Positions 1-64,000 of a stretch of 64,000 nt of DNA are shown here, piece after piece. Numbering within the stretch: the stretch's first letter is position 1; each line of letters starts with the position of its first letter. The position numbers and the translations under genes are program-made. The stretch is from Candidatus Kerfeldbacteria bacterium CG15_BIG_FIL_POST_REV_8_21_14_020_45_12. Its GTDB lineage: Bacteria; Patescibacteriota; Patescibacteriia; UBA9570; XYC2-FULL-38-9. The notes under the pieces were generated by a model. The model was not told where the DNA came from. It saw only the letters and a list, made by a program, of their open reading frames with translations, and did no database searches. Location of the stretch: the NCBI GenBank assembly GCA_002781785.1, contig PFGC01000041.1, forward strand, positions 145 to 64,144, read 5' to 3'.

Positions 1-322
<322 letters not shown>

Positions 323-355
323 TTATAGGTTAACGAAATAAGTAAAATAATTGCC

Positions 356-1300
356 TCAACTAACAACTGGACAAGGCTCGGCAAAGGCCTGCTCGTAACG
401 ACTAGCAAACTCCTGGCTGGTATAGGTATGTTCCTGCGTTCCGTATTGCTCAATTGCGTAAGCCGCGGCCGTTGAACCCAACCTCCCACATTGAGTCAAA
501 TCTAATCCTGCCATTAAACCAGCAATCAATCCGGCTCGATAGGCATCCCCGGCACCAGTCGGATCTTTTTGATCGAGCACTGGACAAACCGGAATCTCAA
601 CTACCTTACCTGACTGTACAATCTTTGAACCATTTGCCCCAAGAGTAGTGATCATAATTTCAACCATCTCAGCAACTTCAGCCTCAGTAAGTTTAGTGCG
701 AGTCAAAATCATCTCCAATTCGTAATCATTCACTATCAAAATATAAGCACCGTCTATGAGTGTCTTAATTTCATCTGACTCCAAAAATGGCAGCGTTTGA
801 CCTGGATCAAAAATATAACGCCTACCTAGGGCTTTAGACTCAGTCGCATAGCGTAACATATCAAACTTATTACCCGCCGATAGTACAAAAATAGTGTCGT
901 CTGAAAAATCAGCTACCGTTGCGGTGGTCTCTGCGGCCATCGCTCCCATGTAAAAAGCTGTGATCTGATTATTGGTGGTATCAGTAGTAATATAGGCAGA
1001 TGCTGTTGTTGTCTTGTCTTGAATTTCAATACCAGCTACTGATAAACCTAGATTTTTTATGTAGTCTAGATAGTTGGTAAAATCATTTCCCGCCGATGCC
1101 ACTATCACTGGCTGCCTACCTAGCAAGGCTAAGGAGTAGGCAATATTTCCAGCTGTACCACCTCGTTTTTCCTCCAGCCTTTCTATATTAAAAGACACAC
1201 TGAGCTGATGAATTTTATTTGGCAAAATATGTTCCGCAAACAAACCGGGGAAATCCATAATGCGATCAATAGCTAGTGATCCAGTCAAGACAACATTCAT
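356..1300 (-). CDS. PfkB-family carbohydrate/nucleoside kinase, possibly adenosine kinase given the adjacent ahcY
   Basis: PfkB signature 1 GGTAGNIAYSLALLG near the N-terminus and signature 2 DPTGAGDAYRAGLIAGL near the C-terminus. Confidence 0.8.
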   Translation of the reverse strand: MNVVLTGSLAIDRIMDFPGLFAEHILPNKIHQLSVSFNIERLEEKRGGTAGNIAYSLALLGRQPVIVASAGNDFTNYLDYIKNLGLSVAGIEIQDKTTTASAYITTDTTNNQITAFYMGAMAAETTATVADFSDDTIFVLSAGNKFDMLRYATESKALGRRYIFDPGQTLPFLESDEIKTLIDGAYILIVNDYELEMILTRTKLTEAEVAEMVEIMITTLGANGSKIVQSGKVVEIPVCPVLDQKDPTGAGDAYRAGLIAGLMAGLDLTQCGRLGSTAAAYAIEQYGTQEHTYTSQEFASRYEQAFAEPCPVVS

Positions 1301-1304
1301 AGTT

Positions 1305-2378
1305 CTAGAGCTCTAACTGAGCGTTTTCTCCAATAATCATTCGATAACCGCTCTCAGTTTCACTATGCGGCAGCGAAATTGTGGCATTATGACCTATGAT
1401 ACTGTCTACAATGTGCTTGTCAGTTCTAATATCTGCTTCGTCCATTACAATTGAACGCTCGACCCTAGCTCCTTCTATCTCAGTTGAATGACCAATGGTA
1501 GTGTGGGGCCCGATCCAGGCATCACGAATAACGGCATTACGACCGATACTAACAGGTCCATGGATCACGCTTTTTCCAAGCACCTGACAACCTTCTAATA
1601 GTTCAACTTCACCTTTCAGCTCCACTCCTTCTTCAACGGTCGTGGCCTGGTTAGCACCTTCCAAAGCGTCCAACACTAGAGCGTTGCCTTCTAGTAAATC
1701 TCCTGGCTTTCCCGTATCTTTCCACCATCCTTCAACTATTTCGTATTTTACCGTATGACCGTTTTCAATTAACCAAGTGTGAACATCAGAAATTTCTAAC
1801 TCACCCCGCTCGCTATATTCAATTCCATCTACCGCATCGTGAACGCTGGCGTCATAGCAATAAATACCTGTCACCGCGAACTCACTTGGTGGATTCTCAG
1901 GTTTTTCCACAACTCTTAAGATTTCACCATTTTTGCCAAGCTCTGGGACTCCAAAACGTTGGGGGTCTGGCACTTTCGAAAGAGCCAAATAACCACTCGC
2001 CCCGCTGCTGAGAAAAGCCTCTACGAATGGCTTGATTGACCCTAAGATAATATTGTCACCCAAGTAAAAGACGAATGAATCTTCGCCCAAAAAATCTCGA
2101 GCGTTCTTGATAATATGAGCCAGACCAAGCGCGCCTCCGGCCTGTTCTAAATAAGTAACCTTAACACCCCAGGCCGAGCCATCGCCCACCGATTCCTCAA
2201 TAGTGTGATCTCCTTCGTTTACATTAATTCCAATTTCAGTAATACCGGCTTCGGCAATTTTCTCAATGGCATGAAAAATCATCGGTTTGTTGCCGATGGG
2301 TATCAGATGCTTATTCATCGAGTAGGTAATCGGTCTAAGCCGTGTTCCGTGACCTCCTGCTGTGATTAGTGCTTTCAT
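1305..2378 (-). CDS. Sugar-1-phosphate nucleotidyltransferase, long form: N-terminal NTP-transferase domain plus C-terminal left-handed beta-helix (glucose-1-phosphate thymidylyl/uridylyltransferase-like)
   Basis: N-terminal ITAGGHGTRLRPITYSMNKHLIPIGNKPMI matches the G-x-G-T-R-L-x-P-x-T nucleotidyltransferase motif. The C-terminal half is rich in hexapeptide-like repeats (IGHNATI, VIHGPVSIGRNAVI). Confidence 0.75.
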   Translation of the reverse strand: MKALITAGGHGTRLRPITYSMNKHLIPIGNKPMIFHAIEKIAEAGITEIGINVNEGDHTIEESVGDGSAWGVKVTYLEQAGGALGLAHIIKNARDFLGEDSFVFYLGDNIILGSIKPFVEAFLSSGASGYLALSKVPDPQRFGVPELGKNGEILRVVEKPENPPSEFAVTGIYCYDASVHDAVDGIEYSERGELEISDVHTWLIENGHTVKYEIVEGWWKDTGKPGDLLEGNALVLDALEGANQATTVEEGVELKGEVELLEGCQVLGKSVIHGPVSIGRNAVIRDAWIGPHTTIGHSTEIEGARVERSIVMDEADIRTDKHIVDSIIGHNATISLPHSETESGYRMIIGENAQLEL

Positions 2379-2599
2379 GCCGACTGTTTTGGAAAAAGTG
2401 AGCTTGGATCAATAAGTAGAGAAAATAACGCGGCAATTATAGCAGACCACAGAAACATATCAAGATTAAGGTGGCTGCTAACAAATCCTGGTAAAACCAT
2501 TTCTATAAAAACAGCGAGGATGTACCAAAAAACCAGGGTTCGCGTAGTAAAAGCCAACAATTCTCCAATTACTTTCCTTGTTAAATATTGACTACTCAT
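2375..2599 (-). CDS. Small hypothetical membrane protein with two predicted TM helices
   Basis: ORF overlaps both neighbours by 4 nt, suggesting translational coupling. Hydrophobic segments VFWYILAVFIEMVLPGFV and LWSAIIAALFSLLI. Confidence 0.35.
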   Translation of the reverse strand: MSSQYLTRKVIGELLAFTTRTLVFWYILAVFIEMVLPGFVSSHLNLDMFLWSAIIAALFSLLIDPSSLFPKQSA

Positions 2600-4107
2600 G
2601 ATGATCCGCCAAAACGACTCTTAAGCTTTGTCCACAAATCCGCCCGATGAAAATCAAATTTCACTTCACGGACTTTAATCTCATGACCATTACGCTCGAT
2701 TCCAGGTGCTGACAAAATAAATTTCAATTCCTTGCGATCACCTACCACACCATCAAGTGACAACGGAATGGTCTGTAAATAACCCCCTCTATCAGCCACT
2801 GGAGCTGTGTACTCTTTGAAAATAATATAATCAAGGTCCTCAAGTGCAGTTGACCCACTAATCTGTTCAATCTGATAATCAGCATCAAAGAAGGCGTCTT
2901 CCGAGAAGGCAATTAATCCAGAGGTTCTTACCAACAAATCATTCTTAGGTGTAATCAACTCTCTAAATAAAGGCTCTACTTCATCCTGGCTTTCCCACCA
3001 GTATGGTACGTGTAGCTTATCGATGTGTAGCGGTTCGCCAGCGATGGTTGGAACCTGTAAGCCTGAGGTGTGATCTGTTTGCATCATCAACTCAGTCCCT
3101 TGTAAATATAAAGTTGTTGGCCCTGTGTCTAAACCAGCCACAGCTTCAGCGTATTCACTATTATTGACTAAAAATACCTTATCTCTAGCCACAAATCGCT
3201 CTTGATCAGTTCTAATTTGAGAAATCAAGATGTCGTCGTCAACGTTTACAACTATTCTATACAAACCTGCCTCTAAACCGGCCAGATCTACGGTTAAAGT
3301 TCCTCTGTCTGTAGCCACGGCTGAAGCTAAAGCATCGCCGTCGTCAGGCAATAACTCTTCGTGAATAATCGTATTAACACGATAAACCTGAATCGATATT
3401 GGATCCTCATTAAAATCTCTATTAATATCAGTTAAATCAAACTCAGCGTGCAAAGTCTCTTTATCAATATAGGTCCAGAATTCATGGCCGCCTCGCAAGA
3501 CTCGATCAATCACCTGCTTCTGCGGTGATGCCACGTAAGAACTGTCGGTGTAACGGTAAGACAGTCGATATCTATAGACACCAATTCCCTGATCCTCTGG
3601 AGTTTGGTCCACAAAATCCGCCACTGACTCAAATTCAGACTGACGTTGCAACAAAGTAACTCCATCACTTTCTATTTGAGACCAACCCTCATTAATCGCC
3701 TGATTGATAATCCCAATATCCAAAGATTGTAGTCGCACAGACAAGGGCTCCTCGCTAGTCACTAAGCCAAACTCAGTATAAGGTTGTCCATCATTTTGAT
3801 AATCCAAAGTCACACTGACATCATCGTAAGACCGTGGAACGGTTACGTTCATATAGACCGGCTCCCCTACTATTCTTTGATAAGTTTCCCCCGTTCGTAA
3901 ATTCTGCTCACGATCTAGCGCTCGACCGGCCGGAGTAAACTCTTTGACCCTGGCAGACTCACCAGAAAAATTATAGGTAATTGAAAGATTTCCAAAAATT
4001 GACAGATAATCAACCGTCAACCAGGCCACGATTACAAGAGGCACGCAAAAAATGATCGCTTTTACAATCCAAACGGGCTGGAGGTGCCGCAAAAACGACT
4101 GCTTCAT
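2596..4107 (-). CDS. Hypothetical N-terminally membrane-anchored extracytoplasmic protein
   Basis: Single N-terminal hydrophobic segment (WIVKAIIFCVPLVIVAWLTV) followed by about 470 aa of soluble sequence. No recognisable catalytic motif. Confidence 0.45.
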   Translation of the reverse strand: MKQSFLRHLQPVWIVKAIIFCVPLVIVAWLTVDYLSIFGNLSITYNFSGESARVKEFTPAGRALDREQNLRTGETYQRIVGEPVYMNVTVPRSYDDVSVTLDYQNDGQPYTEFGLVTSEEPLSVRLQSLDIGIINQAINEGWSQIESDGVTLLQRQSEFESVADFVDQTPEDQGIGVYRYRLSYRYTDSSYVASPQKQVIDRVLRGGHEFWTYIDKETLHAEFDLTDINRDFNEDPISIQVYRVNTIIHEELLPDDGDALASAVATDRGTLTVDLAGLEAGLYRIVVNVDDDILISQIRTDQERFVARDKVFLVNNSEYAEAVAGLDTGPTTLYLQGTELMMQTDHTSGLQVPTIAGEPLHIDKLHVPYWWESQDEVEPLFRELITPKNDLLVRTSGLIAFSEDAFFDADYQIEQISGSTALEDLDYIIFKEYTAPVADRGGYLQTIPLSLDGVVGDRKELKFILSAPGIERNGHEIKVREVKFDFHRADLWTKLKSRFGGSS

Positions 4108-4153
4108 GGCGCGAGCATATCAAAAAACTACCAATTCGACAAGGAAATATCGG

Positions 4154-4181
4154 TTGACCCACTAGCAATATATGCTATAGT
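4154..4181 (+). promoter_or_regulatory. Sigma70-like promoter for the 4208-7254 operon
   Basis: TTGACC (4154-4159), 16-nt spacer, TATAGT (4176-4181). Lies about 27 nt upstream of the ATG at 4208. Confidence 0.4.
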
Positions 4182-4207
4182 AGCAGCTCATTTCCTGTTA
4201 TCTACCT

Positions 4208-5170
4208 ATGAAAGTACTCTTAACTGGCGCTGCTGGTTTTATTGGATCGCACGTAGCCGACCTGCTCATCAAACAGGGTCATTCGGTTATTGCCGTAGAC
4301 AACTTTAACGATTACTACAATCCTGACTTTAAAGAAGATAACGTCTCTCACTTAATTGGCCACGAGGCGTATCAGTTGGTTAGAGCAGACATCACTAACG
4401 AAGCCTCAATGCGGGCTGTTTTTTCTGAGCATAAACCTGATGCCATTATCCACCTAGCCGCCCAAGCTGGAGTTAGAATTTCTATTCAAGAACCTCTGCG
4501 AGCAGCCACCAATAACATAACTGCAACCTACATCTTACTGGAACTGGCTCACGAATTCGGTGTTAAAGATTTCGTCTTTGCGTCATCTTCTTCGGTGTAC
4601 GGCAACCAGGAAAAAACCCCTTTCTCAGAATCTGACCCAGTTGACCTACCTATATCACCTTACGCTGCCACCAAAAAAGCTTGTGAGCTAATCGCCTACA
4701 CTTATCATCATCTCTATAAAATGAACTGCGTTGGCCTGCGGTTCTTCACAGTCTATGGTGAGCGAGGACGGCCGGACATGTCACCTTATATTTTTGCAGA
4801 TGCGATTATCAATGATAAGCCACTAAGACGATATGGTGACGGCTCCATGGAGCGGGACTTCACATACATAGATGATATTGCCAGCGGCGTGGTGGCCTGC
4901 CTTGGAAAAGATCTTGGTTACGCTATTATCAACCTCGGTAATTCAAACTCCGTAACACTTCGCGATTATATTGCTACATTTGAAAAAATTCTTGGTAAGT
5001 CAGCTATTATTGATGAGCAACCGTTACAACCAGGCGATGTCTTTAAAACCTACGCCGATGTTTCTCAAGCAAAAGCCCTTTTGAACTGGGAACCAACCAC
5101 GGATTTAGAAACCGGCCTTACTAAATTTTTAACTTGGTTCAAAGAGAACCGATCAGGTAAACCCTTATAA
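4208..5170 (+). CDS. NAD-dependent epimerase/dehydratase (extended SDR; UDP-glucuronate/UDP-hexose 4-epimerase-like)
   Basis: Rossmann motif TGAAGFIGSH and catalytic YAATK (YxxxK). Confidence 0.8.
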   Translation: MKVLLTGAAGFIGSHVADLLIKQGHSVIAVDNFNDYYNPDFKEDNVSHLIGHEAYQLVRADITNEASMRAVFSEHKPDAIIHLAAQAGVRISIQEPLRAATNNITATYILLELAHEFGVKDFVFASSSSVYGNQEKTPFSESDPVDLPISPYAATKKACELIAYTYHHLYKMNCVGLRFFTVYGERGRPDMSPYIFADAIINDKPLRRYGDGSMERDFTYIDDIASGVVACLGKDLGYAIINLGNSNSVTLRDYIATFEKILGKSAIIDEQPLQPGDVFKTYADVSQAKALLNWEPTTDLETGLTKFLTWFKENRSGKPL

Positions 5171-5171
5171 C

Positions 5172-6110
5172 ATGAAATACTCCGTCGTCATTCCTGTTTT
5201 CAATGAAGAAGAAAATGTTTTAGAGCTACACCCAGCGGTGACTGAAGCTATGGATAAAATAGGTGATCCTTATGAAATTATCTTTGTTGATGACGGTTCG
5301 TCTGATCGAACAGTTGAAAATCTTCAAGGGCTTTCTCCGGTAACCATTATTCGCCTACGAAAAAACTTTGGGCAAACCGCCGCGATGGACGCTGGTATCA
5401 AACAAGCCAAAGGTGAGTTTATTATCACTTTAGATGGAGACGGACAAAATCCCCCTTCTGAAATTCCAAAGCTACTTAAAGTTATGGAGACTGGAAACTA
5501 CGATGTTGTTTCTGGATGGCGCCGTCACCGCCATGACACCTTCATGAAGAAAGCTGTTTCGCGTGGTGCTAATCTCCTGAGAAAAGTATTTGTTAAAGAT
5601 AATATCCACGATTCTGGCTGTTCTCTGAAAGTATACCGTAGAGAATGCTTTGATAATGTTGATCTATTTGGTGAGATGCACCGATTTATTCCCGCTGTCT
5701 TAAGCTGGTCAGGCTACACAGTTGGCGAGGCTGAAGTTGAACACCAACCACGCCGCCATGGAGTTTCAAAATATGGTTGGAAACGTATAATCAAAGGGTT
5801 GATTGATATGATTTCAGTCTTCTTTTGGCGCAAGTATGCTAGCCGACCACTTCATTTGTTTGGAGCAGCTGGCTTACTGCTAATTGGTGGCGGTGGTTTA
5901 CTTGGAGTCGCTTTGGCCGTTAGAAAATTTATCTTTGACGTGCCCCTTAGCGAATCAAATTTACCCCTCTTAATGGTCCTGCTGTTCGTGCTTGGTGTGC
6001 AGTTCTTTGTCTCCGGACTTCTGGGAGACATTGTTATCCGAAACTACTACAGTGGCGGTCGAAAACCTTACGCGGTTCGAGAGGTTATCATAAAAACCAA
6101 AACCGACTAA
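5172..6110 (+). CDS. GT2 polyprenyl-phosphate glycosyltransferase (GtrB/DPM1/ArnC-like) with a C-terminal TM pair
   Basis: N-terminus MKYSVVIPVFNEEENV, DDGSSD and DGDGQ (DxD) motifs, and two C-terminal hydrophobic helices. Paralogous to 51011..51976. Confidence 0.8.
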   Translation: MKYSVVIPVFNEEENVLELHPAVTEAMDKIGDPYEIIFVDDGSSDRTVENLQGLSPVTIIRLRKNFGQTAAMDAGIKQAKGEFIITLDGDGQNPPSEIPKLLKVMETGNYDVVSGWRRHRHDTFMKKAVSRGANLLRKVFVKDNIHDSGCSLKVYRRECFDNVDLFGEMHRFIPAVLSWSGYTVGEAEVEHQPRRHGVSKYGWKRIIKGLIDMISVFFWRKYASRPLHLFGAAGLLLIGGGGLLGVALAVRKFIFDVPLSESNLPLLMVLLFVLGVQFFVSGLLGDIVIRNYYSGGRKPYAVREVIIKTKTD

Positions 6111-6117
6111 CTCGCTC

Positions 6118-7254
6118 ATGCGTGTTCTCGTTCTAAATCCAGAATATCCACCCTTGGGCGGCGGAGCTGCTAATGCCACTGCTTATTTACTGCGCGAGTT
6201 ATCAAAACATAAAAATATTAGCGTTGACCTAGTCACTGCTTCAGTTGATGGTGAGCGCACAGAACAACTCAGCGACAACATCACTCTGCACTTTCTTGAT
6301 ATAAAAAAGGAGGGGTCGCTCCATTACTACACAAATCGACAACTGTTACGATATCGCCAGCTAGCTCTACTCAAGTCTCGTCAATTACATACTCAAAAAC
6401 CTTTTGATCTAGTTCACGCCTTTTTTGGCATACCATCTGGAGTCATTGCCAAGCAACTACATATTCCCTACATCGTCAGCTTAAGAGGTTCGGATGTCCC
6501 CTATTACAATCCACGTTTCCGACTAGCTGATCGTCTATTCTTTAAACATCTTAGTCGTTATGTCTGGAAACACGCCAATTACGTAGTGGCCAATAGTCAA
6601 CAACTAGCTGATCTAGCCGGTCGTACATCGCCCAATCTAAAAATCCCTGTCATTAGAAACGGGGTCGACATTACTGAATTTACACCGGCCGCCGAAGAGC
6701 CCAGCACCGACACATTTAACATTCTCTGTGTCTCCCGTTTAGTGGGCCGCAAAGGTATTGATAGATTGATTGAAGCTGTTGCAACCATTTCGAAAACCCA
6801 CCCCCAGGTTCAACTGTCATTGGCTGGAGATGGAAATATTAAAAACCAGCTTGAGCATCAAGCTAAGCAGTTAAACGTATCTGATCGAGTTAAATTTCTA
6901 GGAGCAATTGATCATGCAACCTTGCCAAACCTTTACCAACAAAGCCACTTATTTGTATTACCTTCTCGCAACGAGGGTATGTCAAACACAGCTCTAGAAG
7001 CACTAGCTTCAGGTCTACCGCTTATTTTAACCGATACCGGAGGAGCCGCTGAGCTAACCCAAGGAAATGGCAAAACAGTACCGATTGACGATCAAATTGC
7101 CCTTGTAGAAGCTATAAAAGAAATTATGGTCGACACTACACTACGCCAAAGCTTACGTACTTCTAGCCGAAAAAAGTCTGAACAGTACGCCTGGTCAGCT
7201 ATGGCTGACTCATACATAAACCTCTACGAGCTAGTTGTCTCGCCACCACGCTGA
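6118..7254 (+). CDS. Glycosyltransferase family 4 (GT-B, retaining)
   Basis: C-terminal E-x7-E region PSRNEGMSNTALEALASGLPLILTDTGG. Confidence 0.8.
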   Translation: MRVLVLNPEYPPLGGGAANATAYLLRELSKHKNISVDLVTASVDGERTEQLSDNITLHFLDIKKEGSLHYYTNRQLLRYRQLALLKSRQLHTQKPFDLVHAFFGIPSGVIAKQLHIPYIVSLRGSDVPYYNPRFRLADRLFFKHLSRYVWKHANYVVANSQQLADLAGRTSPNLKIPVIRNGVDITEFTPAAEEPSTDTFNILCVSRLVGRKGIDRLIEAVATISKTHPQVQLSLAGDGNIKNQLEHQAKQLNVSDRVKFLGAIDHATLPNLYQQSHLFVLPSRNEGMSNTALEALASGLPLILTDTGGAAELTQGNGKTVPIDDQIALVEAIKEIMVDTTLRQSLRTSSRKKSEQYAWSAMADSYINLYELVVSPPR

Positions 7255-8000
7255 CGACTAAACCAATCTACGGTTAGTTCCACCATCTTGTCGAATTGAC
7301 CAGGGCCTCGGTAATCGTGCGTCACGTTAGGCAGCTCTATCAACTCGGCCTCTGGAAAAACAATCGCAGCTTGCCGGCTCTGCTCAATCGGCACTACATC
7401 GTCAGTGTCACCGTGAATTATTCTGACCGGAGACTGCACCTTAGCCGCTGCCAAATAGCCATCGTGTTTCAAACTGTCCTCGTAAAACCCGTAATTTAGT
7501 AACTGCGGTGGCTCACCAGCATCAGCCCTGTTAACTGAGCCCGTCTTTTGCCATAGCTGTAAACCAGTCTTACCTAATCTGTCTTGTTCCTTTTTTACAT
7601 AATCAGATACCGGTGATTTTAATACGATAGCAAAAACCTCTGGATGACTAGCTGCCACCAAAGTTGTTACCATGCCACCAAAACTTGAACCAAATAGCCC
7701 CATCTGTGAAAATTCACGCTCTTTCAAATACATGATAACAGCTTCAAGGTTATCCATGGCACGTGACAAAGTTATCTCAGAAAAATTTCCTCCACTCTCA
7801 CCGTGACCAAAAAAATCAAACCGAAAAGTCGCAAAACCAACCTCCGTTAAGGCTGCCTCTAACCCTCGACTAGTATAACCATCTTTACTAGACCTAAATC
7901 CATGCGCCAAAACAATCACCGAATCAGCCGCGTCCGGCACTGCCAATACGCCAACTATAGGCACCTCTGCTTTAATTATACAGCGCTCGATCTTTACCAT
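7224..8000 (-). CDS. Alpha/beta-fold hydrolase (dienelactone-hydrolase/esterase-like)
   Basis: Nucleophile-elbow GSSFGG (G-x-S-x-G), HGFRSS, and a C-terminal His region. Confidence 0.65.
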   Translation of the reverse strand: MVKIERCIIKAEVPIVGVLAVPDAADSVIVLAHGFRSSKDGYTSRGLEAALTEVGFATFRFDFFGHGESGGNFSEITLSRAMDNLEAVIMYLKEREFSQMGLFGSSFGGMVTTLVAASHPEVFAIVLKSPVSDYVKKEQDRLGKTGLQLWQKTGSVNRADAGEPPQLLNYGFYEDSLKHDGYLAAAKVQSPVRIIHGDTDDVVPIEQSRQAAIVFPEAELIELPNVTHDYRGPGQFDKMVELTVDWFSRQRGGETTSS

Positions 8001-8066
8001 AACAACATGTTAGCACATTGCTCCCCTTAACTTCATCTGTTAGAATTCGTCACATTAACACTCTCT

Positions 8067-9092
8067 ATGAATAAACCACAATTTACAGTCCTAATTGAAG
8101 GAGCCGGCACAGCCACTTGTATTTCACTACTTAAAGGGCTAGCCGTCCAAGATGAATTTTCCGTCCGTACCGTTGTTATCGATATGGACGATTCAAACGC
8201 CGGACGCTACATGGCGGATGCTTTTTACGCCACAGTCGGCTCAAAAGATGACGCCTACGTTGATACCGTGCTAGATATTTGTGCCAAAGAAAAAGTCGAC
8301 TTGTATATTCCAATTATTGATTACGGCTTCAGAAAATTAGCCGCCGCCAAAACTCGTTTTGCCGAAGCCGGAGTGTACTTAATGATAGCCGATGACGCGG
8401 CTATGGATGTCTGCGCTGATAAATACAACACCTATCTGTTTTTCAAAGAAAATAATATCCCTACCGCTGAAACTTGGGAAGCGGTCTCCAACGGTGACTT
8501 CTCCTCCGTGCAGTACCCGGTGTTTATTAAACCCAGAACTGACGGACGGGCCTCACTTGATGTTTATGTTATAAACAACGAAGAAGAGTTGCGCTTTCAC
8601 ACTAAGGGAAATGATAATTATGTTATGCAGCAGCTCATTGTTGGTCGCGAATTTACAGTTGACTGCTTAAGCTCACTTGATGGAACCGAGTTAGTTGGCG
8701 CAGTAGTTCGAGAACGCACCGAGACAAAGGCTGGTGTCTCAGTAAAATCTCGCATGGTAGAGCCAGCCCTTACCGAAATTATCTCCGGCTACATCAAAAC
8801 CATTGTTGAAACCTTGAAAATTCCCGGTATTTGTAACATTCAGGGTTTTATTGATGAAAACAACAATGTCTATATCTCGGAAATCAATCCACGCTCTGCT
8901 GGAACTCACGTCTTCTCAATCCAAGCTGGTTTAAATTCAATTCACCGCTTGCTCCAAATGAAGCATGGACTATCACCAGAATTGGTTAGATCTCAAATCA
9001 CCATAAATCCAAATCTAAAAATGATTAGATTTTGGGATGAACTGTTTATTGATGGAGAAACCACTTCCACATGGCCACCCTTGCTGAAGTAA
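8067..9092 (+). CDS. ATP-grasp domain enzyme (carboxylate-amine ligase-like)
   Basis: ATP-grasp features: KPRTDGRASLDVYV, QQLIVGREFTVD, and the Mg-binding E-x-N motif SEINPRSAGT. Confidence 0.7.
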   Translation: MNKPQFTVLIEGAGTATCISLLKGLAVQDEFSVRTVVIDMDDSNAGRYMADAFYATVGSKDDAYVDTVLDICAKEKVDLYIPIIDYGFRKLAAAKTRFAEAGVYLMIADDAAMDVCADKYNTYLFFKENNIPTAETWEAVSNGDFSSVQYPVFIKPRTDGRASLDVYVINNEEELRFHTKGNDNYVMQQLIVGREFTVDCLSSLDGTELVGAVVRERTETKAGVSVKSRMVEPALTEIISGYIKTIVETLKIPGICNIQGFIDENNNVYISEINPRSAGTHVFSIQAGLNSIHRLLQMKHGLSPELVRSQITINPNLKMIRFWDELFIDGETTSTWPPLLK

Positions 9093-9616
9093 TAAAACCT
9101 TACCCGATAGTCGTTTGGGACCTCGACCACACCATCGCTTCACTAGATGTCGATTGGGCGGGCCTTAAGGTAGAGTTAGCAGCTTTCTGCCAGGCAGCTG
9201 TTGATTTACCTTATCACGAACTCTTCTCAAAAGCCGCTCAGCTTGATAGCCAACAAGCCTTTGCTCTGCAAGCCAAGTACGAGGCAGGAGTTAGTTATCA
9301 AATTCATCAATCCATAGTCGAGACTATTAGAGACACAGCAAATAACCACACTTTCGCGATTTTTACGGACAATCTCCAAGCCACCGCCGAGCGAGTCTTG
9401 TCAGAATTAAACATTCTTAACTTATTCGCATCAGTCGTCACCAAAGACCAAGTTACCAACTGGAAACCCACCGCCACTGGACTTATAAAGGTTATGTCTA
9501 ACCTAAATGAGCTTGATAAAGCCAAATATGTCCTAATTGGGGATTCCTGGAAGGACCAACAAGCTGCCACTGAGGCTGAGATTGCCTTTGTCGATATCAT
9601 CCCTTTCCAGGAGTAG
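9071..9616 (+). CDS. HAD-superfamily hydrolase/phosphatase
   Basis: Motif I VVWDLDHTI (D-x-D-x-T) and motif IV-like LIGDSWKD. Overlaps the ATP-grasp gene by 22 nt. Confidence 0.65.
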   Translation: MATLAEVIKPYPIVVWDLDHTIASLDVDWAGLKVELAAFCQAAVDLPYHELFSKAAQLDSQQAFALQAKYEAGVSYQIHQSIVETIRDTANNHTFAIFTDNLQATAERVLSELNILNLFASVVTKDQVTNWKPTATGLIKVMSNLNELDKAKYVLIGDSWKDQQAATEAEIAFVDIIPFQE

Positions 9617-9675
9617 ACTTAAATATCAATAAATGGTAGATTTTCTCAGGAAAAAATGAGTAACTTTTAGTATAA

Positions 9676-10677
9676 ATGAGGATATTTCTAACTGGCGGAG
9701 CTGGTTTTGTTGGCGGCTGGATCGTCAAAAAACTGGTAGCAGATGGACACACCGTCACCGTCTACGATAATTTTTCATCAGGTCTGCGTGATAATATTTC
9801 AGGTTATGGTGATACTGTAACTATAATTGAAGGTGACATTCTGGATTTTGAACTTCTCAAACAGAGCATGGCCGGACACGACGTGGTCAGTCACCAAGCA
9901 GCTCAGCTAGAAATTACCACCGCCATCGAAGATCCCTCGATAGATGTTACTCAAAATATTATTGGCAGTTTAAATACCATTCGTGCAGCCCAGGCCAACG
10001 GTATTAAAAAAATGGTTATTGCTAGCTCCGGCTGCATCTATGGGCAAGTAAAAAATCCTCCCGTCAAAGAAACCGATACCGCTAGACCAAATTGGGAATA
10101 CGGAGTCAGTAAACTAGCCGTAGAAAAATATTGCGATATTTTTGCAGACTACGACAATATGATGATAGCCAACCTGCGCTACGCTATTGTCTATGGAGAA
10201 AACGAATGGTACGGACGAGTGCTAACTATTTTCTTAAAACGGGCACTAGAAAACAAGCCTCTCATTATCTTTGGCGAGGGATCTGCTGAACGAGATTTTG
10301 TGCACGTTGAAGATGTTGCTGCCTTAAACGTGAAACTTCTCACTGAGAAAAATTGGACGGGAAATAAACGTCTTAACGTTAGTACGGGAGTGGCCACCAC
10401 CGTCAATCAACTAGCTGAATTGGTAAAAGAAGTGGTGAAAGAAATCGATGGAAAAGAGTTAGAAGTAATACACGAGGAGCTAGCTGAAGGCAAAGAATCA
10501 AAATATGTCGAAGGACGTTTGCGCTTACCTCGAGAGCTTGGGGTCATGCACTTGGACAACAGCGAAGCTAAAGCTTTTACGGACTGGAGCGACACAGTGG
10601 CCCTTAAAGACGGCATTCGACGAGAGTATATTTGGCTAAAGGAAAATCATAAAAGATGGCATACACTTTCTTACTAA
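9676..10677 (+). CDS. NAD-dependent epimerase/dehydratase (extended SDR)
   Basis: TGGAGFVGGW Rossmann motif and YGVSKLAVEK (YxxxK). Confidence 0.8.
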   Translation: MRIFLTGGAGFVGGWIVKKLVADGHTVTVYDNFSSGLRDNISGYGDTVTIIEGDILDFELLKQSMAGHDVVSHQAAQLEITTAIEDPSIDVTQNIIGSLNTIRAAQANGIKKMVIASSGCIYGQVKNPPVKETDTARPNWEYGVSKLAVEKYCDIFADYDNMMIANLRYAIVYGENEWYGRVLTIFLKRALENKPLIIFGEGSAERDFVHVEDVAALNVKLLTEKNWTGNKRLNVSTGVATTVNQLAELVKEVVKEIDGKELEVIHEELAEGKESKYVEGRLRLPRELGVMHLDNSEAKAFTDWSDTVALKDGIRREYIWLKENHKRWHTLSY

Positions 10678-10687
10678 CTCTATAGCT

Positions 10688-11419
10688 ATGAACAAACTAG
10701 ACGAGATCGCACACTATTATAAAATTGAGGACGACTTTGACATGGTCTACATGCAACACAATTTTATTGTTGCACAGGATTATTTTGTGGGAGAAAAATT
10801 TCTTGAACTTGGTTGCGCCACAGGAGAGTCTACTCTAGCCTCAATGCACTTTGCCAAGCAAATAGACGTTGTTGAAGGATCACCTGTCAACATTGATATT
10901 ACAAAAAAGAAAGTTGAAGCTCAGAACATGCCGGCTGTTACGGTGAATTTTCAAGAGGCCTACTGGGAAGATTTTTCATTCGAAGAAAACAGTTATTCTG
11001 ACGTGCTATTTTTTAGAGGTTTGGAGCATCTTAAAGACCCAGCTCCTGTCATGAAAAACATCTTTAAGGCACTCAAGCCGGGTGGACGATGTCATATCGT
11101 CGTGCCAAACGCTAACTCACTTCATCGCAAGATTGGCGTAAATATGGGGTTATTAAAAGAAGTTCATGAATTGAACGATCGAGACAAAAGTGTTGGCCAC
11201 GAACGCGTCTTTGACCTTTATACCCTGCTTGAAACTGTAAAATCGTTTGACTTTGAAGTTGTTGACTGGCGCGGAGTCATGCTTAAAGTGTTATCAAACG
11301 GACAAATGCAAGAACTTTGTAAGGATAACGAAAACCTCATCAAAGGATTCTTTGAGGTCGGCAAGGAGCTGCCTGACAGGTGTGCCGAACTCTACATGGC
11401 AATCACTCCAAAGAAGTAA
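10688..11419 (+). CDS. Class I SAM-dependent methyltransferase
   Basis: Motif I LELGCATGEST and post-I acidic motif; LKPGGRCHIV motif. Confidence 0.65.
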   Translation: MNKLDEIAHYYKIEDDFDMVYMQHNFIVAQDYFVGEKFLELGCATGESTLASMHFAKQIDVVEGSPVNIDITKKKVEAQNMPAVTVNFQEAYWEDFSFEENSYSDVLFFRGLEHLKDPAPVMKNIFKALKPGGRCHIVVPNANSLHRKIGVNMGLLKEVHELNDRDKSVGHERVFDLYTLLETVKSFDFEVVDWRGVMLKVLSNGQMQELCKDNENLIKGFFEVGKELPDRCAELYMAITPKK

Positions 11420-11434
11420 TTAAGTCCTCGCGGC

Positions 11435-12157
11435 ATGATGAAGCTAATAAAAAATGGTTGGCGGAGAGTTGGAAATAGATTTGGCTCTTCAAATAAATAT
11501 TTCCTACAATCGCCTGCTGGCATGTTGCAACGTCAAGCCGTCTCAGCCGCTCTTAAGACCTACGCCAAAGGGGTCTTGCTCGACATCGGAGCTGGGCGCC
11601 AAGTCTATCGCAGCTTTCTGCCTGAAACAGTCACCTATCGTTCTCTAGATTTCGCGGACACCGAGGAAAACTATGAAAAAAACCGAGCTCTCGATATCAT
11701 CGGTGACGCGCAAAATATTCCACTCGATGACGAATCCATCGACACAGTTCTTTGTACTGAAGTCCTTGAACATCTACCTGAGCCACAACTGGCTGCCAAA
11801 GAAATAATTCGCCTGCTAAAACCAGGTGGTTATGCCATTGTCACGGTACCTTTTCTTGGTTACTACCACGATGAACCTTGGGATTATTACCGATTCACTA
11901 AGCACGGCCTCCAACAAATGTTGGTTACTGAATCAACTGAGCTTATCAGCGAGGCTGGCTTAGGTGGTTTATTTGTCTACCTTGGATATATCAGGTCTAC
12001 CATCTACTTAGGACTGGCCGTTTACATACCTGGCCTGTTTCAATTTGCTTTCTACACTAATATAATACTCTCTAAGCTCGATATCCTGCTGGACAAGCTA
12101 ACTGGCACCACAAGTCTTATGCCAGTCACAAATATTATTGTCGTGCGTAAACGCTGA
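11435..12157 (+). CDS. Class I SAM-dependent methyltransferase (type 11-like)
   Basis: LLDIGAGRQ motif I and LLKPGGYAIV. Confidence 0.65.
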   Translation: MMKLIKNGWRRVGNRFGSSNKYFLQSPAGMLQRQAVSAALKTYAKGVLLDIGAGRQVYRSFLPETVTYRSLDFADTEENYEKNRALDIIGDAQNIPLDDESIDTVLCTEVLEHLPEPQLAAKEIIRLLKPGGYAIVTVPFLGYYHDEPWDYYRFTKHGLQQMLVTESTELISEAGLGGLFVYLGYIRSTIYLGLAVYIPGLFQFAFYTNIILSKLDILLDKLTGTTSLMPVTNIIVVRKR

Positions 12158-12160
12158 TTT

Positions 12161-13069
12161 ATGAAGATACAATCAATTTTAGTCATCGGTGAGGAAAGTT
12201 TTCTAGGACAGCATCTAGTAGCTCGGTTGTTGTCAGAGAAATACAACATCGTGACAACTAGCAGAGAAAAAACATCACTACAGGGAACTGATCACATTAC
12301 GCTAGACCTAGGCAATCCAGATCTATCTTTTTTTCAGGGCCGTCACTTCGACGCCGTTATTCATTTAGCGGCCATCAGCAATCCGCGAATGTGCGACGAG
12401 ATGCCTGACCTGGCGCAACAAATCAACGTCACTGCCTTGCGTCAACTTGTCGAAACTCTTCAAGCTGACTCACAGCTAAAAACTTTTATCTATCCTTCTT
12501 CGGTAACTCTTGTAAAAGATGGACAAGAAATTATAGACGAGGATTCTGAGATCGACCCAGATAAAAATGTTTACACCAAGACAAAATACGAGGCAGAGAA
12601 GATCATCCAAACCGCCATTGCCGAGCATGATTTTCCAGCTACTATTTTGCGTTTTCCAAATATTTACGGACCTGGCCAGCCAGGAGGAGCCTATGCAACT
12701 TTTGTGCCTCAGGTCATTGAGCAAGCTCTAAACGATGAAAAAATAGAGATTTGGAACACTGACACTGTTCGCGACTGGGTGTATGTAGAAGATATTGTTG
12801 ACTTATTTGTCAAAACATTGAATGCTGTAACCTGCGGCCTATATCAAATTGGATCAGGACGCGGTACCTCAACAGGTGAAATAGCTGAAAATTTAGCCAA
12901 ACTAAGTGGAGTCGAGCTGACTTGCTTAAATAAATCTGGCACTGGACCTAAGCACATCATTACCAATCCAGCTAAAATTCAGCAGGCCACTGGTTGGACA
13001 GCAAACACACCAATCAACGAGGGCCTTAAGAAAACATTTGATTACTTCATATCTCATCCACAGTCATGA
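12161..13069 (+). CDS. Extended SDR reductase/epimerase, putative GDP-4-keto-6-deoxy-D-mannose reductase/epimerase partner of Gmd
   Basis: Degenerate Rossmann [12 protein letters not shown] and [10 protein letters not shown] (YxxxK). Its stop overlaps the gmd start by 4 nt. Confidence 0.55.
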
Positions 13070-14037
13070 AAACTGCACTAATTACCGGAATTACCGGACA
13101 AGACGGTTCCTATTTAGCCGAGCTTCTACTAGAAAAAGGCTATCGTGTTATTGGCATGGTTAGACGCTCTTCCGTTGAACGTTATGAACGACTTGAACAT
13201 ATTCAAGAAAATATTGAGCTAGTGCAAGGAGACCTGCTAGATCAATCATCCATGCAAGAACTTATCCAGGAATACAAACCAACCGAGGTGTACAACCTGG
13301 CCGCACAATCATTCGTGCCAACTTCCTGGCAACAACCAGTCTTAACTGGGGAATTCACCGCTCTTGGCGTTACCCGCATTCTGGAAGCTATTCGCCATGT
13401 CAATAAGGATATTAAATTCTACCAAGCCTCAAGCTCAGAAATGTTTGGCATGGTTCAAGAGGTTCCACAGACAGAAAAAACTCCCTTCTACCCACGTTCG
13501 CCTTATGGAGTTTCAAAACTTTATGGTCACTGGATTACAGTCAATTACCGTGAAAGTTATGACATGTTTGCTGTCAGTGGCATTCTATTTAATCACGAGT
13601 CTCCACGACGTGGACTTGAATTTGTCACCAGAAAAATCGCCTACAATGTAGCTAAAATTTCACTCGGCCTAGCTAAAACTCTTCCTTTAGGAAATTTAGA
13701 CGCAGAAAGAGACTGGGGTTTTGCTGGTGATTACGTTAAAGCCATGTGGCTCATGCTCCAACAAGAAAATCCAGAAGATTTTGTTATTGGAACTGGAGAA
13801 ACTCACTCAGTTCGAGAGTTCTGTAAAATTGCTTTCAATCACATAGGAAAAAACTACGAAGACTTTGTAACTGTCGACGAGCGATTTATGCGTCCAGCTG
13901 AAGTAGATCAACTCTTAGGCGATGCCAGCAAAGCTAAGAAAATTCTTAACTGGGAACCTGAGGTATCTTTTGAAAAACTGGTCACCATGATGGTTGAGTC
14001 TGACATTGAGTTTTTAAAAAAAGTTAAAAAGTCCTAA
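13066..14037 (+). CDS. gmd: GDP-mannose 4,6-dehydratase
   Basis: Diagnostic N-terminus [26 protein letters not shown], then SSEMFG and [10 protein letters not shown], along the whole length. Confidence 0.9.
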
Positions 14038-15152
14038 TGGACCAGAGTCGTCCTAAACGAGTAGCTTTTTTTGCCAGAGCCCTGACTCAAGGTGGAGTTA
14101 CTCGTTTTTTGGTAAACCTATTTCACAATCTCCAAAGTGACACCAACATAGAATACATTCTATTTACCGACGACGAATCATTAGTTGAAACCTTTCCAGG
14201 AATGACTGTAGTGGTTGTTAAATCCAAACACAAACTACTGTGGGATTATTTCGCCTCATTAAAAGCAGCTAAAAAATACAACGTCGACATTGTATTTTAC
14301 ACCAAGAACATCGTGCCTTTTAGTCATTTCCGACTACCAGCCAAGAAGGTTATTTTTGTATATGACCTAGGGTATTACGAAAAAACCATACAAGCCTATC
14401 CTTTTATGGATACGTTATATATGAAAATGCATTTTCCATTTTCGGTCAGACAAGCCCACGCTATTCTGCCTATCTCTAGCTACACTAAAGATGACCTTAT
14501 CGCCAAACTTAAAGCTGATCCCAAAAAAATAACAGTCATGCTACTAGCGGCGGAAGACTGGTACCAGCACAATGACGACTCAAATAAGATTTCAGCAGTT
14601 AAAGATAAATATAAAATATCTTCACCTTTTTTGTTCTATTGCGGAAACCTCAGTGAGCGTAAAAATCTTCGCCGGGTGATTGAAGCTTTTAATCAAATTA
14701 AAGATCAGATTCCTGATCATAATCTATACTTTGCTGGACCAAAAACTCTCGGCAGTGAAGCAGACTTAGAGCTGGCTAGCACTCTACTCGGTGATCGCTT
14801 TAAACACATTGGCTTTGCCGATGAGGCTGATATGCCTGCGCTATATTCAGCAGCAGACGTCTATCTCTTTCCATCTCTCTACGAAGGCTTTGGCCTACCA
14901 ATACTTGAGGCCAATGCCTGTGGCTGCCCAGTGCTAACCTCTAACGCCACTAGCTGTCCAGAAATTGCTGGTACTGGAGCGCACATTGTTGACCCTCTGT
15001 CCGTTTCCGAAATCGCTGATGGTATTTTAAAAATTACCACAAACTCCACCTACAAAGATGAGCTAGTGCAACGCGGATATGACAATGTTAAAAACTACAA
15101 CTGGAAAAAAACGGCTCAAGTAGTTAAAGGCGTTATCACAGACTTATTGTAA
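14037..15152 (+). CDS. Glycosyltransferase family 4
   Basis: FPSLYEGFGLPILEANACGCPVLTSN (E-x7-E). Confidence 0.8.
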   Translation: MDQSRPKRVAFFARALTQGGVTRFLVNLFHNLQSDTNIEYILFTDDESLVETFPGMTVVVVKSKHKLLWDYFASLKAAKKYNVDIVFYTKNIVPFSHFRLPAKKVIFVYDLGYYEKTIQAYPFMDTLYMKMHFPFSVRQAHAILPISSYTKDDLIAKLKADPKKITVMLLAAEDWYQHNDDSNKISAVKDKYKISSPFLFYCGNLSERKNLRRVIEAFNQIKDQIPDHNLYFAGPKTLGSEADLELASTLLGDRFKHIGFADEADMPALYSAADVYLFPSLYEGFGLPILEANACGCPVLTSNATSCPEIAGTGAHIVDPLSVSEIADGILKITTNSTYKDELVQRGYDNVKNYNWKKTAQVVKGVITDLL

Positions 15153-15161
15153 GATAGACCA

Positions 15162-15809
15162 ATGAAAACTGTAGCCATTTTTGATTTCTGCGACACCATT
15201 GTCGGACTGCAATCAGCTGATCGCTTTATTGAATTTGTCTCAGCCACGCGACCAACTCGACTAGCTGGCACCATTGACCTAATCTGGAGACCACTAAAAA
15301 AGAGACACCTCATGCCAAACTGGATTGGCAAGAGAATGATAGCTCTAAAATTGAGAGGACTGCCTGAAAAAGATATGCCTGCCATTGTTAATAAATATGT
15401 CGAAGAAATTCTTATCCCAGCTCAACACCCAGGAATTATCGCTAAACTTCAAGCTCACCTAGATAAAGGCGATCAAGTAATTATCGCATCAGCTGGCTAC
15501 TCACCATATATTAAAGAATTCGCCAGACGTCTTGGGATAACACACATAGCCGCTACCGACCTTAAGATAAAACGAGGACTCTATTCTGGTCGCTTTGACG
15601 GTTTAAACTGTTACGGTAAAAATAAAATTATAAAACTAAAAAATCTACTTGAATTATCAGAAATAAACAAAGCAGACTCACATGTCTACTCAGATGATTT
15701 AAGTGACAAGCCACTTTTTGACCTAGTCAACCACAAGCACTTAGTTATTTCAGAGCGTCAAAATAAAACGGAAGTGCCAGACGGTTACCAAGTCCTCCGC
15801 CTATTCTAA
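15162..15809 (+). CDS. HAD-IB-like hydrolase (phosphoserine-phosphatase-like), variant motif I
   Basis: VAIFDFCDTIV resembles the HAD motif IFDFDGT, but the second Asp is replaced by Cys. Motif IV-like YSDDLSDKPL. Confidence 0.5.
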   Translation: MKTVAIFDFCDTIVGLQSADRFIEFVSATRPTRLAGTIDLIWRPLKKRHLMPNWIGKRMIALKLRGLPEKDMPAIVNKYVEEILIPAQHPGIIAKLQAHLDKGDQVIIASAGYSPYIKEFARRLGITHIAATDLKIKRGLYSGRFDGLNCYGKNKIIKLKNLLELSEINKADSHVYSDDLSDKPLFDLVNHKHLVISERQNKTEVPDGYQVLRLF

Positions 15810-16981
15810 TTGGAAGATCCGACAACCGCTTTTACCGCCTCAATTATCTTGGCGTTTTCAACTTCAGTTCGACAAGCTATTCGCACAAACGCGCCTTTTT
15901 CTAGACCAATTTTGTCAGTACAAGTTCTAACATACACACCGAATCTCGAGAGCATAGCGATAAAAAAATCATCAGCAGACATGCCATTTTCAATCTCACA
16001 TAGGTAGAAATTTGCCTGACTAGGATACACCCTAATTCCATTAATAGCTCCGAGCTCTTCACCGAACTTTTTCATTTCATTAATATACCGTTGTCGGACT
16101 TGACCATATTTATTTTGAAAATCTTCCTGCGCATACAGTCTGAAAAAGTATTCAGCCAGACCCGATGAATTCCACAAGTATCCATTCTCCAGCAACTCAG
16201 CCACGCGGTCGCTGGACAAGATTCCATAACCAGCTCGAACACCGGCAATGCCAAAGTCTTTCGACATACTCTTTATCACAACCAGGTTAGGATACTTGGA
16301 TATTAACTTTCCCACAGATGGAATGGTATCATCACCTTCGGACGCAAAGTGGATAAAACTCTCATCAATTATCACTACACTTAGATCCTGTAATTCCTCT
16401 AGCAACTCTCCCACCTGAACCTGCGTTAAGTAAGTACCAGTCGGATTGTTTGGATTTATTAAAATAGCGGCCCCAGCCCCGTTCTCCCTAACAAACTTTA
16501 CATAGTCTGAGACGTCTAACGCAAAATCATTTTCCTTACTAAGTTCGTAAAACACCGGCTTAACTCCTTCCGGTGCAAATTCATAGTACGAAGAAAAAGT
16601 TGGAATACTCAATACCACCGATCCACGAACAAACCTATGTAGAACAGCTTGAATAATTTCAATGGCACCGTTGGCTACAAATATATTTTTAGAATCAACT
16701 CCAAGTTGGGGACCAATCACCTCAGCTAGCCCACTATTATGAGTTGGATAAAATTCCAAAACGTCGCGCAATTTTCCGGTGTCAATCAAATCTTCTTGCA
16801 TGGATTGCATAAACAAATCCGTCGCATATGGATTTGATAAAAAACAGGCGTCCACTGAAATTTCCAGTTCTGGTATCTTGGAACGAATTGAGGCGATGCT
16901 AGGAGAGTGGGTTCCAGCTCCCTTTTTCATCTCTAATAACTTATTTTCAATAAAATGTGGTGAAGTTTCGCTCATAAACAA
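15806..16981 (-). CDS. PLP-dependent aminotransferase class I/II (HisC / CobD threonine-phosphate-decarboxylase-like)
   Basis: PLP-lysine region KSMSKDFGIAGVRAGYG and the NPNNPTG motif (INPNNPTGTY). Confidence 0.75.
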   Translation of the reverse strand: MFMSETSPHFIENKLLEMKKGAGTHSPSIASIRSKIPELEISVDACFLSNPYATDLFMQSMQEDLIDTGKLRDVLEFYPTHNSGLAEVIGPQLGVDSKNIFVANGAIEIIQAVLHRFVRGSVVLSIPTFSSYYEFAPEGVKPVFYELSKENDFALDVSDYVKFVRENGAGAAILINPNNPTGTYLTQVQVGELLEELQDLSVVIIDESFIHFASEGDDTIPSVGKLISKYPNLVVIKSMSKDFGIAGVRAGYGILSSDRVAELLENGYLWNSSGLAEYFFRLYAQEDFQNKYGQVRQRYINEMKKFGEELGAINGIRVYPSQANFYLCEIENGMSADDFFIAMLSRFGVYVRTCTDKIGLEKGAFVRIACRTEVENAKIIEAVKAVVGSSN

Positions 16982-16982
16982 A

Positions 16983-18818
16983 TTACGTCAATTTATCTAA
17001 TGGAACATTAGCCTCTGGCAAACACTGTATCACGGGTAGATGGTGTTCTCCAAAAACATGTTTAGTTGTCTTATATGGAAATAACTGCCCACGACCTGCG
17101 TAATCAAGAACCATTTGTTTAGTTAAATTATCGTCCCGAAATGGCTCTAAATGAATCAGTGTGCTCATATAATCAACTGTAACAGCCGGCAATCTTTTTA
17201 GCCCTAACCTTTGGGCCACTCGGTAACGATGATGGCCGTCCAGGATGGTGTGCGTCTTGGCGTCGACAAGTAATGGCTTCTTAACTAAATTATCAGCAGA
17301 AACCTCTTCAGCTAACTGTACAACGTAATCTTCATCAACTTCCTCATGAGCCTTTAGTGAAGCTACGTCTAGGATCTCAATCGGCGACTCCCGCAAGACA
17401 GTATCCCTATTTGCATTTAACTCATAAGGCACCTCAGAAATTGTATGTCGAAGCTTACCACCTTTTCCAGGCACAATACTCTGCACAACCTCCCAGTGAA
17501 CAGTTCCTCCTCGCACAAATTGTTTTACTTGATCATGCAATTCGCTCAAATCAGCCTCTGGATATTCAAGAACCACATTTACTCTAAACAAATCAAGATC
17601 TTCTTGAATTACCTGAAACTGTCTAATCTTATCTTCAAACTCACGAAATAACTTAAACCAAAGATGAGTTACCAAAACCGTACCATCCTGCAATGGCATA
17701 AGATCGTTTATCCTGCCTTCTATAGAACGAAACATAGGCAAGCTCCTGCCACACTCACACTGCGCAGTGGGGTCCTCAGCAATTCCCCGATCACCTACCT
17801 TATACCTAATAAATGGCAGGGCCCGATCAGTGAAATCAGTATAAACAATATCTCCCAACACTCCCGATGGCGCAGTTGTTCCATCAGGCATAACTACTTC
17901 ACCATACGCCTTGTCGGACATAATATGCATCCCCTTCTTCGCACACTCGTGCGCCATAAGACCTATCTCGGTTCCACCGTAACGGTTGTAAACCGGACAC
18001 TGAAAGGCCTTTTCAATCAACTCTCGAGACTCGTTCGATAAATACTCAGCTCCTGTCACAATCGACTCTGGGCTGTATGCTTCAATTTTATGGTCAATAA
18101 TATATTGAGCCATGTAAACAAATGAACTAACATAGCCGTCAATTACAGCTGGCTTAAATTTATTCAGCTGAAGCAGGAATTGATCGACCCTCTCTGGCGA
18201 TAACACGCTATTTTCTGGATCTTCCACGTTATAAATTGATAACTCCAAACGCCTCCCAAACACATTTTGCAATAAGGTGCTTTTAGCATCCTTAGTACCA
18301 GTCCGCCAAAAACGAGCATTACGCGCGCCAAGAAAGTGCCCATACCACTCAATCGTCCGTAAAAATCCTCCCATGCGCTCAGCCTTGCCATCTTCGTTAA
18401 TCGGAAATATAAACGGCACTCCCGATGAACCAGTGGTCTTAAGCATGACAATTTTTTCCTCTGAACTTCCAACCTCACCCGCTTTCAGAGCATCCTTTAG
18501 CTCCTCTTTAGTAGTCAATGGAAACTTTTGAATGTCTTCTAAAGATTTAAGATCACTAGGCTTAACTCCCGCTTTAGTAAATTTATTTTTGTAAAAAACC
18601 GTATGCTCATAGGCAAACGTAACTATCTCTTGCAGTCTCTTTAACTCCAAATCTCTTAAAGCCGCCTGATCATACCACTGTGTCTTATCATAAAACCTAT
18701 AGTATTTGTATACTCTAGGCTGGCCCAAACGCAGAGCCGCTAAAAAAAACTTGTGTGTCAGGTCACCTTTTTTCATATATTGCGCCCTAAAGCTACCACA
18801 TTTACCCAACTGGCTCAA
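16983..18818 (-). CDS. CapK-like adenylate-forming enzyme (phenylacetate-CoA-ligase/F390-synthetase family) fused to a C-terminal ParB/Srx-like domain
   Basis: N-terminal region carries the AMP-binding motif KTTGSSGVPFIF. The C-terminal ~110 aa carries KKPLLVDAKTHTILDGHHRYRVAQRLGLKRLPAVTVDY, which matches the ParB/sulfiredoxin core (P-x-V-x..DGHHR..A...LGL..vP..V). The true start is probably the internal MKKGDL. Confidence 0.65.
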   Translation of the reverse strand: MSQLGKCGSFRAQYMKKGDLTHKFFLAALRLGQPRVYKYYRFYDKTQWYDQAALRDLELKRLQEIVTFAYEHTVFYKNKFTKAGVKPSDLKSLEDIQKFPLTTKEELKDALKAGEVGSSEEKIVMLKTTGSSGVPFIFPINEDGKAERMGGFLRTIEWYGHFLGARNARFWRTGTKDAKSTLLQNVFGRRLELSIYNVEDPENSVLSPERVDQFLLQLNKFKPAVIDGYVSSFVYMAQYIIDHKIEAYSPESIVTGAEYLSNESRELIEKAFQCPVYNRYGGTEIGLMAHECAKKGMHIMSDKAYGEVVMPDGTTAPSGVLGDIVYTDFTDRALPFIRYKVGDRGIAEDPTAQCECGRSLPMFRSIEGRINDLMPLQDGTVLVTHLWFKLFREFEDKIRQFQVIQEDLDLFRVNVVLEYPEADLSELHDQVKQFVRGGTVHWEVVQSIVPGKGGKLRHTISEVPYELNANRDTVLRESPIEILDVASLKAHEEVDEDYVVQLAEEVSADNLVKKPLLVDAKTHTILDGHHRYRVAQRLGLKRLPAVTVDYMSTLIHLEPFRDDNLTKQMVLDYAGRGQLFPYKTTKHVFGEHHLPVIQCLPEANVPLDKLT

Positions 18819-18888
18819 GTCAAATCAAGCCAATCTTACAGCAACTCAAAAGTTCACATGCAAGCCGTCACGTTCATTCTAATATTAG

Positions 18889-18918
18889 TTGTAATCCACC
18901 GATGATTTATGTTATAAT
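18889..18918 (+). promoter_or_regulatory. Sigma70-like promoter for the 18939-24609 operon
   Basis: TTGTAA (18889-18894), 18-nt spacer, consensus TATAAT (18913-18918). Lies about 20 nt upstream of the ATG at 18939. Confidence 0.4.
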
Positions 18919-18938
18919 CCCCGCCAAGTATAGACGGA

Positions 18939-21338
18939 ATGCCTAATAAAAAGCCAAAAATTAAAATAAATAGCTGGACTATAATCGCTGGCAGTGTAGT
19001 TTTACTTTTTGTAATAAGCGTTGGTCTTTTGTGGTTAAACCAAAATAACAAACTAACTTACAGTGAGGCCGTTGTTCCCATTGAGCAGCCCACCGAAGCC
19101 AGGCCCAACGATACCTTTGTTATCGACATAGAATCCTCTATTCTCAACGGAACTTTATCACCGGTTAATTGGAGCGACGACCGCGGCGCTTCACGTAGCC
19201 TTGCTGGTAAGCCCTTAGAAATAACCTTTCCAGTATCAGCGGATATTGATTCATTTACCGCCAACGCCACAATTGAAAAATCCAACAATTCATTACTTCT
19301 AACCGCCAGTTGCCAAGAACAGGCAGATGATGGAGAGTATACAAAAATATTCTCAACCCCTCTTTATCTTGGGAATCTTGAAGACTGGTCACAAATTGCC
19401 TTATCAGGCGGTGGTTCACTTTACTCAAAGTCTAACCTGACAGCTAGTAAAACATCCTTACCAGAAATTGCTTCGTCTGCTCTACTCAGTAATAGACTAA
19501 TTTACATCGATCCAGTGTTTGCTAGTCGGGCTGATTTATCTGACCTGCTAACGCCAATGTTACCAGCCAGTAACAAAACGATAGAATACTCTACAACCTT
19601 CGAGCCGCCCTTACAGATCATGACTCAAGCAAGTGGTGATTTACTTATCGAATTCGAAAAGTTTAATATCAACGGCCTTCAAGATTCTGACGAAATGGCG
19701 GTTATAATAAATGATGCGACTGGCAAACAAATTGCAAAACGTACCGTCCCAGACGATGGAGTTACTAACGGTCGAGGAAAAAGAACCAGTCAATCAATCT
19801 CTCTAAGTATTCCTATTCCAGAGACAGGTCTTTACGAAATTTCGTTTAGTACAGGCAATCCTGATAACGTGCGAATAAAGAACCTTAAACTAAACACCAG
19901 CCACGCGGTTATTAGCAAACTTAGCGTTTCGCAACCAACGACTCTCTACACTGAAACAGAAGCAATGCGTTCAATCCAGTTATCTGTTGTCGACCGAACG
20001 CAAGTTAGCCTAATGAACTTAGAGACTGGTGAAATTACAAATCATCAATTGGCACCCAAGCAACATGGTGAGTCATTTTTTATAGACATCATGCCAGGTA
20101 AGTATGAAATAACCTTCGACAATAAAAGCGTCATATATTTTGGATCTTTTTCAGAGAGTAGCACCAGCTTCTTTACTCCGTTTGTCTTTGAAGTAACCCA
20201 GGACGCCTTTCAAGCAGATATACTTTTGAGCGACTTAAAAATTTCCACAGACCAAACAGATAATGTTTCTCTTGAGCTACCAATAAATTGTACACCAGCA
20301 ACAAATGATAAAAACGCCACCACAGTAACACTAGACTCAGTTCTTGAGCCAACCCTCAGAGCCTTACCAGAGGCCAAGCTGATCAGTGAGCGTTACAAGT
20401 TATATGCCGACCTATGTGGCGCTTACCTGTATAGCAGCAACGCACTTGACCTACTACCAACGACAGAAACAGAGAACGCCTGTGACCCACAGACAATTGA
20501 TGAATCTGTAGTGGCCATGAAACTAGCTAATCTATTAGCACCTGAGGAAGAGGGCTTTAATTATTCTGAATCTAGAATAAGACCTTATCTTGTCAGTACA
20601 GAAAATATTTCGACATCACAAGAAAAAAACACTCTAAGCGCCAGTATTAAAGGGGCTGTTAGTGGATACTTTGTTGCTCAAGGAGATCTAGAGTTTGATT
20701 TTAACGTATCAGATATAAATAGACACTCTGGATCAGATGATATAGTTCTAGAAATTATAGACATCCGTCAGGAAACTGTTTTTTCACAAATTTTTCCAGG
20801 GGATACCGTAGATACGAACTCTGGAATCCAAACGGCCCCACGACATCAAGAGGTTAAATTGGCAGAACTCTCCGGACTATACCAGTTTAAAATAAGTGAA
20901 TTACCCTATGGTAGCTCCAGTAATGATTTCATCATCGACGACCTGTCGATCAACACCGATCGCGTTATCCTGAATGACACAATTAGATTTGTTAATAGCT
21001 CAGTTTCCGGGGCGGTTGCTAATGCTGGAGGAATCGAACAGGCAGAATTTGTAATCAATAAGGCCATTGAATCAGACAAAGATGCAACGGTTTTTCTTAA
21101 CAACTCTCCTATCACCAACACCACCGGAAAGAGAGCGTTAGACAAAATAATGCAAAATTCTCCGGTGAATTTTCGACTAGACAACGATTCACTGACTCTC
21201 CGTAATGCTGATTTTTACCCGTTTTCTCCTGAGCCTTTTGCCCACGAATATTTTAATCCTGGAACCAATTTTATTATCAGCAACTACGTTATTGATTGGT
21301 TGATAGAACTACGTGGACTGTCATTTTCTCTACGGTAA
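18939..21338 (+). CDS. Large hypothetical N-terminally anchored, Ser/Thr/Asn-rich surface protein (799 aa)
   Basis: Signal-anchor IIAGSVVLLFVISVGLLWL, then an about 760-aa S/T/N-rich extracytoplasmic region with many N-x-S/T sequons. Sits immediately upstream of a PMT/ArnT-like GT-C. Confidence 0.5.
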   Translation: MPNKKPKIKINSWTIIAGSVVLLFVISVGLLWLNQNNKLTYSEAVVPIEQPTEARPNDTFVIDIESSILNGTLSPVNWSDDRGASRSLAGKPLEITFPVSADIDSFTANATIEKSNNSLLLTASCQEQADDGEYTKIFSTPLYLGNLEDWSQIALSGGGSLYSKSNLTASKTSLPEIASSALLSNRLIYIDPVFASRADLSDLLTPMLPASNKTIEYSTTFEPPLQIMTQASGDLLIEFEKFNINGLQDSDEMAVIINDATGKQIAKRTVPDDGVTNGRGKRTSQSISLSIPIPETGLYEISFSTGNPDNVRIKNLKLNTSHAVISKLSVSQPTTLYTETEAMRSIQLSVVDRTQVSLMNLETGEITNHQLAPKQHGESFFIDIMPGKYEITFDNKSVIYFGSFSESSTSFFTPFVFEVTQDAFQADILLSDLKISTDQTDNVSLELPINCTPATNDKNATTVTLDSVLEPTLRALPEAKLISERYKLYADLCGAYLYSSNALDLLPTTETENACDPQTIDESVVAMKLANLLAPEEEGFNYSESRIRPYLVSTENISTSQEKNTLSASIKGAVSGYFVAQGDLEFDFNVSDINRHSGSDDIVLEIIDIRQETVFSQIFPGDTVDTNSGIQTAPRHQEVKLAELSGLYQFKISELPYGSSSNDFIIDDLSINTDRVILNDTIRFVNSSVSGAVANAGGIEQAEFVINKAIESDKDATVFLNNSPITNTTGKRALDKIMQNSPVNFRLDNDSLTLRNADFYPFSPEPFAHEYFNPGTNFIISNYVIDWLIELRGLSFSLR

Positions 21339-21344
21339 GAAAAC

Positions 21345-23150
21345 GTGATGCTTCTCTTTACTCGGTTGAAACAGCACGGTCCTAGTATCATTGGCATCAC
21401 AGCACTATTGGCTTTGTCGCTTAACCAAGTTTTTCACTCTTTTTTTAACTTAACCGTCTGGCCACCGCTGAAGCTTGGACTGTTCATAATAACGATAGCC
21501 TGGGTTACACTTAAACTTACCGAAAACCAGATTAGCGGCCAAGACACTAGTAAAAAATATCCACTCCACCACTGGTTACCGGGAGTAGCGCTTGTTTTAA
21601 TACTAGCAGCCGGCCTATTACTGAGACTCTACCATTTAGGCTACCTGGGCCTTAGTACCGACGAAGGGTCAACGGCTTTATTTAGTCACGCCATTTCAAT
21701 CAGTGGGCTACCCTGCATAGACGGCGAGTGCTACTTACGTGGCTTCCCTTATCTATACCTAGTGTCATTTTTTACAGGCATTTTTGGTAGCACAGAATTT
21801 TGGGTGAGACTGCCGGGCTTAGCTATCACAGCAACTATTATTCCACTGATGTATTTTATCACCAAGCGTCTGAGCAATCACTCATCAGCGCTTATTGTAG
21901 TTTCACTTGTGGCCTTTACCGACTGGAATATGATGCTGAGTCGCTACGCTCGAATGTACAATCTACTTTTGCTATTCATCCTTATTTCCATCGCTCTCTT
22001 TTCACATTACCTAAAAAAACAGCAATGGTGGATAGGCTTCCTGTTGGTTATTAGCTCAGGATTGGCTATGGTTACACACCAATTTGGATTGTTGCTGGGC
22101 TTTATATCACTACACCTTATTGTAACTAAAAGACCATTTACCATCAAAGACGGTTTTCTCAGCGGTGGAATTATACTAGCAGCGGTATATGTTCTGACTC
22201 AAGTCCCCGGCCTAACCTATGAAACAGGCTTTCAATCCATTTATAGCATTGTTCCACAACGACTCCAAAGTGATCAATTTTGGTTTTTGAGCAACCTGCA
22301 ATTTCCTCAGTTTACTTACTTCAAGGAATTGTTCATTTACCAAGCACCGTTATTTTCCCTGTTAATTGGCGGGACGCTAGCCCGAATTGCTCAATTACGA
22401 AATGGTGGTTGGAAAAAAATAGACCCTTCGATCAATTCTTTTTTCTATATATTTATTGTTGGGATATTTCTAGCGCTAGCTTTTTACAACATTAATTATT
22501 CACTAAAATACCTGTGGTGGATTTTAACCCTGATCCTGATACCAATTGGTACCATTATTTTCCATCTTTTTCGCGATAAAAAAATAGTTGCCGTCGGCCT
22601 AACGCTAATTATTTTGGCAGCAAACATTCCTGGAGTGATCACGGTTTTGGGTAGGGATTATGGCGATATCCAAACTGACCGCCCCCTTCTCATGTCATCG
22701 GAAGCTGAATCTTACTATCCTGATGACAAGACGCCAGTTGAATACGTTATCACTCATATGCAGCCCGGTGATATAATTATCACAGACTACTTTATTCACA
22801 ATGTATATTTGGAACTTCAAATAGGTGCTCAAAGTAACTATTTTGTACTACCAGAATCACCTACCCGCTTCCTGCAAACTTATCCATACTACGGACTTTA
22901 TCGAGACACTAATAACTGGCGACTACGAGAACATGGATCAATCCTGATTCACACTAGCACCGAGCTTGCACAAATAATCAATCAAGCCGATACTACGGTT
23001 TGGATTATCACTGCCGTTGATTTTTCAGGTAAGCAGCACAAAATTTCAAACGGTGGGGTCACGCGCTATTTACGAAATAATTACACAGGAAGCATCGTTT
23101 ACACAGGATTCGATGACAACAGCCAAGTCTATGCCATCAACCCAAGATAA
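21345..23150 (+). CDS. GT-C fold membrane glycosyltransferase (PMT/ArnT-like, GT39/GT83-like)
   Basis: More than 10 predicted TM helices. First extracytoplasmic loop has an acidic DE motif (LGLSTDEGSTALF) as in the PMT/ArnT families. C-terminal soluble domain. Confidence 0.55.
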   Translation: MMLLFTRLKQHGPSIIGITALLALSLNQVFHSFFNLTVWPPLKLGLFIITIAWVTLKLTENQISGQDTSKKYPLHHWLPGVALVLILAAGLLLRLYHLGYLGLSTDEGSTALFSHAISISGLPCIDGECYLRGFPYLYLVSFFTGIFGSTEFWVRLPGLAITATIIPLMYFITKRLSNHSSALIVVSLVAFTDWNMMLSRYARMYNLLLLFILISIALFSHYLKKQQWWIGFLLVISSGLAMVTHQFGLLLGFISLHLIVTKRPFTIKDGFLSGGIILAAVYVLTQVPGLTYETGFQSIYSIVPQRLQSDQFWFLSNLQFPQFTYFKELFIYQAPLFSLLIGGTLARIAQLRNGGWKKIDPSINSFFYIFIVGIFLALAFYNINYSLKYLWWILTLILIPIGTIIFHLFRDKKIVAVGLTLIILAANIPGVITVLGRDYGDIQTDRPLLMSSEAESYYPDDKTPVEYVITHMQPGDIIITDYFIHNVYLELQIGAQSNYFVLPESPTRFLQTYPYYGLYRDTNNWRLREHGSILIHTSTELAQIINQADTTVWIITAVDFSGKQHKISNGGVTRYLRNNYTGSIVYTGFDDNSQVYAINPR

Positions 23151-24609
23151 TCACAATAATTCTGGCTGGAAACTTAGCGGCACTATTTTTGTGCTAGCCT
23201 CAAGCCTAGCCACACAGGGCTTGATGTTCTTAACCGCGATAGTTTTGGCTCGTGTTCTCAGCAAAGCTGATCTAGGAGTTTACTCAATTGTTATTCAAAT
23301 TCAGAACATCCTAGTTCTAGCCCTACCGCTTGCCATTCCCCTAGCCCTTACCTCTATTATTGCCAAAGAACAAAAAGCGGCTGAGAAGGTAGCCCATCTC
23401 ATGACCACATCTTTGCAACTTGCAGCCATTACCACTGTAATTTTTGGCAGCGCCTTTGTGGTAATTAATCTTCTATTCGCTGAGTCTATTTATGGTACTC
23501 CTCGAATTACTCAGTACTTAATTCTGGTTCTAATTGGAGCAATTCTTACTAGTCAATTTCAGATCGCTCGAGGTGGTTTACACGGCTTAAAACAAATGCA
23601 GGTGCCGGCAGTGGCGATTACGCTCGGTAGCTTAGCGGGACTACTGGCCATGCCCCTAGCTGTTGTTTACGGCCTTAGCGGCGCGCTTGGAGCCACCATT
23701 ATTGGCGGAGCGGTTAGCTTGATCATAGTCGCAATTGGCATGAAAAGAACTGCCAGCTCTCTTACCACCGAGCACATTCTCAAAAAAATATCGCTGATCG
23801 ACCTGGGAGATTTAAGCAAAATAGCCTTGCCTCTATTTGGATCTTCTGTTGTCTTATTTGTGGCACTCCTGATTGCTCGTACAGTATTACAGTGGCAAGG
23901 TGGCTTTGATGAGGTTGGTAACTTCCAGATAGCGAATAATATTATTCAGGCGATGACAGTAATTCCAATCGCCATCGCTACCATTGCCCTACCCGCCACC
24001 GCCAAGCTTTCTACCGCAGGTGACAGCGAGAGCGCATCAATTTTTAAGTTTGTTAAAGAAGCTTTTTCAAAGTCATCGACTACTGCGGCCATTATGGTAG
24101 TACTAGTCACTTCTACAATCTATCTAATTCCCATTATCTACGGACGGCAGTACGACGAGGCCATGACTGCAGTTATGCTAATTGCCTTAGCTTATGGGAT
24201 TATTGCTCCGTTTGCTGCCACCCTAAACCAAGTGCTTATCTCAGAAAACAGAACTGTACTACGCATGATTATCGATGTTGTCGTTGGCTTGCTTATTATT
24301 CTAGGAACTTACCTGCTTGGAAAAAATTGGGGAGCCTCGGGCCTAGCCTTAAGTTACGGTTTAGCTTATACAGGCGCCGCAGTCTGGATGGCCTGTCTTT
24401 ATCACAAAAAAACCGGTTGGAATATATTTCTCCGTCACGGACTACTTTCAATAATTCTCGCTCTTCAGATTTTAAGTTTCTATACTGACTACTTTATCAT
24501 CGCAACGTGCGTTACAATTTTGGTAGTTTTAATTATCACCAAATCAGACGTTATGGACATTGCCAACAAGCTACTATCACCTCTTCTCAAGCGCGTTAGA
24601 AAGAATTAA
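23113..24609 (+). CDS. Wzx-like oligosaccharide flippase / polysaccharide biosynthesis protein (MOP superfamily)
   Basis: About 12-14 TM helices. Start trimmed to ATG 23113 (MTTAKSM), because the upstream part of the ORF lies inside the preceding gene. Confidence 0.65.
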   Translation: MTTAKSMPSTQDNHNNSGWKLSGTIFVLASSLATQGLMFLTAIVLARVLSKADLGVYSIVIQIQNILVLALPLAIPLALTSIIAKEQKAAEKVAHLMTTSLQLAAITTVIFGSAFVVINLLFAESIYGTPRITQYLILVLIGAILTSQFQIARGGLHGLKQMQVPAVAITLGSLAGLLAMPLAVVYGLSGALGATIIGGAVSLIIVAIGMKRTASSLTTEHILKKISLIDLGDLSKIALPLFGSSVVLFVALLIARTVLQWQGGFDEVGNFQIANNIIQAMTVIPIAIATIALPATAKLSTAGDSESASIFKFVKEAFSKSSTTAAIMVVLVTSTIYLIPIIYGRQYDEAMTAVMLIALAYGIIAPFAATLNQVLISENRTVLRMIIDVVVGLLIILGTYLLGKNWGASGLALSYGLAYTGAAVWMACLYHKKTGWNIFLRHGLLSIILALQILSFYTDYFIIATCVTILVVLIITKSDVMDIANKLLSPLLKRVRKN

Positions 24610-25490
24610 TCTTCTTCAGGCTGCTCTATTTTATTCAAATATAATTCTGGTGGCACGCCATGTTCCTCCAAAATTGATGTTATCTCAGCCGCGTGCCTGC
24701 GCTTGTATAGATATGAAAAAACCTGGGCATGAACCAAAAAATAATAGAAGCCCTTTTCCATACACATATACAAACCATAAGTACCGTCTAGAAAGCCTCC
24801 TTTAAATACAATCAAACCAAGTGACTCTTTCATGCCATAGTAAAACATTTGAAGTGTCACTTTACACATCTCTGTAAGACTTACTCGAGTCTGCTTAGCG
24901 TACCCTCTCTCTTCAATAATTTGGCCTGCCTCAAGCTTGGCGTATTTTGTGTATTTTTCAACGGTCGCGCTCATCTCCACATAACTAAAATGATAGACCA
25001 CGTTATCTAGCGTCCGCGTGGTGCTACCCTCTGGCAATAAGACGGTTTCGTGCACTGCGTCATTACTCCAATAACCCTTGTCTGCTCGAAACAACCTCAT
25101 ATGCTTATGAGAAAACCCGCCATGCTTAATCCATTTCCCAAACATAAAATCCCTTCTCCGAATCACAAAACCATCTTCTACTGGACTCTCCAAAGCGCGC
25201 TGTATTTCAACTGCTAGCTCAGGCGATACAACTTCGTCTGAAGCTACAAAAAATATCCATTCATGCTTTGCCCGGTCCATCGCATAGGTCCATTGCTTAG
25301 AAAAAGTGTCTAACTTTCTCGTAAAGATAGATGAAGTATATTTTTCCAAAACTGGACGATATCTTGCAGAGCTTTCGTCATCAATTACAAGGATCTCATC
25401 TGCCCAATGTAGGCTCTTTAGAGTCGCCTCAATCGTCTGCCCGTGCGCATCGTGAAATGGCGTAATCACGGTTATTTTATGTCTTTCCAT
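24606..25490 (-). CDS. Glycosyltransferase family 2 (WaaE/KdtX-like)
   Basis: ITVITPFHDAHGQTIEATLKSLHWADEILVIDDESS resembles the WaaE-type N-terminus (..NEE..I..CL.S..WADEIIVVDSGSTD). Downstream FVASDEVVSPEL. Confidence 0.65.
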   Translation of the reverse strand: MERHKITVITPFHDAHGQTIEATLKSLHWADEILVIDDESSARYRPVLEKYTSSIFTRKLDTFSKQWTYAMDRAKHEWIFFVASDEVVSPELAVEIQRALESPVEDGFVIRRRDFMFGKWIKHGGFSHKHMRLFRADKGYWSNDAVHETVLLPEGSTTRTLDNVVYHFSYVEMSATVEKYTKYAKLEAGQIIEERGYAKQTRVSLTEMCKVTLQMFYYGMKESLGLIVFKGGFLDGTYGLYMCMEKGFYYFLVHAQVFSYLYKRRHAAEITSILEEHGVPPELYLNKIEQPEED

Positions 25491-25582
25491 TGACCAAAAT
25501 ACGTTAAAGTCCTATCCTATTGCAGATAGTCAACCGACCGAATTTATATTCGATCAAAACTACCTACTCGTAAGCTATTCTA

Positions 25583-26608
25583 ATGGAATCCACTATGAAG
25601 TCAATTGGCGTGGCCGTAATCGGACTCGGTTACTGGGGGCCAAATCTAGTACGAAACTTTAGCACAACAACAGGCGCTGAGCTTTTATACGGTTGCGATT
25701 TAGACGAAAACCTTTGCGCAAAAACCGCCAGCCAACACCCTAACATCACTGTTACGACAGACTATGGAAAAATTCTAGCCGACGAAGCGGTTCAACTAGT
25801 AGCCATCGCCACACCAGTTGCGACTCACTACAAACTAGCCAAATTAGCTCTGGAAGCTGGCAAGCATGTCTTCGTTGAAAAACCCATGACACAGACTAGT
25901 GCCGAAAGTGAAGAGCTTATACAACTAGCCAAGGACAAGAACTTGATCCTAGCAATCGACCACCCATTTATCTTCAGTGGTGTTGTCAAGAAAATGCAAG
26001 ATCTCATAAACTCTGGTGATATTGGGGATGTTTTATATTACGACTCAGTTAGAATAAATTTAGGCCTATTTCGCTCCGACGTTAACGTAATCTGGGACTT
26101 GCTTCCACACGATCTCTCTATCTTGGCTGAAATATTTACCGACAAACCAATTTCAGTTCAAGCTATCGGACTTGATCACTTTGACAGAAACAACGTTGAC
26201 GTAGCCTATATTGCATTGCGATACCCAAACAACGTCACTGCTCACGTTCACGTTAGCTGGACCTCACCTGTAAAAATAAGACAGATGATTCTCGGCGGAA
26301 CCAAAAAAATGGTTGTTGTCGATGACGTCGCTCCAGATGAAAAGCTTAAACTTTACGATAGAGGTGTTGATCAAGAACAGCAAGAAAAAGCTCAAAGCCC
26401 ATTTCAACCACTTTATCGATCAGGCGACGTCGTCATTCCTAAACTCGATCAAGCTGAACCACTAGCTGCTGAGTGTGCCAATGTCATTGCTGCCATCAAC
26501 GGCGAAGCAGCCCTGAGGGCCACCGGCGAGGTCGGTTTAGACATTGTACGCATCCTTGAGGCAACCGACAGGTCACTGGCGGAAGGCGGTATTAAAATTT
26601 CATTGTAA
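25583..26608 (+). CDS. Gfo/Idh/MocA-family NAD(P)-dependent sugar oxidoreductase (WbpB/WlbA-like nucleotide-sugar 3-dehydrogenase)
   Basis: IGVAVIGLGYWGPNLVRNF Rossmann motif and the EKP motif (VFVEKPM). Confidence 0.8.
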   Translation: MESTMKSIGVAVIGLGYWGPNLVRNFSTTTGAELLYGCDLDENLCAKTASQHPNITVTTDYGKILADEAVQLVAIATPVATHYKLAKLALEAGKHVFVEKPMTQTSAESEELIQLAKDKNLILAIDHPFIFSGVVKKMQDLINSGDIGDVLYYDSVRINLGLFRSDVNVIWDLLPHDLSILAEIFTDKPISVQAIGLDHFDRNNVDVAYIALRYPNNVTAHVHVSWTSPVKIRQMILGGTKKMVVVDDVAPDEKLKLYDRGVDQEQQEKAQSPFQPLYRSGDVVIPKLDQAEPLAAECANVIAAINGEAALRATGEVGLDIVRILEATDRSLAEGGIKISL

Positions 26609-26623
26609 TTAATTTAATCCTAT

Positions 26624-27739
26624 ATGAAAGTTCCATTTGTAGATCTACAACAGCAGTACCGCAGCATCAAATCAGAAATTGATCCTGCAATTTTAGCAGT
26701 ACTAGACGAAGCTCATTTCATCATGGGCCCAGAAGTCTATGCCTTTGAAGACGAATTTTCCGTTTTTTCAGGTGTTGAATTTACCACTAGCATGGGCACT
26801 GGAACTGACGCGCCTCACATTGCCCTAAGGGCTATGGGAATCGGCGCTGGTGACGAGGTGATCACTCAATCAAACACCTTTATTGCAACCCTAGAAGCCA
26901 TTATCATGGCCGGTGCTAAACCAGTGCTTGTAGACATGACCCCTGACACCTATAACATGGACCCTGATCTGCTAGAGGCGGCTATCACTGATAAAACTAA
27001 GGCTATTATTCCCGTTCACATGTACGGCCAACCGTGCCAGATGGACGAAATAAATGCCATCGCTAAAGCTCATCATTTGTTTGTACTTGAGGATAATGCC
27101 CAGTCCGTGGGAGCAAAGTATAAAGGTCGCCCAACTGGTTCACTTGGCGACGCCGCGTCAACTAGTTTTTATCCAGGAAAGAACTTAGGCGCCTACGGTG
27201 ACGCTGGAGCAGTGACAACCAACAATGAGGAGTGGACCGTCAGAATGCGCATGATGCGCGATCATGGGTCTAGTCGAAAGTATCACCATGATGTTTGGGG
27301 AACCAATTCCAGACTAGACGGCGTTCAAGCCGCTGTGCTTCATGTAAAAATGAAATACATTGACCAGTGGAATCAGCAACGTCGTGAGGCCGGAGCCAAA
27401 TATTCTGAAAAACTTTCTGGAGTAGGCGGTCTAAAATTACCCACCACCCATCCTGACACTGATCACATTTACCATCTCTATGTTGTGCAAACCAAAGATG
27501 AGACTGAGCGCGACGCCTTAATGAAACAACTTCAAGACAATGACATCGGCGTTGCTATTCACTATCCAATTCCACCACACCTGCAACCTGGTTACACAAA
27601 CCTTGGCTACAAGCTCGGTGACTTTCCAAGAGCCGAGTCCTACGCCAAGCGCATTATCTCATTGCCCATCTTTCCAGAAATTACCGACGAACAAATTGAC
27701 CACGTTGTCGAAAACATAAAAAATTTCTACGCCAAGTAG
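26624..27739 (+). CDS. DegT/DnrJ/EryC1/StrS-family PLP-dependent sugar aminotransferase (WbpE-like)
   Basis: N-terminus VPFVDLQQQYRSIKSEIDPAIL and family-typical HIYHLYVV. Paired with the WbpB-like oxidoreductase upstream. Confidence 0.88.
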   Translation: MKVPFVDLQQQYRSIKSEIDPAILAVLDEAHFIMGPEVYAFEDEFSVFSGVEFTTSMGTGTDAPHIALRAMGIGAGDEVITQSNTFIATLEAIIMAGAKPVLVDMTPDTYNMDPDLLEAAITDKTKAIIPVHMYGQPCQMDEINAIAKAHHLFVLEDNAQSVGAKYKGRPTGSLGDAASTSFYPGKNLGAYGDAGAVTTNNEEWTVRMRMMRDHGSSRKYHHDVWGTNSRLDGVQAAVLHVKMKYIDQWNQQRREAGAKYSEKLSGVGGLKLPTTHPDTDHIYHLYVVQTKDETERDALMKQLQDNDIGVAIHYPIPPHLQPGYTNLGYKLGDFPRAESYAKRIISLPIFPEITDEQIDHVVENIKNFYAK

Positions 27740-27747
27740 AACAACTA

Positions 27748-27778
27748 CAGCCTCCTAATTGGAGGCTGTTTTTATTTT
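27748..27778 (+). terminator. Rho-independent terminator at a convergent gene junction
   Basis: Stem CAGCCTCC (27748-27755), 5-nt loop, stem GGAGGCTG (27761-27768), then TTTTTATTTT. Located 9 nt after the aminotransferase stop codon. Confidence 0.6.
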
Positions 27779-29958
27779 GTATCTAATCTCTGCCAATAGT
27801 AAACTTCAACATTTGAGTTCTTCAACTCAGGCACTTGACTGGTTTTGTACTCAGCCTGCTCAGCAATAAATTTACGCACAGGCCTTGTCAAATGATGAGC
27901 CTTGCCCGCTGGCCAAATAAACCACATCGCCTCATGTTCCTTAACCATTTTCTTTAACTTCTTCAATGTCAAGCTTTGCTGTTCACCCAAATTAATAACT
28001 TCTAAATCCTTATCAACCCCCCAGTAGACACCTCTGAAAGACTGCGCAAAAATTGGCTCCGATACCGACCTGTTTCCTTTTACATAAGCATAAGCTGTAC
28101 GGACATCATGTCCAATACCAGCAACATGCACTTGTTCTGACCTCCCCTCATAAGTTAGCCCCCACAAGGCCGGCACTCCTGGGAGTGTGATAGGTACAAA
28201 AATCAGTATAGCAGTTAAAACAGTGACTCCCCTGCCTAAGCGCTGATTATTAAATACAGCACTCAATCGTTCGAGAGCATAGTACAAAACCACCGATGCG
28301 ACAGTTAAAGCCATTGGCATAATAAATAATATATAACGCATGGCGTTATATCTTTTCACAGCAAAAGTGAAGAGCAAAATTACTGCCACAGACACGACAC
28401 TAATAAATCTACCGCCGGAACTATGTCGCAGATTATAGATAATGCCTACTAAGTAAAGTACAATCACTAAAGCGACGATCGGCTGGTCAGAAAACGGTAT
28501 CAATTCATATTGAAAATTTGCAATTGGCCTCCAACCAATGAACTGCCCCAACAAAGAAACATTGAAGACTTGAAATGCCACAGCCCCTAACCACACTATC
28601 ACCACGCCCAGCAACACCCATAATCCAGCCACTTGTCTCTGGCGATGACTGCCATCATTTGCTACTTCCCAAATTAACTCAACTATTAAGTATAAAAGCC
28701 AGGCTGGAAAGAAAATCAAAAATAGGAAATGCGTTTCAATAGCCAGCAGGCTCATTAAAACTGCCAAAATACCTACCGCCACCAATCTAAACCAACGCAC
28801 GGTCGCCGCCATAGACAATCTATAACACGCGTACCACAACAACATAGCGGCGTTCCCAACAACTAACAACATACTGTACATCCTCACTATCCTGGCGTGC
28901 AAAATAAAATGATCTAAAAACACAAAGGCAAGAACTGTCACCGTGGCTACTCCAATATTTTTAGTCCAAACTCGAATTACAATATAGGCTCCAGCAATAA
29001 ATATCATAAACCACATCACTGACGGTAAGCGCAGAGCAGATTCTGATAAGCCGAATATAGCTAAAGCCCCTGTTGTTTGCAGTGTGTAAGCCCGAGCTCG
29101 GTCATACCGCAAAACCTCTCCGTCCGCATCGAGTAGCGGAGCATCATCAACCGCGTTCCACTGCACAAAATCTCCAGACTCACGCAGGCCCAGAGCTGTG
29201 TTTACATGATAGTACTCGTCATTTTGAAAACTCAATCCAGACAAATTTGTTCCCGTAACCATTAAAGTTAAAAATAAAAGTCCAGCCAAAACAATTCCAT
29301 CAACCCATCCTGGAACTGACCATTTTTGTATCCCCAATTGAAAATGTGCTCTAGTATTTTCAGTTAATCCTCTAGAGTGCACTAACGCAACAAATCCTCC
29401 AACCACCGTTGCCGAAAGAAATAATAAAACCAAATCCAGATCTCCAACTGATCTTTCACCAAACTGCCCAGCGCTAAAAAATCTATATAGAACTAATATA
29501 CCTATCGCCCCATACCCAGTCCAAGCTGGTAACTTAAGTGCGTGGTGTCGTAAAAGGAGAGCAGCAGGAATAGTAAAAAATAGGAAACAAGTTCCTGTTA
29601 GCCAAACATCTCCTAAAATTGGCTCCCCTATTGCCAAGCAAACCATCACAACTGGGAAGCTGGACATTGCCACATAAAATAACAACTGATCACGACTCAT
29701 TCTGTGCTGCAAACTCGCCCACACAACTGCGGCAATAACTATACCAGCCGCTATATATGGAATTGGCGAAACAGACAAACCTCCAACCTCTAGCCAACTG
29801 ACAATAAAAAAATGTACCGAAACTGAATACAAGACTGAGAGCGGGTACAACCATCTCTTTAAATCTTCAGAATGCTGATTATACACTAACCACAAAAAAG
29901 CTAGCGCCATGGCACCCAGAAAAACTAGTGTATCTGTCAAGAAAACCCATGAGCTCAT
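27772..29958 (-). CDS. Large polytopic membrane protein (728 aa), possibly a GT-C-like glycosyltransferase or polymerase
   Basis: About 15 hydrophobic helices along most of its length, plus a C-terminal soluble domain of about 130 aa. No diagnostic motif recognised. Confidence 0.4.
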   Translation of the reverse strand: MSSWVFLTDTLVFLGAMALAFLWLVYNQHSEDLKRWLYPLSVLYSVSVHFFIVSWLEVGGLSVSPIPYIAAGIVIAAVVWASLQHRMSRDQLLFYVAMSSFPVVMVCLAIGEPILGDVWLTGTCFLFFTIPAALLLRHHALKLPAWTGYGAIGILVLYRFFSAGQFGERSVGDLDLVLLFLSATVVGGFVALVHSRGLTENTRAHFQLGIQKWSVPGWVDGIVLAGLLFLTLMVTGTNLSGLSFQNDEYYHVNTALGLRESGDFVQWNAVDDAPLLDADGEVLRYDRARAYTLQTTGALAIFGLSESALRLPSVMWFMIFIAGAYIVIRVWTKNIGVATVTVLAFVFLDHFILHARIVRMYSMLLVVGNAAMLLWYACYRLSMAATVRWFRLVAVGILAVLMSLLAIETHFLFLIFFPAWLLYLIVELIWEVANDGSHRQRQVAGLWVLLGVVIVWLGAVAFQVFNVSLLGQFIGWRPIANFQYELIPFSDQPIVALVIVLYLVGIIYNLRHSSGGRFISVVSVAVILLFTFAVKRYNAMRYILFIMPMALTVASVVLYYALERLSAVFNNQRLGRGVTVLTAILIFVPITLPGVPALWGLTYEGRSEQVHVAGIGHDVRTAYAYVKGNRSVSEPIFAQSFRGVYWGVDKDLEVINLGEQQSLTLKKLKKMVKEHEAMWFIWPAGKAHHLTRPVRKFIAEQAEYKTSQVPELKNSNVEVYYWQRLDTK

Positions 29959-30005
29959 GAAATCAGTATAGCTTGACAGGCCCTCTCAAGCAACACCAGG
30001 TCAGC

Positions 30006-30034
30006 TTGAAAAAATAGGCTACTTCAGCTAGTAT
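30006..30034 (+). promoter_or_regulatory. Candidate sigma70-like promoter for the 30044-39547 gene series
   Basis: TTGAAA (30006-30011), 17-nt spacer, TAGTAT (30029-30034). The ATG at 30044 would give a very short leader. Confidence 0.3.
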
Positions 30035-30043
30035 AGCCAGGAT

Positions 30044-31114
30044 ATGGACACTTCCCACATTCTGTTCCTCACCCGTAAATTCCCGCCTTCTCGTGGCGGC
30101 ATGGAAACATTTAGCTACGAGCTAACCCAACGGTATCCAGGCTCTAGCGAAGTTGTACACTATGGTCATAAACAACATGACATTATTTGGGCTGCACCAA
30201 TGTTGTTATTCTCAGCTTTTAGTCGCCGCAAACAAGTTAATCTAATCCATTTAGGAGATCTCGTTCTAGCACCGCTGGCCCCCTTTCTAAAACGTTGGTT
30301 TAAAGTTCCAGTTGTAGCCACCGCTCACGCCTTGGAATTAACTCATGGCAATCGCCTATTGCAGTGGTTAATTAATAGATCGCTACCCGATCTAACACAC
30401 ATAGTAGCTGTTAGCGACTTCACCAAAGATTTACTTATAAGTCGCGGTGTCTCTCTTGATAAAATTTCTGTCATCACCCACGGAATTGAACCTCCTATTG
30501 AACTAGACCGCAATCAAGCCCGCGCCACTCTTTCTACTAAACTAAAATTAACCAGCGATGATGTCCATCGTCCACTACTTCTCACCGTTGGTCGACTGGT
30601 AAAACGAAAAGGGGTGGCTTGGTTTATAGAAAATGTCCTTGATACCTTAGGGGCATCTCCCATATATTTAATTTCTTCAGACGGTCCTGACAAAACTGAC
30701 CTTGAAAAACTAGCTACCACCAGACCTAATGTTCGTTTACTAGGCAAGGTTGATGACATGTTTCTCAGCACGCTGTATGCCGGAACAGATATTTTTATTA
30801 TGCCCAACATTGATATTACCGGTGACGCTGAAGGCTTTGGCTTTGTCGCCATCGAGGCTGCAGCTCACGGGCTGCCGGTAGTGGCAGCCCGTCTAGATGG
30901 CATCCCTAACGCAATTCACGATGACAAGAATGGCAAACTAGTAACCCCAGGTGCAGCTGATGAATTTATTTACGTTATTAATCAATGGGTAAATAACCCG
31001 CAAGACAGACAAGACTTTGGCCAAGCCGCTAAAGCCTATACCGTACGTCATTTTTCCTGGGACGATAGAGTCAAGCAATATCAAGAGTTGTTTTTATTAC
31101 TTTTAAAGCCATGA
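30044..31114 (+). CDS. Glycosyltransferase family 4
   Basis: GDAEGFGFVAIEAAAHGLPVVAARLDGIP (E-x7-E). Confidence 0.8.
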   Translation: MDTSHILFLTRKFPPSRGGMETFSYELTQRYPGSSEVVHYGHKQHDIIWAAPMLLFSAFSRRKQVNLIHLGDLVLAPLAPFLKRWFKVPVVATAHALELTHGNRLLQWLINRSLPDLTHIVAVSDFTKDLLISRGVSLDKISVITHGIEPPIELDRNQARATLSTKLKLTSDDVHRPLLLTVGRLVKRKGVAWFIENVLDTLGASPIYLISSDGPDKTDLEKLATTRPNVRLLGKVDDMFLSTLYAGTDIFIMPNIDITGDAEGFGFVAIEAAAHGLPVVAARLDGIPNAIHDDKNGKLVTPGAADEFIYVINQWVNNPQDRQDFGQAAKAYTVRHFSWDDRVKQYQELFLLLLKP

Positions 31115-32550
31115 ACCTAACAAAGGTTGTTTTCAAAAATTTTTCCTACATCATGATCGGACGTGTCCTCTTTCGTTTCTTGAATGCGGCCATCATGATC
31201 TATGCCGCTCGCTATCTTGGAGTGGACCGCTACGGAATGTTTGAAACCGCCCTAGCCTGGGCCAATGCGTTTTTGGCGCTCAACGACGTTGGCATGAGTA
31301 CACTAATCGTACGAGAGGGGGCTCGAGACGAATCAAAAATTGCTGTCTATTTTGGAAACACTTTGTTAGTTGAAGTTATCTTCTCCATTATTTTGTACGC
31401 GACCGTCTTATTGGTCGGTTTTGGAATTGGTTACAACCACACTACCATGGTTCTACTAGCCATCCTCGGAGCCGGAGGTTTAATCTTTGAGTTCCGCAAA
31501 GTCATGCGCGGAATCTTCCGAATTTATCTTAAACTAAAAGTGGTGGCCTTCCTAGAAGTTCTCAACGGCATTATTTATTTCCTTTTAACCTTGTGGATTG
31601 TCACCACGATCAAGGACATCGACGTCGGTCTACTGGGTATTGCTCACGCCAATTTGTGGACAAACGTGCTCTTTGTCGCAGCTTTGTTCTTTTACACTCT
31701 ACGCTTCGTCAAACCAAAAATTGACCGCAAGCAAATCTGGCCAATGATCAAGCAGTCATACGTATTCACCTTGTACAATTTATTTTTCATGTTGTACTTC
31801 CAAATTGATCAGATAATTCTCTCCATCCTCAAACCGGCTAGTGAGGTTGGCATCTATTCGGCCTCAGCAAAATTAGTTGGTGCATTTCTGTTTATTCCAG
31901 TCATGCTCTTTCAAGTCACCATGCCAATTATGTATCAAGCTAGTCGTGAAGACATGCCAAGATACAAGCGTATTAATCATATGAAGTGGCGCTATCTAGC
32001 TGCCTTCGGCATTCCCGCTGGAGTTGGCCTTTGGTTACTAGCTCCACAAATCATCAACTTTGTGTTTGGAGAAAAGTATCTTGCCTCTATTCCAGTGCTT
32101 GCAGTCATGGGTTGGTTTTTAGCCATTCGCTTCACTGCGCTGTCTCAAGGCAATTCTCTAACCACCACTGATCGCCAAGGCCTACGCGCCTTCATTCAAA
32201 TTCTCTCCCTAGTCTTAAATATTGTTCTGGACATTATCTTGATCAAAAAATATGGAGCACTTGGGGCTGGTATAGCCACCTTAATCACTGAAGCCTGCAT
32301 CGCCACGTCTTATCTATATTTTTCAGCCAAGTATTTGGAAGAAAGCGTGCTCAAAAACAGCTTATCCTTGCTGCCAATTGTGGGAGCAACGCTAGTTATG
32401 AGCCTGGCTGTTTTCTTGGCAAAAGACCAACTGCATGTTATCTTTGTGATGCTTTTAGGCGTAATAACCTACCTCCCCTTCCTCTGGATTTTTAGGTTCT
32501 TTCGCCCCTACGACAAACAGATTTTGCAGCAAATAATGAGCAAGCCATAG
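31111..32550 (+). CDS. Wzx-like oligosaccharide flippase (MOP superfamily polysaccharide biosynthesis protein)
   Basis: N-terminus NFSYIMIGRVLFRFLNAAIMIYAARYLGVDRYG is typical of Wzx. About 12-14 TM helices. Confidence 0.7.
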   Translation: MNLTKVVFKNFSYIMIGRVLFRFLNAAIMIYAARYLGVDRYGMFETALAWANAFLALNDVGMSTLIVREGARDESKIAVYFGNTLLVEVIFSIILYATVLLVGFGIGYNHTTMVLLAILGAGGLIFEFRKVMRGIFRIYLKLKVVAFLEVLNGIIYFLLTLWIVTTIKDIDVGLLGIAHANLWTNVLFVAALFFYTLRFVKPKIDRKQIWPMIKQSYVFTLYNLFFMLYFQIDQIILSILKPASEVGIYSASAKLVGAFLFIPVMLFQVTMPIMYQASREDMPRYKRINHMKWRYLAAFGIPAGVGLWLLAPQIINFVFGEKYLASIPVLAVMGWFLAIRFTALSQGNSLTTTDRQGLRAFIQILSLVLNIVLDIILIKKYGALGAGIATLITEACIATSYLYFSAKYLEESVLKNSLSLLPIVGATLVMSLAVFLAKDQLHVIFVMLLGVITYLPFLWIFRFFRPYDKQILQQIMSKP

Positions 32551-32551
32551 C

Positions 32552-33283
32552 ATGCGTACAATAATAATGGCCGCTGGTGCCAGTCGACGCCTTCAACCGC
32601 TCACTGACACTATTCCAAAAACCTTACTTAAGCTCGGTGAAAAAACTATCTTAGCTAGGATTTTAGATACAGCCAGAGAGCAAAGTTTGACGCATTTTGA
32701 CATCGTCACCGGACACGGGCATCCAGCCGTAGAGGAATTTGCTGCTGAATATCAAACTGCTCACCCCGACATCAACATCAATCTCATTTATAACGATCAG
32801 TACGACTCCACTGGTAATATTGTTTCACTTCAATATGCCAACCAGGCCTTCGACGAAGATTTTCTAATTGTAAACTCGGACACTATATTCCATGCTGACA
32901 TTCTCAAGCGCTTGCTAGATTCAAACCACCCCAATGCTATGGTGGTAGACAACGTCAGCCAGCTTGGAGAAGAAGAGATGAAAGTGCTCACCGATGACAA
33001 AGAAGCCATTACGCACATTCACAAAAGTCTCGACCCAGACTCCGCTACTGGTGAGTACATTGGCATCATGAAGTTATCTAAGGATGTAAAACAGAAATTG
33101 CTCAACAGTCTTGATCAAACTATAAACAAGGACAATTCTCTTTACTATGAAGACGCCTTGCAGCATTTGATCACCGACAACGGGATTACCATTCACCCAG
33201 TCTATACCGATAGTCTGCCAAGTATGGAAATCGATACTCCAGAGGACCTAGATGACGCTGGCAAGTTAATTCTAGAAATGTAA
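32552..33283 (+). CDS. Nucleotidyltransferase (LicC/MobA-like cytidylyl/sugar-phosphate nucleotidyltransferase)
   Basis: IIMAAGASRRLQPLTDTIPKTLLKLGEKTIL resembles the LicC N-terminus (ILAAGLGTRLRPLTENTPKAL). Confidence 0.65.
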   Translation: MRTIIMAAGASRRLQPLTDTIPKTLLKLGEKTILARILDTAREQSLTHFDIVTGHGHPAVEEFAAEYQTAHPDININLIYNDQYDSTGNIVSLQYANQAFDEDFLIVNSDTIFHADILKRLLDSNHPNAMVVDNVSQLGEEEMKVLTDDKEAITHIHKSLDPDSATGEYIGIMKLSKDVKQKLLNSLDQTINKDNSLYYEDALQHLITDNGITIHPVYTDSLPSMEIDTPEDLDDAGKLILEM

Positions 33284-33285
33284 AT

Positions 33286-34368
33286 ATGTCAGTCATTCTT
33301 CGTAACATTCAAATCCCTCTCTTTATCAAAATAGAGACTGGTTGCTTGCAGAACATTCGACAAATTCTCGACGAACATCATTTGCATTTTCAAAAACCGT
33401 TAGTTCTGTCTGAAGAACACATTCTAGCCCTCGGCGGTAATGATGTTGTAAATGCTCTCGGCAATCCCGCCACAGTTTTGATGAAAGAAAATTCCATCGC
33501 GGCTGGCGACCGCCTAGCCAAGGAAATTAGAGAAAAGGGCAACGATCTGATTGTCAGCGTCGGCGGTGGCCGCACGCTTGACCTTGGTAAATACGCTGCT
33601 ACTAAAGCCGGTGTAAATTACATTTCAATACCAACCTCACCATCTAACGATGGTATTTGCTCTCCGGTAGCCGTACTGACAGACGACGACATGACCAAGA
33701 GCCTTCCTGTCAATATGCCTATTGGAATATTTGTCGACACCTCTATCCTAACCAGCGCTCCGATACACAACATTAGAGCTGGCATTGGAGATCTCATTTC
33801 AAATATGTCTGCTATAAACGACTGGAGACTAGCTTACCACGACGGCAAAGAAAGCATGGATGACTTTGCTGCCTCTATCGCTTTTTCCGCCGCTCAGCTA
33901 ATTCACGAAACCTGCCGCGGTGTAAATATAAATATTTCCGATGAAGCCTTTCTAGAAAAACTTGTCCATGGATTGATTCTGTCTGGAATTGCCATGAACA
34001 TTGCTGGCAACAGTCGTCCCTGTTCGGGTTCAGAACACGAAATCTCCCACGCTATTGATGCACTATTTCCTGGCAGATCTATTCATGGACTGCAGGTTTC
34101 TTATGGAACCTTACTTGGCTGCTTCCTCAGAAAAGAGGAGGACCTGCTGGTTGATTTAGTAGATTTTTTTGCTCGCGTTGAGCTGCCTGCCACTCACCAA
34201 GAACTAGGCCTTACCGATGATGAAATGATCGATGTGTTTCTAAAAGCTCCGGAAACTCGCCCAGAGCGATATACTATTTTGGAAAAACTACACATCACTG
34301 ACAGAGGTGCGGTAGCTAAACTGCTCAATGAATACAATGCCCACATCGCCGAACTCCAAGGTAAATAA
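33286..34368 (+). CDS. sn-glycerol-1-phosphate dehydrogenase-like enzyme (G1PDH/AraM family, DHQS-like iron-ADH superfamily)
   Basis: GGGRTLDLGKYAA (NAD site), IPTSPSNDGICS, DTSILTSAPIHNIRAGIGDLISN, metal-ligand region SGSEHEISHAID and HGLQVSYG. This pattern fits the G1PDH/glycerol-DH branch. Confidence 0.55.
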   Translation: MSVILRNIQIPLFIKIETGCLQNIRQILDEHHLHFQKPLVLSEEHILALGGNDVVNALGNPATVLMKENSIAAGDRLAKEIREKGNDLIVSVGGGRTLDLGKYAATKAGVNYISIPTSPSNDGICSPVAVLTDDDMTKSLPVNMPIGIFVDTSILTSAPIHNIRAGIGDLISNMSAINDWRLAYHDGKESMDDFAASIAFSAAQLIHETCRGVNINISDEAFLEKLVHGLILSGIAMNIAGNSRPCSGSEHEISHAIDALFPGRSIHGLQVSYGTLLGCFLRKEEDLLVDLVDFFARVELPATHQELGLTDDEMIDVFLKAPETRPERYTILEKLHITDRGAVAKLLNEYNAHIAELQGK

Positions 34369-35134
34369 TCAGGAAAATCCACGCTGGATAATAAAACGGG
34401 AAGATCCGCTCTATGGCCACTACGTTGTCCAGCAATTAGCCTACTTTGTAGTTAGGTTAATAGACCGAACCCCGATCACGCCAAATTTTGTCACAGCGCT
34501 CTCCTTTCTCACCGGCCTTACTGGCGCTGTACTTTTTGCTCTGGGCCAGCGTCACTATTTTATCTGGGGAATACTTTTTATAAACTTAGCCTTAATCCTT
34601 GATTGTGTTGATGGCCAGCTTTGCCGTAGACGTGGCACAGGCTCTAATTTTGGGGCTTGGCTTGACTACCATACGGATAAACTAAAAGACGGCGCCGTTC
34701 TACTTGGCTGGACCATTGGTGCCTACAAACTAGCCAGTGCTCATTCGGCAGAAATTGTTAGTAGCTTTCCGCAAACCTCTCTAGCCATACTTTATTTTAC
34801 AGTAGCTTTCTTAGCTATCTTCTTTCAATTTCTCCGCAATATCACAGCGCTTAATCGAGACATTAATACCCTGCAAAAAACCGGTCACAAAGATGAACCA
34901 AGAACCTTCTACGACACCTCAGCAAATTCTGGCCAATTCATCCGTTCACTCAAGCACTCTCTACTATTTAAGTATGCCGATCGCATCTTACTGTTTACTA
35001 TCTTTGGCTTACTAGGGCTTTACTTTCAAGCAATTATCGTGTACGCTGCCCTGGCAATTTTTTACGCAACGCTCTCTGCCTTCCTTAATTATCGTGAAGG
35101 CTGGCGCGCCGACCAAGTAAAACAACCCCAATAA
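34328..35134 (+). CDS. CDP-alcohol phosphatidyltransferase-family membrane enzyme
   Basis: Family motif D-G-x2-[AC]-R-x8-G-x3-D-x3-D is present as LDCVDGQLCRRRGTGSNFGAWLDYHTDKLKD. Multiple TM helices. Confidence 0.75.
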   Translation: MNTMPTSPNSKVNNQENPRWIIKREDPLYGHYVVQQLAYFVVRLIDRTPITPNFVTALSFLTGLTGAVLFALGQRHYFIWGILFINLALILDCVDGQLCRRRGTGSNFGAWLDYHTDKLKDGAVLLGWTIGAYKLASAHSAEIVSSFPQTSLAILYFTVAFLAIFFQFLRNITALNRDINTLQKTGHKDEPRTFYDTSANSGQFIRSLKHSLLFKYADRILLFTIFGLLGLYFQAIIVYAALAIFYATLSAFLNYREGWRADQVKQPQ

Positions 35135-35137
35135 ACT

Positions 35138-35365
35138 ATGCAAATTTCTCTACCTGACGATCTCGTCAAGCAACTAGAAAGCCGCGTTAGCGCCTCAACC
35201 GAATTTTCTACGATTGAAGAGTACGCTATCTACGTACTAACAGAGGTCTTAAAGCAGACCGACGACTCAAGTACTAAAAATAGCACTGATTCAGATGACA
35301 ATTACACTAAAGACCAAGAAGACGCTGTCAAAGACCGACTCGAGAGCTTAGGCTATTTAGATTAA
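35138..35365 (+). CDS. Small (75 aa) ribbon-helix-helix-like protein, paralog of 50824..51021
   Basis: N-terminus MQISLPDDLVKQLESRVS is RHH beta-strand plus helix-like. C-terminal tail VKDRLESLGYLD is shared with the ORF at 50824..51021. Tightly packed between neighbours, with a 3-nt gap upstream and a 2-nt gap downstream. Confidence 0.45.
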   Translation: MQISLPDDLVKQLESRVSASTEFSTIEEYAIYVLTEVLKQTDDSSTKNSTDSDDNYTKDQEDAVKDRLESLGYLD

Positions 35366-35367
35366 AC

Positions 35368-36051
35368 ATGCGCGCTGTCATCCTAGCCGCTGGGATGGGC
35401 ACACGTCTTGGTGGCGACGTTCCCAAACCCCTTACTCCGCTGATGGCAGATCGGACAATTATTGATTTACAAATTGCTAAACTAGAACCACTGGTCGGAC
35501 GAGACAACATTACAGTAGTCATCGGCTATGAGCAGGAACAATTCATGGACCGCTTTCCAGATCTTAATTTTGTAATAAACGAACAGTACCAGTTTACCAA
35601 TACCGCCAAGAGCTTACTACTGGCTCTTAAAACGATCAGCAACGAATCGGTACTTTGGATGAATGGCGATATCTTTTTTGATGACAGCGTACTCGACTAC
35701 CTTACCCAAGCCAGCGGATCAACCTGCCTAGTTGATACCAAGCAGTGCGGTGAGGAGGAGATAAAATATACAACCAACGAGCGTGGCACCATTGACCAGC
35801 TTTCCAAGCAGGTACAAAACGCTGAGGGAGAAGCTCTAGGGATAAATCTAATTGAAGCTACTGACCTAAGCCTGTTTACTGAACAGCTTGAGAGCGTCGG
35901 CGATAACGATTATTTTGAAAAGGCCCTCGAAGAACTTACAACTTCCGGGCGTTTGGAGCTGACTCCAGTCGATATTGAAACAGCTTTTTGCCAAGAGATA
36001 GACTTCCCAGAAGACCTCGCGCAAGTTCAAGCCCATCTTGAGGCCAATTAA
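35368..36051 (+). CDS. Nucleotidyltransferase (MobA/LicC-like)
   Basis: MRAVILAAGMGTRLGGDVPKPLTPL. Confidence 0.65.
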   Translation: MRAVILAAGMGTRLGGDVPKPLTPLMADRTIIDLQIAKLEPLVGRDNITVVIGYEQEQFMDRFPDLNFVINEQYQFTNTAKSLLLALKTISNESVLWMNGDIFFDDSVLDYLTQASGSTCLVDTKQCGEEEIKYTTNERGTIDQLSKQVQNAEGEALGINLIEATDLSLFTEQLESVGDNDYFEKALEELTTSGRLELTPVDIETAFCQEIDFPEDLAQVQAHLEAN

Positions 36052-36123
36052 CCAATAGCTTGAAACTCCAGCCAAAATACTGTACCCTTTCTTGGGTACA
36101 TTTTTGATCCTGATATACCACAT

Positions 36124-37755
36124 ATGAAGAAAAAAACCGTTGTTTTGGGGCTCGATGGAGCTACTTGGAAGATCCTAAAACCTTTTGCTGAAGCCGGCTA
36201 CATGCCGACATTAAAGGGATTACTTGAACGTGGCGTCCACGGCGAACTAGAATCCACCATGCCAGCCATGACTGCTCCGGCTTGGGTGACTTTCGCAACC
36301 GGAAAACATCCTGGTAATCACGGCGTGTTTGATTTTATGTTGCCTACCGACAGTTTGGGCAAGATGAAGTTTGCCACTGCAAAAGATATTCGTGATAAAA
36401 CACTCTACGAAATACTAAAAGACGAAGGATATACTCCAATTTTAGTTAACCTTCCCGCTACCTGGCCACCCAAGCGTGATGACATTATTACCATTACTAG
36501 CTTGCTAACCCAGGGCGACCAGTGGGTCTATCCAGCTTCTTTAAAGGAGGAATTCCCAGAACTAGCTAAGTACCGCCTAACTCCAGACGAGAGCCTGAGG
36601 GTGGCCGAACGCCGTGACGAGTACATCGTTGATCTACTTGCCCATCTTGAAGAGCAAATGGCAGCAGTTAGACGTTTATTTACTGAGAAACCCTGGGACT
36701 TTTTCTTCTACCTATTCTCACACTCAGATTGGATCTCGCACCTGGCTTACACTGAGCTCGAAGAAGAACATGAACCCAAAGCCAGGGCCATTTTTGAAAG
36801 AATTGACCAACACCTCAAGTGGTTTACAGAAAATATTCCAGCAGACACTAATTTAATCTTACTGTCTGATCATGGTTTTACGGCCTACAAAAAAGTTTTT
36901 TACTTTAACCGGTGGCTTGAGCAGGAAGGATATCTTAAGACCAACAAGGAAGGTGATAAAATGCGCGGTGCGGCAACTCGACGCGCGAAGGAGAGCGATA
37001 AAATTACGGCTACAAAAAAACGCGTAAACATTGGCACCGGCCTGCTTCGATTTCTTGATACTTTCCCCTTCTTAAAACCAGTTGCTAAGTGGTCCTACCA
37101 CTCAGTTATAAAAAAGTACCTACCAATAAATTTAAAAGTTAATGTTGGTATAGACTTTCCAAATACCAAAGTTTGCTTTCCTAAGGGTAGTTATATTACC
37201 AATGGTTATATCAATAAAAACTGGGTTTATACCGATGGTTGTATAAGTCGCGAAGAATATCCCAAATTAGTCGAAGAGCTGGCAGAGAAAATACGCAATA
37301 TCAAAGATCCGTCTGGCAATCCGGTAGTGGCTAAAGTAATGACTCGTAAAGAGGTTTACGGTGACACTGCTCCTGATGAGGCTCCAGATATTTTCTTTGA
37401 ACTATCGGACTACTGGCTGATTGGTAATTTTAATTCTAGCTCGCTATTTGATGAAGAGATAGAAAACAAACATGGCAAGATGGGTATTTTTCTAGCCGTC
37501 GGACCAGATTTTGAAACAGACGCCGATGTGGAAGGGCTAAAAATGCAAGATGTCACTCCAACTATTTTACATCTATTAGGTTTACCAGTACCTGAAGACT
37601 GCGACGGTCAGGTAGCCCACGCTCTGTTTAAAGCTGGCTCTGAGCCAAGAGAGCGTAGCGTTAACTTTGGAGCACCATCCAGACTAGACGATAAACCTAG
37701 TGAGTCCAGTGAAAAAACTTCTTTGGCCAAAGCAATTGGAAAAATAAAGCTCTAA
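36124..37755 (+). CDS. Alkaline-phosphatase-superfamily enzyme, NPP/type-I-phosphodiesterase-like (543 aa, cytoplasmic)
   Basis: N-terminus KTVVLGLDGATWKIL and the nucleophile region TMPAMTAPAWVTFATGKHPGNHGVFDF. This parallels the NPP motif T-F-P-N-H..TG.YP..HGI. Has no signal peptide. Paralog of 47244..48635. Confidence 0.7.
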   Translation: MKKKTVVLGLDGATWKILKPFAEAGYMPTLKGLLERGVHGELESTMPAMTAPAWVTFATGKHPGNHGVFDFMLPTDSLGKMKFATAKDIRDKTLYEILKDEGYTPILVNLPATWPPKRDDIITITSLLTQGDQWVYPASLKEEFPELAKYRLTPDESLRVAERRDEYIVDLLAHLEEQMAAVRRLFTEKPWDFFFYLFSHSDWISHLAYTELEEEHEPKARAIFERIDQHLKWFTENIPADTNLILLSDHGFTAYKKVFYFNRWLEQEGYLKTNKEGDKMRGAATRRAKESDKITATKKRVNIGTGLLRFLDTFPFLKPVAKWSYHSVIKKYLPINLKVNVGIDFPNTKVCFPKGSYITNGYINKNWVYTDGCISREEYPKLVEELAEKIRNIKDPSGNPVVAKVMTRKEVYGDTAPDEAPDIFFELSDYWLIGNFNSSSLFDEEIENKHGKMGIFLAVGPDFETDADVEGLKMQDVTPTILHLLGLPVPEDCDGQVAHALFKAGSEPRERSVNFGAPSRLDDKPSESSEKTSLAKAIGKIKL

Positions 37756-37807
37756 ATTCTACCCAAGTTGTGAGTGCTTACTCATATTACTAACACCATA
37801 TACAACT

Positions 37808-38230
37808 ATGGCCCTAGATCCAGAAACAATTAAAACTGAGCGTGCGAAAATACAGCAAATCAATGTCAGTGGCATTATCGGTGAATCTACACTTATTGAT
37901 CATACCGAGTGCATAGACCACTACGAATCTTCTATAGATACTGAAGTAAATCAAATAGATTTTTCCTACTCTGTACATAGTGGAATGTGCTCAACTGACT
38001 CAATCAACGATATTGTCCTACAACCTTTTGCTGAGGGCGCCAATGCAAAATTATCACTAACCGAAGCAGAGCCACATGCGATGGTTTCCGGTACTGTCTT
38101 GTATACAGAGGCTCCAGACCCAGAACCTTCGCTAAATACGACCTATCTGCTAGGCGGTGCTATAATTCTAGCTATTGGCATGATCATCGGACTAGCCTTG
38201 TCGCATTTGAAAAAAAATAAAATCACCTAA
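37808..38230 (+). CDS. Small tail-anchored protein (140 aa) with a C-terminal TM helix and basic tail
   Basis: No N-terminal hydrophobic segment. C-terminus ...EAPDPEPSLNTTYLLGGAIILAIGMIIGLALSHLKKNKIT. Confidence 0.4.
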   Translation: MALDPETIKTERAKIQQINVSGIIGESTLIDHTECIDHYESSIDTEVNQIDFSYSVHSGMCSTDSINDIVLQPFAEGANAKLSLTEAEPHAMVSGTVLYTEAPDPEPSLNTTYLLGGAIILAIGMIIGLALSHLKKNKIT

Positions 38231-38262
38231 CACTCTGTTAAACAGCTTTATTCAAAATATCA

Positions 38263-38817
38263 ATGAACTACTCGGTATCACCGCTGGCAAAAGCAGATCT
38301 CGATCAATTACCAAGCTTTTTACAAGTTGTAATTTCTGACACATTCAAACAAGATAACATTGACAACCCTCTTGATGAAGTAGAAGAAATCGAAAACAAG
38401 CTTGCTAGCATGAAAGCTTCCTGCCAACCTGAAAATACAGAAACATTATACCTGGTGGCAAAATCTCAACCTGAAGATAACATAATAGGCACAATTGCCT
38501 ACAGCAAGCCCAATCAATTAATTAAAGATCATTTAAAAATTGATCTTTCCGAGGTTCCAGAAGTCTCAAGTGTTCTTATTTTGCCCACATCTCAAGGTCA
38601 GGGTATTGGCTCAGCCTTATTTAAAAAAATCCTAGAGCTCCTAAAACAGCGGCAAGTTAAATCATTTTGCTTAGATGGAGGTTATATAAAATCACAAGGT
38701 TTTTGGATAAAAAAACTCGGCAAGCCAGACGTTGTACTTACTGATTACTACGGCAAAGGCAGGCCGTATATGATATGGCACAGAGATGTTACTAGTATTT
38801 TAGAAAAGAATTCTTAG
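38263..38817 (+). CDS. GNAT-family N-acetyltransferase
   Basis: Acetyl-CoA motif A QGQGIGSALFKKILE. Confidence 0.65.
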   Translation: MNYSVSPLAKADLDQLPSFLQVVISDTFKQDNIDNPLDEVEEIENKLASMKASCQPENTETLYLVAKSQPEDNIIGTIAYSKPNQLIKDHLKIDLSEVPEVSSVLILPTSQGQGIGSALFKKILELLKQRQVKSFCLDGGYIKSQGFWIKKLGKPDVVLTDYYGKGRPYMIWHRDVTSILEKNS

Positions 38818-38836
38818 ACCCCTACCTGCCACGCCT

Positions 38837-39547
38837 ATGAAACTATCAATTTCCGATGATATATTTGAAAAATACCCTACTCTAAATCTGGGTGTGGTTT
38901 TTGCAAAAAATATAGATAACACCGGTGAAAAAACAGAGGTGCTGACTATGCTTAACGATCAAGTTAAAACTATAGCCTCTACCTATGAGCTTGATACCTT
39001 GAAGGACTTGCCTAAGCTACAATCCTGGAGACAAGCCTATGCAGATTTTGGTGCCAAACCAAAAAAATACACTTGCTCCGTTGAAAATTTACACCGTATG
39101 ATTCTAGAAGGAGTCAGTCTTCAGCACATTAACACCCTCGTCGATATCTATAATTACATCTCCCTAAAACACATGGTCCCTGTCGGAGGTGATGATTTGG
39201 ATAAAATAGACGGCAACATCACTTTAAAATTTGCTACAGGCAGTGAGCCATTTGTTCGATTAAACTCAGACGAGATAGATTATCCTAAAATTGGTGAAGT
39301 GATTTATACCGACGACAGAGAGGTCCTTTGCAGGCGATGGAACTGGAGGGAATCTGACAAATCAAAAATGACCGAGCAAACTAAAAATGTTGCCCTGGTT
39401 ATCGAGGGATTAGCCCCAGTCACTGCTGCAGACGTTCAATTAATTACTCAGGAGCTAGCTGGCTTGGTTGAAAAGTATTGCGGTGGCAGCACTTCAACTC
39501 ATTTACTAAATAGTGGCAGCAGGGAGCTTGAGCTAAATCAACTTTAG
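38837..39547 (+). CDS. B3/B4 tRNA-binding-domain-like protein
   Basis: WRQAYADFGAKPKKYTCSVENLHRMILEGVSLQHINTLVDIYNYISLKHMVPVGGDDLD matches the B3/4-domain pattern (W...Y...G.KP..Y..S.E.L.RR...G..LP.IN.LVD..N..SL....P.G..DLD). Confidence 0.55.
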   Translation: MKLSISDDIFEKYPTLNLGVVFAKNIDNTGEKTEVLTMLNDQVKTIASTYELDTLKDLPKLQSWRQAYADFGAKPKKYTCSVENLHRMILEGVSLQHINTLVDIYNYISLKHMVPVGGDDLDKIDGNITLKFATGSEPFVRLNSDEIDYPKIGEVIYTDDREVLCRRWNWRESDKSKMTEQTKNVALVIEGLAPVTAADVQLITQELAGLVEKYCGGSTSTHLLNSGSRELELNQL

Positions 39548-39559
39548 CGGCTCCTTACA

Positions 39560-40246
39560 CTAACCTCGCTGACTTAAGCGATAGGCTGAAGACAATTGTT
39601 TTAATACTAACGGAATACTAACTAGCAAGAAAATCCACAAGGCTACATATTCCAAATTTACCACCACAGCCAGACTGACTAAGTAAATAGTCACATCAAC
39701 AGTGCCAATGTAAACATTTTTGGAAATAAATATCTCAGAAGTTCTGGTGGTGGGCCAAGAACTCTTTTTTGCTTCTCGCAGGTAAGACACTAAAAGTAAT
39801 CCAATGATAGCGCCGGCTCCGACTACAATTACCCAAACACTAGTCTGCTGATAGGTATACCAATATGCTGTCATTGCCCCAAACATCATAATTTCCTTGA
39901 AGCGATCAAAAACGGAATCAAGCCAGGCTCCAAATTTAGAACTTAAGTTTGTAATCCTGGCCACCTCTCCATCCGAGCAATCAAAAGCAAAACTTAACTG
40001 TAATAAAACCGCTCCAGCAAACCTCCACCAATAGCCTGGGAATATCAATAAAATACAAGCAACCACCGCTAGAAAAAACGAAATTACTGATACCATGTTA
40101 GGAGTCACTGCTGGCCAAAACCGCACGAATAAATAAGTAATTACCTGCGAAATTTTTCTCGTAATATAGTAAGAAAAGATCGAGTCTTGCGGCTTTTGAA
40201 ATGGTTTTACATCGGCAATACGTTTGATGTCATGCATAAAGATCAC
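39560..40246 (-). CDS. CDP-alcohol phosphatidyltransferase-family membrane enzyme (second copy)
   Basis: Family motif present as FAFDCSDGEVARITNLSSKFGAWLDSVFDRFKE. Shares FGAWLD with 34328..35134. Confidence 0.75.
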   Translation of the reverse strand: MIFMHDIKRIADVKPFQKPQDSIFSYYITRKISQVITYLFVRFWPAVTPNMVSVISFFLAVVACILLIFPGYWWRFAGAVLLQLSFAFDCSDGEVARITNLSSKFGAWLDSVFDRFKEIMMFGAMTAYWYTYQQTSVWVIVVGAGAIIGLLLVSYLREAKKSSWPTTRTSEIFISKNVYIGTVDVTIYLVSLAVVVNLEYVALWIFLLVSIPLVLKQLSSAYRLSQRG

Positions 40247-41979
40247 TCAACTGGTAAAAGTCTATAAATATGAACGTCTGTCTGAAAACTGTAATTCTGC
40301 ACTAAAACTTCTTCGTGCGGTTGGTCTTCAAGCCACAAATGTAGCCTCACCGAAGAGGTAGAATCTTCCCAGACATAGACATCATACCCCGCTTGCAACA
40401 TCTGATCAAAAAACTTTTCAACCTCTACCTGATCAAAATCAAAGCGTTGTTCTAAAGGATAACGAATTGATTTAAGTCCAGTATGGGCCTCAACCATCTC
40501 TGATAAGCCGTACTGCCAGTCACCTGACATCATTAAAACACTTTTTTCATTCACTGGAACACCATCAGGAATCGACCGCAAAGTTGCCAAGTCATCTGCC
40601 GAAATAGACTTATTCCGATAGACTTGGGCAGCTAGATTTTCTCTTACTTCAGCTATAGTTGGCTGATACGAAAAAATAACTCCACCAATAATTCCGACCA
40701 CTACAACTACATGCTGCCAACGTTTTTGAAACAACCGAAAAACCCCATCCGTTACCACCTCAACTACACCGTAAACACCTATCACAATTAAGGCTGGAAA
40801 CAGCGGTAAAATATAACGAGAATATGGATTTATCCACAACGAAAAGATGGTTAAAACACCTAATACCCACAAGCTCAACAGAGCGGCAGTTGGCCTAGAC
40901 TCACGCCATAAATAGAGTAAACCAAAAGCTACAAAAACAATGAAATATGGAAGCGGAGTAGCGTTTTTAATTATCTGCCAATAGTGAGGCAAGGCTCCTT
41001 TACCGGGACGGAACTTGCCATCGTTATCGAATAAATTATTTACCGACAATGTCTGAATGTGGTTGATATTAGAAAGCAGTACAACTTCGCTAGTGTCTCT
41101 TTTTTTAAACACCTCCTTATGCGCAGAGATGGTGGCAGAATTTTGAATAGTTGGAATTAGCGCAATAATCCAAGTTACGAAGAAAACGCCAACGTAGGGC
41201 AACGTGTGTTTAAGATTTGTCTTCCAAGTGTACTGCTTGTGCCACAAAGCAGAAATAGCATAAACCAGTGCTGCAGGCAGAACTACCCCACTAGTCTCTC
41301 GAATATTAAAAGCCATTCCAAAAACCAAGGCTGAAACTACCAACCAAATCGTAGCCACACCGCGCTTTACCTCGCGATGCTTTAATTGCCGCACAGCCAT
41401 CACCAAAGCTATCATAGTTACCAGCAAAAAGGTCATCGACGGAATTTCTCGCATCGGTTGCGATAAAGCGTATGCGTAATACAAGCTAGAAAATCCTAAG
41501 GCCAGCGACGACAGCAAACCAATGACATGTCTATATTGATGTTTTGGAAAAAGAGTCATCACTAACAAATACGTCAGCACCAGATTAGTCGTAGCCAACA
41601 GCGGCATTACTAGATAGAACCCGGAGCTATCTCCAACTATTCTTGCCGCCAAAGCCAGTAGCAAAGATGCTCCAACTGGATACTTCGAAGCGATCCAGCC
41701 CTCTTGGTTAATAAACTCGTGGTGGGTCGGCGTCAGCCAGCGCGCCAATTTCTCATCTCCAAAAAAATCAAAACCCATCTGAGCTAAATCATCATGGTAC
41801 ACCAACGGCTTGTCTTGAATCATGCGTCCAGCCAAATATATGTAACCAGCCGAATCATCTCCCCAGGTTCCCCAAGCATGATCATCAAAATAGATTATAC
41901 CGAACAGCAAGACTATGGCAGCAATAATTACCCCGCCAATCAGCCAATGTATCAAAGATTTTTTTTTGTGTGGTGTCAT
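40243..41979 (-). CDS. Polytopic membrane protein (578 aa), possibly a GT-C-like glycosyltransferase
   Basis: More than 10 TM helices, an N-proximal acidic loop (WGTWGDDSAGYIY, YHDDLAQMGFDFFGDEK), and a C-terminal soluble domain. Overlaps cysC and the CDP-OH transferase by 4 nt each. Confidence 0.45.
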   Translation of the reverse strand: MTPHKKKSLIHWLIGGVIIAAIVLLFGIIYFDDHAWGTWGDDSAGYIYLAGRMIQDKPLVYHDDLAQMGFDFFGDEKLARWLTPTHHEFINQEGWIASKYPVGASLLLALAARIVGDSSGFYLVMPLLATTNLVLTYLLVMTLFPKHQYRHVIGLLSSLALGFSSLYYAYALSQPMREIPSMTFLLVTMIALVMAVRQLKHREVKRGVATIWLVVSALVFGMAFNIRETSGVVLPAALVYAISALWHKQYTWKTNLKHTLPYVGVFFVTWIIALIPTIQNSATISAHKEVFKKRDTSEVVLLSNINHIQTLSVNNLFDNDGKFRPGKGALPHYWQIIKNATPLPYFIVFVAFGLLYLWRESRPTAALLSLWVLGVLTIFSLWINPYSRYILPLFPALIVIGVYGVVEVVTDGVFRLFQKRWQHVVVVVGIIGGVIFSYQPTIAEVRENLAAQVYRNKSISADDLATLRSIPDGVPVNEKSVLMMSGDWQYGLSEMVEAHTGLKSIRYPLEQRFDFDQVEVEKFFDQMLQAGYDVYVWEDSTSSVRLHLWLEDQPHEEVLVQNYSFQTDVHIYRLLPVE

Positions 41980-42602
41980 GAAACGATTTGACGTCTCTTT
42001 AGCTCAGCAATTAACTGTTCAACACATTCATCAACGCTGTTCACGCCTGTATCAACAACAACCTCTGCTGTTTTTGGCTCCTCGTAAGGTGCGTCAATTC
42101 CAGTAAAATCCTTAATTTCACCAGCTCTAGCTTTTTTATACAAACCCTTTGGATCACGAGACTCACAAACTTCTAAATCACATTTAACATAGACCTCTAA
42201 AAATTGATTACCCTCCACCAGAGACCTGGCTGAATCACGATCACTTCGGTAGGGTGAAATAAAGGAAGCCATCACCACAACACCTGCATCCACAAACAAT
42301 TTGGCGACTTCTCCTATGCGACGAATATTTTCTGTTCTATCTTCTGGGGAAAAACCTAAGTCAGCATTTAAACCATGCCTAATGTTATCTCCATCCAATC
42401 TATAAGCCAGATTACCTAGCTGGTTTAGTCTAGTTTCTAAAGCTACAGCTACAGTTGACTTACCGGATCCCGATAAACCCGTAAACCACAAAACAACTCC
42501 TTTTTGAGATAATAATTTTTCACGGTCAACACGTGTAATTTCTCCCTCGTGCCAAGTAACGTTGGTAGATTTGTTCATGAATATACCTATTGAATAGATC
42601 AA
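41976..42602 (-). CDS. cysC: Adenylyl-sulfate (APS) kinase
   Basis: P-loop VLWFTGLSGSGKSTVAVALE. The motifs DGDNIRHGLNADLGFS and ENIRRIGEVAKLF are diagnostic of APS kinase. Confidence 0.88.
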   Translation of the reverse strand: MIYSIGIFMNKSTNVTWHEGEITRVDREKLLSQKGVVLWFTGLSGSGKSTVAVALETRLNQLGNLAYRLDGDNIRHGLNADLGFSPEDRTENIRRIGEVAKLFVDAGVVVMASFISPYRSDRDSARSLVEGNQFLEVYVKCDLEVCESRDPKGLYKKARAGEIKDFTGIDAPYEEPKTAEVVVDTGVNSVDECVEQLIAELKRRQIVS

Positions 42603-42661
42603 AAACCACCTATATTCTACTCAAAATAGCCGAATAAATCAACTGCCACTGACTACATACC

Positions 42662-43444
42662 TTAAAGAAAGCGCCTTGGCTTGCCAGTCAACCACAAAGC
42701 ATCAAACATAGACATCAAGGCTCTAGCAATGCGTCGATGTTGTATACGAATAATAATTCCCTCTTCAGGCGTCACAAAGTGAACTACGTCGTCATGGATA
42801 AAAAACTCTTCAAATGGAAAGCGCTCCTCAACAATAGAGCGAAGTTGCCAATTTCGTTTGCAAAACAAAGCATACGTCTCAGCCGACATCATATTCGGAA
42901 TAGCAGAAATCATTTCGTCAGGGAAAATAGCTCGGGTAATTATTTTATTCTTAACAAAAAGTTCAACGATTCCGTGCCACTCATCATTCGTAAAACCACC
43001 TAAGTCGGCTTTGGCGTTAGCTCGACCTTGAATCACTCTAAACTCACTCCCAGAAGGGAGAGAGGCCAATTCATGATAGGTGTCATAATGAGCCTCATTA
43101 AAATCTCTAATAGTTACAACAGGCGCGGATTCGTCCACACTCTGCAATGATCCTAATTTAGGTACCAAGTTAGAAAAATCTGCGGTCCACTTTTCAAAGC
43201 GTTGCAAAAGTGATGCCGGTGAAGTTGCTGAAAAATATTTAACCCCACTAACTTCGTGCACTTTTATAACTAATAAACGATGGAGTTCATCTAATTGAAA
43301 ATATATAGCTGAACGCTTCATGCCAACTTTACGAGCTATGGTGGAAGCAGGCAAGCGTCCAAATTTTAACAACACAAAATAGATTTTGGAGTGCTGCTCA
43401 GTCAAGCCAAAATTCTTAAATATTCTAATCAAACGCTGTTCCAT
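42662..43444 (-). CDS. TrmB-like HTH transcriptional regulator with a C-terminal ligand-binding-like domain
   Basis: N-terminus LTEQHSKIYFVLLKFGRLPASTIARKVGMKRSAIYFQLDELHRLLVIK follows the TrmB wHTH pattern. Divergent from 43586. Confidence 0.5.
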   Translation of the reverse strand: MEQRLIRIFKNFGLTEQHSKIYFVLLKFGRLPASTIARKVGMKRSAIYFQLDELHRLLVIKVHEVSGVKYFSATSPASLLQRFEKWTADFSNLVPKLGSLQSVDESAPVVTIRDFNEAHYDTYHELASLPSGSEFRVIQGRANAKADLGGFTNDEWHGIVELFVKNKIITRAIFPDEMISAIPNMMSAETYALFCKRNWQLRSIVEERFPFEEFFIHDDVVHFVTPEEGIIIRIQHRRIARALMSMFDALWLTGKPRRFL

Positions 43445-43585
43445 AAAATTACTATATCAAAATATATCTACATTGTCAAAAATAATTAACAACAAAAAAA
43501 CATACTTTTTTAGGTGTAAATTTAAAAAATACAAAAAAGTCAATTCAAATCAACATAAAATAAACAATTCTGCTATCCTGTAGCC
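43445..43585. promoter_or_regulatory. AT-rich divergent promoter/operator region between the TrmB-like regulator and the ATP-grasp gene
   Basis: 141 bp of A/T-rich sequence with poly-A tracts between divergently oriented genes. Likely contains both promoters and the regulator's operator. Confidence 0.35.
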
Positions 43586-44992
43586 ATGAATAAAGACCTG
43601 CTGGATAAAAACAGCTCCAAACCCAGAACTATAGTGGTATGTCCAGGGATAACTTTCCCTGACTGGATATACGCTGAAATAACTGGTCTGCGATATTTTG
43701 AAGAAAGGCTTTTATATTTCCTATTTCATTGTAAATATCCTGGACAACGACTTATCTACCTTCTATCTGAAGCGCTAGATCCAGAAGAATTACACTACTG
43801 GATCACAACAGCTGCCGCTGCCATGAACATGAGTTCACAGGTTTTAAAAGAACGACTCACAATAATAACCGTCAACGACACATCAGACAAAGGGCTAGCC
43901 CAAAAAATTCTAGCTAGCCCCAAAGTGATTGAGTTAATTAAAAATGAAATAACTGAAACATCAAATACCTACCTAGAAGTTTTTGCTGTTAGCCAACATG
44001 AGATACAACTAGCAAAAGACCTAGGCATCCCCTATTGGGGAAATACACCAACAGCCCTTAAGTATGACCAAAAAGGCCCAGCCCGAGAACTAGCTAAGTC
44101 AGTTGGCGTAAAGGTAGCGCCAGGTAAAGAAAATATTAATAATCTTACCGGCGCCTATGCTGCCTGGAAAGAGCTTGGCGCGAAACCCGGAAAATACATG
44201 CTCAAAATAAATACTGGTGACGGGGGTGTTGGTCTCTGGAAAATAGACATGTCACAAAATAAGGTCTTAGATTTTACAAACTTCCGTAAAACTATTCCAG
44301 AGACCAAGCTCACCGATAGACTTGAAGAGCTCCTAAGTAACGAAGGTGGAATACTGGAACAATATATTGAGGCACCAATAAAAATATCTCCGAGCATTCA
44401 GTACTTAGCGTGGAGCGCTACTGATTTTACTTACATAGGAGCCCACGAGCAAGATCTAGCCGATGATAAATACGTTGGCTCCTATTTTCCAGCTGAATCA
44501 GATCAAGCCAGCAGTATGCGCGAGGCCGGTGACCTAATCATGCATGAATTAATAAAAAACGGTGTCCGAGGACGAGTGTCCATGGATTTTCTTCTCACTA
44601 AAAACTCCCCTGAAGAAAAGTGGACAACCTATCTCATAGAATTGAACATCAGAAAAGGAGGAACTACTCACACCGAACAATGGGCTGAATACCTAACTGG
44701 AGCTCGCTTAACAGAAGGCTTGCTTACCAGGCAAGATAATAAACCGGTTTACTATTACAGCAGCGAAAAAGGTAGTCTTCGGGATGAATTTTCTCAGCTG
44801 TCAACGAGCAACTTCCTAGCCCAAGTAAATAAGGCGGGCCTTGCTTACTCTCAGTTAACACAAAGTGGTATATTTTTCCATCTACTATCCCAACGAGCAC
44901 CATTTCATAAAGTCGGGTATACTGCCATTGGACGTACTCGCTCTGAAACCATAGAGCTGAAGAAAAAATTTGAAGAAAAATTTGGTAAATAA
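43586..44992 (+). CDS. ATP-grasp-fold ligase-like protein (468 aa) with an N-terminal extension
   Basis: C-terminal YLIELNIRKGGTTH matches the ATP-grasp Mg-binding E-x-N motif. A Gly-rich KINTGDGGVGLWKID segment lies upstream. Confidence 0.45.
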   Translation: MNKDLLDKNSSKPRTIVVCPGITFPDWIYAEITGLRYFEERLLYFLFHCKYPGQRLIYLLSEALDPEELHYWITTAAAAMNMSSQVLKERLTIITVNDTSDKGLAQKILASPKVIELIKNEITETSNTYLEVFAVSQHEIQLAKDLGIPYWGNTPTALKYDQKGPARELAKSVGVKVAPGKENINNLTGAYAAWKELGAKPGKYMLKINTGDGGVGLWKIDMSQNKVLDFTNFRKTIPETKLTDRLEELLSNEGGILEQYIEAPIKISPSIQYLAWSATDFTYIGAHEQDLADDKYVGSYFPAESDQASSMREAGDLIMHELIKNGVRGRVSMDFLLTKNSPEEKWTTYLIELNIRKGGTTHTEQWAEYLTGARLTEGLLTRQDNKPVYYYSSEKGSLRDEFSQLSTSNFLAQVNKAGLAYSQLTQSGIFFHLLSQRAPFHKVGYTAIGRTRSETIELKKKFEEKFGK

Positions 44993-44995
44993 GCT

Positions 44996-46078
44996 ATGAG
45001 AGAAAGAAGAATTCAAACACTTGGAGATCTTAGTAGGGCTACAAAACAAGAGGGCCACAATGTAATCGAAGAACTTGAGGCCGATCTCATAACAGAAGTG
45101 CATACCCTAAAAGAAGCTCAGCAGCAATCAGCGGAACTCCTTAGTCAAGGTCAGGGCGTGCTACTAGTTGACACCACCCTGGGTAATGTACGACGAATTA
45201 TTGACGAGGGTAATAAGCGCTTTGCAGGCAATGCAAATTTAGAACTATACGCGCGAATGATAATATCTGCCCTACACGGCGGCTCAGAACCTACTGACTA
45301 TACAGACTTAATTGCCTCTTGGACTGGACTATCACGTGATCACATACAGACATTAGACATCAGAAATAGCGGATCACCCCAAGAGCTAGACACATCAATC
45401 AAGGCGGTGCTCTTCTCCGGCTCTCCATCACATCTACCGAATATAGGCAGTGGTAAAGAAATTAGACCAGGCATCACCGATGCTGATGTTTACAACCGAT
45501 CTCTAGCTGTTTGGCGCGAGGCTGTTAAAGCAGGCCTTCCAGAGTTTGGGATCTGTTATGGACTTCAGCGTGGTGCCAAGCATGTTGGTATGGATATTTT
45601 GCAGCAACCCGGCCGTTCCCAAGCCGGTGAAGCAACTCAGATCGTGACCCAAGAGGGAGTAGATATAATAAGCATGCTTGGCTGCACGACTGATCCAAGC
45701 GAATTAGCTGGAAGGATTTCTGCATTTCGTAGCGACGAAGTTCAAGGTACTCCAGATCCAAGATTTGCCTCTATTCTATTTACCCCACATGACCTTGACC
45801 CCAGTATGGTTTTTGGTCTAATCCACAATCCTCAAGGCACTGGCACTAGTCCAGAAATAATCAAACAAGTATTAGCCGCTGGTCAATCAGCTGGTTTAGA
45901 CATCCAAGGCCATCCAGAAATAAGACGCGGCGAACGAGCCCGAATTTCCGCCGGAGCTGGCCGTAACTTAGATAACATTCCACTGCGTTTGAATGGTTCA
46001 GATCAAGAACTATCAACGGCCATGCTAAAAATGATGACTGAGTTTTTCCGTCTTCACAAAAGAGCTGAGCGCGCTTAA
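44996..46078 (+). CDS. Class I glutamine-amidotransferase-like (GATase1 / C26 peptidase-like) protein with an about 150-aa N-terminal extension
   Basis: Nucleophile elbow FGICYGLQ (G-x-C-x-G-x-Q) and, near the C-terminus, the His-Pro-Glu motif LDIQGHPEI. Confidence 0.45.
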   Translation: MRERRIQTLGDLSRATKQEGHNVIEELEADLITEVHTLKEAQQQSAELLSQGQGVLLVDTTLGNVRRIIDEGNKRFAGNANLELYARMIISALHGGSEPTDYTDLIASWTGLSRDHIQTLDIRNSGSPQELDTSIKAVLFSGSPSHLPNIGSGKEIRPGITDADVYNRSLAVWREAVKAGLPEFGICYGLQRGAKHVGMDILQQPGRSQAGEATQIVTQEGVDIISMLGCTTDPSELAGRISAFRSDEVQGTPDPRFASILFTPHDLDPSMVFGLIHNPQGTGTSPEIIKQVLAAGQSAGLDIQGHPEIRRGERARISAGAGRNLDNIPLRLNGSDQELSTAMLKMMTEFFRLHKRAERA

Positions 46079-46119
46079 AATTACACTACGATTTTAAGCC
46101 AAGATCAGGCCAGATAAAA

Positions 46120-47166
46120 TTACCAGCTAATTCCGTCCAACTTATCGGCTCTAGCGTAAACAAATTGCTTAGCCTCTGGTAGCTGGTATGCCATACGTCG
46201 ACAAGCCTCGGTGATACTGGGGCTTAATTCACCCTTTATTCCAAAAGTTCCACCTGTTCTAAAAATTGCATCCTCCACTGCCTGTAAATTAGCGCCAACT
46301 AATCTGACTGAATCTGAATCATCTCTAACTGGCCCTCCACGGGGAACCTCTCCAGCGCTTTTTAAGAAATCTTCCAGGCTCAGAAAGGCGCCTTCCAAAT
46401 CTTGAATATCCTCACTAGTTAAAGGCTGTTCAGAATTACGCGTGGTAAATGGCTCAACAACAGCTAAAACTGAGTGTAATCTACTTGGATCATCTCCAAA
46501 CATCTCATTAAATCCCTGACTCTGCCTATCTCCCAATACAGCAACAAGACCTGTCACTGCGTACTGTGTTTCCAACATTCTTTCTTTGACTTGCGCCTGC
46601 CATTCCACGTCAATTTCAGCTCCCTCTACTTCACCCTCAGGAGCTGCTCCTAGGATCTGCTCAGACAAATCTTCAACGGCATCAGCTGCCGCTGGCTTAT
46701 CTCCCACCTCGACTTCCGCTACACCTTCATCCAGCTGAGCCTCCCACGTTTCAAAAGCCTCACGATTAGCGCGGGCATCCTTAATAAGCGTAAGTGCATC
46801 AAAGGCTGCTTGTAGATCAGCTTGTTGCTCGCGAAAACTCTCTTGTTGCGCCGGATCCTTAGACTGCGGGTCAAGTGTTCGCAGTCTCATTTCACGCACC
46901 TGAACATCTCCATCGATGACGTCGTACAGTCCTTCTGGCTGAGAGCCAGCAAAGCCTGGTAAAACTGATCTAACATAATCAGTTACCCTTTCAGCGCGCT
47001 GACCATCAATACCAACAGCGTCCATGCGGCCAGCCTGCTGCGCGTAATCTAAATATTTACTTAGAACGCCAATCCCCTCTCCGGCCGGCAAAAAACTCGG
47101 AGCTTGTTCAGTTGCCTCCTGGGCTGGTCTTTTACCTTTAGGATCGCCATTTGGGTTAAATGACAT
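46120..47166 (-). CDS. Hypothetical acidic Ala/Glu/Gln/Gly-rich protein with compositionally atypical, GC-richer codons
   Basis: ORF of 348 aa. Local GC is about 50-57% in sampled 60-nt stretches, versus about 45% nearby. No motif recognised. Confidence 0.35.
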   Translation of the reverse strand: MSFNPNGDPKGKRPAQEATEQAPSFLPAGEGIGVLSKYLDYAQQAGRMDAVGIDGQRAERVTDYVRSVLPGFAGSQPEGLYDVIDGDVQVREMRLRTLDPQSKDPAQQESFREQQADLQAAFDALTLIKDARANREAFETWEAQLDEGVAEVEVGDKPAAADAVEDLSEQILGAAPEGEVEGAEIDVEWQAQVKERMLETQYAVTGLVAVLGDRQSQGFNEMFGDDPSRLHSVLAVVEPFTTRNSEQPLTSEDIQDLEGAFLSLEDFLKSAGEVPRGGPVRDDSDSVRLVGANLQAVEDAIFRTGGTFGIKGELSPSITEACRRMAYQLPEAKQFVYARADKLDGISW

Positions 47167-47243
47167 ATTCTATATCTAAATAATCATTACTAAAACTATA
47201 GCACTTTGTAGCGTAAAAGTCAAATACTTATTTCTCTTCTACT

Positions 47244-48635
47244 CTATTCAATAACCTTGCCGCGCATGTCACTTGGTACGCCCTGACCAAAGTCTGCGAG
47301 AATAGATGGCGTAACATCTAGAATATCCAAATCATCCCGCTTCCCCTGCCCTGCCACAGCCGGATCATATTTTACAAAGATTCCGTTCCAGTCATGTACA
47401 CCATAATCTAAACCACGATCATCCTGATCAATGTAATGACTATCATATCCAAGCGTGCCGGCTACTTTCCAATACAAGTCTCCCCAAAAAATTAGTAAGT
47501 CTGGGACATCTCCAGTGGCTTCTGGATATAATTCTGTAGCTCTATATATCTTGTGCTCTAAAACCTGACCATCAGGACCTGCTACCTGCATGAGCTTGCC
47601 TCTTAGCTCCTCGATAAAACTTTCATACTCAGCCTCAGGTACGACGCCTTGAGGCTCTCGTCCCTCCAAGTTAACAAACAGTCGAGCGTAAAAACCACCC
47701 CACGCCCAGGCGCGAGTTTTGGACCAGTCTACATCACACTTTTCAATACTAGTTGGTTCCTTTGGTTTATTCTTTAACACCAAATAGCCATTATCAATTA
47801 ACCATTCATTGATAACAAACATACCTTCCATCCGCTTAGCTCCGTGATCAGACACCACATAAAAAATCGTGCCCTCAGGTGCTAAAGCCTGCAAATCTCC
47901 AATCCACCTATCAATGTGTCTATAATATTCACGAATCTTTTCCTCGTAAGGATTTCCAGCTTCGTAATCTTTGTGCTCTGGATCCATGTACTGCCACAGA
48001 TAGTGATGAATACGATCTACACCCATCTCTACCATCATCAAGAAATCCCACTCTTTCTCTGTAATCCATTGCTTGAAAATCTTTTGCCGCTGATCGGTCA
48101 TTTTATAGATAACATCCAGCACCTCATCAGGTGGAGCCTGAGTACGATTTGCAAAATCGAAGATGTAGTCATCTGGAGCGACCGCATCTAAAATTTCCTT
48201 TTTTAGCTCAGCTGGATAAGTAAACTCAACATCTGTACCAGGTGTCAGAAAACTTGAAACCATCATTCCATTCACAGGCCTAACTGGATAAGTTTGAGGA
48301 ACTCCCAACATGCCGACTTTTTTTCCGGCGTCACCCAAATATTCCCAAACTCGTTTCTCCTTAACCATGCCACCATGAGCAATATCCATTTCGCCATAAT
48401 CAGAACCGGGTGTACGGGATCTGAAACCATAAATACCCAAATCACCAGCATGTTTGCTAGTGGTCATAGCCGCCCAAGCTGGCACTGTAATTGGTGGGAT
48501 AGTACTTTTTAGTGGGCCCCAAGTGCCTTGCTTCATCATGGCCGCAATATTCGGCAAATCTTCTTGATAACGATCAAACACCAGTTGCGGGGTCGCACAG
48601 TCTAATCCAATAACGATAACTTTAGGTTCACTCAT
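47244..48635 (-). CDS. Alkaline-phosphatase-superfamily enzyme, NPP/type-I-phosphodiesterase-like (463 aa, cytoplasmic), paralog of 36124..37755
   Basis: N-terminus KVIVIGLDCATPQLV and TIPPITVPAWAAMTTSKHAGDLGIYGF align with the paralog's GLDGATW and nucleophile region. Confidence 0.7.
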   Translation of the reverse strand: MSEPKVIVIGLDCATPQLVFDRYQEDLPNIAAMMKQGTWGPLKSTIPPITVPAWAAMTTSKHAGDLGIYGFRSRTPGSDYGEMDIAHGGMVKEKRVWEYLGDAGKKVGMLGVPQTYPVRPVNGMMVSSFLTPGTDVEFTYPAELKKEILDAVAPDDYIFDFANRTQAPPDEVLDVIYKMTDQRQKIFKQWITEKEWDFLMMVEMGVDRIHHYLWQYMDPEHKDYEAGNPYEEKIREYYRHIDRWIGDLQALAPEGTIFYVVSDHGAKRMEGMFVINEWLIDNGYLVLKNKPKEPTSIEKCDVDWSKTRAWAWGGFYARLFVNLEGREPQGVVPEAEYESFIEELRGKLMQVAGPDGQVLEHKIYRATELYPEATGDVPDLLIFWGDLYWKVAGTLGYDSHYIDQDDRGLDYGVHDWNGIFVKYDPAVAGQGKRDDLDILDVTPSILADFGQGVPSDMRGKVIE

Positions 48636-48638
48636 ATT

Positions 48639-49655
48639 CTATGATAATTGATCAAGCAAAAACTTCTCTACTTTTGGCAAAAAATCTGACAGTGTCATGT
48701 CCAATAAAACAATGCCAGCGACCTCAGGCTTGCCACCAGAATTTTGTCCTAGCCCCCTCGCAAACTCTGTAACCTTACGACAATCAATCTTGTCTGTACG
48801 TGTTCGAATATAGACCATATCAAGTCCACCTTTGCTCTGCCAAGTTAGCACTACTTTATCAGCAAACTCTCGAGCCTTGGCCCGAGTAGCCTCGGACAAG
48901 ACGCTAACTTCCGAAATAAATTCAAAAGACACTAAATCGGCCGATTCTATGTATGTTTTCGGTTCCTGATTCAAAACCCGCTTTAATTCATCAGAAATTT
49001 TTTGTTCATTCATTACAAATCTAGCATCAGTCAATACCAACTTTGGATCACGCCGTAAAATATCAATCGTATCAGCCATGCCCCGTGAATCACCCAACAT
49101 ATACATCGTATCGACCAATTTAGTGAGGCGCATAATTCCAGGCCAATCCAAACCTGACTCCTCCATCATTTCTCTTACTTGTGGCCAAAACTCCGCCTCA
49201 TCGCGAATCGCCTCTTCCTTATCCCCAACCGCACCAAGTACCGATACTAATGACAGCGGCTTCATCAAGTAATCATTAATCAGCATCGATGCAGATGGGT
49301 ATTTAGTGTCCTGCAAACCCGGTCGATCAATATCAGCAGTCTGAGCGTGATTATCAAAAACAAACAACAACCCACCTTCTTCTAGTCGCGTTATCGTATC
49401 AAGCGGGGCATTAAAATCCATCATTACAACGGCATCAGCTCCGTAAGCAGCTATCCGTTCAAACTCCTCATTCACTAGAAAATAACGATTGATGGTGGGG
49501 TGTTCGATTATAATTTCAGTGGCCGGAGAGACCTCCTCAAAAAAATTAATGAAGAGTGCGCAGCTGGCCAAACCATCGCAGTCCCAATGGTACAGTAAGA
49601 CTACCTTCGCAGGTTTTGCAGTCGATACCCACTCCTGAAAATCTGGATGTAGCAT
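48639..49655 (-). CDS. DHH-family phosphoesterase (NrnA-like), probable 3'-phosphoadenosine-5'-phosphate (pAp) phosphatase / nanoRNase
   Basis: N-terminal DHH motif I/II region VVLLYHWDCDGLASCAL, as in NrnA (H..PDGDA.GS), and DNHAQT (DHH-like motif III). Start and stop abut sat and the AlkP-like gene. Confidence 0.6.
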   Translation of the reverse strand: MLHPDFQEWVSTAKPAKVVLLYHWDCDGLASCALFINFFEEVSPATEIIIEHPTINRYFLVNEEFERIAAYGADAVVMMDFNAPLDTITRLEEGGLLFVFDNHAQTADIDRPGLQDTKYPSASMLINDYLMKPLSLVSVLGAVGDKEEAIRDEAEFWPQVREMMEESGLDWPGIMRLTKLVDTMYMLGDSRGMADTIDILRRDPKLVLTDARFVMNEQKISDELKRVLNQEPKTYIESADLVSFEFISEVSVLSEATRAKAREFADKVVLTWQSKGGLDMVYIRTRTDKIDCRKVTEFARGLGQNSGGKPEVAGIVLLDMTLSDFLPKVEKFLLDQLS

Positions 49656-50831
49656 CTACTCAACAAACAAGGACTTCTGCTGCAGTAACATTTCAACAAT
49701 CTGCGGACGCATGATATCTGCTGGCACAGGTTGTCCAGCGCTAAGTAGATCACGAATTTTTGTTCCAGAAGGCGGCACACGAACATCGTCACCGTGACCA
49801 CAAGTCTTAGAGGTAGCTACTGTTTCACAAGTCTTACACATGAATGAGTGCTCAAACTTAAGAATTTTAATTCCAATTTCATCCTCGATGCCTTCAAAAA
49901 TTTTCTGAGCAGCATAAGTGCCATAATAATCTCCTACCCCAGCATGATCTCGCCCAACCACAAAATGTGTACAGCCAAAATTCTTACGAATGATGGCATG
50001 TAAGACAGCCTCACGTGGACCAGCGTAATTCATGCGAGCCGGTAAAATTGAAAAAGTAGCGCTCTCACGTGGAAAGAAGTTCTCAATCATAAAATGATAG
50101 GCCTTAATGATGACCTCATCTTGAAAATCTCCTGTTTTTTTCTTTCCAATAATCGGATTTATAAATAATCCATCAGTTAACTCTAAGGCACACCGCTGTA
50201 GATATTCGTGCGCTCGATGTGGCACATTTCTTGTTTGAAATCCAGCTACCGTTTTCCAACCTCGCTCTTTAAATAAGTATCTAGTTTCCGCTGGATCTAA
50301 ATTAACTTCGTAATATGGCTCCTTTGTATTATCAATCAAATCAATAAGCCCACCAACTAAACGTGACTTCATGGCCTGCCAGTGAGCCACTCCCGGATGC
50401 GCCGAATCATCAGTTCCGTAAACAAAACGAGCCACATGCGCCGCGTCATAACCGTAAATATCACCAACGTGCAATACAGCGATTAAATTACCGGTCGCAT
50501 CCTGCAAAGCTACCTCATCTCCGGTGTTCATATTTGAAGCATCTTCTTCTGACACATCCAACACGAATGGTATAGACCAAATTGTCCCGTCAGCCAGTCT
50601 CATCTCTTCCACCACCCGCACAAAATCAGACTCATTCATGAATCCTGTCAGTGGACTTAAAACTCCCCGGGCAATATTTTTTACATCTTTAACCTGCTCA
50701 TCATCTAAGGTTAGAGAAAATTTTCCGGCCAGTCTGGTTTTTGCCTCAGCTGCATGCGCCTCACTGAGCACTCTATTAACTAACGTGTTGCCATGTGGTG
50801 GTATTAAAATATGTTCCATAACCTTAATCAA
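49656..50831 (-). CDS. sat: Sulfate adenylyltransferase (homo-oligomeric ATP sulfurylase type)
   Basis: Diagnostic motifs GFQTRNVPHRAHEYLQ (QTRN...HRAH) and VVGRDHAGVG (GRDHAG). Confidence 0.88.
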   Translation of the reverse strand: MIKVMEHILIPPHGNTLVNRVLSEAHAAEAKTRLAGKFSLTLDDEQVKDVKNIARGVLSPLTGFMNESDFVRVVEEMRLADGTIWSIPFVLDVSEEDASNMNTGDEVALQDATGNLIAVLHVGDIYGYDAAHVARFVYGTDDSAHPGVAHWQAMKSRLVGGLIDLIDNTKEPYYEVNLDPAETRYLFKERGWKTVAGFQTRNVPHRAHEYLQRCALELTDGLFINPIIGKKKTGDFQDEVIIKAYHFMIENFFPRESATFSILPARMNYAGPREAVLHAIIRKNFGCTHFVVGRDHAGVGDYYGTYAAQKIFEGIEDEIGIKILKFEHSFMCKTCETVATSKTCGHGDDVRVPPSGTKIRDLLSAGQPVPADIMRPQIVEMLLQQKSLFVE

Positions 50832-51021
50832 TATATCCTAATGATTTCAAGCGCTCCTTGATTTTAGCCTCATCATGATCTTGGTAAACAGCTCCGGCAG
50901 CTTTAAGTGAATCTCCCAGCATTTCTTGGACAAGCTGATCCACTGTGACTCCGCGCTGGGTAGCCATTTGATCTAGCTTTATAAATAAATCTTCACTGAT
51001 TTGTACGGGCTTATTCGTCAT
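50824..51021 (-). CDS. Small (65 aa) ribbon-helix-helix-like protein, paralog of 35138..35365
   Basis: QISEDLFIKLDQMATQRGVTVDQLVQEML is an RHH-like strand plus helices. C-terminal tail IKERLKSLGYID is shared with the ORF at 35138..35365. Overlaps sat by 8 nt and the GT2 gene by 11 nt. Confidence 0.45.
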   Translation of the reverse strand: MTNKPVQISEDLFIKLDQMATQRGVTVDQLVQEMLGDSLKAAGAVYQDHDEAKIKERLKSLGYID

Positions 51022-51976
51022 GGTGATCTTCCATTATTTTTTCTAATGTTTGCCTCTTTGCAAAATATAGTGCCTCTTCAGAAACTTTGCGCGTCCAACC
51101 CATTGAGGAGCCAAGCATGCCAAGCATTAGGCTATTAAAACTAAGAATAATAAGCACTCCAGCTAAGGTCAGGGACTGTAAATGACCACTACCCTCACCA
51201 ACTAGGTATAAATAAAACCACCGCAGGATTGGAATTATTCCAATTAAAAACAGAAAAATTGCATTGAGCCCAAAGAATCTCAGCGGCCTAAATAAAACTA
51301 TGTTACGAACAATATTCTCACCTGCCTTCCAAACATGGCTGGGTACGCTTTTAATGAGTCGTGACTCTCGCGTGACTTGCCTGGCTTTAATCGGCACCTC
51401 CATAACGCCCAATCTCTGATCCTGGGCTGACAACAAGGTGGTGTGTACATAAGTGTGCAAAGAATAAACTTGCAAGCGCAACGCCGCATCTTTACTATAG
51501 CCACGGAAACCAGTCGAAACATCATACTTTGGCATGCCGCTCCACTTGGTGAACATCCAACTACCAAACCTGTTCAGGTGCTTGTTCCAAAACGGCATGT
51601 GGTCTAGCTCAGCCACCTTGCGGGAACCAATAGTAATCTCGGCTCTACCTTCAACAACCGGTGCTATTAACTCAGGAATTCTTGATTGGTCGTAATGATT
51701 ATCACCGTCAGTATTTACAATAACGTCAGCGCCACGAATTAGCGCTTCCCATAAAGCTTGCTTAAAGGTCATGGCCAAGCCCTTGTTGCGCTTACGTTCA
51801 ATAACGTAATCAGCGCCAGCCTCACGTGCAATTTCGCATGTGCGATCGCTCGAACCATCGTCAACCACCAGAACCTCTACCTTATCAATACCAGGAATCG
51901 ACCTTGGAATTTCACGAATAACTTCAGCAAGGTTTTCCTCTTCATTAAATACTGGGATGGTGACGATTAATTTCAT
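51011..51976 (-). CDS. GT2 polyprenyl-phosphate glycosyltransferase (GtrB/DPM1-like) with C-terminal TM helices
   Basis: MKLIVTIPVFNEEENL, DDGSSDRT and a DGD motif, plus C-terminal hydrophobic helices. Paralog of 5172..6110. Confidence 0.8.
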   Translation of the reverse strand: MKLIVTIPVFNEEENLAEVIREIPRSIPGIDKVEVLVVDDGSSDRTCEIAREAGADYVIERKRNKGLAMTFKQALWEALIRGADVIVNTDGDNHYDQSRIPELIAPVVEGRAEITIGSRKVAELDHMPFWNKHLNRFGSWMFTKWSGMPKYDVSTGFRGYSKDAALRLQVYSLHTYVHTTLLSAQDQRLGVMEVPIKARQVTRESRLIKSVPSHVWKAGENIVRNIVLFRPLRFFGLNAIFLFLIGIIPILRWFYLYLVGEGSGHLQSLTLAGVLIILSFNSLMLGMLGSSMGWTRKVSEEALYFAKRQTLEKIMEDHHDE

Positions 51977-51985
51977 ATTCAGATA

Positions 51986-53311
51986 CTAGGATTTTTGGTC
52001 ACCAAACTCACCGTTACGCCCGATAGAAATGTAGGTCAATCCATGTTCCCGCATTCGTTCAGGTTGGAAGAGATTTCTACCATCAAATATCACTGGATTT
52101 GCAACGAGACGAGCAACTTTTGCCCAATCTAGTTCAATAAACTGTGGCCACTCGGTGGCAATTACCACAACATCAGCTCCGTTAACACAATCATAAGGGT
52201 CTTCTGCATAACGAACTGCCACACCCTCAAGAGCACGCTGAGCATTCTTGGTAGCCTCATAGTCAAAGGCTGAAACATCTGCCCCATTTTCAGCAAACAT
52301 TCTAACGATATCAACTGCCGCCGATTCTCTAATGTCGTCCGTATTACCCTTAAAGGCTAAGCCTAATATGGCGATCTTCTTTCCAGTCAGCTTGCCTTCA
52401 AAGTGTTCCATGACCTTGGCCACAAAATGTTTCCTTTGATCATTATTCACCTCAATAACAGCGGACAAGAGCTTAAAATCATAGCCATACATTCCGGCCA
52501 TTTGATCAAGTGCTTCTACATCCTTTGGGAAACATGAGCCTCCCCAGCCTATGCCGGCTTTCAAAAAGCGTGGTCCAATTCTACTATCTAAACCAATACC
52601 GTAGGCCACCTCTTCAATATCAGCCCCGGCTCGCTCACAAATCTGTGCGATCTCATTGATGAATGAAATTTTTGTTGCCAAAAAGGCGTTGCTGGCATAC
52701 TTAATCAATTCGGCACTTTCAACCGTAGTTACCAACTTCTCTCCACGGATACCTTTAAATACCTCGAGCAAGACCTGCGCAGCTCGATCATCCCTGGCTC
52801 CAATTACCACTCGGTCAGGTTTCATAAAATCTTCAACGGCAGAACCTTCGCGTAAAAATTCTGGGCAAGACACTACACTAAACTCACCAGAATAGTTTTT
52901 TCGAATGATATCCTCTACCTCTTTACCAGTCCCAACCGGAACCGTACTTTTATTGACGATCGCTGTATATTTTTTCAAATTCTGCCCGATCTGCTCGGCA
53001 ACGGCATAGACATATTGCAAATCTGCATGTCCGTCTGGGCGAGACGGTGTTCCCACGGCGATGACAATGACATCTGTCTTATCTATCACATCCGGCAGCG
53101 AGGTTGTAAATTTAAGGCGGCCGACTCGCACGTTACTCAAAACTAGTGCATCTAGTCCCGGCTCAAAAATTGGAATCTCCCCTTTCTCTAAACGCTTAAT
53201 TTTATCCTCGTCTATATCAACACAGGTCACTGAGTGGCCAATTTCTGCAAGGCATGTTCCTGAGACCAATCCTACGTACCCGGTCCCGACAACTGTAATA
53301 TTCATAGTCAA
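51986..53311 (-). CDS. ugd: UDP-glucose 6-dehydrogenase
   Basis: NITVVGTGYVGLVSGTCLAEIGHSVTCVDIDEDKIKRL, catalytic Cys region GWGGSCFPKD, and a C-terminal UDP-binding domain. Confidence 0.9.
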   Translation of the reverse strand: MTMNITVVGTGYVGLVSGTCLAEIGHSVTCVDIDEDKIKRLEKGEIPIFEPGLDALVLSNVRVGRLKFTTSLPDVIDKTDVIVIAVGTPSRPDGHADLQYVYAVAEQIGQNLKKYTAIVNKSTVPVGTGKEVEDIIRKNYSGEFSVVSCPEFLREGSAVEDFMKPDRVVIGARDDRAAQVLLEVFKGIRGEKLVTTVESAELIKYASNAFLATKISFINEIAQICERAGADIEEVAYGIGLDSRIGPRFLKAGIGWGGSCFPKDVEALDQMAGMYGYDFKLLSAVIEVNNDQRKHFVAKVMEHFEGKLTGKKIAILGLAFKGNTDDIRESAAVDIVRMFAENGADVSAFDYEATKNAQRALEGVAVRYAEDPYDCVNGADVVVIATEWPQFIELDWAKVARLVANPVIFDGRNLFQPERMREHGLTYISIGRNGEFGDQKS

Positions 53312-53399
53312 TGAAATTCATCTAATCTTGGCAAAAAAGAACAGTCTGTCCTCACTCAAAGTTCTTCATTTTGCTCGTGTATTTGTACAGGAAAGTCAG

Positions 53400-54341
53400 T
53401 CACACGTCAACTGAAAAACCACCACTCTTAAACCATTCCCAGGTTTGCTCAATTCCTTCATTTAATGACACCTCTGGCTGCCAATTAAACTTTTCAGCAA
53501 ACAATTGACTAGCAATGGCGCTTCGCTTGAGCTCACCAACAATAGCTTCCGTGTGTTTTACTTCAATTGGATTGCCATAAACACGCTCAATAGCTCCAAC
53601 GATCTGATTTACGGAAGTTTCCTGTCCGGTTCCCACATTATAATCGCCAGCGATTCCACTTCCCATTTGGTCAACTACTGCCACAAAGGCGGCCACCGCG
53701 TCATCTATATACAGATAGTCACGCGTCTGGTTGCCGTCCCCATAAATAGTTAACGGCTGTCCTGCTAATAATCTTTCAATGAATATAGAAACCACTCCAG
53801 CCTCGCCGGCCGGATCTTGTCGTGGTCCAAAAATATTTGCCAGTCGCATAGTAACACCATTCATGCCAAAGCGATTGGAATAGTAACGAAGGTACAACTC
53901 CCCTGCCCGTTTTGTTATCGTATAAGGAGACTGCGGATCAATCGACGCCGTCTCTGGTGTTGGAATTTCTTGCGCCTCACCATAGATCGTACCACCAGTT
54001 GATGCCAGTACAACATTTTTCACATTATGCTTTCTGGACGCCTCCAATATTCTCAATAGTCCAATTACATTTAATTCTGCATCAAACACCGGATCGTCAA
54101 ATGACGGACGCACCCCCTTCTGCGCTGCAAAGTGTAGCACAGCGTCAAAATTTCCAGATACAAATATATCATCGATGCCCGGGTCGGTAATCGATAAATT
54201 TAAAAAAATTGCCTCTTGATTGACGTGGTGCTCGTGCCCATAAGACAGATCATCAACCACTGTAATCAGGTGATCATCAACTAAGGCGTCGACCACATGT
54301 GACCCAATAAATCCAGCTCCTCCTGTAACCAAAATATTCAT
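53400..54341 (-). CDS. NAD-dependent epimerase/dehydratase (GalE-like UDP-hexose 4-epimerase)
   Basis: TGGAGFIGSH and YTITKRAGE (YxxxK). Confidence 0.75.
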   Translation of the reverse strand: MNILVTGGAGFIGSHVVDALVDDHLITVVDDLSYGHEHHVNQEAIFLNLSITDPGIDDIFVSGNFDAVLHFAAQKGVRPSFDDPVFDAELNVIGLLRILEASRKHNVKNVVLASTGGTIYGEAQEIPTPETASIDPQSPYTITKRAGELYLRYYSNRFGMNGVTMRLANIFGPRQDPAGEAGVVSIFIERLLAGQPLTIYGDGNQTRDYLYIDDAVAAFVAVVDQMGSGIAGDYNVGTGQETSVNQIVGAIERVYGNPIEVKHTEAIVGELKRSAIASQLFAEKFNWQPEVSLNEGIEQTWEWFKSGGFSVDV

Positions 54342-55438
54342 GACTCGGATTCTTGCTCGTGAGTTGGCTCAGGTGCCGGTGACAATCCACTGGCCATCGA
54401 ATTTTTAGCTGCGGACTCATCAACCAAAGACGAATATGACAAGACTCGCGATCCTTTCATATTATCAACAGTGCGCTCCAAGCCAGATCTAAGATCAGTA
54501 ACAGGAAACCACCCGAGGTAACGCTTCGCCCGCGATATGTCAGGAGGCGAAAACCTAACCAAACCCTTCACCGCATCACCAAACAGAAGATTAGATTTAG
54601 AAGCGGTCAAATCAATTATGTACTGAGCTACAGTTATTATTTTATGTGTCTCTGGATTTCCTAAATTGACCGGGTCATTCGTATTACTTTGCATCAGAGC
54701 TACAATACCTTGAACCATGTCGGAAACATAACAGTAACTATCCTCCTCAGTACCGTCACCCAATACCTCTAAATCTTGCTGATCCAAAGCTGCTTTTACT
54801 AAGTCAGGAATCTGACGACCGGAACGCAATGCCATACGCGGACCGTAGGTATTAAATATTCTGGCAATCTTTGTGTCCATGCCGTAAGCCAAGTGATAAG
54901 TAGATGTGAGAGTTTCTCCAAAGCGCTTACCCTCGTTGTAACAGGCTCGCTCTGACATTGGATCTACAAATCCCCAGTAATCTTCCTGAAAAGATTCTTG
55001 TCCATCCAATGGATCTCCGTAAACTGCTCGAGTTGAACCGAACAGGAACTTGGCATTATACTTTTTAGCAATTTCCAAGGAATTAACAACGCCGACTGAG
55101 TTAGCTTGAGCGGTAGCCACAGCGTAACCCTCAAATCCCATCTGATAGGTAGGACAAGCCATATTGTAAACTTCTTGGATACCTTGAAACCTAACTTGAA
55201 AAATCTCGGTATCTGGCAAAGACTCCAAATCGATCGGCTCTGTAATATCGTGTCGCAAAAATACAAAGTTTGGATGCTGCAGTAGATGTTCTATGTTTTG
55301 TACTGAGCCACTTGCGTAGTTATCAATACAAATAACCTTGGAGGTCTTTATCAGTTCATCACAAAGATGTGAACCAATAAAACCAGCACCGCCAATGACC
55401 AGGACGTTCTTTTTATCGAAAATGACTTTACGTGCCAT
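54338..55438 (-). CDS. uxs: UDP-glucuronate decarboxylase (UDP-xylose synthase)
   Basis: VLVIGGAGFIGSHLCDELIK..VICIDNYASGSVQNIEHLLQHPNFVFLRHDITEP parallels the UXS N-terminus (..LDNFFTG...N..H...HPNFEL.RHDV). It sits adjacent to, and downstream of, ugd and the epimerase. Confidence 0.8.
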   Translation of the reverse strand: MARKVIFDKKNVLVIGGAGFIGSHLCDELIKTSKVICIDNYASGSVQNIEHLLQHPNFVFLRHDITEPIDLESLPDTEIFQVRFQGIQEVYNMACPTYQMGFEGYAVATAQANSVGVVNSLEIAKKYNAKFLFGSTRAVYGDPLDGQESFQEDYWGFVDPMSERACYNEGKRFGETLTSTYHLAYGMDTKIARIFNTYGPRMALRSGRQIPDLVKAALDQQDLEVLGDGTEEDSYCYVSDMVQGIVALMQSNTNDPVNLGNPETHKIITVAQYIIDLTASKSNLLFGDAVKGLVRFSPPDISRAKRYLGWFPVTDLRSGLERTVDNMKGSRVLSYSSLVDESAAKNSMASGLSPAPEPTHEQESES

Positions 55439-55503
55439 ATCTCCTCTTCAATCGCCAATTATCTCCTCCATATATCTTCTACAGTATAGAAGATTTCCAG
55501 GAC

Positions 55504-55950
55504 TTATTCAACCTTCTCAAAATCCTCGTTGGAGTTATACAGATCCTCCCGGCGTGGGAAGGTCCAAAATTTCTGTAAGGCAAAGTTTAAGCCGCCAGCA
55601 CTAACTCCAGCCATCACCTTAGCTATTACGTCGTAAACGTCAAACTGACTAACAAACAGCCATAATAATGTCTGATTAAGTGCCAAAGCAATGCCAGATG
55701 ATGAATAAAAACGAATCAGTTGGCCGTGAGTAAACCGCAATTTGTCATTAAAGGTCCAATGCTTATTCCAAATAAATCCATTCACACCTGAGACTAAAAA
55801 TGAAATGACAGCCGCCGTCAGGTAATGATCTCCAAACCACGGAATACCTCTAGTTAAACCAAGATAAACTAAAACGTCTAGGGCAGTATTGCCAACGCCT
55901 ACCACCCCAAATCTCACCAATTGTCCAAATAAGTTTTTCATATATTTCAA
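55504..55950 (-). CDS. GtrA-family membrane protein (polyprenyl-phosphate-sugar translocase-like)
   Basis: RFGVVGVGNTALDVLVYLGL is a GtrA-like first helix. Four TM helices in about 148 aa. Confidence 0.7.
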   Translation of the reverse strand: MKYMKNLFGQLVRFGVVGVGNTALDVLVYLGLTRGIPWFGDHYLTAAVISFLVSGVNGFIWNKHWTFNDKLRFTHGQLIRFYSSSGIALALNQTLLWLFVSQFDVYDVIAKVMAGVSAGGLNFALQKFWTFPRREDLYNSNEDFEKVE

Positions 55951-56010
55951 TCACTGTACCAGATTGATAAAATTCAGGAAAGCGTGAACCAAGATAAAGA
56001 CTGCTAATTT

Positions 56011-56038
56011 AAATACAGCTGGATATCCAGCTGTATTT
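56011..56038 (-). terminator. Perfect 28-nt palindrome, probable intrinsic terminator after the GT4 gene
   Basis: AAATACAGCTGGATATCCAGCTGTATTT lies about 20 nt downstream of the stop at 56059 on the minus strand. The U-tract is weak. Confidence 0.35.
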
Positions 56039-56058
56039 ACTTCTTAACTCTATTTGAT

Positions 56059-57231
56059 TTACTGCATTCTGGCGCTGACGGCAGCAGACTCTGCAAAGAC
56101 CGTTGGGGACTGCTTTTCATATACCTCTTGAGTGGCTTGCGCAACACTCGACCAGTGGTAATTTGCATTGACGTGAGAACGCAGCAATCTACCCGCCTCC
56201 TCTACTGCTGTTTCACTCGACAAGCAAACTGCGAGCTGTTCTCGTAAATTATCAACATTTCTATTCTCGAACAGGAAGCCCTTGTTTTGTACTAATTCTA
56301 CATTACTGGGAATGTCCGAAGTTAGCACGCCAAGCCCATAACTACCCGCCTCAAGTACAGCCACAGATAATCCCTCTGACTCAGACGGTTGCACGTACAG
56401 GTAAGCATTACTAAACAATTCTTCAAGTATTTGACCGCTCTGATAGCCGGTGAAAATAATGCGATCGTCTCCTTCAGCTAAAGCTTTAAGTTCTGCAACA
56501 TAATCATCCGTCTGTGCCGAGTCTCCAACTATTACGAGTTTTTTATCAGTCTCAACTCCCTGAAAGGCCTTAACCAAGTAGTGAGCGCCTTTGTGTCTAA
56601 CTAGTCGTGATACCATCAATACATATCCTTGTTCTTGCAATCCCCACTCTGCCGTAATCATAGATGGGCGCCTGTACTGCACCGTGTTAACTCCATTTGG
56701 AATATAAATAGCTTGAGCATTGTATTCGTTGAGAACATATCGCTGAAGATCTCGTGAAACAGTAATGGTCTTATTTGCAAACCTAATAGAGGCCTGCTCT
56801 CCTAATGTCAGCATAGTTCTAGCAAAGACCCCCCACTTTTGGTGAAGACGGTCAGGACTATGAAAGGTTGATACAACTTGAGCACGCGGTCTAAGTAACC
56901 GTGGAATCCAGGCCAGTAAAGATGGGCCTACACTTTGGTAGTGAAAGACATCAACCCGCTGAAACAAGGCGTGTACAGTTGCAAAAAAGGTATGACTAAT
57001 AGTATCTAGATGTTTCGTGTGGATAGATGGCACAAACACTATTCGAACATTCGAGTGCTGTTTCATGAAATCCTGAGCGGCCGCCTTGGTGACGTAGTGT
57101 TTCCGAGCATAGACCACCACTTCGTAGCCTAAACTACCCAGCTGTCTAGACAGATTATCAACGTGGACCTCAACACCACCCCAGGTCGCTGGAATGCCTT
57201 TTTGTCCGATTATAGCTACTTTCATATGCAT
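56059..57231 (-). CDS. Glycosyltransferase family 4
   Basis: N-terminus KVAIIGQKGIPATWGGVEVHV and the E-x7-E region YVQPSESEGLSVAVLEAGSYGLGVLTSD. Confidence 0.75.
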   Translation of the reverse strand: MHMKVAIIGQKGIPATWGGVEVHVDNLSRQLGSLGYEVVVYARKHYVTKAAAQDFMKQHSNVRIVFVPSIHTKHLDTISHTFFATVHALFQRVDVFHYQSVGPSLLAWIPRLLRPRAQVVSTFHSPDRLHQKWGVFARTMLTLGEQASIRFANKTITVSRDLQRYVLNEYNAQAIYIPNGVNTVQYRRPSMITAEWGLQEQGYVLMVSRLVRHKGAHYLVKAFQGVETDKKLVIVGDSAQTDDYVAELKALAEGDDRIIFTGYQSGQILEELFSNAYLYVQPSESEGLSVAVLEAGSYGLGVLTSDIPSNVELVQNKGFLFENRNVDNLREQLAVCLSSETAVEEAGRLLRSHVNANYHWSSVAQATQEVYEKQSPTVFAESAAVSARMQ

Positions 57232-57387
57232 AGATATTGGAATGGAGTCCCCTCGATTGCTCTTAAGTAGTATTTAAGAGGACCGAAGACTTTATCACAC
57301 ATGTCGCATTTTGTCAATACCTATCATGCAGTTGCTTATATATCAAAAAAAGGCCACTCTCGTAAGAAATAAGGCCTATTTTATGGG

Positions 57388-59280
57388 TTATTCTACTACC
57401 GCCCCACTGGCACTAGTCGCCCCAGCCGACATTAAAATAGCTGATCCTGTAAAAGCATCTGTAGTAACTGCCTTAGTATCTAACGTAATCGCAGGTATTT
57501 GTCCTATTTGCAGATGATTTGGGGTAAGCCAAACCTCAAATTGAGCTCCATAGGCATCTGACTGCGGTGGCAAGGCCGGGATTTTCCAAGTGACTGTGCG
57601 AGTTGATTCGTCGTAAGTTAGCTCAGTTCCAGCTGATACACTATTTTCTCCTGTCCATTCGACCTGAGTAGGCAGCTGGGTTGTTACTCTTGTACCAGCA
57701 ATAACATTGTTCACATTCCGCAGAGTCATCACAACTCGATAAGCTGTGACTTCCCAAGCCCTTGGCGGATTAGGCCCATATCCTAACTGCTCACCTCCGG
57801 GAGTTGTGTAAACCGTATCAACGCCAAGCTCAACCCGAGAATTAAATTTGGTGACAGAACTTGCCGCAGGTATAGCAATGGTCTCATCAACTAACGGAGC
57901 AAACACTGAACCAGTTACTCGGAGACTAGCACTCACATTTTGAGTAGTTAAAATGGTCGTCGGTATGCTTAAAGTAATAGTCGCCGACTCACCGACAGCC
58001 AACTCTTCTATTACCGGTAACACCAGAAAACCGTCATTTAATGTAACTGACTGACTGACTTCGCGCTCGCCAGATTTTACCACCGCAGCAGTTGCTCGTG
58101 ATGGTACCAAAGCAGAACCCGTAGCAAAGACTTTTAGGGCCACTTGCTGCATCACACTGTTTCCAGCATTGCGAACCGTAATAGTACTTGACAGCGGGAA
58201 TCCAAAATTCAAGGCGACGGGCGACTTAAGCGTAGCTACCACTCTAGGCAAAATAAGACTAACTACATTACTCTTACCACCGTCGTCGAATAATCTAGCC
58301 GAATCAATAATTTCACTTTCCACCCCACTGGTTCCAGAAATCCTAACTTCAGTTTCCAAATCACCAAGCACAACCTCATCGCTAGTTGGCTGTATAAATA
58401 TACCCGTCAATGGTATTCGCAATTCTTGACCAGCCGCTATCGATGGAATAGTAATCTGCTGAGTAAATACATTCAAAGCTGCCTCACTGTCTCCAGCGTC
58501 GATACCAGCTGCTCTAAATCCAGCCGGAGCGCTTAATGTTAATAGAATATTTTTTCTCGGCACAATACTATGATTAATCAAAACCAAAGTCCCTTCAACT
58601 GGCTCGCCATATACCACGGCCTTAGGTAGCTCGAGCCCCAATTCAAATGATGACTTCAATACTGAAAAATGATGTGTCGCCGCCTCGTAAAAAGTTCTTC
58701 CTGCTGACTGGTAATCAGCAATAATCCTAACATCGTAGGTTTCACCAATATCACCAAAAACGACTCCAGAAATAGTTACCACACCTGAACTACCACTAGG
58801 CAAGCTACCTAACTCAACGTGCTGTAAACTATGAGCATTATGCTGTTCACCTGGAATGTACCCCTCTGGTAAATATATATCCATAGTGGCTTGTTTTAGG
58901 TCCCGCCCTGGATTGCTATAAATAACATTTACATGCATAGGCTCTCCACTAACCACCTCTGACGTAGTCACTATCTGTAATTCCAAGTCAGCCGGAACAA
59001 AATATAAATAATACCAGATGCCCATCGCCAAATTTACAGCAATCAAAATAAATGTGACGACTGAGTAAATAATATCAACAACTAGGTGATGGCGCCGCCC
59101 TTCATACTTATCCGTCATGAAATGAATCCAAATTGGAAAGTATAGATGAGAAAACTTCCACCAAATAAACTTTGTCAACCTAGTAAAATTTGGCAAATGA
59201 CGGTGATGAAACCGTTGCTTGGTCTGCTCAGTTTTAGCTATATCTGATTTCATCTGGTCAAAATGAATTAAAGATTCCAA
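57388..59280 (-). CDS. Hypothetical membrane-anchored extracytoplasmic protein (630 aa)
   Basis: Two N-proximal hydrophobic helices, then about 480 aa of T/S/V-rich, probably beta-rich sequence. No catalytic motif recognised. Confidence 0.4.
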   Translation of the reverse strand: MESLIHFDQMKSDIAKTEQTKQRFHHRHLPNFTRLTKFIWWKFSHLYFPIWIHFMTDKYEGRRHHLVVDIIYSVVTFILIAVNLAMGIWYYLYFVPADLELQIVTTSEVVSGEPMHVNVIYSNPGRDLKQATMDIYLPEGYIPGEQHNAHSLQHVELGSLPSGSSGVVTISGVVFGDIGETYDVRIIADYQSAGRTFYEAATHHFSVLKSSFELGLELPKAVVYGEPVEGTLVLINHSIVPRKNILLTLSAPAGFRAAGIDAGDSEAALNVFTQQITIPSIAAGQELRIPLTGIFIQPTSDEVVLGDLETEVRISGTSGVESEIIDSARLFDDGGKSNVVSLILPRVVATLKSPVALNFGFPLSSTITVRNAGNSVMQQVALKVFATGSALVPSRATAAVVKSGEREVSQSVTLNDGFLVLPVIEELAVGESATITLSIPTTILTTQNVSASLRVTGSVFAPLVDETIAIPAASSVTKFNSRVELGVDTVYTTPGGEQLGYGPNPPRAWEVTAYRVVMTLRNVNNVIAGTRVTTQLPTQVEWTGENSVSAGTELTYDESTRTVTWKIPALPPQSDAYGAQFEVWLTPNHLQIGQIPAITLDTKAVTTDAFTGSAILMSAGATSASGAVVE

Positions 59281-61336
59281 AACTACTGGTTACAATTTCA
59301 TCACTGCCGTCTCCATCTATATCTGAAGTCGAAACCAACACACCGCTACGATCAGACTCTTCGTAGGCAAAAAATCCAGCTGATAACATCTTACCATGCC
59401 TATTGAAAATTCGAATATGCGGCCCTCCGCCAGGGCCCGAAGCTGCTATAATTTCTGCCTTTCCATCCCCATTTAAGTCACCCACGGCCATATTTACACC
59501 AATGCGAAGATGTTGATCAAAGGCGAAAAAACCTGGATCTACTAACTGACAACGATTATTAAAAATTCGAATGTGCGGGCCGCCTCCAAATCCTGCTGCT
59601 ACCACAATTTCTTGTTTTTTATCGCCATCTAAATCACCCACTCCGACATTGACTCCACCAGTAAAGCCATCGCCGTATACCCGGCAGCCAGGATTAAACA
59701 GATTACCTGTCATATCATAAATTTTTACCTCTGGAACACCAGACGCATTGCCAGTCACAATATATTTCTTTTTACCTCCATATAAAGCGCCTACTGCTAT
59801 ATTAACACCTCCACTATAGCCGCTTCCATAAGGATCAAATGAGGCAATCTGCTGATTGCGGCTGTTGTATATCTTTACGCTAGTACCATTAGCAACTACC
59901 TTTTTTCCAGAACCAGACAGTCTGTGTACCTGGGTTCCACCTGGGAATGATCCGTCATAGGAAAAGAAGGAGTTTCTAATCTGATTACCACCTCCGTCAA
60001 AAATTTTGGAAAAGGCTCCATTAATAAATGTCGTGTCTTTTATAACCTGTAAGCGCGTTAGCAGTAAAATACCATCTCGAGCGGGTATAGTTATTGATCC
60101 CACTAAATCACCTGAATTCGTCGAGGGGTCCTGCTGCCCAGAAAATTTTTCGTAGCCAGTGTTTAGTCGAATGGTTTGATCAGAATAGGTTGTATTAACA
60201 AAAACGCTAACCTCTTCATAATCTCTTCGCCAAACGCCTTCCCGTAGCGTAGTAGGATCACTCGGTTGCAAAACATTGTAAGCTCCACTAATCGGTTCAC
60301 CCAGAGCAATGTCGTACTCGTCGTAATACCATTTTTCATGATGAGTTTGATCACCATTATCAAAACTATAATAACCGTTATCAAGCAAGGTCGACATTAA
60401 ACCGAACCGGAATTGTTGGTAGTCAGTTTTATTTCCAGTATTTCCAGTGTTTGAATTAATAATACCAATTTGATTTGGAACGGCGTTTTCAATAATAAAC
60501 TGATACTCTTCCATGGAAGACACCCAGTCTCCGTAAACAGTATTTGGAAAATGCTCAAAACCAACTCCATTCAACTGCTTATGATACCGCGTGCCACCGT
60601 TTCCAGTAATTAGGAATGAGTTACCCCTATTCTTGTTAGCACTCTTTCGTGTTTTCTTTAAAAATTTACGAACCCCCTTCCGCCACTGCGCATTAACCTT
60701 AGAACCGGACTCTGCCCTACCATCTAAATTTGTATCAATTCCTCTACTAACAAATGAAGCGCCTTCCCAAACATTGTCCAAAAAAATTCCATCCCAGATT
60801 TTATCCTTTACAATAGAATCGCGAACAAAATCCGCATACCAATCATTAAACCTCTGACCATTTACCTTAGGTGCCTGATTAGTCATGTTAAAGATTGAAT
60901 TTCCGGGCCACCATCTAGCTGCCGCTCCGCTCTTTTTTTTCAAAACCCAGCCTGGATTCTCTTCAAGCTTTTCCCCAACGTGCTGCCTTGAGGTACCAGC
61001 ATCAAGTGAAGCGGCATCTTTTCTGATATCAGACAAAGAAATGTATGCCAATATTTTTATGTCTGGGTTTAGTTTTTTTATGTAACGCAGACGATCGCGC
61101 GAATAATGTTCACTCTCAGCATCAATAATCAACACGTCCCACTCCGCTAAGCTCTCAGCCTCTGCGTCAGAATCAATGCTCCACTTGAAATTCCAATTAG
61201 CAATTGGCGAAGCACCTTCAGGTCGATGTATTGCCATCACCGGACTAGGCAAGACTCCAAAACAAGCTACAGCAAAAACAGTCGCTAGACTTGCCAGTTT
61301 AATTAAATTCCAGCTACTTGGTTTGAACTTTTTCAT
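59258..61336 (-). CDS. Secreted two-domain protein: N-terminal GH114-like TIM-barrel (endo-alpha-1,4-polygalactosaminidase/PelA-hydrolase-like), C-terminal FG-GAP/integrin-alpha-like repeats
   Basis: N-terminal signal peptide. WDVLIIDAESEHYSRDRLRYIKKLNPDIKILAYISLSDI fits the GH114 pattern (ydvvviD.......v..Lk..g..viaYlS.Ge). The C-terminus has three or more Ca-binding FG-GAP-like repeats (DLDGDGKQEIVVAAGFGGGPHIRIF, DLNGDGKAEIIAASGPGGGPHIRIF, DIDGDGSDEIVTSS). Confidence 0.5.
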   Translation of the reverse strand: MKKFKPSSWNLIKLASLATVFAVACFGVLPSPVMAIHRPEGASPIANWNFKWSIDSDAEAESLAEWDVLIIDAESEHYSRDRLRYIKKLNPDIKILAYISLSDIRKDAASLDAGTSRQHVGEKLEENPGWVLKKKSGAAARWWPGNSIFNMTNQAPKVNGQRFNDWYADFVRDSIVKDKIWDGIFLDNVWEGASFVSRGIDTNLDGRAESGSKVNAQWRKGVRKFLKKTRKSANKNRGNSFLITGNGGTRYHKQLNGVGFEHFPNTVYGDWVSSMEEYQFIIENAVPNQIGIINSNTGNTGNKTDYQQFRFGLMSTLLDNGYYSFDNGDQTHHEKWYYDEYDIALGEPISGAYNVLQPSDPTTLREGVWRRDYEEVSVFVNTTYSDQTIRLNTGYEKFSGQQDPSTNSGDLVGSITIPARDGILLLTRLQVIKDTTFINGAFSKIFDGGGNQIRNSFFSYDGSFPGGTQVHRLSGSGKKVVANGTSVKIYNSRNQQIASFDPYGSGYSGGVNIAVGALYGGKKKYIVTGNASGVPEVKIYDMTGNLFNPGCRVYGDGFTGGVNVGVGDLDGDKKQEIVVAAGFGGGPHIRIFNNRCQLVDPGFFAFDQHLRIGVNMAVGDLNGDGKAEIIAASGPGGGPHIRIFNRHGKMLSAGFFAYEESDRSGVLVSTSDIDGDGSDEIVTSSFGIFNSF

Positions 61337-62495
61337 AAATAGATACCAGTTCAGCTATATGCTTGGCCGCTGGAAACGGGTCATCCAATCCTGCGAATGA
61401 CCTCATATTCAACACCTTTTTTATAGATTTTGCAAGTCCTGCCGTGTCTCCAGGAGTAAATAGCTCACCAGTCTTTCCTGGGGAAATTAACTCCGGCAAA
61501 CCACCATGAGCTGAAGCTACCACGGCCGTGCCAAGGGTTAGGGCTTCGTAAACAACCAAAGGTGCATTTTCATACCACAAAGATGGTACTGCTAGAACCT
61601 GTGATTCCTGCATAAGCTCGCGCACACGCTTTGCGCTAACTGATCCGAGTAATCGACAGTTTTCTAAACTTCGTCTTTCAATTTCAAACTGCAATCTTTC
61701 TCGCTCTTCTCCGTCTCCGGCAAATATAAAGTTAACTTTTGGAAATTTACCAGCCACCTCTAAGAGTAAATGAGCTCCCTTTTCATGAACCAATCTGCCT
61801 ACAAATAAAACTTGTGCTTTTTTGATCACCTCACCATTTTTCCTAAAATTTACAAAATGAGGTAAATAAGTCAGTTTCTCAACTGACCATCCCCAAGCTT
61901 CCATGCGCTCCTTCATGAACTTGGAAGGAGCAATATAACGATCGACTTTCTGATAATTCTTCAGTAGTAAATTATGCGTAACCATTTCAACCGCCGATAA
62001 CGCTGAGGCCAGCACGCTATTGCGCACACATCGATACCTAATGGCATTCCAATAACTGTGTCGCTTACAGCGCTCACACGCCTTTTGTTGAGTGTACATT
62101 TGGTAATTTGGACACAACACTTGGTAGTCATGCAGCGTCATCACCACTGGCAGACCAGCTTTCTTCAGTGTAGAAATAATCGCCGGCGTCAATTGGTGAG
62201 CAATGTTATGCAGATGCGCCACATCCGGCTTAGTATCAACGATTAATTTTTTTAACTGCCGCACGGCGGCTCGCGAATAAATAAACTTGGCAGCTTTGCC
62301 TAAGGAAATATCTGAATTAAAATCAATAGCCGGCGCAAAGTATTTTGACCAAGGTGATTGATGGTTGCGTTTATCCTGCATGGAAAAATAAACAACCTCA
62401 TGGCCCGCCGCCCGCAACGACTCAGTTACATCAAAAAAGTAGCGCTCTGATCCACCGTTCTCATAAAAAAACTTATTTACCTGCAAGATTTTCAT
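61314..62495 (-). CDS. Glycosyltransferase family 4
   Basis: N-terminus KILQVNKFFYENGGSERYF and the E-x7-E region YENAPLVVYEALTLGTAVVAS. Confidence 0.75.
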   Translation of the reverse strand: MKILQVNKFFYENGGSERYFFDVTESLRAAGHEVVYFSMQDKRNHQSPWSKYFAPAIDFNSDISLGKAAKFIYSRAAVRQLKKLIVDTKPDVAHLHNIAHQLTPAIISTLKKAGLPVVMTLHDYQVLCPNYQMYTQQKACERCKRHSYWNAIRYRCVRNSVLASALSAVEMVTHNLLLKNYQKVDRYIAPSKFMKERMEAWGWSVEKLTYLPHFVNFRKNGEVIKKAQVLFVGRLVHEKGAHLLLEVAGKFPKVNFIFAGDGEERERLQFEIERRSLENCRLLGSVSAKRVRELMQESQVLAVPSLWYENAPLVVYEALTLGTAVVASAHGGLPELISPGKTGELFTPGDTAGLAKSIKKVLNMRSFAGLDDPFPAAKHIAELVSIYEKVQTK

Positions 62496-63580
62496 AGAAA
62501 CGACTGGTATAGTTTTTCATATTCTGCAACCATAACATCTACTGTGTACTCTCTTCTAACCATCTCGAGACCAAGGCCGGCCAACGCTCGCTGTCTTTTG
62601 GGGTCCCGCATTAATTCACTAATAGCCTCTCCTGCTAACTTAGCAGCCTCAAAATTGACCAACAAGCCAGTTTCACCGTGGCGAACAATTTCACGCAAGC
62701 CGTCAACGTCAGCCGCCACTACCGCACAACCCGCCGCCATCGCTTCTAAAGCGGCCAGGCCCAGGCCTTCCCAACGCGATGGCACAATAGCAATGTCAGC
62801 TGCTTGATAAAATTTTTCAACATCATCTCTTCTACCAACAAACTTCACCTTATGCTGCCAACCAAGCTTCTTAACCTGATCTTCTAATCCTAAACGCTGG
62901 GACCCATCGCCGACAAAGGTTAGTCTAAAATCATCTGACACGTAAGCCAAAGCCCGCAATAATGAGGCTTGGCCCTTCTCAGGATCCAACCTACCAACTA
63001 CGACTAACTCTACTGGCTTGTGAGACTCCCTGACAACATCGCCAGCTTTCACAAAGCGCTCAACATCTATTCCATTGGCAATGACCTGCACCTTATCTTC
63101 CTGTGCTGGACTCTGTTCCTTTACGTAAGCCGCCACCGCCTCTGACACTGCAATAATTTGAGTCTGATGTTTACGAGCGCGTTTCTTTAGTAGATTTTTC
63201 AGAAATCCCTCGTTTTGATTTACACTGTGTTCAGTTGAAATTACTATTGGAACATGTGCCCGACTTGCAGCCTGTGTTCCCCAGACGTCTGCAGCAAATA
63301 AATGAGTATGAACAATGTCAGGATGAGTTTGTTGAAACTCCTGAACTAAATCCTCGTACAACTCAATCCCAAGTTTGTCGTTTTTTTCTATCCAACAAAC
63401 TTTAATACCAGCCACCTCCAAGGCGTGCTTGGTAGCATCGCCGGCCCTCGGAGCCAAACCTATAACATCAACTAAAAACTTATCTGGCGAAGTACGGGTT
63501 GCCAACTCATAAACAATCCGCTCAGCCCCACCGGTGCCAAGTCCATCAATGATGTGCGTAATATGTGGTCGACGATTCAT
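62492..63580 (-). CDS. Glycosyltransferase family 4
   Basis: N-terminus ITHIIDGLGTGGAERIV and the E-x7-E region SRWEGLGLAALEAMAAGCAVVAADVDGL. Confidence 0.8.
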   Translation of the reverse strand: MNRRPHITHIIDGLGTGGAERIVYELATRTSPDKFLVDVIGLAPRAGDATKHALEVAGIKVCWIEKNDKLGIELYEDLVQEFQQTHPDIVHTHLFAADVWGTQAASRAHVPIVISTEHSVNQNEGFLKNLLKKRARKHQTQIIAVSEAVAAYVKEQSPAQEDKVQVIANGIDVERFVKAGDVVRESHKPVELVVVGRLDPEKGQASLLRALAYVSDDFRLTFVGDGSQRLGLEDQVKKLGWQHKVKFVGRRDDVEKFYQAADIAIVPSRWEGLGLAALEAMAAGCAVVAADVDGLREIVRHGETGLLVNFEAAKLAGEAISELMRDPKRQRALAGLGLEMVRREYTVDVMVAEYEKLYQSFL

Positions 63581-64000
63581 AATTTTTCTCTTTTATCAAA
63601 ACTATAACCTTGCTGCTTACTAACCATCGCCACCGCCGAGACCGCCAAGCCTATGGGGAACCACAATTTCGCTACGTAATAAGATGTCTGGAACAATTGA
63701 AAAAACAAAGTTCCGGCCACCATCATAAGTAATGAAACTAGCAAATAAGCCCAGTCACTATCGAGGGATTGTTTTCGATAAGCTGAAAAAACTTTCCACA
63801 ATACAAACAAGCTCATGGAAAAATATGCAACCAGACCAACAACTCCCAACTCGCTCCCAACCTTTTGAATAATTCCGTGAGAATCAAGCGGCGCACCGAA
63901 CTCCTCTATATAAACCCGATTGCGCTCAAGTGTTGGGATGAACGTTCCAGGCCCTTGTCCAAATAGTGGATATTCCTGAAACATCTCCAAAGCCACATCG
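63577..64000 (-). CDS. O-antigen-ligase/polymerase-family (Wzy_C domain) membrane protein, C-terminal fragment
   Basis: The gene continues past the window edge. The fragment carries the Wzy_C periplasmic-loop signature PLFGQGPGTF....APLDSHGIIQKVGSELGVVGLVAY (G.G.G.F...H......E.G..G), followed by TM helices. Confidence 0.55.
   Translation of the reverse strand, partial: DVALEMFQEYPLFGQGPGTFIPTLERNRVYIEEFGAPLDSHGIIQKVGSELGVVGLVAYFSMSLFVLWKVFSAYRKQSLDSDWAYLLVSLLMMVAGTLFFQLFQTSYYVAKLWFPIGLAVSAVAMVSKQQGYSFDKREKL

What the first reader, a model, noticed from the sequence alone, without database searches (positions are those of the whole stretch)
36124..37755. Cytoplasmic NPP-type AlkP enzymes in two different chemical contexts (CDP-alcohol module versus sulfate module)
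Seen in sequence: both paralogs lack signal peptides and retain the NPP nucleophile region (T..PAW..T.GKH.G.HG).

One sits after a second LicC/MobA-like nucleotidyltransferase in the CDP-alcohol/G1P module. The other sits after sat-DHH.

Inference: a family of intracellular phospho- or sulfo-diester-handling enzymes dedicated to nucleotide-activated head groups (CDP-X, APS/PAPS). They could work by proofreading/hydrolysis or by group transfer. Either way they are unusual components of a glycan locus. Sulfatase-type AlkP members (LtaS/EptA) are the usual ones, and those are membrane-anchored and extracytoplasmic.
Basis: inference. Interest (0 to 1): 0.55.

Follow-up and report, generated by a model that had tools for sequence, protein, structure and literature searches.

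The report
Cytoplasmic phosphatase-like enzymes tied to sulfate activation
Two intact, cytoplasmic alkaline-phosphatase-fold enzymes in a candidate-phylum bacterium are parts of one conserved gene cassette that activates sulfate but has no known sulfotransferase, so at least one of them is probably a new kind of sulfate-transferring enzyme.

Summary
ORF 36124..37755 (543 aa) and its paralog 47244..48635 (463 aa, minus strand) are PF01663 proteins. Neither has a signal peptide or membrane segment, and both keep the nucleophile Thr and all six metal ligands.

The "two chemical contexts" reading does not hold. In related Patescibacteria both genes sit in one compact cassette: nucleotidyltransferase, G1P dehydrogenase, CDP-alcohol transferase, long AlkP, then in opposite orientation CDP-alcohol transferase, GT-C, APS kinase, short AlkP, PAP phosphatase, ATP sulfurylase. 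The second nucleotidyltransferase is not conserved, and one relative has the two positions swapped.

The short type belongs to a very large family found in Bacteria and Archaea. It lies within 3 kb of sat or cysC in 72% of well-flanked loci and is fused to one of them in 13 of 80. Distant relatives of the long type lie in flippase-dependent glycan loci. Many of them end in a C-terminal peptide tag shared with a small protein encoded upstream of sat, and with cysC in Chloroflexota.

No canonical sulfotransferase occurs in the window.

Best reading (about 0.4): the long enzyme is a PAPS/APS-dependent sulfotransferase-like modifier of a lipid-linked intermediate. The short enzyme is either a second sulfotransferase or a pyrophosphatase-like part of the PAPS-synthesis unit.

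The parts
36124..37755 (+). Long-type cytoplasmic NPP-fold AlkP enzyme (543 aa), the target. It carries an insert of about 70 residues, basic and aromatic (about 275-340), relative to the short type. It ends in a flexible linker followed by a C-terminal helix (530-539).
   Evidence: PF01663 E 3.8e-38. AF2 pLDDT 90.8. Foldseek matches NPP/PhnA. Catalytic columns invariant. hhalign against the short family E 4e-76, colinear.
47244..48635 (-). Short-type cytoplasmic NPP-fold AlkP enzyme (463 aa), paralog of the target. It belongs to the sat/cysC-linked family found in both Bacteria and Archaea.
   Evidence: PF01663 E 9e-47. More than 7,600 relatives, about 48% identical across phyla. Adjacent or fused to sat/cysC. 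AF2 pLDDT 94.6.
49656..50831 (-). ATP sulfurylase (sat).
   Evidence: PF01747 E 1.4e-87 and PUA_2.
48639..49655 (-). DHH-family PAP (3'-phosphoadenosine 5'-phosphate) phosphatase of the MtPAPP type.
   Evidence: Its only PDB sequence match, over the full length, is 8a8k, the PAP phosphatase of M. thermolithotrophicus, E 2e-14. That enzyme is biochemically specific for PAP (PMC10322725).
41976..42602 (-). APS kinase (cysC). Its 3' end overlaps the start of the GT-C gene by 4 bp.
   Evidence: PF01583 E 5e-72. Coordinates.
40243..41979 (-). GT-C-like (PMT_2) polytopic membrane glycosyltransferase. It is a conserved cassette member.
   Evidence: PF13231 E 1.6e-8. Nine hydrophobic segments. Conserved next to cysC in L001, L002, L007-L009, L090 and L091.
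39560..40246 (-). CDP-alcohol phosphotransferase b, with an intact DxxDGxxAR...GxxxDxxxD motif.
   Evidence: PF01066 E 1.3e-18. DIPPS/AIP-synthase-like by NCBIfam.
34328..35134 (+). CDP-alcohol phosphotransferase a.
   Evidence: PF01066 E 1.3e-11. AIP/PIP-synthase-like by NCBIfam.
33286..34368 (+). sn-Glycerol-1-phosphate dehydrogenase-like enzyme (Fe-ADH_2).
   Evidence: NF002022 E 1e-81, 274 bits, below the equivalog cutoff of 413. PF13685.
32552..33283 (+). Conserved nucleotidyltransferase (NTP1), probably a cytidylyltransferase for the alcohol phosphate.
   Evidence: PF12804/PF00483. IPCT/AglF-like. Conserved in all cassettes.
35368..36051 (+). Second nucleotidyltransferase (NTP2). It is lineage-specific and absent from the compact cassettes.
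   Evidence: PF12804. No counterpart between the CDP-alcohol transferase and the long AlkP gene in L001, L002, L091, L009 or L090.
35138..35365 (+). Small protein of 75 aa: RHH-like N-terminus, acidic linker, and a C-terminal tag ...EDAVKDRLESLGYLD.
   Evidence: The family has 469 representatives.
50824..51021 (-). Second copy of the small tagged protein (65 aa), directly upstream of sat.
31111..32550 (+). Wzx-type flippase (Polysacc_synt) at the head of the CDP-alcohol operon.
   Evidence: PF01943 E 4.5e-24. Conserved in L002, L009 and L090.
51011..55950 (-). Arn-like pentose or uronate supply route upstream of sat: GT2 (51011..51976), UDP-glucose dehydrogenase (51986..53311), GalE-like 4-epimerase (53400..54341), UDP-glucuronate decarboxylase (54338..55438) and GtrA (55504..55950).
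   Evidence: Pfam. UXS1 E 6e-75 and GalE E 3e-75. The same set is present in L090 and partly in L002.

Best explanation
The 543-aa protein is an active, cytoplasmic, two-metal, Thr-nucleophile enzyme of an uncharacterised NPP-fold clade (COG3379-type).

Shown: it is a core member, together with its 463-aa paralog, of one conserved Patescibacteria cassette. That cassette joins three things:
- sulfate activation (sat, cysC, an MtPAPP-type PAP phosphatase);
- a G1P / CDP-alcohol head-group route;
- a flippase plus GT-C surface-glycoconjugate route.

Inferred: because the cassette makes PAPS and disposes of PAP but encodes no recognisable sulfotransferase or PAPS reductase, at least one of the two AlkP paralogs is the PAPS- or APS-consuming sulfuryl-transfer enzyme.

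I propose that the long type is an acceptor-specific sulfotransferase-like enzyme. It would work on a membrane-bound, lipid-linked intermediate (a polyprenyl-phosphate sugar or a glycerophospho head group) at the cytoplasmic face before flipping. The likely mechanism is a covalent Thr50 intermediate with PAP or AMP as the leaving group.

The short type, which is highly conserved and often fused to sat, is part of the PAPS-synthesis unit. It is either a second sulfotransferase with a conserved acceptor or a pyrophosphatase-like enzyme that pulls the sulfurylase reaction forward.

A shared C-terminal peptide tag suggests that these proteins dock on a common partner.
For: One cassette:
- L001, L002/L003, L009 and L091 have NTP, G1PDH, CDP-alcohol transferase, long, then in opposite orientation CDP-alcohol transferase, GT-C, cysC, short, DHH, sat.
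- L090 has the order short, sat, long.
- At least 16 contigs carry both types, judged by matching contig lengths.

PAPS is made and consumed:
- sat and cysC are present.
- The DHH protein is a full-length homolog of the PAP-specific MtPAPP.

No canonical sulfotransferase or PAPS reductase:
- None appears in any ORF of 120 aa or more in the 64-kb window.
- Neither kind of family appears in the listed top 25 Pfam families of either batch (families matched by several of the 188 neighbour proteins of 33 short-type loci).

Linkage of the short type to sat/cysC:
- 58 of 80 loci, and 33 of 46 loci with good flanks, have sat or cysC within 3 kb. Thirteen are fusions.

Long-type relatives (35-44% identity):
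- They lie in flippase-dependent glycan loci: the Halobaculum AglB cluster, which also holds a sulfatase-like gene.
- A cysC, PHP, multi-AlkP polysaccharide cluster.
- Three tandem copies next to a GT-C gene.

Tag:
- Distant long-type members (P0083, P0091, P0100, P0109, P0111, P0112, P0120) and Verrucomicrobial long-like paralogs next to the short gene end in the same tag as the small protein encoded upstream of sat. cysC in Chloroflexota carries it too.

Catalytic residues are invariant.

Precedent: cytoplasmic AlkP-superfamily proteins Agl30 and Agl31 sulfate dolichol-phosphate-linked glycans in Halobacterium (PMC11980604).
Against: - There is no biochemical evidence. Sulfuryl transfer from PAPS by a Thr / two-zinc NPP-type site has no demonstrated precedent, since Agl30 and Agl31 are sulfatase-like rather than PF01663.
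- An intact bimetal site is most typical of phosphoryl transfer.
- In the window and the compact cassettes the long gene directly follows a G1PDH and CDP-alcohol transferase pair. That pair's AIP/PIP-synthase-like chemistry would normally need a phosphatase.
- The C-terminal tail of the window protein (SEKTSLAKAIGKIKL) does not score with the tag profile (E about 8). The tag link therefore rests on relatives that are 33-38% identical.
- A sulfotransferase could be encoded elsewhere in the genome, or be one of the unannotated proteins.
- The very high conservation of the short type and its stand-alone sat-short plus cysC units in Anaerolineae fit a housekeeping role such as pyrophosphatase at least as well as an acceptor-specific transferase.
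Confidence: 0.4

Rival explanations
1. The long enzyme is the phosphatase, or a phosphodiesterase, of the CDP-alcohol route. G1PDH makes sn-G1P, and NTP1 makes a CDP-alcohol. The AIP/PIP/DIPP-synthase-like transferase condenses it with a phosphorylated alcohol. The AlkP enzyme then removes the terminal phosphate, as Pgp phosphatases and DIPP or DGPP phosphatases do. Only the short paralog would deal with sulfate.
For: - The long gene immediately follows G1PDH and the CDP-alcohol transferase in the window, L001, L002, L009 and L091.
- CDPa and CDPb score best against AIP-, PIP- and DIPP-synthase models, whose products keep a phosphate.
- Phosphomonoester hydrolysis is the canonical chemistry of this superfamily, and the bimetal site is fully intact.
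Against: - Relatives at 35-44% identity occur, sometimes in triplicate, in glycan loci with no CDP-alcohol transferase or G1PDH.
- In L090 the long gene follows sat, not the CDP-alcohol transferase.
- Distant family members carry the same tag as the sat-associated small protein and cysC.
- This reading leaves the cassette with only the short enzyme as a possible sulfotransferase.
Confidence: 0.2
2. The long enzyme is a cytoplasmic phospho-alcohol (glycerophosphate) transferase. Thr50 attacks the beta-phosphate of CDP-glycerol, releases CMP, and passes glycerol-phosphate to a glycan or lipid acceptor. This is an LtaS/EptA/PigN-like mechanism moved to the cytoplasm, and it is the group-transfer option of the first reader.
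For: - The best PDB sequence matches are ENPP7 and ENPP6, which form phosphocholine-Thr intermediates.
- The CDP-alcohol-forming genes are adjacent.
- From general knowledge, PF01663 also covers the catalytic domains of GPI phosphoethanolamine transferases.
Against: - Two dedicated CDP-alcohol phosphotransferases already provide this chemistry in the cassette.
- Relatives in L086-L089 have no nearby CDP-alcohol-forming genes.
- The tag and sat linkage of the family are left unexplained.
Confidence: 0.12
3. The short paralog is not a sulfotransferase. It is the pyrophosphatase (or another housekeeping hydrolase) of a sat / short / cysC PAPS-synthase unit, analogous to the eukaryotic APS-kinase / sulfurylase / pyrophosphatase fusions. 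The variable, tagged paralogs such as the long type would be the only sulfotransferases.
For: - About 45-50% identity across Bacteria and Archaea.
- Sat-short fusions in at least 12 Chloroflexota loci.
- Stand-alone sat-short plus cysC units with unrelated neighbours in Anaerolineae.
- A recurrent second, more divergent PF01663 paralog beside it (12 of 80 loci).
- The short type never carries the tag (with one exception, L048).
Against: - A 460-aa enzyme with about 70 invariant residues, including many aromatics and a conserved cap domain, is more than PPi hydrolysis needs.
- In a Paenibacillus NRPS cluster it occurs with cysC but without sat.
- About 28% of well-flanked loci lack sat and cysC nearby.
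Confidence: 0.3
4. Both enzymes are proofreading or salvage hydrolases that cleave nucleotide-activated donors (CDP-X, APS/PAPS, pAp). This is the hydrolysis option of the first reader.
For: The fold is NPP-like, and NPPs hydrolyse nucleotide pyrophosphates, including PAPS (general knowledge). Foldseek matches.
Against: - PAP disposal is already covered by the MtPAPP-type DHH enzyme.
- Destroying the donors that the same operon makes is wasteful.
- It would not explain fusion to sat, tandem triplication in glycan loci, or the shared tag.
- The Asn that contacts the phosphoryl group in NPP is Phe71 in both families. The aromatic residue after the nucleophile Thr that stacks the nucleotide is Ala or Val here (residue roles from general knowledge).
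Confidence: 0.08

Closest known systems
Agl30 (VNG1056C) and Agl31 (VNG1057C) of Halobacterium salinarum, AlkP-superfamily sulfotransferases of N-glycosylation (PMC11980604)
   Same: They are AlkP-superfamily proteins encoded inside a glycan gene cluster. Agl31 is soluble and cytoplasmic. They act on lipid-linked glycans before flipping, in a cluster without a canonical sulfotransferase. A long-type homolog lies in the AglB cluster of Halobaculum beside a sulfatase-like gene.
   Different: Agl30 and Agl31 are described as sulfatase-like (closest structures 5G2U and 6HHM), not as PF01663/NPP-like. Their sequences were not on hand, so homology beyond the superfamily level is untested. Their sulfate donor and mechanism are unknown. 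No link to sat, cysC or a tag has been reported for them.
Nucleotide pyrophosphatase/phosphodiesterases (Xac NPP, ENPP1-7) and phosphonoacetate hydrolase PhnA (PF01663)
   Same: The Pfam family and core fold are the same, as are the Thr nucleophile and the six metal ligands.
   Different: - Sequence identity is only 12-17%.
- These proteins are cytoplasmic rather than secreted or ecto.
- The NPP Asn111 equivalent is Phe.
- They have a large conserved cap domain, and the long type has an extra insert of about 70 residues plus a C-terminal tail.
- PhnA model TIGR02335 scores 35 bits against a cutoff of 408.
LtaS / EptA / PigN-type phospho-alcohol transferases
   Same: They share the AlkP superfamily and a Thr nucleophile, work by group transfer through a covalent intermediate, and decorate surface glycoconjugates.
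   Different: Those enzymes are membrane-anchored with an extracytoplasmic catalytic domain, and they use phospholipid donors. The proteins here have no membrane segment, and the long type gives no PF00884 match.
PAPS-synthesis and recycling modules: sat, cysC, PAP phosphatase of Methanothermococcus thermolithotrophicus (PMC10322725) and eukaryotic APSK / ATPS / pyrophosphatase fusions
   Same: sat, cysC and an MtPAPP-type DHH phosphatase are clustered. An additional hydrolase-fold enzyme is fused or adjacent to sat.
   Different: The methanogen module feeds a PAPS reductase for assimilation and has no AlkP gene. Here the module sits in glycan or lipid head-group loci and always includes the short AlkP enzyme.

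Membership tests
PF01663 / NPP-type branch of the alkaline phosphatase superfamily | Pfam PF01663 match above the gathering score | tested here: met
   Long 132.4 bits and short 160.8 bits, against a cutoff of 23.
PF01663 / NPP-type branch of the alkaline phosphatase superfamily | Thr nucleophile plus six metal ligands (Asp; Asp and His; Asp and His; His) | tested here: met
   Long: D11, T50, D202, H206, D249, H250, H450. Short: D12, T50, D207, H211, D263, H264, H414. These are invariant or nearly so. They map onto ENPP7 in the alignment; H450 was placed by motif only.
PF01663 / NPP-type branch of the alkaline phosphatase superfamily | NPP-like three-dimensional core | tested here: met
   Foldseek against ENPP1/3/5/6/7, Xac NPP and PhnA: E 1e-16 to 1e-18, with TM-score normalised to the target up to 0.69-0.70.
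Classical NPP nucleotide pyrophosphatases (Xac NPP, ENPP1/3) | Secreted or ecto-enzyme with a signal peptide or membrane anchor | tested here: not met
   No hydrophobic N-terminus or membrane segment.
Classical NPP nucleotide pyrophosphatases (Xac NPP, ENPP1/3) | Asn that contacts the phosphoryl oxygen (Xac N111) and an aromatic residue after the nucleophile that stacks the base (Xac F91) | tested here: not met
   By motif alignment the N111 position is F71 in both families (40/40 long; 33/37 short), and the residue after T50 is Ala or Val. The residue roles come from general knowledge, and the mapping was not checked on coordinates.
Phosphonoacetate hydrolase PhnA | NCBIfam equivalog TIGR02335 above cutoff | tested here: not met
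   34.9 bits against a cutoff of 407.55.
Cofactor-independent phosphoglycerate mutase / phosphopentomutase | Metalloenzyme (PF01676) domain and sequence similarity to iPGM or PPM | tested here: not met
   No PF01676 match for either window protein. The best iPGM chain is 5vpu at E 0.24, over 45 residues only.
LtaS/EptA-type sulfatase-family phospho-alcohol transferases | N-terminal polytopic membrane domain plus an extracytoplasmic PF00884 domain | tested here: not met
   No membrane segments. No PF00884 match for the window proteins at E 1e-3.
Canonical PAPS sulfotransferases (Sulfotransfer_1/2/3/4 folds) | P-loop-like sulfotransferase fold and a Pfam match | tested here: not met
   Only PF01663 is matched. 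The proposal is that the enzyme works like a sulfotransferase, not that it belongs to this family.
Haloarchaeal AlkP-type sulfotransferases Agl30/Agl31 | Sequence homology to VNG1056C/VNG1057C | not testable with these tools
   The sequences were not retrievable. The paper describes them as sulfatase-like.
Haloarchaeal AlkP-type sulfotransferases Agl30/Agl31 | Loss of glycan sulfation on deletion and gain on heterologous expression | not testable with these tools
   This needs genetics and mass spectrometry.
Haloarchaeal AlkP-type sulfotransferases Agl30/Agl31 | AlkP-superfamily protein encoded in a glycan-assembly cluster that has a flippase and lacks a canonical sulfotransferase | tested here: met
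   Window. Halobaculum AglB cluster.

The most novel reading that the evidence does not exclude
Cytoplasmic NPP-fold (PF01663, COG3379-type) proteins form a previously unrecognised class of APS/PAPS-dependent sulfuryl-transfer enzymes, widespread in both Bacteria and Archaea. They would supply the missing sulfotransferases of Patescibacteria, many Archaea, Chloroflexota, Verrucomicrobia and others. They would be organised into a sulfation complex by a short C-terminal docking tag (...E..VK.RL..LGYLD). That tag is shared by acceptor-specific AlkP paralogs, by cysC in some phyla, and by a small RHH-like protein encoded upstream of sat.
Probability: 0.3. Interest if true: 0.85.

Novelty: new variant of a known kind. 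Interest (0 to 1): 0.68.

Why it matters
Sulfated glycans and lipids are known in Archaea and many bacteria, yet the sulfotransferases are mostly unidentified. The first archaeal ones, both AlkP-superfamily proteins, were reported only in 2025.

This work points to a much larger uncharacterised group in the NPP branch. The short type alone has thousands of members. It is physically linked or fused to ATP sulfurylase and APS kinase across both prokaryotic domains, so its function can be tested directly.

If the proposal holds:
- it would add a new chemistry to a textbook enzyme superfamily;
- it would allow sulfation to be predicted from genomes;
- it would show that minimal-genome Patescibacteria invest in a sulfated, glycerol-1-phosphate-containing surface structure.

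The shared C-terminal tag would be a new example of a peptide-organised metabolic module.

Tried and rejected
1. Link to Haloferax Agl7 (HVO_2046), which is needed for sulfation of dolichol-phosphate hexose. The papers give no family assignment and the supplement is not held. A homology search with the Halobaculum long-type protein returned no named Agl7. The link remains unestablished.
2. COG3379 in the literature: no relevant paper. No paper linking AlkP enzymes with sat/cysC was found.
3. Ascamycin cluster: a sulfatase-like gene, AcmG, is essential there next to sat/cysC genes (PMC4257720). My recollection that a PF01663 protein is involved was not borne out.
4. UDP-sulfoquinovose synthase idea for the epimerase/dehydratase genes near sat: rejected. 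They are UXS-like (E 6e-75) and GalE-like (E 3e-75).
5. Short type as the PAP phosphatase: disfavoured. The cassette already encodes an MtPAPP-type enzyme, and L087 has a PHP gene in the equivalent place.
6. Metagenome scan with the G1PDH protein, meant to test whether the CDP module occurs without the long gene: only one locus was returned, L091.
7. PDB sequence searches for the short enzyme and for the GT-C protein: no hits.
8. Tag profile against the C-terminal tail of the window protein: not significant (E about 8). I therefore do not claim that the window protein carries the tag.
9. Pseudo-enzyme reading: rejected by the invariant catalytic columns.
Full report
**Observation.** The ORF at 36124..37755 (+) encodes 543 aa and matches PF01663 at E 3.8e-38. 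A BLASTP of this protein against all window ORFs finds one paralog, 47244..48635 (-), 463 aa, 29% identical, E 3e-32. The paralog matches PF01663 at E 9e-47. Neither has a hydrophobic N-terminus or any membrane segment. Both start with the beta-strand that carries the first Asp ligand. A 100% identical protein is recorded from a Candidatus Kerfeldbacteria (Patescibacteria) genome on a 746-kb contig.

**What the proteins are.** In alignments of 40 long-type and 37 short-type homologs, the nucleophile Thr and all six metal-ligand positions are invariant or nearly so. They are therefore not pseudo-enzymes.

AlphaFold2 models are confident, with pLDDT 90.8 and 94.6. Their closest solved structures are ENPP1/3/5/6/7, Xac NPP and PhnA at 12-17% identity. 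iPGM is only a marginal sequence hit, and the PhnA equivalog model is far below cutoff.

The two families are colinear sister families (hhalign E 4e-76, 27% identity). They share a cap domain that is absent from classical NPPs. The long type has an extra insert of about 70 residues, basic and aromatic (about 275-340, lower pLDDT). It also has a flexible linker followed by a C-terminal helix. The position of the phosphoryl-contacting Asn of NPP is Phe71 in both families.

**One cassette, not two contexts.** Contigs from related Patescibacteria show a compact arrangement: NTP1, G1P dehydrogenase, CDP-alcohol transferase, long AlkP, then in opposite orientation CDP-alcohol transferase, GT-C-like membrane protein, APS kinase, short AlkP, DHH, sat. 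This holds for L001, L002/L003, L009 and L091.
- At least 16 contigs carry both types, judged by matching contig lengths.
- The second nucleotidyltransferase (35368..36051) is absent from all of these cassettes.
- In L090 the order is Wzx, NTP1, G1PDH, CDP-alcohol transferase, small ORF, short-like AlkP (only 36% identical to the window's short protein), sat, long. Neither cysC nor DHH lies within 10 kb.
- In the window, cysC, the GT-C gene and the second CDP-alcohol transferase overlap by 4 bp each.
- Upstream of sat lie GT2, UDP-glucose dehydrogenase, a GalE-like epimerase, UDP-glucuronate decarboxylase and GtrA. This is an Arn-like polyprenyl-phosphate-sugar route that fits the GT-C enzyme.
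- The window version is expanded by lineage-specific insertions: NTP2, a 140-aa protein, GNAT and B3_4 on one side; TrmB, an ATP-grasp-like protein, a GATase-like protein and an acidic 348-aa protein between the short gene and cysC.

**The sulfate module.**
- The DHH protein's only PDB sequence match is full-length, to 8a8k, the PAP phosphatase of Methanothermococcus thermolithotrophicus (E 2e-14). That enzyme belongs to a distinct DHH subfamily with high specificity for PAP (PMC10322725). The cassette therefore makes PAPS and removes PAP, which implies a PAPS consumer.
- No canonical sulfotransferase or PAPS reductase family is matched by any ORF of 120 aa or more in the 64-kb window.
- The short type has more than 7,600 relatives, about 48% identical in Chloroflexota, Acidobacteriota, Verrucomicrobiota, Planctomycetota, Firmicutes, and Bathy-, Micr-, Odin- and Njordarchaeota.
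- Of 80 genome loci, 58 have sat or cysC within 3 kb. Among the 46 loci with good flanks, the figure is 33 (72%). Thirteen are fusions: 12 sat-short and one short-cysC.
- Among 188 neighbouring proteins from 33 loci, the commonest families are UDP-glucose dehydrogenase, GT2, GT4, sugar-nucleotide epimerases/dehydratases, GHMP kinases and inositol-1-phosphate synthase. Neither canonical sulfotransferases nor PAPS reductases appear in the listed top 25 families of either batch.
- In Anaerolineae the sat-short fusion plus cysC stands among unrelated genes.
- In Paenibacillus campi the short type sits with an APS kinase, a 657-aa second AlkP and an MFS exporter inside an NRPS cluster.
- Twelve loci carry a second, more divergent PF01663 paralog.

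**The wider family of the long type.** Homologs at 35-44% identity occur in four settings:
- in the AglB (STT3) N-glycosylation cluster of Halobaculum roseum, with two flippases, GT4 genes, a sulfatase-family gene and another PF01663 gene;
- in a polysaccharide cluster that begins with cysC and PHP and contains three PF01663 genes and a sulfatase-like gene;
- beside flippases;
- as three tandem copies next to a PMT_2 GT-C gene in another Patescibacterium.

None of these loci has CDP-alcohol enzymes. The "sulfatase" neighbours have Thr where true sulfatases have the formylglycine Cys or Ser.

**A shared tag.** A small protein of 63-75 aa is encoded directly upstream of sat or of an AlkP gene in about 27 loci from both domains. 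It has an RHH-like N-terminus (sub-threshold hits only), an acidic linker, and a C-terminus of the form ...E..VK.RL..LGY(L/I)(D/E). The window has two copies, at 35138..35365 (+) and 50824..51021 (-). The family has 469 representatives in the 1.84-billion-protein library, almost all 64-106 aa.

The C-terminal motif alone is also found, always at the extreme C-terminus, on:
- cysC in Chloroflexota;
- long-like AlkP paralogs next to the short gene in Verrucomicrobia;
- one short-type protein (L048), a GT2 (L007) and an M20-like protein (L034);
- seven distant long-type members, including the Halobaculum protein (E 1e-8 to 1e-4).

Patescibacterial long-type tails, including the window's SEKTSLAKAIGKIKL, occupy the same position but do not score (E about 8). 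For the window protein this is therefore an analogy, not a demonstrated tag.

**Interpretation.**
- Shown: intact cytoplasmic NPP-fold enzymes; one conserved cassette; tight linkage of the short type to sat and cysC across both domains; a PAP phosphatase in the cassette; no canonical sulfotransferase; the tag.
- Inferred: at least one AlkP paralog is the sulfuryl-transfer enzyme.
- Proposal for the long type (confidence about 0.4): an acceptor-specific, membrane-proximal sulfotransferase-like enzyme acting on a lipid-linked intermediate before flipping. This parallels Agl30 and Agl31 of Halobacterium, AlkP-superfamily proteins shown by deletion and heterologous expression to sulfate dolichol-phosphate-linked glycans (PMC11980604).
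- Proposal for the short type: either a second sulfotransferase with a conserved acceptor, or a pyrophosphatase-like component of the PAPS-synthesis unit.
- Rivals for the long type: the phosphatase that completes the AIP/PIP-synthase-like CDP-alcohol step (0.2), a cytoplasmic glycerophosphate transferase using CDP-glycerol (0.12), and proofreading hydrolysis (0.08).

**Limits.** There is no biochemistry. Residue-level structural superposition was not possible. The sequences of Agl7, Agl30 and Agl31 could not be compared. The neighbour statistics rest on simple ORF calls. The sulfate acceptor is unknown.

Noticed in passing
window 35138..35365 (+) and 50824..51021 (-); also L001-L004, L008-L011, L018, L029, L033, L035-L037, L046, L055, L065, L066, L076-L078, L080, L081, L090, L091: A conserved small protein of 63-75 aa: RHH-like N-terminus, acidic linker, and C-terminal motif ...E..VK.RL..LGY(L/I)(D/E). 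It is encoded directly upstream of sat or of an AlkP gene in Bacteria and Archaea. The family has 469 representatives library-wide and no Pfam family.
   Followed up: yes
L012-L015, L017, L022, L027, L036, L082 (cysC C-termini); L058, L075, L084 (long-like AlkP); L048 (short); L007 (GT2); L034 (M20-like): The same motif of about 25 residues is appended to the extreme C-terminus of different enzymes of these loci, sometimes twice in tandem on cysC. This suggests a docking or regulatory peptide. Its partner is unknown.
   Followed up: partly
L012, L014-L017, L019, L020, L022, L027, L031, L067, L070; L035: ATP sulfurylase and the short-type AlkP are fused into one ORF of about 865 aa in Chloroflexota/Anaerolineae. 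A short-cysC fusion occurs in a Desulfocucumis contig.
   Followed up: yes
window 48639..49655 (-): An MtPAPP-type DHH PAP phosphatase, a subfamily described as archaeal, is present in Patescibacteria cassettes and in one archaeal locus (L018).
   Followed up: partly
window 33286..34368 (+), with 32552..33283, 34328..35134 and 39560..40246: A glycerol-1-phosphate dehydrogenase homolog (archaeal-type stereochemistry) sits in a CPR bacterium. It is coupled to a cytidylyltransferase-like gene and two CDP-alcohol phosphotransferases. This could be a Kennedy-like route to a phospho-(sn-1)-glycerol head group.
   Followed up: partly
window 42662..47166: There is an insertion inside the sulfate module that the compact cassettes lack: a TrmB-like regulator (42662..43444, -), an ATP-grasp-like protein with a PGM1_C domain (43586..44992, +), a weakly GATase-like protein (44996..46078, +) and an acidic 348-aa protein with no family (46120..47166, -).
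   Followed up: no
L034 3652..15239 (Paenibacillus campi): An NRPS cluster (acyl-CoA dehydrogenase-like, C-A-T module, amino-acid kinase, M20 peptidase-like) contains a short-type AlkP, an APS kinase, a 657-aa second AlkP and an MFS exporter. It may make a sulfated natural product without a canonical sulfotransferase.
   Followed up: partly
L089 10001..14998: Three tandem long-type paralogs (535 aa each) lie next to a PMT/PMT_2 GT-C gene, GT2 genes and a Wzx flippase in a Patescibacterium. No sat or cysC lies within 10 kb.
   Followed up: partly
L004 5137..6417; L087 2738..4033: Proteins annotated as PF00884 sulfatases next to sat, cysC or AlkP genes have Thr at the position of the formylglycine-forming Cys/Ser and lack the C/S-x-P-x-R motif. 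They are unlikely to be true sulfatases.
   Followed up: partly
L039, L049, L057 (Ktedonobacteraceae): A myo-inositol-1-phosphate synthase gene was identified directly upstream of the short, cysC, sat block in L057, and two further Inos-1-P_synth hits occur among the neighbours of the first batch, which includes L039 and L049. GHMP kinases recur near the block in other loci.
   Followed up: no
window 16983..18818 (-), 18939..21338 (+), 27772..29958 (-), 2596..4107 (-): Four large proteins (503-799 aa) in the glycan locus have no significant Pfam match. The 611-aa one has only a sub-threshold ParB_N hit.
   Followed up: no
window 21345..23150, 23017..24609, 31111..32550, 40243..41979, 63577..63996: The 64-kb window is almost entirely surface-glycan biosynthesis. 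It holds two PMT_2-type GT-C enzymes, two Wzx-type flippases, a GtrA, a Wzy_C fragment and many GT2/GT4 genes. That is a large investment for a small-genome organism.
   Followed up: no

Follow-up and report, generated by a model that had tools for sequence, protein, structure and literature searches.

Clusters for the PAPS-dependent sulfation of glycans and lipids include cysDN-cysC-cysQ of Bacteroides with its BT_0416 sulfotransferase, rhizobial NodPQ/NodH and the cyanobacterial xss genes for sulfated EPS. Within the AlkP superfamily, dedicated sulfate-ester chemistry normally relies on formylglycine and a single metal; at two-metal sites of this superfamily, sulfuryl transfer is, to our knowledge, solely a weak promiscuity, and we know of no genomic linkage of NPPs to PAPS synthesis. 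The assimilation locus of Methanothermococcus thermolithotrophicus comprises ATPS, APSK, MtPAPP, PAPS reductase and Fsr (Jespersen et al. 2023, PMC10322725), with MtPAPP, encoded beside ATPS and APSK, being an experimentally specific PAP phosphatase whose reported homologues come from archaea (PMC10322725). In Haloferax volcanii, Agl7-dependent sulfation acts on a dolichol-phosphate-bound hexose (Kaminski et al. 2013, PMC3892788).

The locus described here comes from a bacterial (CPR) host, Candidatus Kerfeldbacteria, and was analysed within a 64 kb stretch of DNA, referred to as the window. Like the PAPS sulfation clusters, it groups activation genes, a pAp phosphatase and a putative consumer with glycan/lipid biosynthesis and has no reductive branch. 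Unlike them, it contains no Sulfotransfer_* protein, has a homo-oligomeric type of Sat instead of CysDN and a DHH-type (MtPAPP) pAp phosphatase instead of CysQ, and harbours both an NPP-fold enzyme (AlkP1) within the operon and an RHH protein with a conserved tail. With the M. thermolithotrophicus locus it shares Sat, CysC and a DHH-family PAP phosphatase homologous to MtPAPP, but it lacks PAPS reductase and Fsr, and differs further in the D-N-H motif of the DHH protein, the AlkP1 gene and the glycan biosynthesis context. The region is probably the core of a cassette that uses PAPS to sulfate a lipid-linked envelope glycoconjugate.

Gene content and sulfate activation

The features concerned, in descending order of coordinates, are:

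55504-55950, minus strand: GtrA-like flippase component (Pfam), upstream conserved block
53400-55438, minus strand: two NAD epimerases/dehydratases (Pfam), upstream conserved block
51986-53311, minus strand: UDP-glucose 6-dehydrogenase (UGDH; Pfam), upstream conserved block
51011-51976, minus strand: GT2 glycosyltransferase of the polyprenyl-phosphate sugar synthase type, its C terminus bearing membrane segments (Pfam Glycos_transf_2, E 3e-18)
50824-51021, minus strand: small protein of RHH type (65 aa) whose gene opens the sulfate module, tail ...DEAKIKERLKSLGYID
49656-50831, minus strand: Sat, ATP sulfurylase (Pfam PUA_2 3.7e-50, ATP-sulfurylase 1.4e-87; NCBIfam sulfate adenylyltransferase 1.7e-151)
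48639-49655, minus strand: DHH/DHHA1 phosphoesterase, MtPAPP lineage (Pfam DHH E 8e-6 and DHHA1 E 2e-3, both below gathering scores)
47244-48635, minus strand: AlkP1, NPP-like AlkP-superfamily enzyme, 463 aa (PF01663 Phosphodiest, E 9e-47)
46120-47166, minus strand: acidic ORFan, 348 aa (64 D+E vs 33 K+R)
44996-46078, plus strand: GATase-like protein (Pfam), part of the insert
43586-44992, plus strand: PGM1-like ATP-grasp protein (Pfam), part of the insert
42662-43444, minus strand: TrmB-family regulator (Pfam), part of the insert
41976-42602, minus strand: CysC, APS kinase (Pfam APS_kinase 5e-72)
40243-41979, minus strand: PMT_2 (GT-C) glycosyltransferase (Pfam), downstream gene of the ancestral operon
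39560-40246, minus strand: CDP-alcohol phosphatidyltransferase (Pfam), downstream gene of the ancestral operon
36124-37755, plus strand: AlkP2, second PF01663 paralogue, 543 aa (Pfam 3.8e-38; TAPAW nucleophile motif, SDHG)
35138-35365, plus strand: second RHH protein with LGY tail, 75 aa, tail ...DQEDAVKDRLESLGYLD

The genes for the RHH protein, Sat, the DHH protein and AlkP1 all lie on the minus strand and are tightly coupled, with ORFs at the coordinates reported in the first-pass annotation, whose span (46120-51021) also takes in the acidic ORFan that it left unmentioned. Sat abuts the DHH gene as had been described, the TAG stop codon being followed without a gap by the DHH ATG, whilst the reported 4 nt between the DHH gene and AlkP1 was correct to within one base, with 3 nt separating stop and ATG. 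The claimed 8 nt overlap of RHH and Sat requires Sat to start at TTG 50831; the probable true start, ATG 50819, leaves a 4 nt gap that is also seen in the closest relative, and coupling is tight whichever start applies. The GT2 gene is the immediate upstream neighbour of the module, its end overlapping the RHH ORF, and holds this position in L001, L006, L008, L088, L089 and L090 as well. CysC, with ATG 42578 as its probable start, overlaps the downstream PMT_2 gene by 4 nt and is translationally coupled to it; glycosyltransferase genes on both flanks are coupled to sulfate-activation genes.

Both Sat (QTRN, HRAH, GRD) and CysC (GLSGSGKS, DGD, FISP) possess intact motifs, so that sulfate should be convertible via APS to PAPS. 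As judged from these sequences, the module would make PAPS and remove pAp, in line with the original proposal, and disposal of this inhibitory by-product would fall to the DHH protein. The sole PDB sequence match of the latter is the M. thermolithotrophicus PAP phosphatase MtPAPP (8A8K, E 2e-14); conserved residues comprise H23, D25, D27, D80, D101, H103, D145 and GGKPEV, with motif III reading D-N-H in place of D-H-H in this genome. An NrnA identity was rejected because the only PDB relative is a specific PAP phosphatase, making the initial label of 'NrnA-like' imprecise.

With regard to the consumption of PAPS, Pfam scans of the 57 window ORFs of at least 120 aa returned no match to PAPS reductase, sulfite reductase or Sulfotransfer_*, and a motif scan of the window gave no credible match to the 5′-PSB motif, bearing out the first-pass annotation on each of these absences. 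CysH, sulfite reductase and canonical sulfotransferases are likewise not recurrent in 90 AlkP1 loci, and the surroundings (±10 kb) of six related loci from Patescibacteria are free of reductase genes. Given a lipid-linked glycan operon and no reductive branch in 64 kb, a sulfated envelope glycoconjugate, as first suggested, is the parsimonious product.

Ancestral operon, lineage-specific insert and the RHH tail

In the closest relatives the genes are contiguous in the order GT2-RHH-Sat-DHH-AlkP1-CysC-PMT_2-CDP-OH transferase, and the ancestral order is this series preceded by UGDH. The operon is unbroken in L089 (82 % identity), L001, L006, L007, L008 and L088; CysC-PMT_2-CDP-OH order is kept in L001, L006, L007, L088 and L089, and the upstream block (UGDH, NAD epimerases/dehydratases, GtrA-like) is also found in L001, L088, L089 and L090. 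In the window, a lineage-specific four-gene insert splits the operon between AlkP1 and CysC. It is because of this insert that CysC, which directly follows AlkP1 in relatives, lies 4.6 kb from it, within the same cluster as previously noted. The insert is absent from this junction in L001, L005, L006 and L089, whilst L090 has a different one of 221 aa. Its first gene is the acidic ORFan, with a promoter-like site upstream (47223-47195). No Pfam, NCBIfam or PADLOC match was obtained for this ORFan, and its sole match among 1.84 billion representatives is its own sequence; the exact protein occurs on at least 20 metagenome contigs.

The window RHH protein (50824-51021) has no Pfam match, and its family comprises >6700 clusters with the source names CopG or Arc-MetJ RHH regulator. 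A C-terminal peptide, …RLxxLGY[IL][DE], is common to the ends of RHH proteins, many CysC and some AlkP paralogues, the tail being fused to CysC or AlkP paralogues in other lineages. Codon-position analysis indicates selection on the peptide, not RNA, and the RHH protein and tail probably regulate or physically dock components. The second RHH and LGY-tail protein is encoded two genes upstream of AlkP2, which itself belongs to a neighbouring CDP-alcohol/glycerol-1-phosphate-dehydrogenase-like sub-cluster. AlkP2 also lies beside the module in L001, L088, L090 and the archaeal L085, and COG3379-type paralogues are expanded around sulfate operons.

Genomic linkage, active site and fold of AlkP1

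Flanking sequence was sufficient in 69 AlkP1 loci; of these, 54 have Sat and/or CysC in the same orientation and no more than 3 kb away, and 46 have both, with median gaps of ~60 nt. The loci derive from >10 bacterial phyla as well as Bathyarchaeota, Micrarchaeota, Nitrososphaeria and Odin-labelled archaea; such linkage, recurring in dozens of loci from bacteria and archaea alike, is far beyond chance. Orthologues are 45-50 % identical between domains, a conservation equal to that of Sat and CysC, and fusions exist as single ORFs of 970 aa (Sat-AlkP1, L012) and 646 aa (AlkP1-CysC, L072). In an archaeal, Aciduliprofundum-like locus (L091) the order is RHH-tail - Sat - DHH - Sulfotransfer_1 - CysC, with the canonical sulfotransferase in the exact position that AlkP1 occupies in the window. 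A sample of loci ascertained via the RHH-tail, and not via AlkP1, yielded 23 informative members (L138 and L139 being duplicates): 17 have AlkP1, five a small canonical sulfotransferase, none both and one neither (Fisher one-sided p = 2e-4, a statistic that ignores phylogenetic non-independence). In a few short loci Sat is directly followed by CysC, with neither enzyme between.

AlkP1 orthologues also occur in exosortase/EPS and glycan loci without Sat/CysC (Isosphaeraceae, Verrucomicrobia), which fits a glycan-modifying enzyme better than generic nucleotide clean-up. Recurrent neighbours include NAD epimerases, UDP-sugar dehydrogenases, GHMP kinase, SIS isomerase, an inositol-phosphate-synthase-like gene and GT4/GT2 enzymes.

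The active site of AlkP1 is of NPP type, Thr50 being the nucleophile and the ligands of both metals all being present, and its catalytic residues are invariant across 59 homologues; such a site is typical of phosphoryl, not sulfuryl, transfer. The structure prediction advised in the first-pass annotation gave a confident model (pLDDT 94.8). The base-stacking Phe beside the nucleophile in NPP is Val in AlkP1, and the nearest folds are phosphodiesterases (ENPP6, ENPP7, phosphonoacetate hydrolase). Identity to NPPs (Xanthomonas NPP, ENPP1-7) and PhnA is only 13-18 %, and AlkP1 differs from these in being cytoplasmic, with no signal peptide, and in having at residues ~265-400 a large, conserved insertion, rich in beta structure, in which Trp and Arg residues are invariant.

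Candidate roles of AlkP1

That the AlkP-fold protein supplies the missing transferase, as had been put forward, draws real comparative backing from conserved gene order across phyla, fusions and exclusivity with sulfotransferases, and has the NPP-type phosphoryl-transfer site against it. An alternative, which we consider unlikely, is a hydrolase that assists sulfate activation, either a pyrophosphatase pulling the unfavourable ATP sulfurylase reaction or a pAp 3′-phosphatase (CysQ analogue), with the true sulfotransferase elsewhere in the genome. A two-metal/Thr site with an NPP/AP-like fold typically goes with phosphoryl transfer to water, and conservation on a par with Sat and CysC suits a universal small-molecule substrate (PPi, pAp) no less than it does a glycan acceptor. 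The Sat and CysC fusions, moreover, parallel the APS kinase-ATP sulfurylase-pyrophosphatase triple fusions known in some eukaryotes. The DHH gene is missing from AlkP1 loci outside Patescibacteria but present in three of the five informative sulfotransferase loci, a pattern that might also arise if AlkP1 stands in for the PAP phosphatase; the fast evolution of the DHH gene (40 % identity where AlkP1 shows 72 %) and its lost DHH-motif His in this lineage would be compatible with redundancy. Despite this, AlkP1 and an MtPAPP-type DHH gene are adjacent in every Patescibacteria locus, so that a second pAp phosphatase would be redundant there, and a hydrolase leaves unexplained the strict alternation of AlkP1 and a canonical sulfotransferase in one slot, the EPS/glycan loci without Sat or CysC, and the expansion of COG3379-type paralogues.

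We also doubt a pathway-specific role for AlkP1 as a phosphodiesterase, phosphatase or phosphomutase acting on a phosphorylated glycan precursor (sugar phosphate, nucleotide-sugar or CDP-alcohol transferase product), linked to Sat/CysC only because another enzyme sulfates the final polymer. Its closest folds do act on small head-group esters, its neighbours recurrently include sugar-metabolism and GT4/GT2 genes, AlkP2 resides in a CDP-alcohol transferase cluster, a setting in which one expects a phosphatase step, and JGI names the family 'AlkP superfamily phosphohydrolase/phosphomutase'. Such an enzyme would, however, be unexpected between Sat and CysC in dozens of unrelated lineages without nearby glycan genes (e.g. 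Anaerolineae, Bathyarchaeota), as would its fusion with either and its alternation with a sulfotransferase. Least credible, and in our view highly improbable, is that Sat, CysC and DHH serve assimilatory sulfate reduction, with reductases outside the window and an incidental glycan context, even though MtPAPP was discovered in just such an assimilatory locus (PMC10322725). The lack of reductases in 64 kb and around the six related loci speaks against this, as does translational coupling to glycosyltransferases on both sides. The reduced biosynthetic capacity of Patescibacteria points the same way.

The best overall explanation, a PAPS sulfation cassette with AlkP1 as the PAPS-consuming step, is one we hold to be evenly balanced between right and wrong; that AlkP1 itself is a non-canonical sulfuryl-transferase is a tentative reading, a little short of even. 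Under this proposal, Thr50 would attack the sulfur of PAPS, releasing pAp and leaving a sulfo-Thr intermediate, from which a nucleotide-sugar or polyprenyl-phosphate-linked sugar would accept the sulfuryl group on a hydroxyl. The reaction would be a ping-pong transfer comparable to those of EptA/MCR-1 (phosphoethanolamine) and LtaS (glycerophosphate), which belong to the same superfamily and provide a precedent for moving charged head groups via a covalent Thr onto envelope glycoconjugates. Flipping of the sulfated sugar (GtrA/Wzx) would follow, and the GT-C enzyme would attach it on the outside of the cell; in the Agl7 system, for which no homology is claimed, a lipid-linked sugar is similarly sulfated in the cytoplasm before flipping. 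A literature search found no biochemical characterisation of any AlkP1-family member. Since AlkP1 sits in a slot filled elsewhere by an ordinary sulfotransferase, this uncharacterised family, which adjoins PAPS-synthesis genes in >10 phyla, may, if the proposal is true, represent a new kind of sulfate-transferring enzyme.

The sulfate module and its setting

The open reading frames of the module were found where the first-pass annotation had placed them, and all are encoded on the minus strand:

50824-51021, minus strand: RHH-like ORF, without a Pfam match
49656-50831, minus strand: Sat (Pfam PUA_2, 3.7e-50, and ATP-sulfurylase, 1.4e-87; NCBIfam sulfate adenylyltransferase, 1.7e-151)
48639-49655, minus strand: DHH/DHHA1 protein (weak Pfam matches, under gathering scores)
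47244-48635, minus strand: AlkP1 (PF01663, E 9e-47)
41976-42602, minus strand: CysC (Pfam APS_kinase, E 5e-72)

The DHH gene starts directly 3′ of the Sat stop codon, and its own stop is separated from the AlkP1 start by 3 nt. Two start codons are available for Sat: a TTG at 50831, which would result in an 8-nt overlap with the RHH ORF, and an ATG at 50819, which leaves a 4-nt gap after the RHH stop, the same as that seen in the closest relative (L089). Sat displays the PUA-like N-domain and catalytic domain of homo-oligomeric ATP sulfurylases, with QTRN199, HRAH205 and GRD293 intact, and CysC retains the P-loop GLSGSGKS42, DGD70 and FISP114 of APS kinases. Genes for the conversion of sulfate to APS and on to PAPS, and of pAp to AMP, are present and, as judged from their sequences, appear functional.

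The DHH protein has a sole sequence match in the PDB, 8A8K (phmmer, E 2e-14, residues 16-327), which is the Mn-dependent, highly pAp-specific, DHH-family PAP phosphatase of Methanothermococcus thermolithotrophicus (MtPAPP), a type of enzyme reported from 168 archaea, and whose gene adjoins those of ATPS and APSK (PMC10322725). On this alignment the window protein is a homologue of MtPAPP across both the DHH and DHHA1 domains. The Mn ligands of MtPAPP are His6, Asp8, Asp10, Asp57, His76, His77 and Asp127 (MtPAPP numbering), with H23, D25, D27, D80, H103 and D145 being kept in the window protein. In the window and its two closest relatives, Asn102 replaces the first His of motif III, giving D-N-H; the other 11 homologues have D-H-H. 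An earlier NrnA-like label for this gene is not borne out: alongside the sub-threshold Pfam scores, NCBIfam gives weak RecJ matches only, no NrnA structure is matched by sequence in the PDB, and the DHHA1 domain carries GGKPEV; the protein is not an NrnA in the strict sense. It evolves much faster than its neighbours, with 40 % identity to its counterpart in L001, a patescibacterial relative, compared with 69 % for Sat, 72 % for AlkP1 and 65 % for CysC. Amongst AlkP1 loci, the DHH gene partners AlkP1 in Patescibacteria only.

Pfam analysis of every ORF of 120 aa or more (57 in all) reveals the window to be a 64-kb envelope-glycan cluster, containing GT4 and GT2 enzymes, two PMT_2 GT-C enzymes, Wzx-type flippases, GtrA, nucleotide-sugar enzymes and CDP-alcohol transferases. 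The module genes are translationally coupled to, and embedded in, a polyprenyl-phosphate-sugar glycosylation system (GT2, GtrA, GT-C). These 57 ORFs yielded neither a PAPS nor a sulfite reductase, and no Sulfotransfer_* family member. The first-pass annotation had likewise seen no canonical sulfotransferase in the window, and this holds: the 5′-PSB motif scan is negative, none of the 57 ORFs, AlkP1 included, has a Sulfotransfer_* Pfam match, and nine small sulfotransferases from related operons, used as tblastn queries, return zero matches in the window. ORFs that lack a Pfam match encode proteins of the membrane or the extracytoplasmic space, or else a PaaK-like ligase. Four were considered, and rejected, as a hidden sulfotransferase: 2596-4107 and 18939-21338 each carry one membrane segment, at the N-terminus, 27772-29958 contains 15 such segments, and the PaaK-like ligase is encoded at 16983-18818. 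It is highly improbable that the module serves assimilation, and we infer that its product is a sulfated envelope glycoconjugate.

A number of further features of the cluster deserve description. In the 611-aa protein at 16983-18818 (minus strand), a PaaK/F390-synthetase-like adenylating domain is followed by a ParB/SerK-like domain at the C-terminus (NCBIfam ADP-dependent serine kinase, E 1e-14), an unusual fusion within a glycan cluster. A plus-strand sub-cluster at 32552-37755 encodes an NTP_transf_3 protein, a glycerol-1-phosphate-dehydrogenase-like Fe-ADH_2, a CDP-alcohol transferase, an RHH-tail ORF, a second NTP_transf_3 protein and the 543-aa AlkP1 paralogue AlkP2, and looks like a pathway for CDP-activated polyol-phosphate decoration. 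It is kept beside the sulfate module in the relatives L001 and L088, and in part (an AlkP2-like gene) in L090; an AlkP2-like gene is also found near the module in the Odin-labelled archaeal locus L085. The latter additionally harbours a TauE/SafE-family anion permease between Sat and AlkP1 (L085:9192-9950), possibly the cassette's importer of sulfate; the window itself showed no recognisable sulfate transporter.

The closest AlkP1 homologues (64-82 % identity) derive from Patescibacteria/Kerfeldbacteria assemblies. In L089 (82 %), the genes run unbroken as GtrA, epimerase, epimerase, UGDH, GT2, a 64-aa ORF, Sat, DHH, AlkP1, CysC, PMT_2 and CDP-OH transferase, an order matched in L001, L006, L007, L008 and L088. 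Since the relatives are contiguous, the window's 4.6-kb gap between AlkP1 and CysC represents a lineage-specific insert of four genes (42662-47166), comprising an acidic ORFan of 348 aa (46120-47166), a GATase-like protein, a PGM1-like ATP-grasp protein and a TrmB regulator; the insert that L090 (77 %) carries at this junction is a different one. No relative of the ORFan exists among 1.84 billion representatives, and the identical protein occurs on at least 20 metagenome contigs, one of them 367 kb in length, demonstrating that the arrangement is real and recurrent. With neither flanking repeats nor meaningful PADLOC matches, the idea of a mobile or defence element was dropped on present evidence.

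Family, fold and genomic partners of AlkP1

AlkP1 belongs to a large family (>7600 word-index matches) and is strongly conserved, with 45-50 % identity to homologues from Chloroflexota, Acidobacteriota, Bathyarchaeota and others. A sequence search against the PDB returned zero matches, a profile search only marginal ones, and no NCBIfam model matches the protein. The AlphaFold model is confident (pLDDT 94.8), and the predicted core fold lies nearest to the NPPs, placing AlkP1 in the NPP/PF01663 branch of the alkaline phosphatase superfamily, with sequence identity to the compared structures being only 13-18 %.

Scores of the AlkP1 model against compared structures
ENPP6: 29.8
ENPP4: 29.4
Xac NPP: 29.4
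Phosphonoacetate hydrolase: 26.7
PhoK / PafA: about 24
Sulfatases: about 22
EptA / LtaS: 15-19

D12, T50, D207, H211, D263 and H264 do not vary across 59 sequences, and H414 is at least 90 % conserved; these residues, six metal ligands and a Thr nucleophile, make up a complete NPP-type two-metal site. T50, within the motif P-P-I-T-V-P-A-W, occupies the alignment column of Thr90 in Xac NPP and of the formylglycine Cys in an arylsulfatase. Whereas NPPs have T-F-P-N-H at this site, with a nucleotide-stacking Phe following the nucleophile, AlkP1 has T-V-P-A-W; the C/S-x-P-x-R motif of formylglycine sulfatases (PF00884) is absent from the nucleophile position, and the protein has no signal peptide. 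A conserved, beta-rich insertion at approximately residues 265-400 bears invariant Trp and Arg residues.

A scan of one genome per species yielded 80 AlkP1 loci, for which linkage was counted by tblastn; simple ORF calling gave antisense ORFs in high-GC loci (cluster 4). Sat and/or CysC lies within 3 kb on the same strand in 54 of the 69 loci with enough flank, and both do so in 46 of the 69, most commonly in the order Sat-AlkP1-CysC with median gaps of ~60 nt. The loci derive from Patescibacteria, four classes of Chloroflexota, Aminicenantes and other Acidobacteriota, Verrucomicrobiota, Thermodesulfobacteriota, Omnitrophota, Ignavibacteriota, Eisenbacteria and Actinomycetota, and, within the archaea, from Bathyarchaeota, Micrarchaeota, Nitrososphaeria and Odin-labelled archaea. 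Fusions occur on either side: Sat and AlkP1 form one 970-aa ORF in Ardenticatenia (L012:8549-11461), and AlkP1 and CysC one of 646 aa in Nitrosopumilaceae (L072:5260-7200). Complete genomes that hold all three genes include CP070759.1, OY969762.1 and CP070811.1; among accessible carriers are Ignavibacterium album, Ktedonobacter and Singulisphaera, and, for the operon type with a sulfotransferase, Aciduliprofundum boonei. The 15 loci lacking Sat and CysC are mainly from Isosphaeraceae, with some from Verrucomicrobia, and here AlkP1 lies amid exosortase, epimerase and GT4 genes. NAD epimerases, UDP-sugar dehydrogenases, GHMP kinase, a SIS isomerase and further COG3379-type AlkP paralogues also recur nearby. 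Canonical sulfotransferases are not among the genes that recur at the AlkP1 loci.

In five loci (L018, L076, L078, L080 and L082), three to four COG3379-type paralogues of 430-790 aa, some with a membrane anchor or fused TPR repeats, surround a central AlkP1. Sat and/or CysC is present in L018, L078 and L082, and absent in L076 and L080. Such clustering would be expected of enzymes that have diversified in their specificity for acceptors or substrates.

Slot occupancy and a shared C-terminal peptide

In L091, from an Aciduliprofundum-like archaeon, the gene order (8001-14930) is RHH, Sat, DHH, a 186-aa Sulfotransfer_1 protein, CysC, a sulfate symporter, a 211-aa ORF and a Phosphodiest protein. 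This locus shares the skeleton of the window, with a canonical sulfotransferase occupying the AlkP1 position. Canonical sulfotransferases of ~190 aa (NYIVSGLERSGTS...) reside within RHH-Sat-DHH-CysC operons at six loci (L091, L129, L132, L138, L142 and L144), all on uncultured archaea-like contigs and often with a Na+/sulfate symporter, L091 adding a 3′ AlkP2-like gene.

As a guard against ascertainment bias, metagenomes were scanned with the RHH profile rather than with AlkP1, and loci were deemed informative where Sat was present with at least 2.2 kb downstream (n=23). AlkP1 is found in 17 of the 23 and a small sulfotransferase, carrying the 5′-PSB motif GLERSGTS, in five; no locus has both and one has neither (Fisher one-sided p = 1.8e-4 for exclusivity, a value that ignores shared ancestry and includes two loci that are duplicates). 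In some shorter loci CysC directly follows Sat. Either/or occupancy of a single slot, while the pAp phosphatase stays the same in the archaeal and CPR operons, is the classic signature of non-orthologous displacement.

The RHH-like proteins form a family of >6700 clusters, annotated at source solely as CopG or Arc/MetJ regulators. Two copies lie in the window, neither with a Pfam match, and one homologue reaches RHH_1 weakly (E 0.05):

50824-51021, minus strand: RHH ORF ending ...DEAKIKERLKSLGYID
35138-35365, plus strand: RHH ORF ending ...DQEDAVKDRLESLGYLD, two genes upstream of AlkP2

Their C-terminal peptide, the LGY tail, takes the form [FY]-[ST]-x-acidic(3)-x-x-[IV]-x-x-R-L-x-x-L-G-Y-[IL]-[DE], where acidic denotes E or D. 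It ends small RHH proteins just 5′ of Sat in CPR, Aminicenantes and Bathy-, Micr- and Odin-labelled archaea, and also CysC in Anaerolineae, Ktedonobacteraceae, Omnitrophota and others, some AlkP1 orthologues (L012, L038), AlkP2-like paralogues (L047, L065), and PF00884-like proteins with Thr at the formylglycine position (L049, L071), the tail-bearing loci spanning L002-L155. The tail is present at 49 of 57 loci with Sat and CysC, versus 7 of 22 with neither. Third codon positions vary freely (0.51 versus 0.78 and 0.86), and Arg and Leu swap codon families, indicating selection on the peptide rather than on RNA and leading us to reject a leader RNA or similar nucleotide element. The acidic stretch that precedes the tail is unlikely to contain a tyrosine-sulfation site, as the aromatic residue is often Phe. 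We read the tail as a putative docking or regulatory peptide of the module.

Candidate roles of AlkP1 and their significance

AlkP1, already put forward as a candidate transferase by the first-pass annotation, would perform sulfuryl transfer via Thr50, by analogy to the covalent-Thr group transfer of EptA and LtaS. A sulfotransferase role is ranked first, chiefly because of the either/or slot occupancy and because the pAp phosphatase is constant between the archaeal and CPR versions of the operon; we hold it to be plausible, if a little short of an even call. Against it, the active site looks phosphoryl-transferring, and AlkP1 is conserved in the manner of a small-molecule enzyme. Those same features could suit a pathway-specific phosphodiesterase or other phosphoesterase, which we consider rather unlikely, or an accessory pyrophosphatase or pAp phosphatase, which is unlikely; it is the alternation with a canonical sulfotransferase that places both behind sulfuryl transfer.

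A wider proposal builds on AlkP1 as a sulfotransferase: that it and its COG3379-type paralogues may constitute a new class of PAPS sulfotransferases, built on the NPP/alkaline-phosphatase fold and acting through a covalent sulfo-threonine, that the Sat-AlkP1-CysC cassette may have spread horizontally over more than 10 bacterial phyla and several archaeal lineages, and that the LGY peptide, borne by RHH proteins, CysC and AlkP paralogues, may dock them to the PAPS-making enzymes. Taken jointly, these points are advanced tentatively, as possible rather than probable. There is nonetheless a substantial chance that a sulfotransferase class of a categorically new kind lies behind the finding.

Glycan clusters with PAPS cassettes are already known. 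Many genomes possess Sat and CysC, yet are without a reductase or recognisable sulfotransferase, and to our knowledge sulfated envelope glycans are barely documented in bacteria or archaea outside a few model systems. MtPAPP is likewise known, from archaea (PMC10322725). In the literature searched, no description was found of the AlkP1 family, of the pan-phylum Sat-AlkP1-CysC unit or its fusions, of the alternation of AlkP1 with canonical sulfotransferases, of a bacterial MtPAPP-type enzyme, or of the LGY tail. Should AlkP1 instead act as an accessory hydrolase, the module with its five parts (RHH-tail, Sat, optional DHH, AlkP1 and CysC) and the shared tail would remain conserved and apparently undescribed features of sulfate activation. 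If AlkP1 consumes PAPS, the orphan Sat and CysC of a very broad set of uncultured lineages, including Patescibacteria, Chloroflexota, Aminicenantes, Bathyarchaeota, Nitrososphaeria and others would be explained, a third structural solution for biological sulfuryl transfer would be added, and metagenomes would gain a marker gene for sulfated glycoconjugates.
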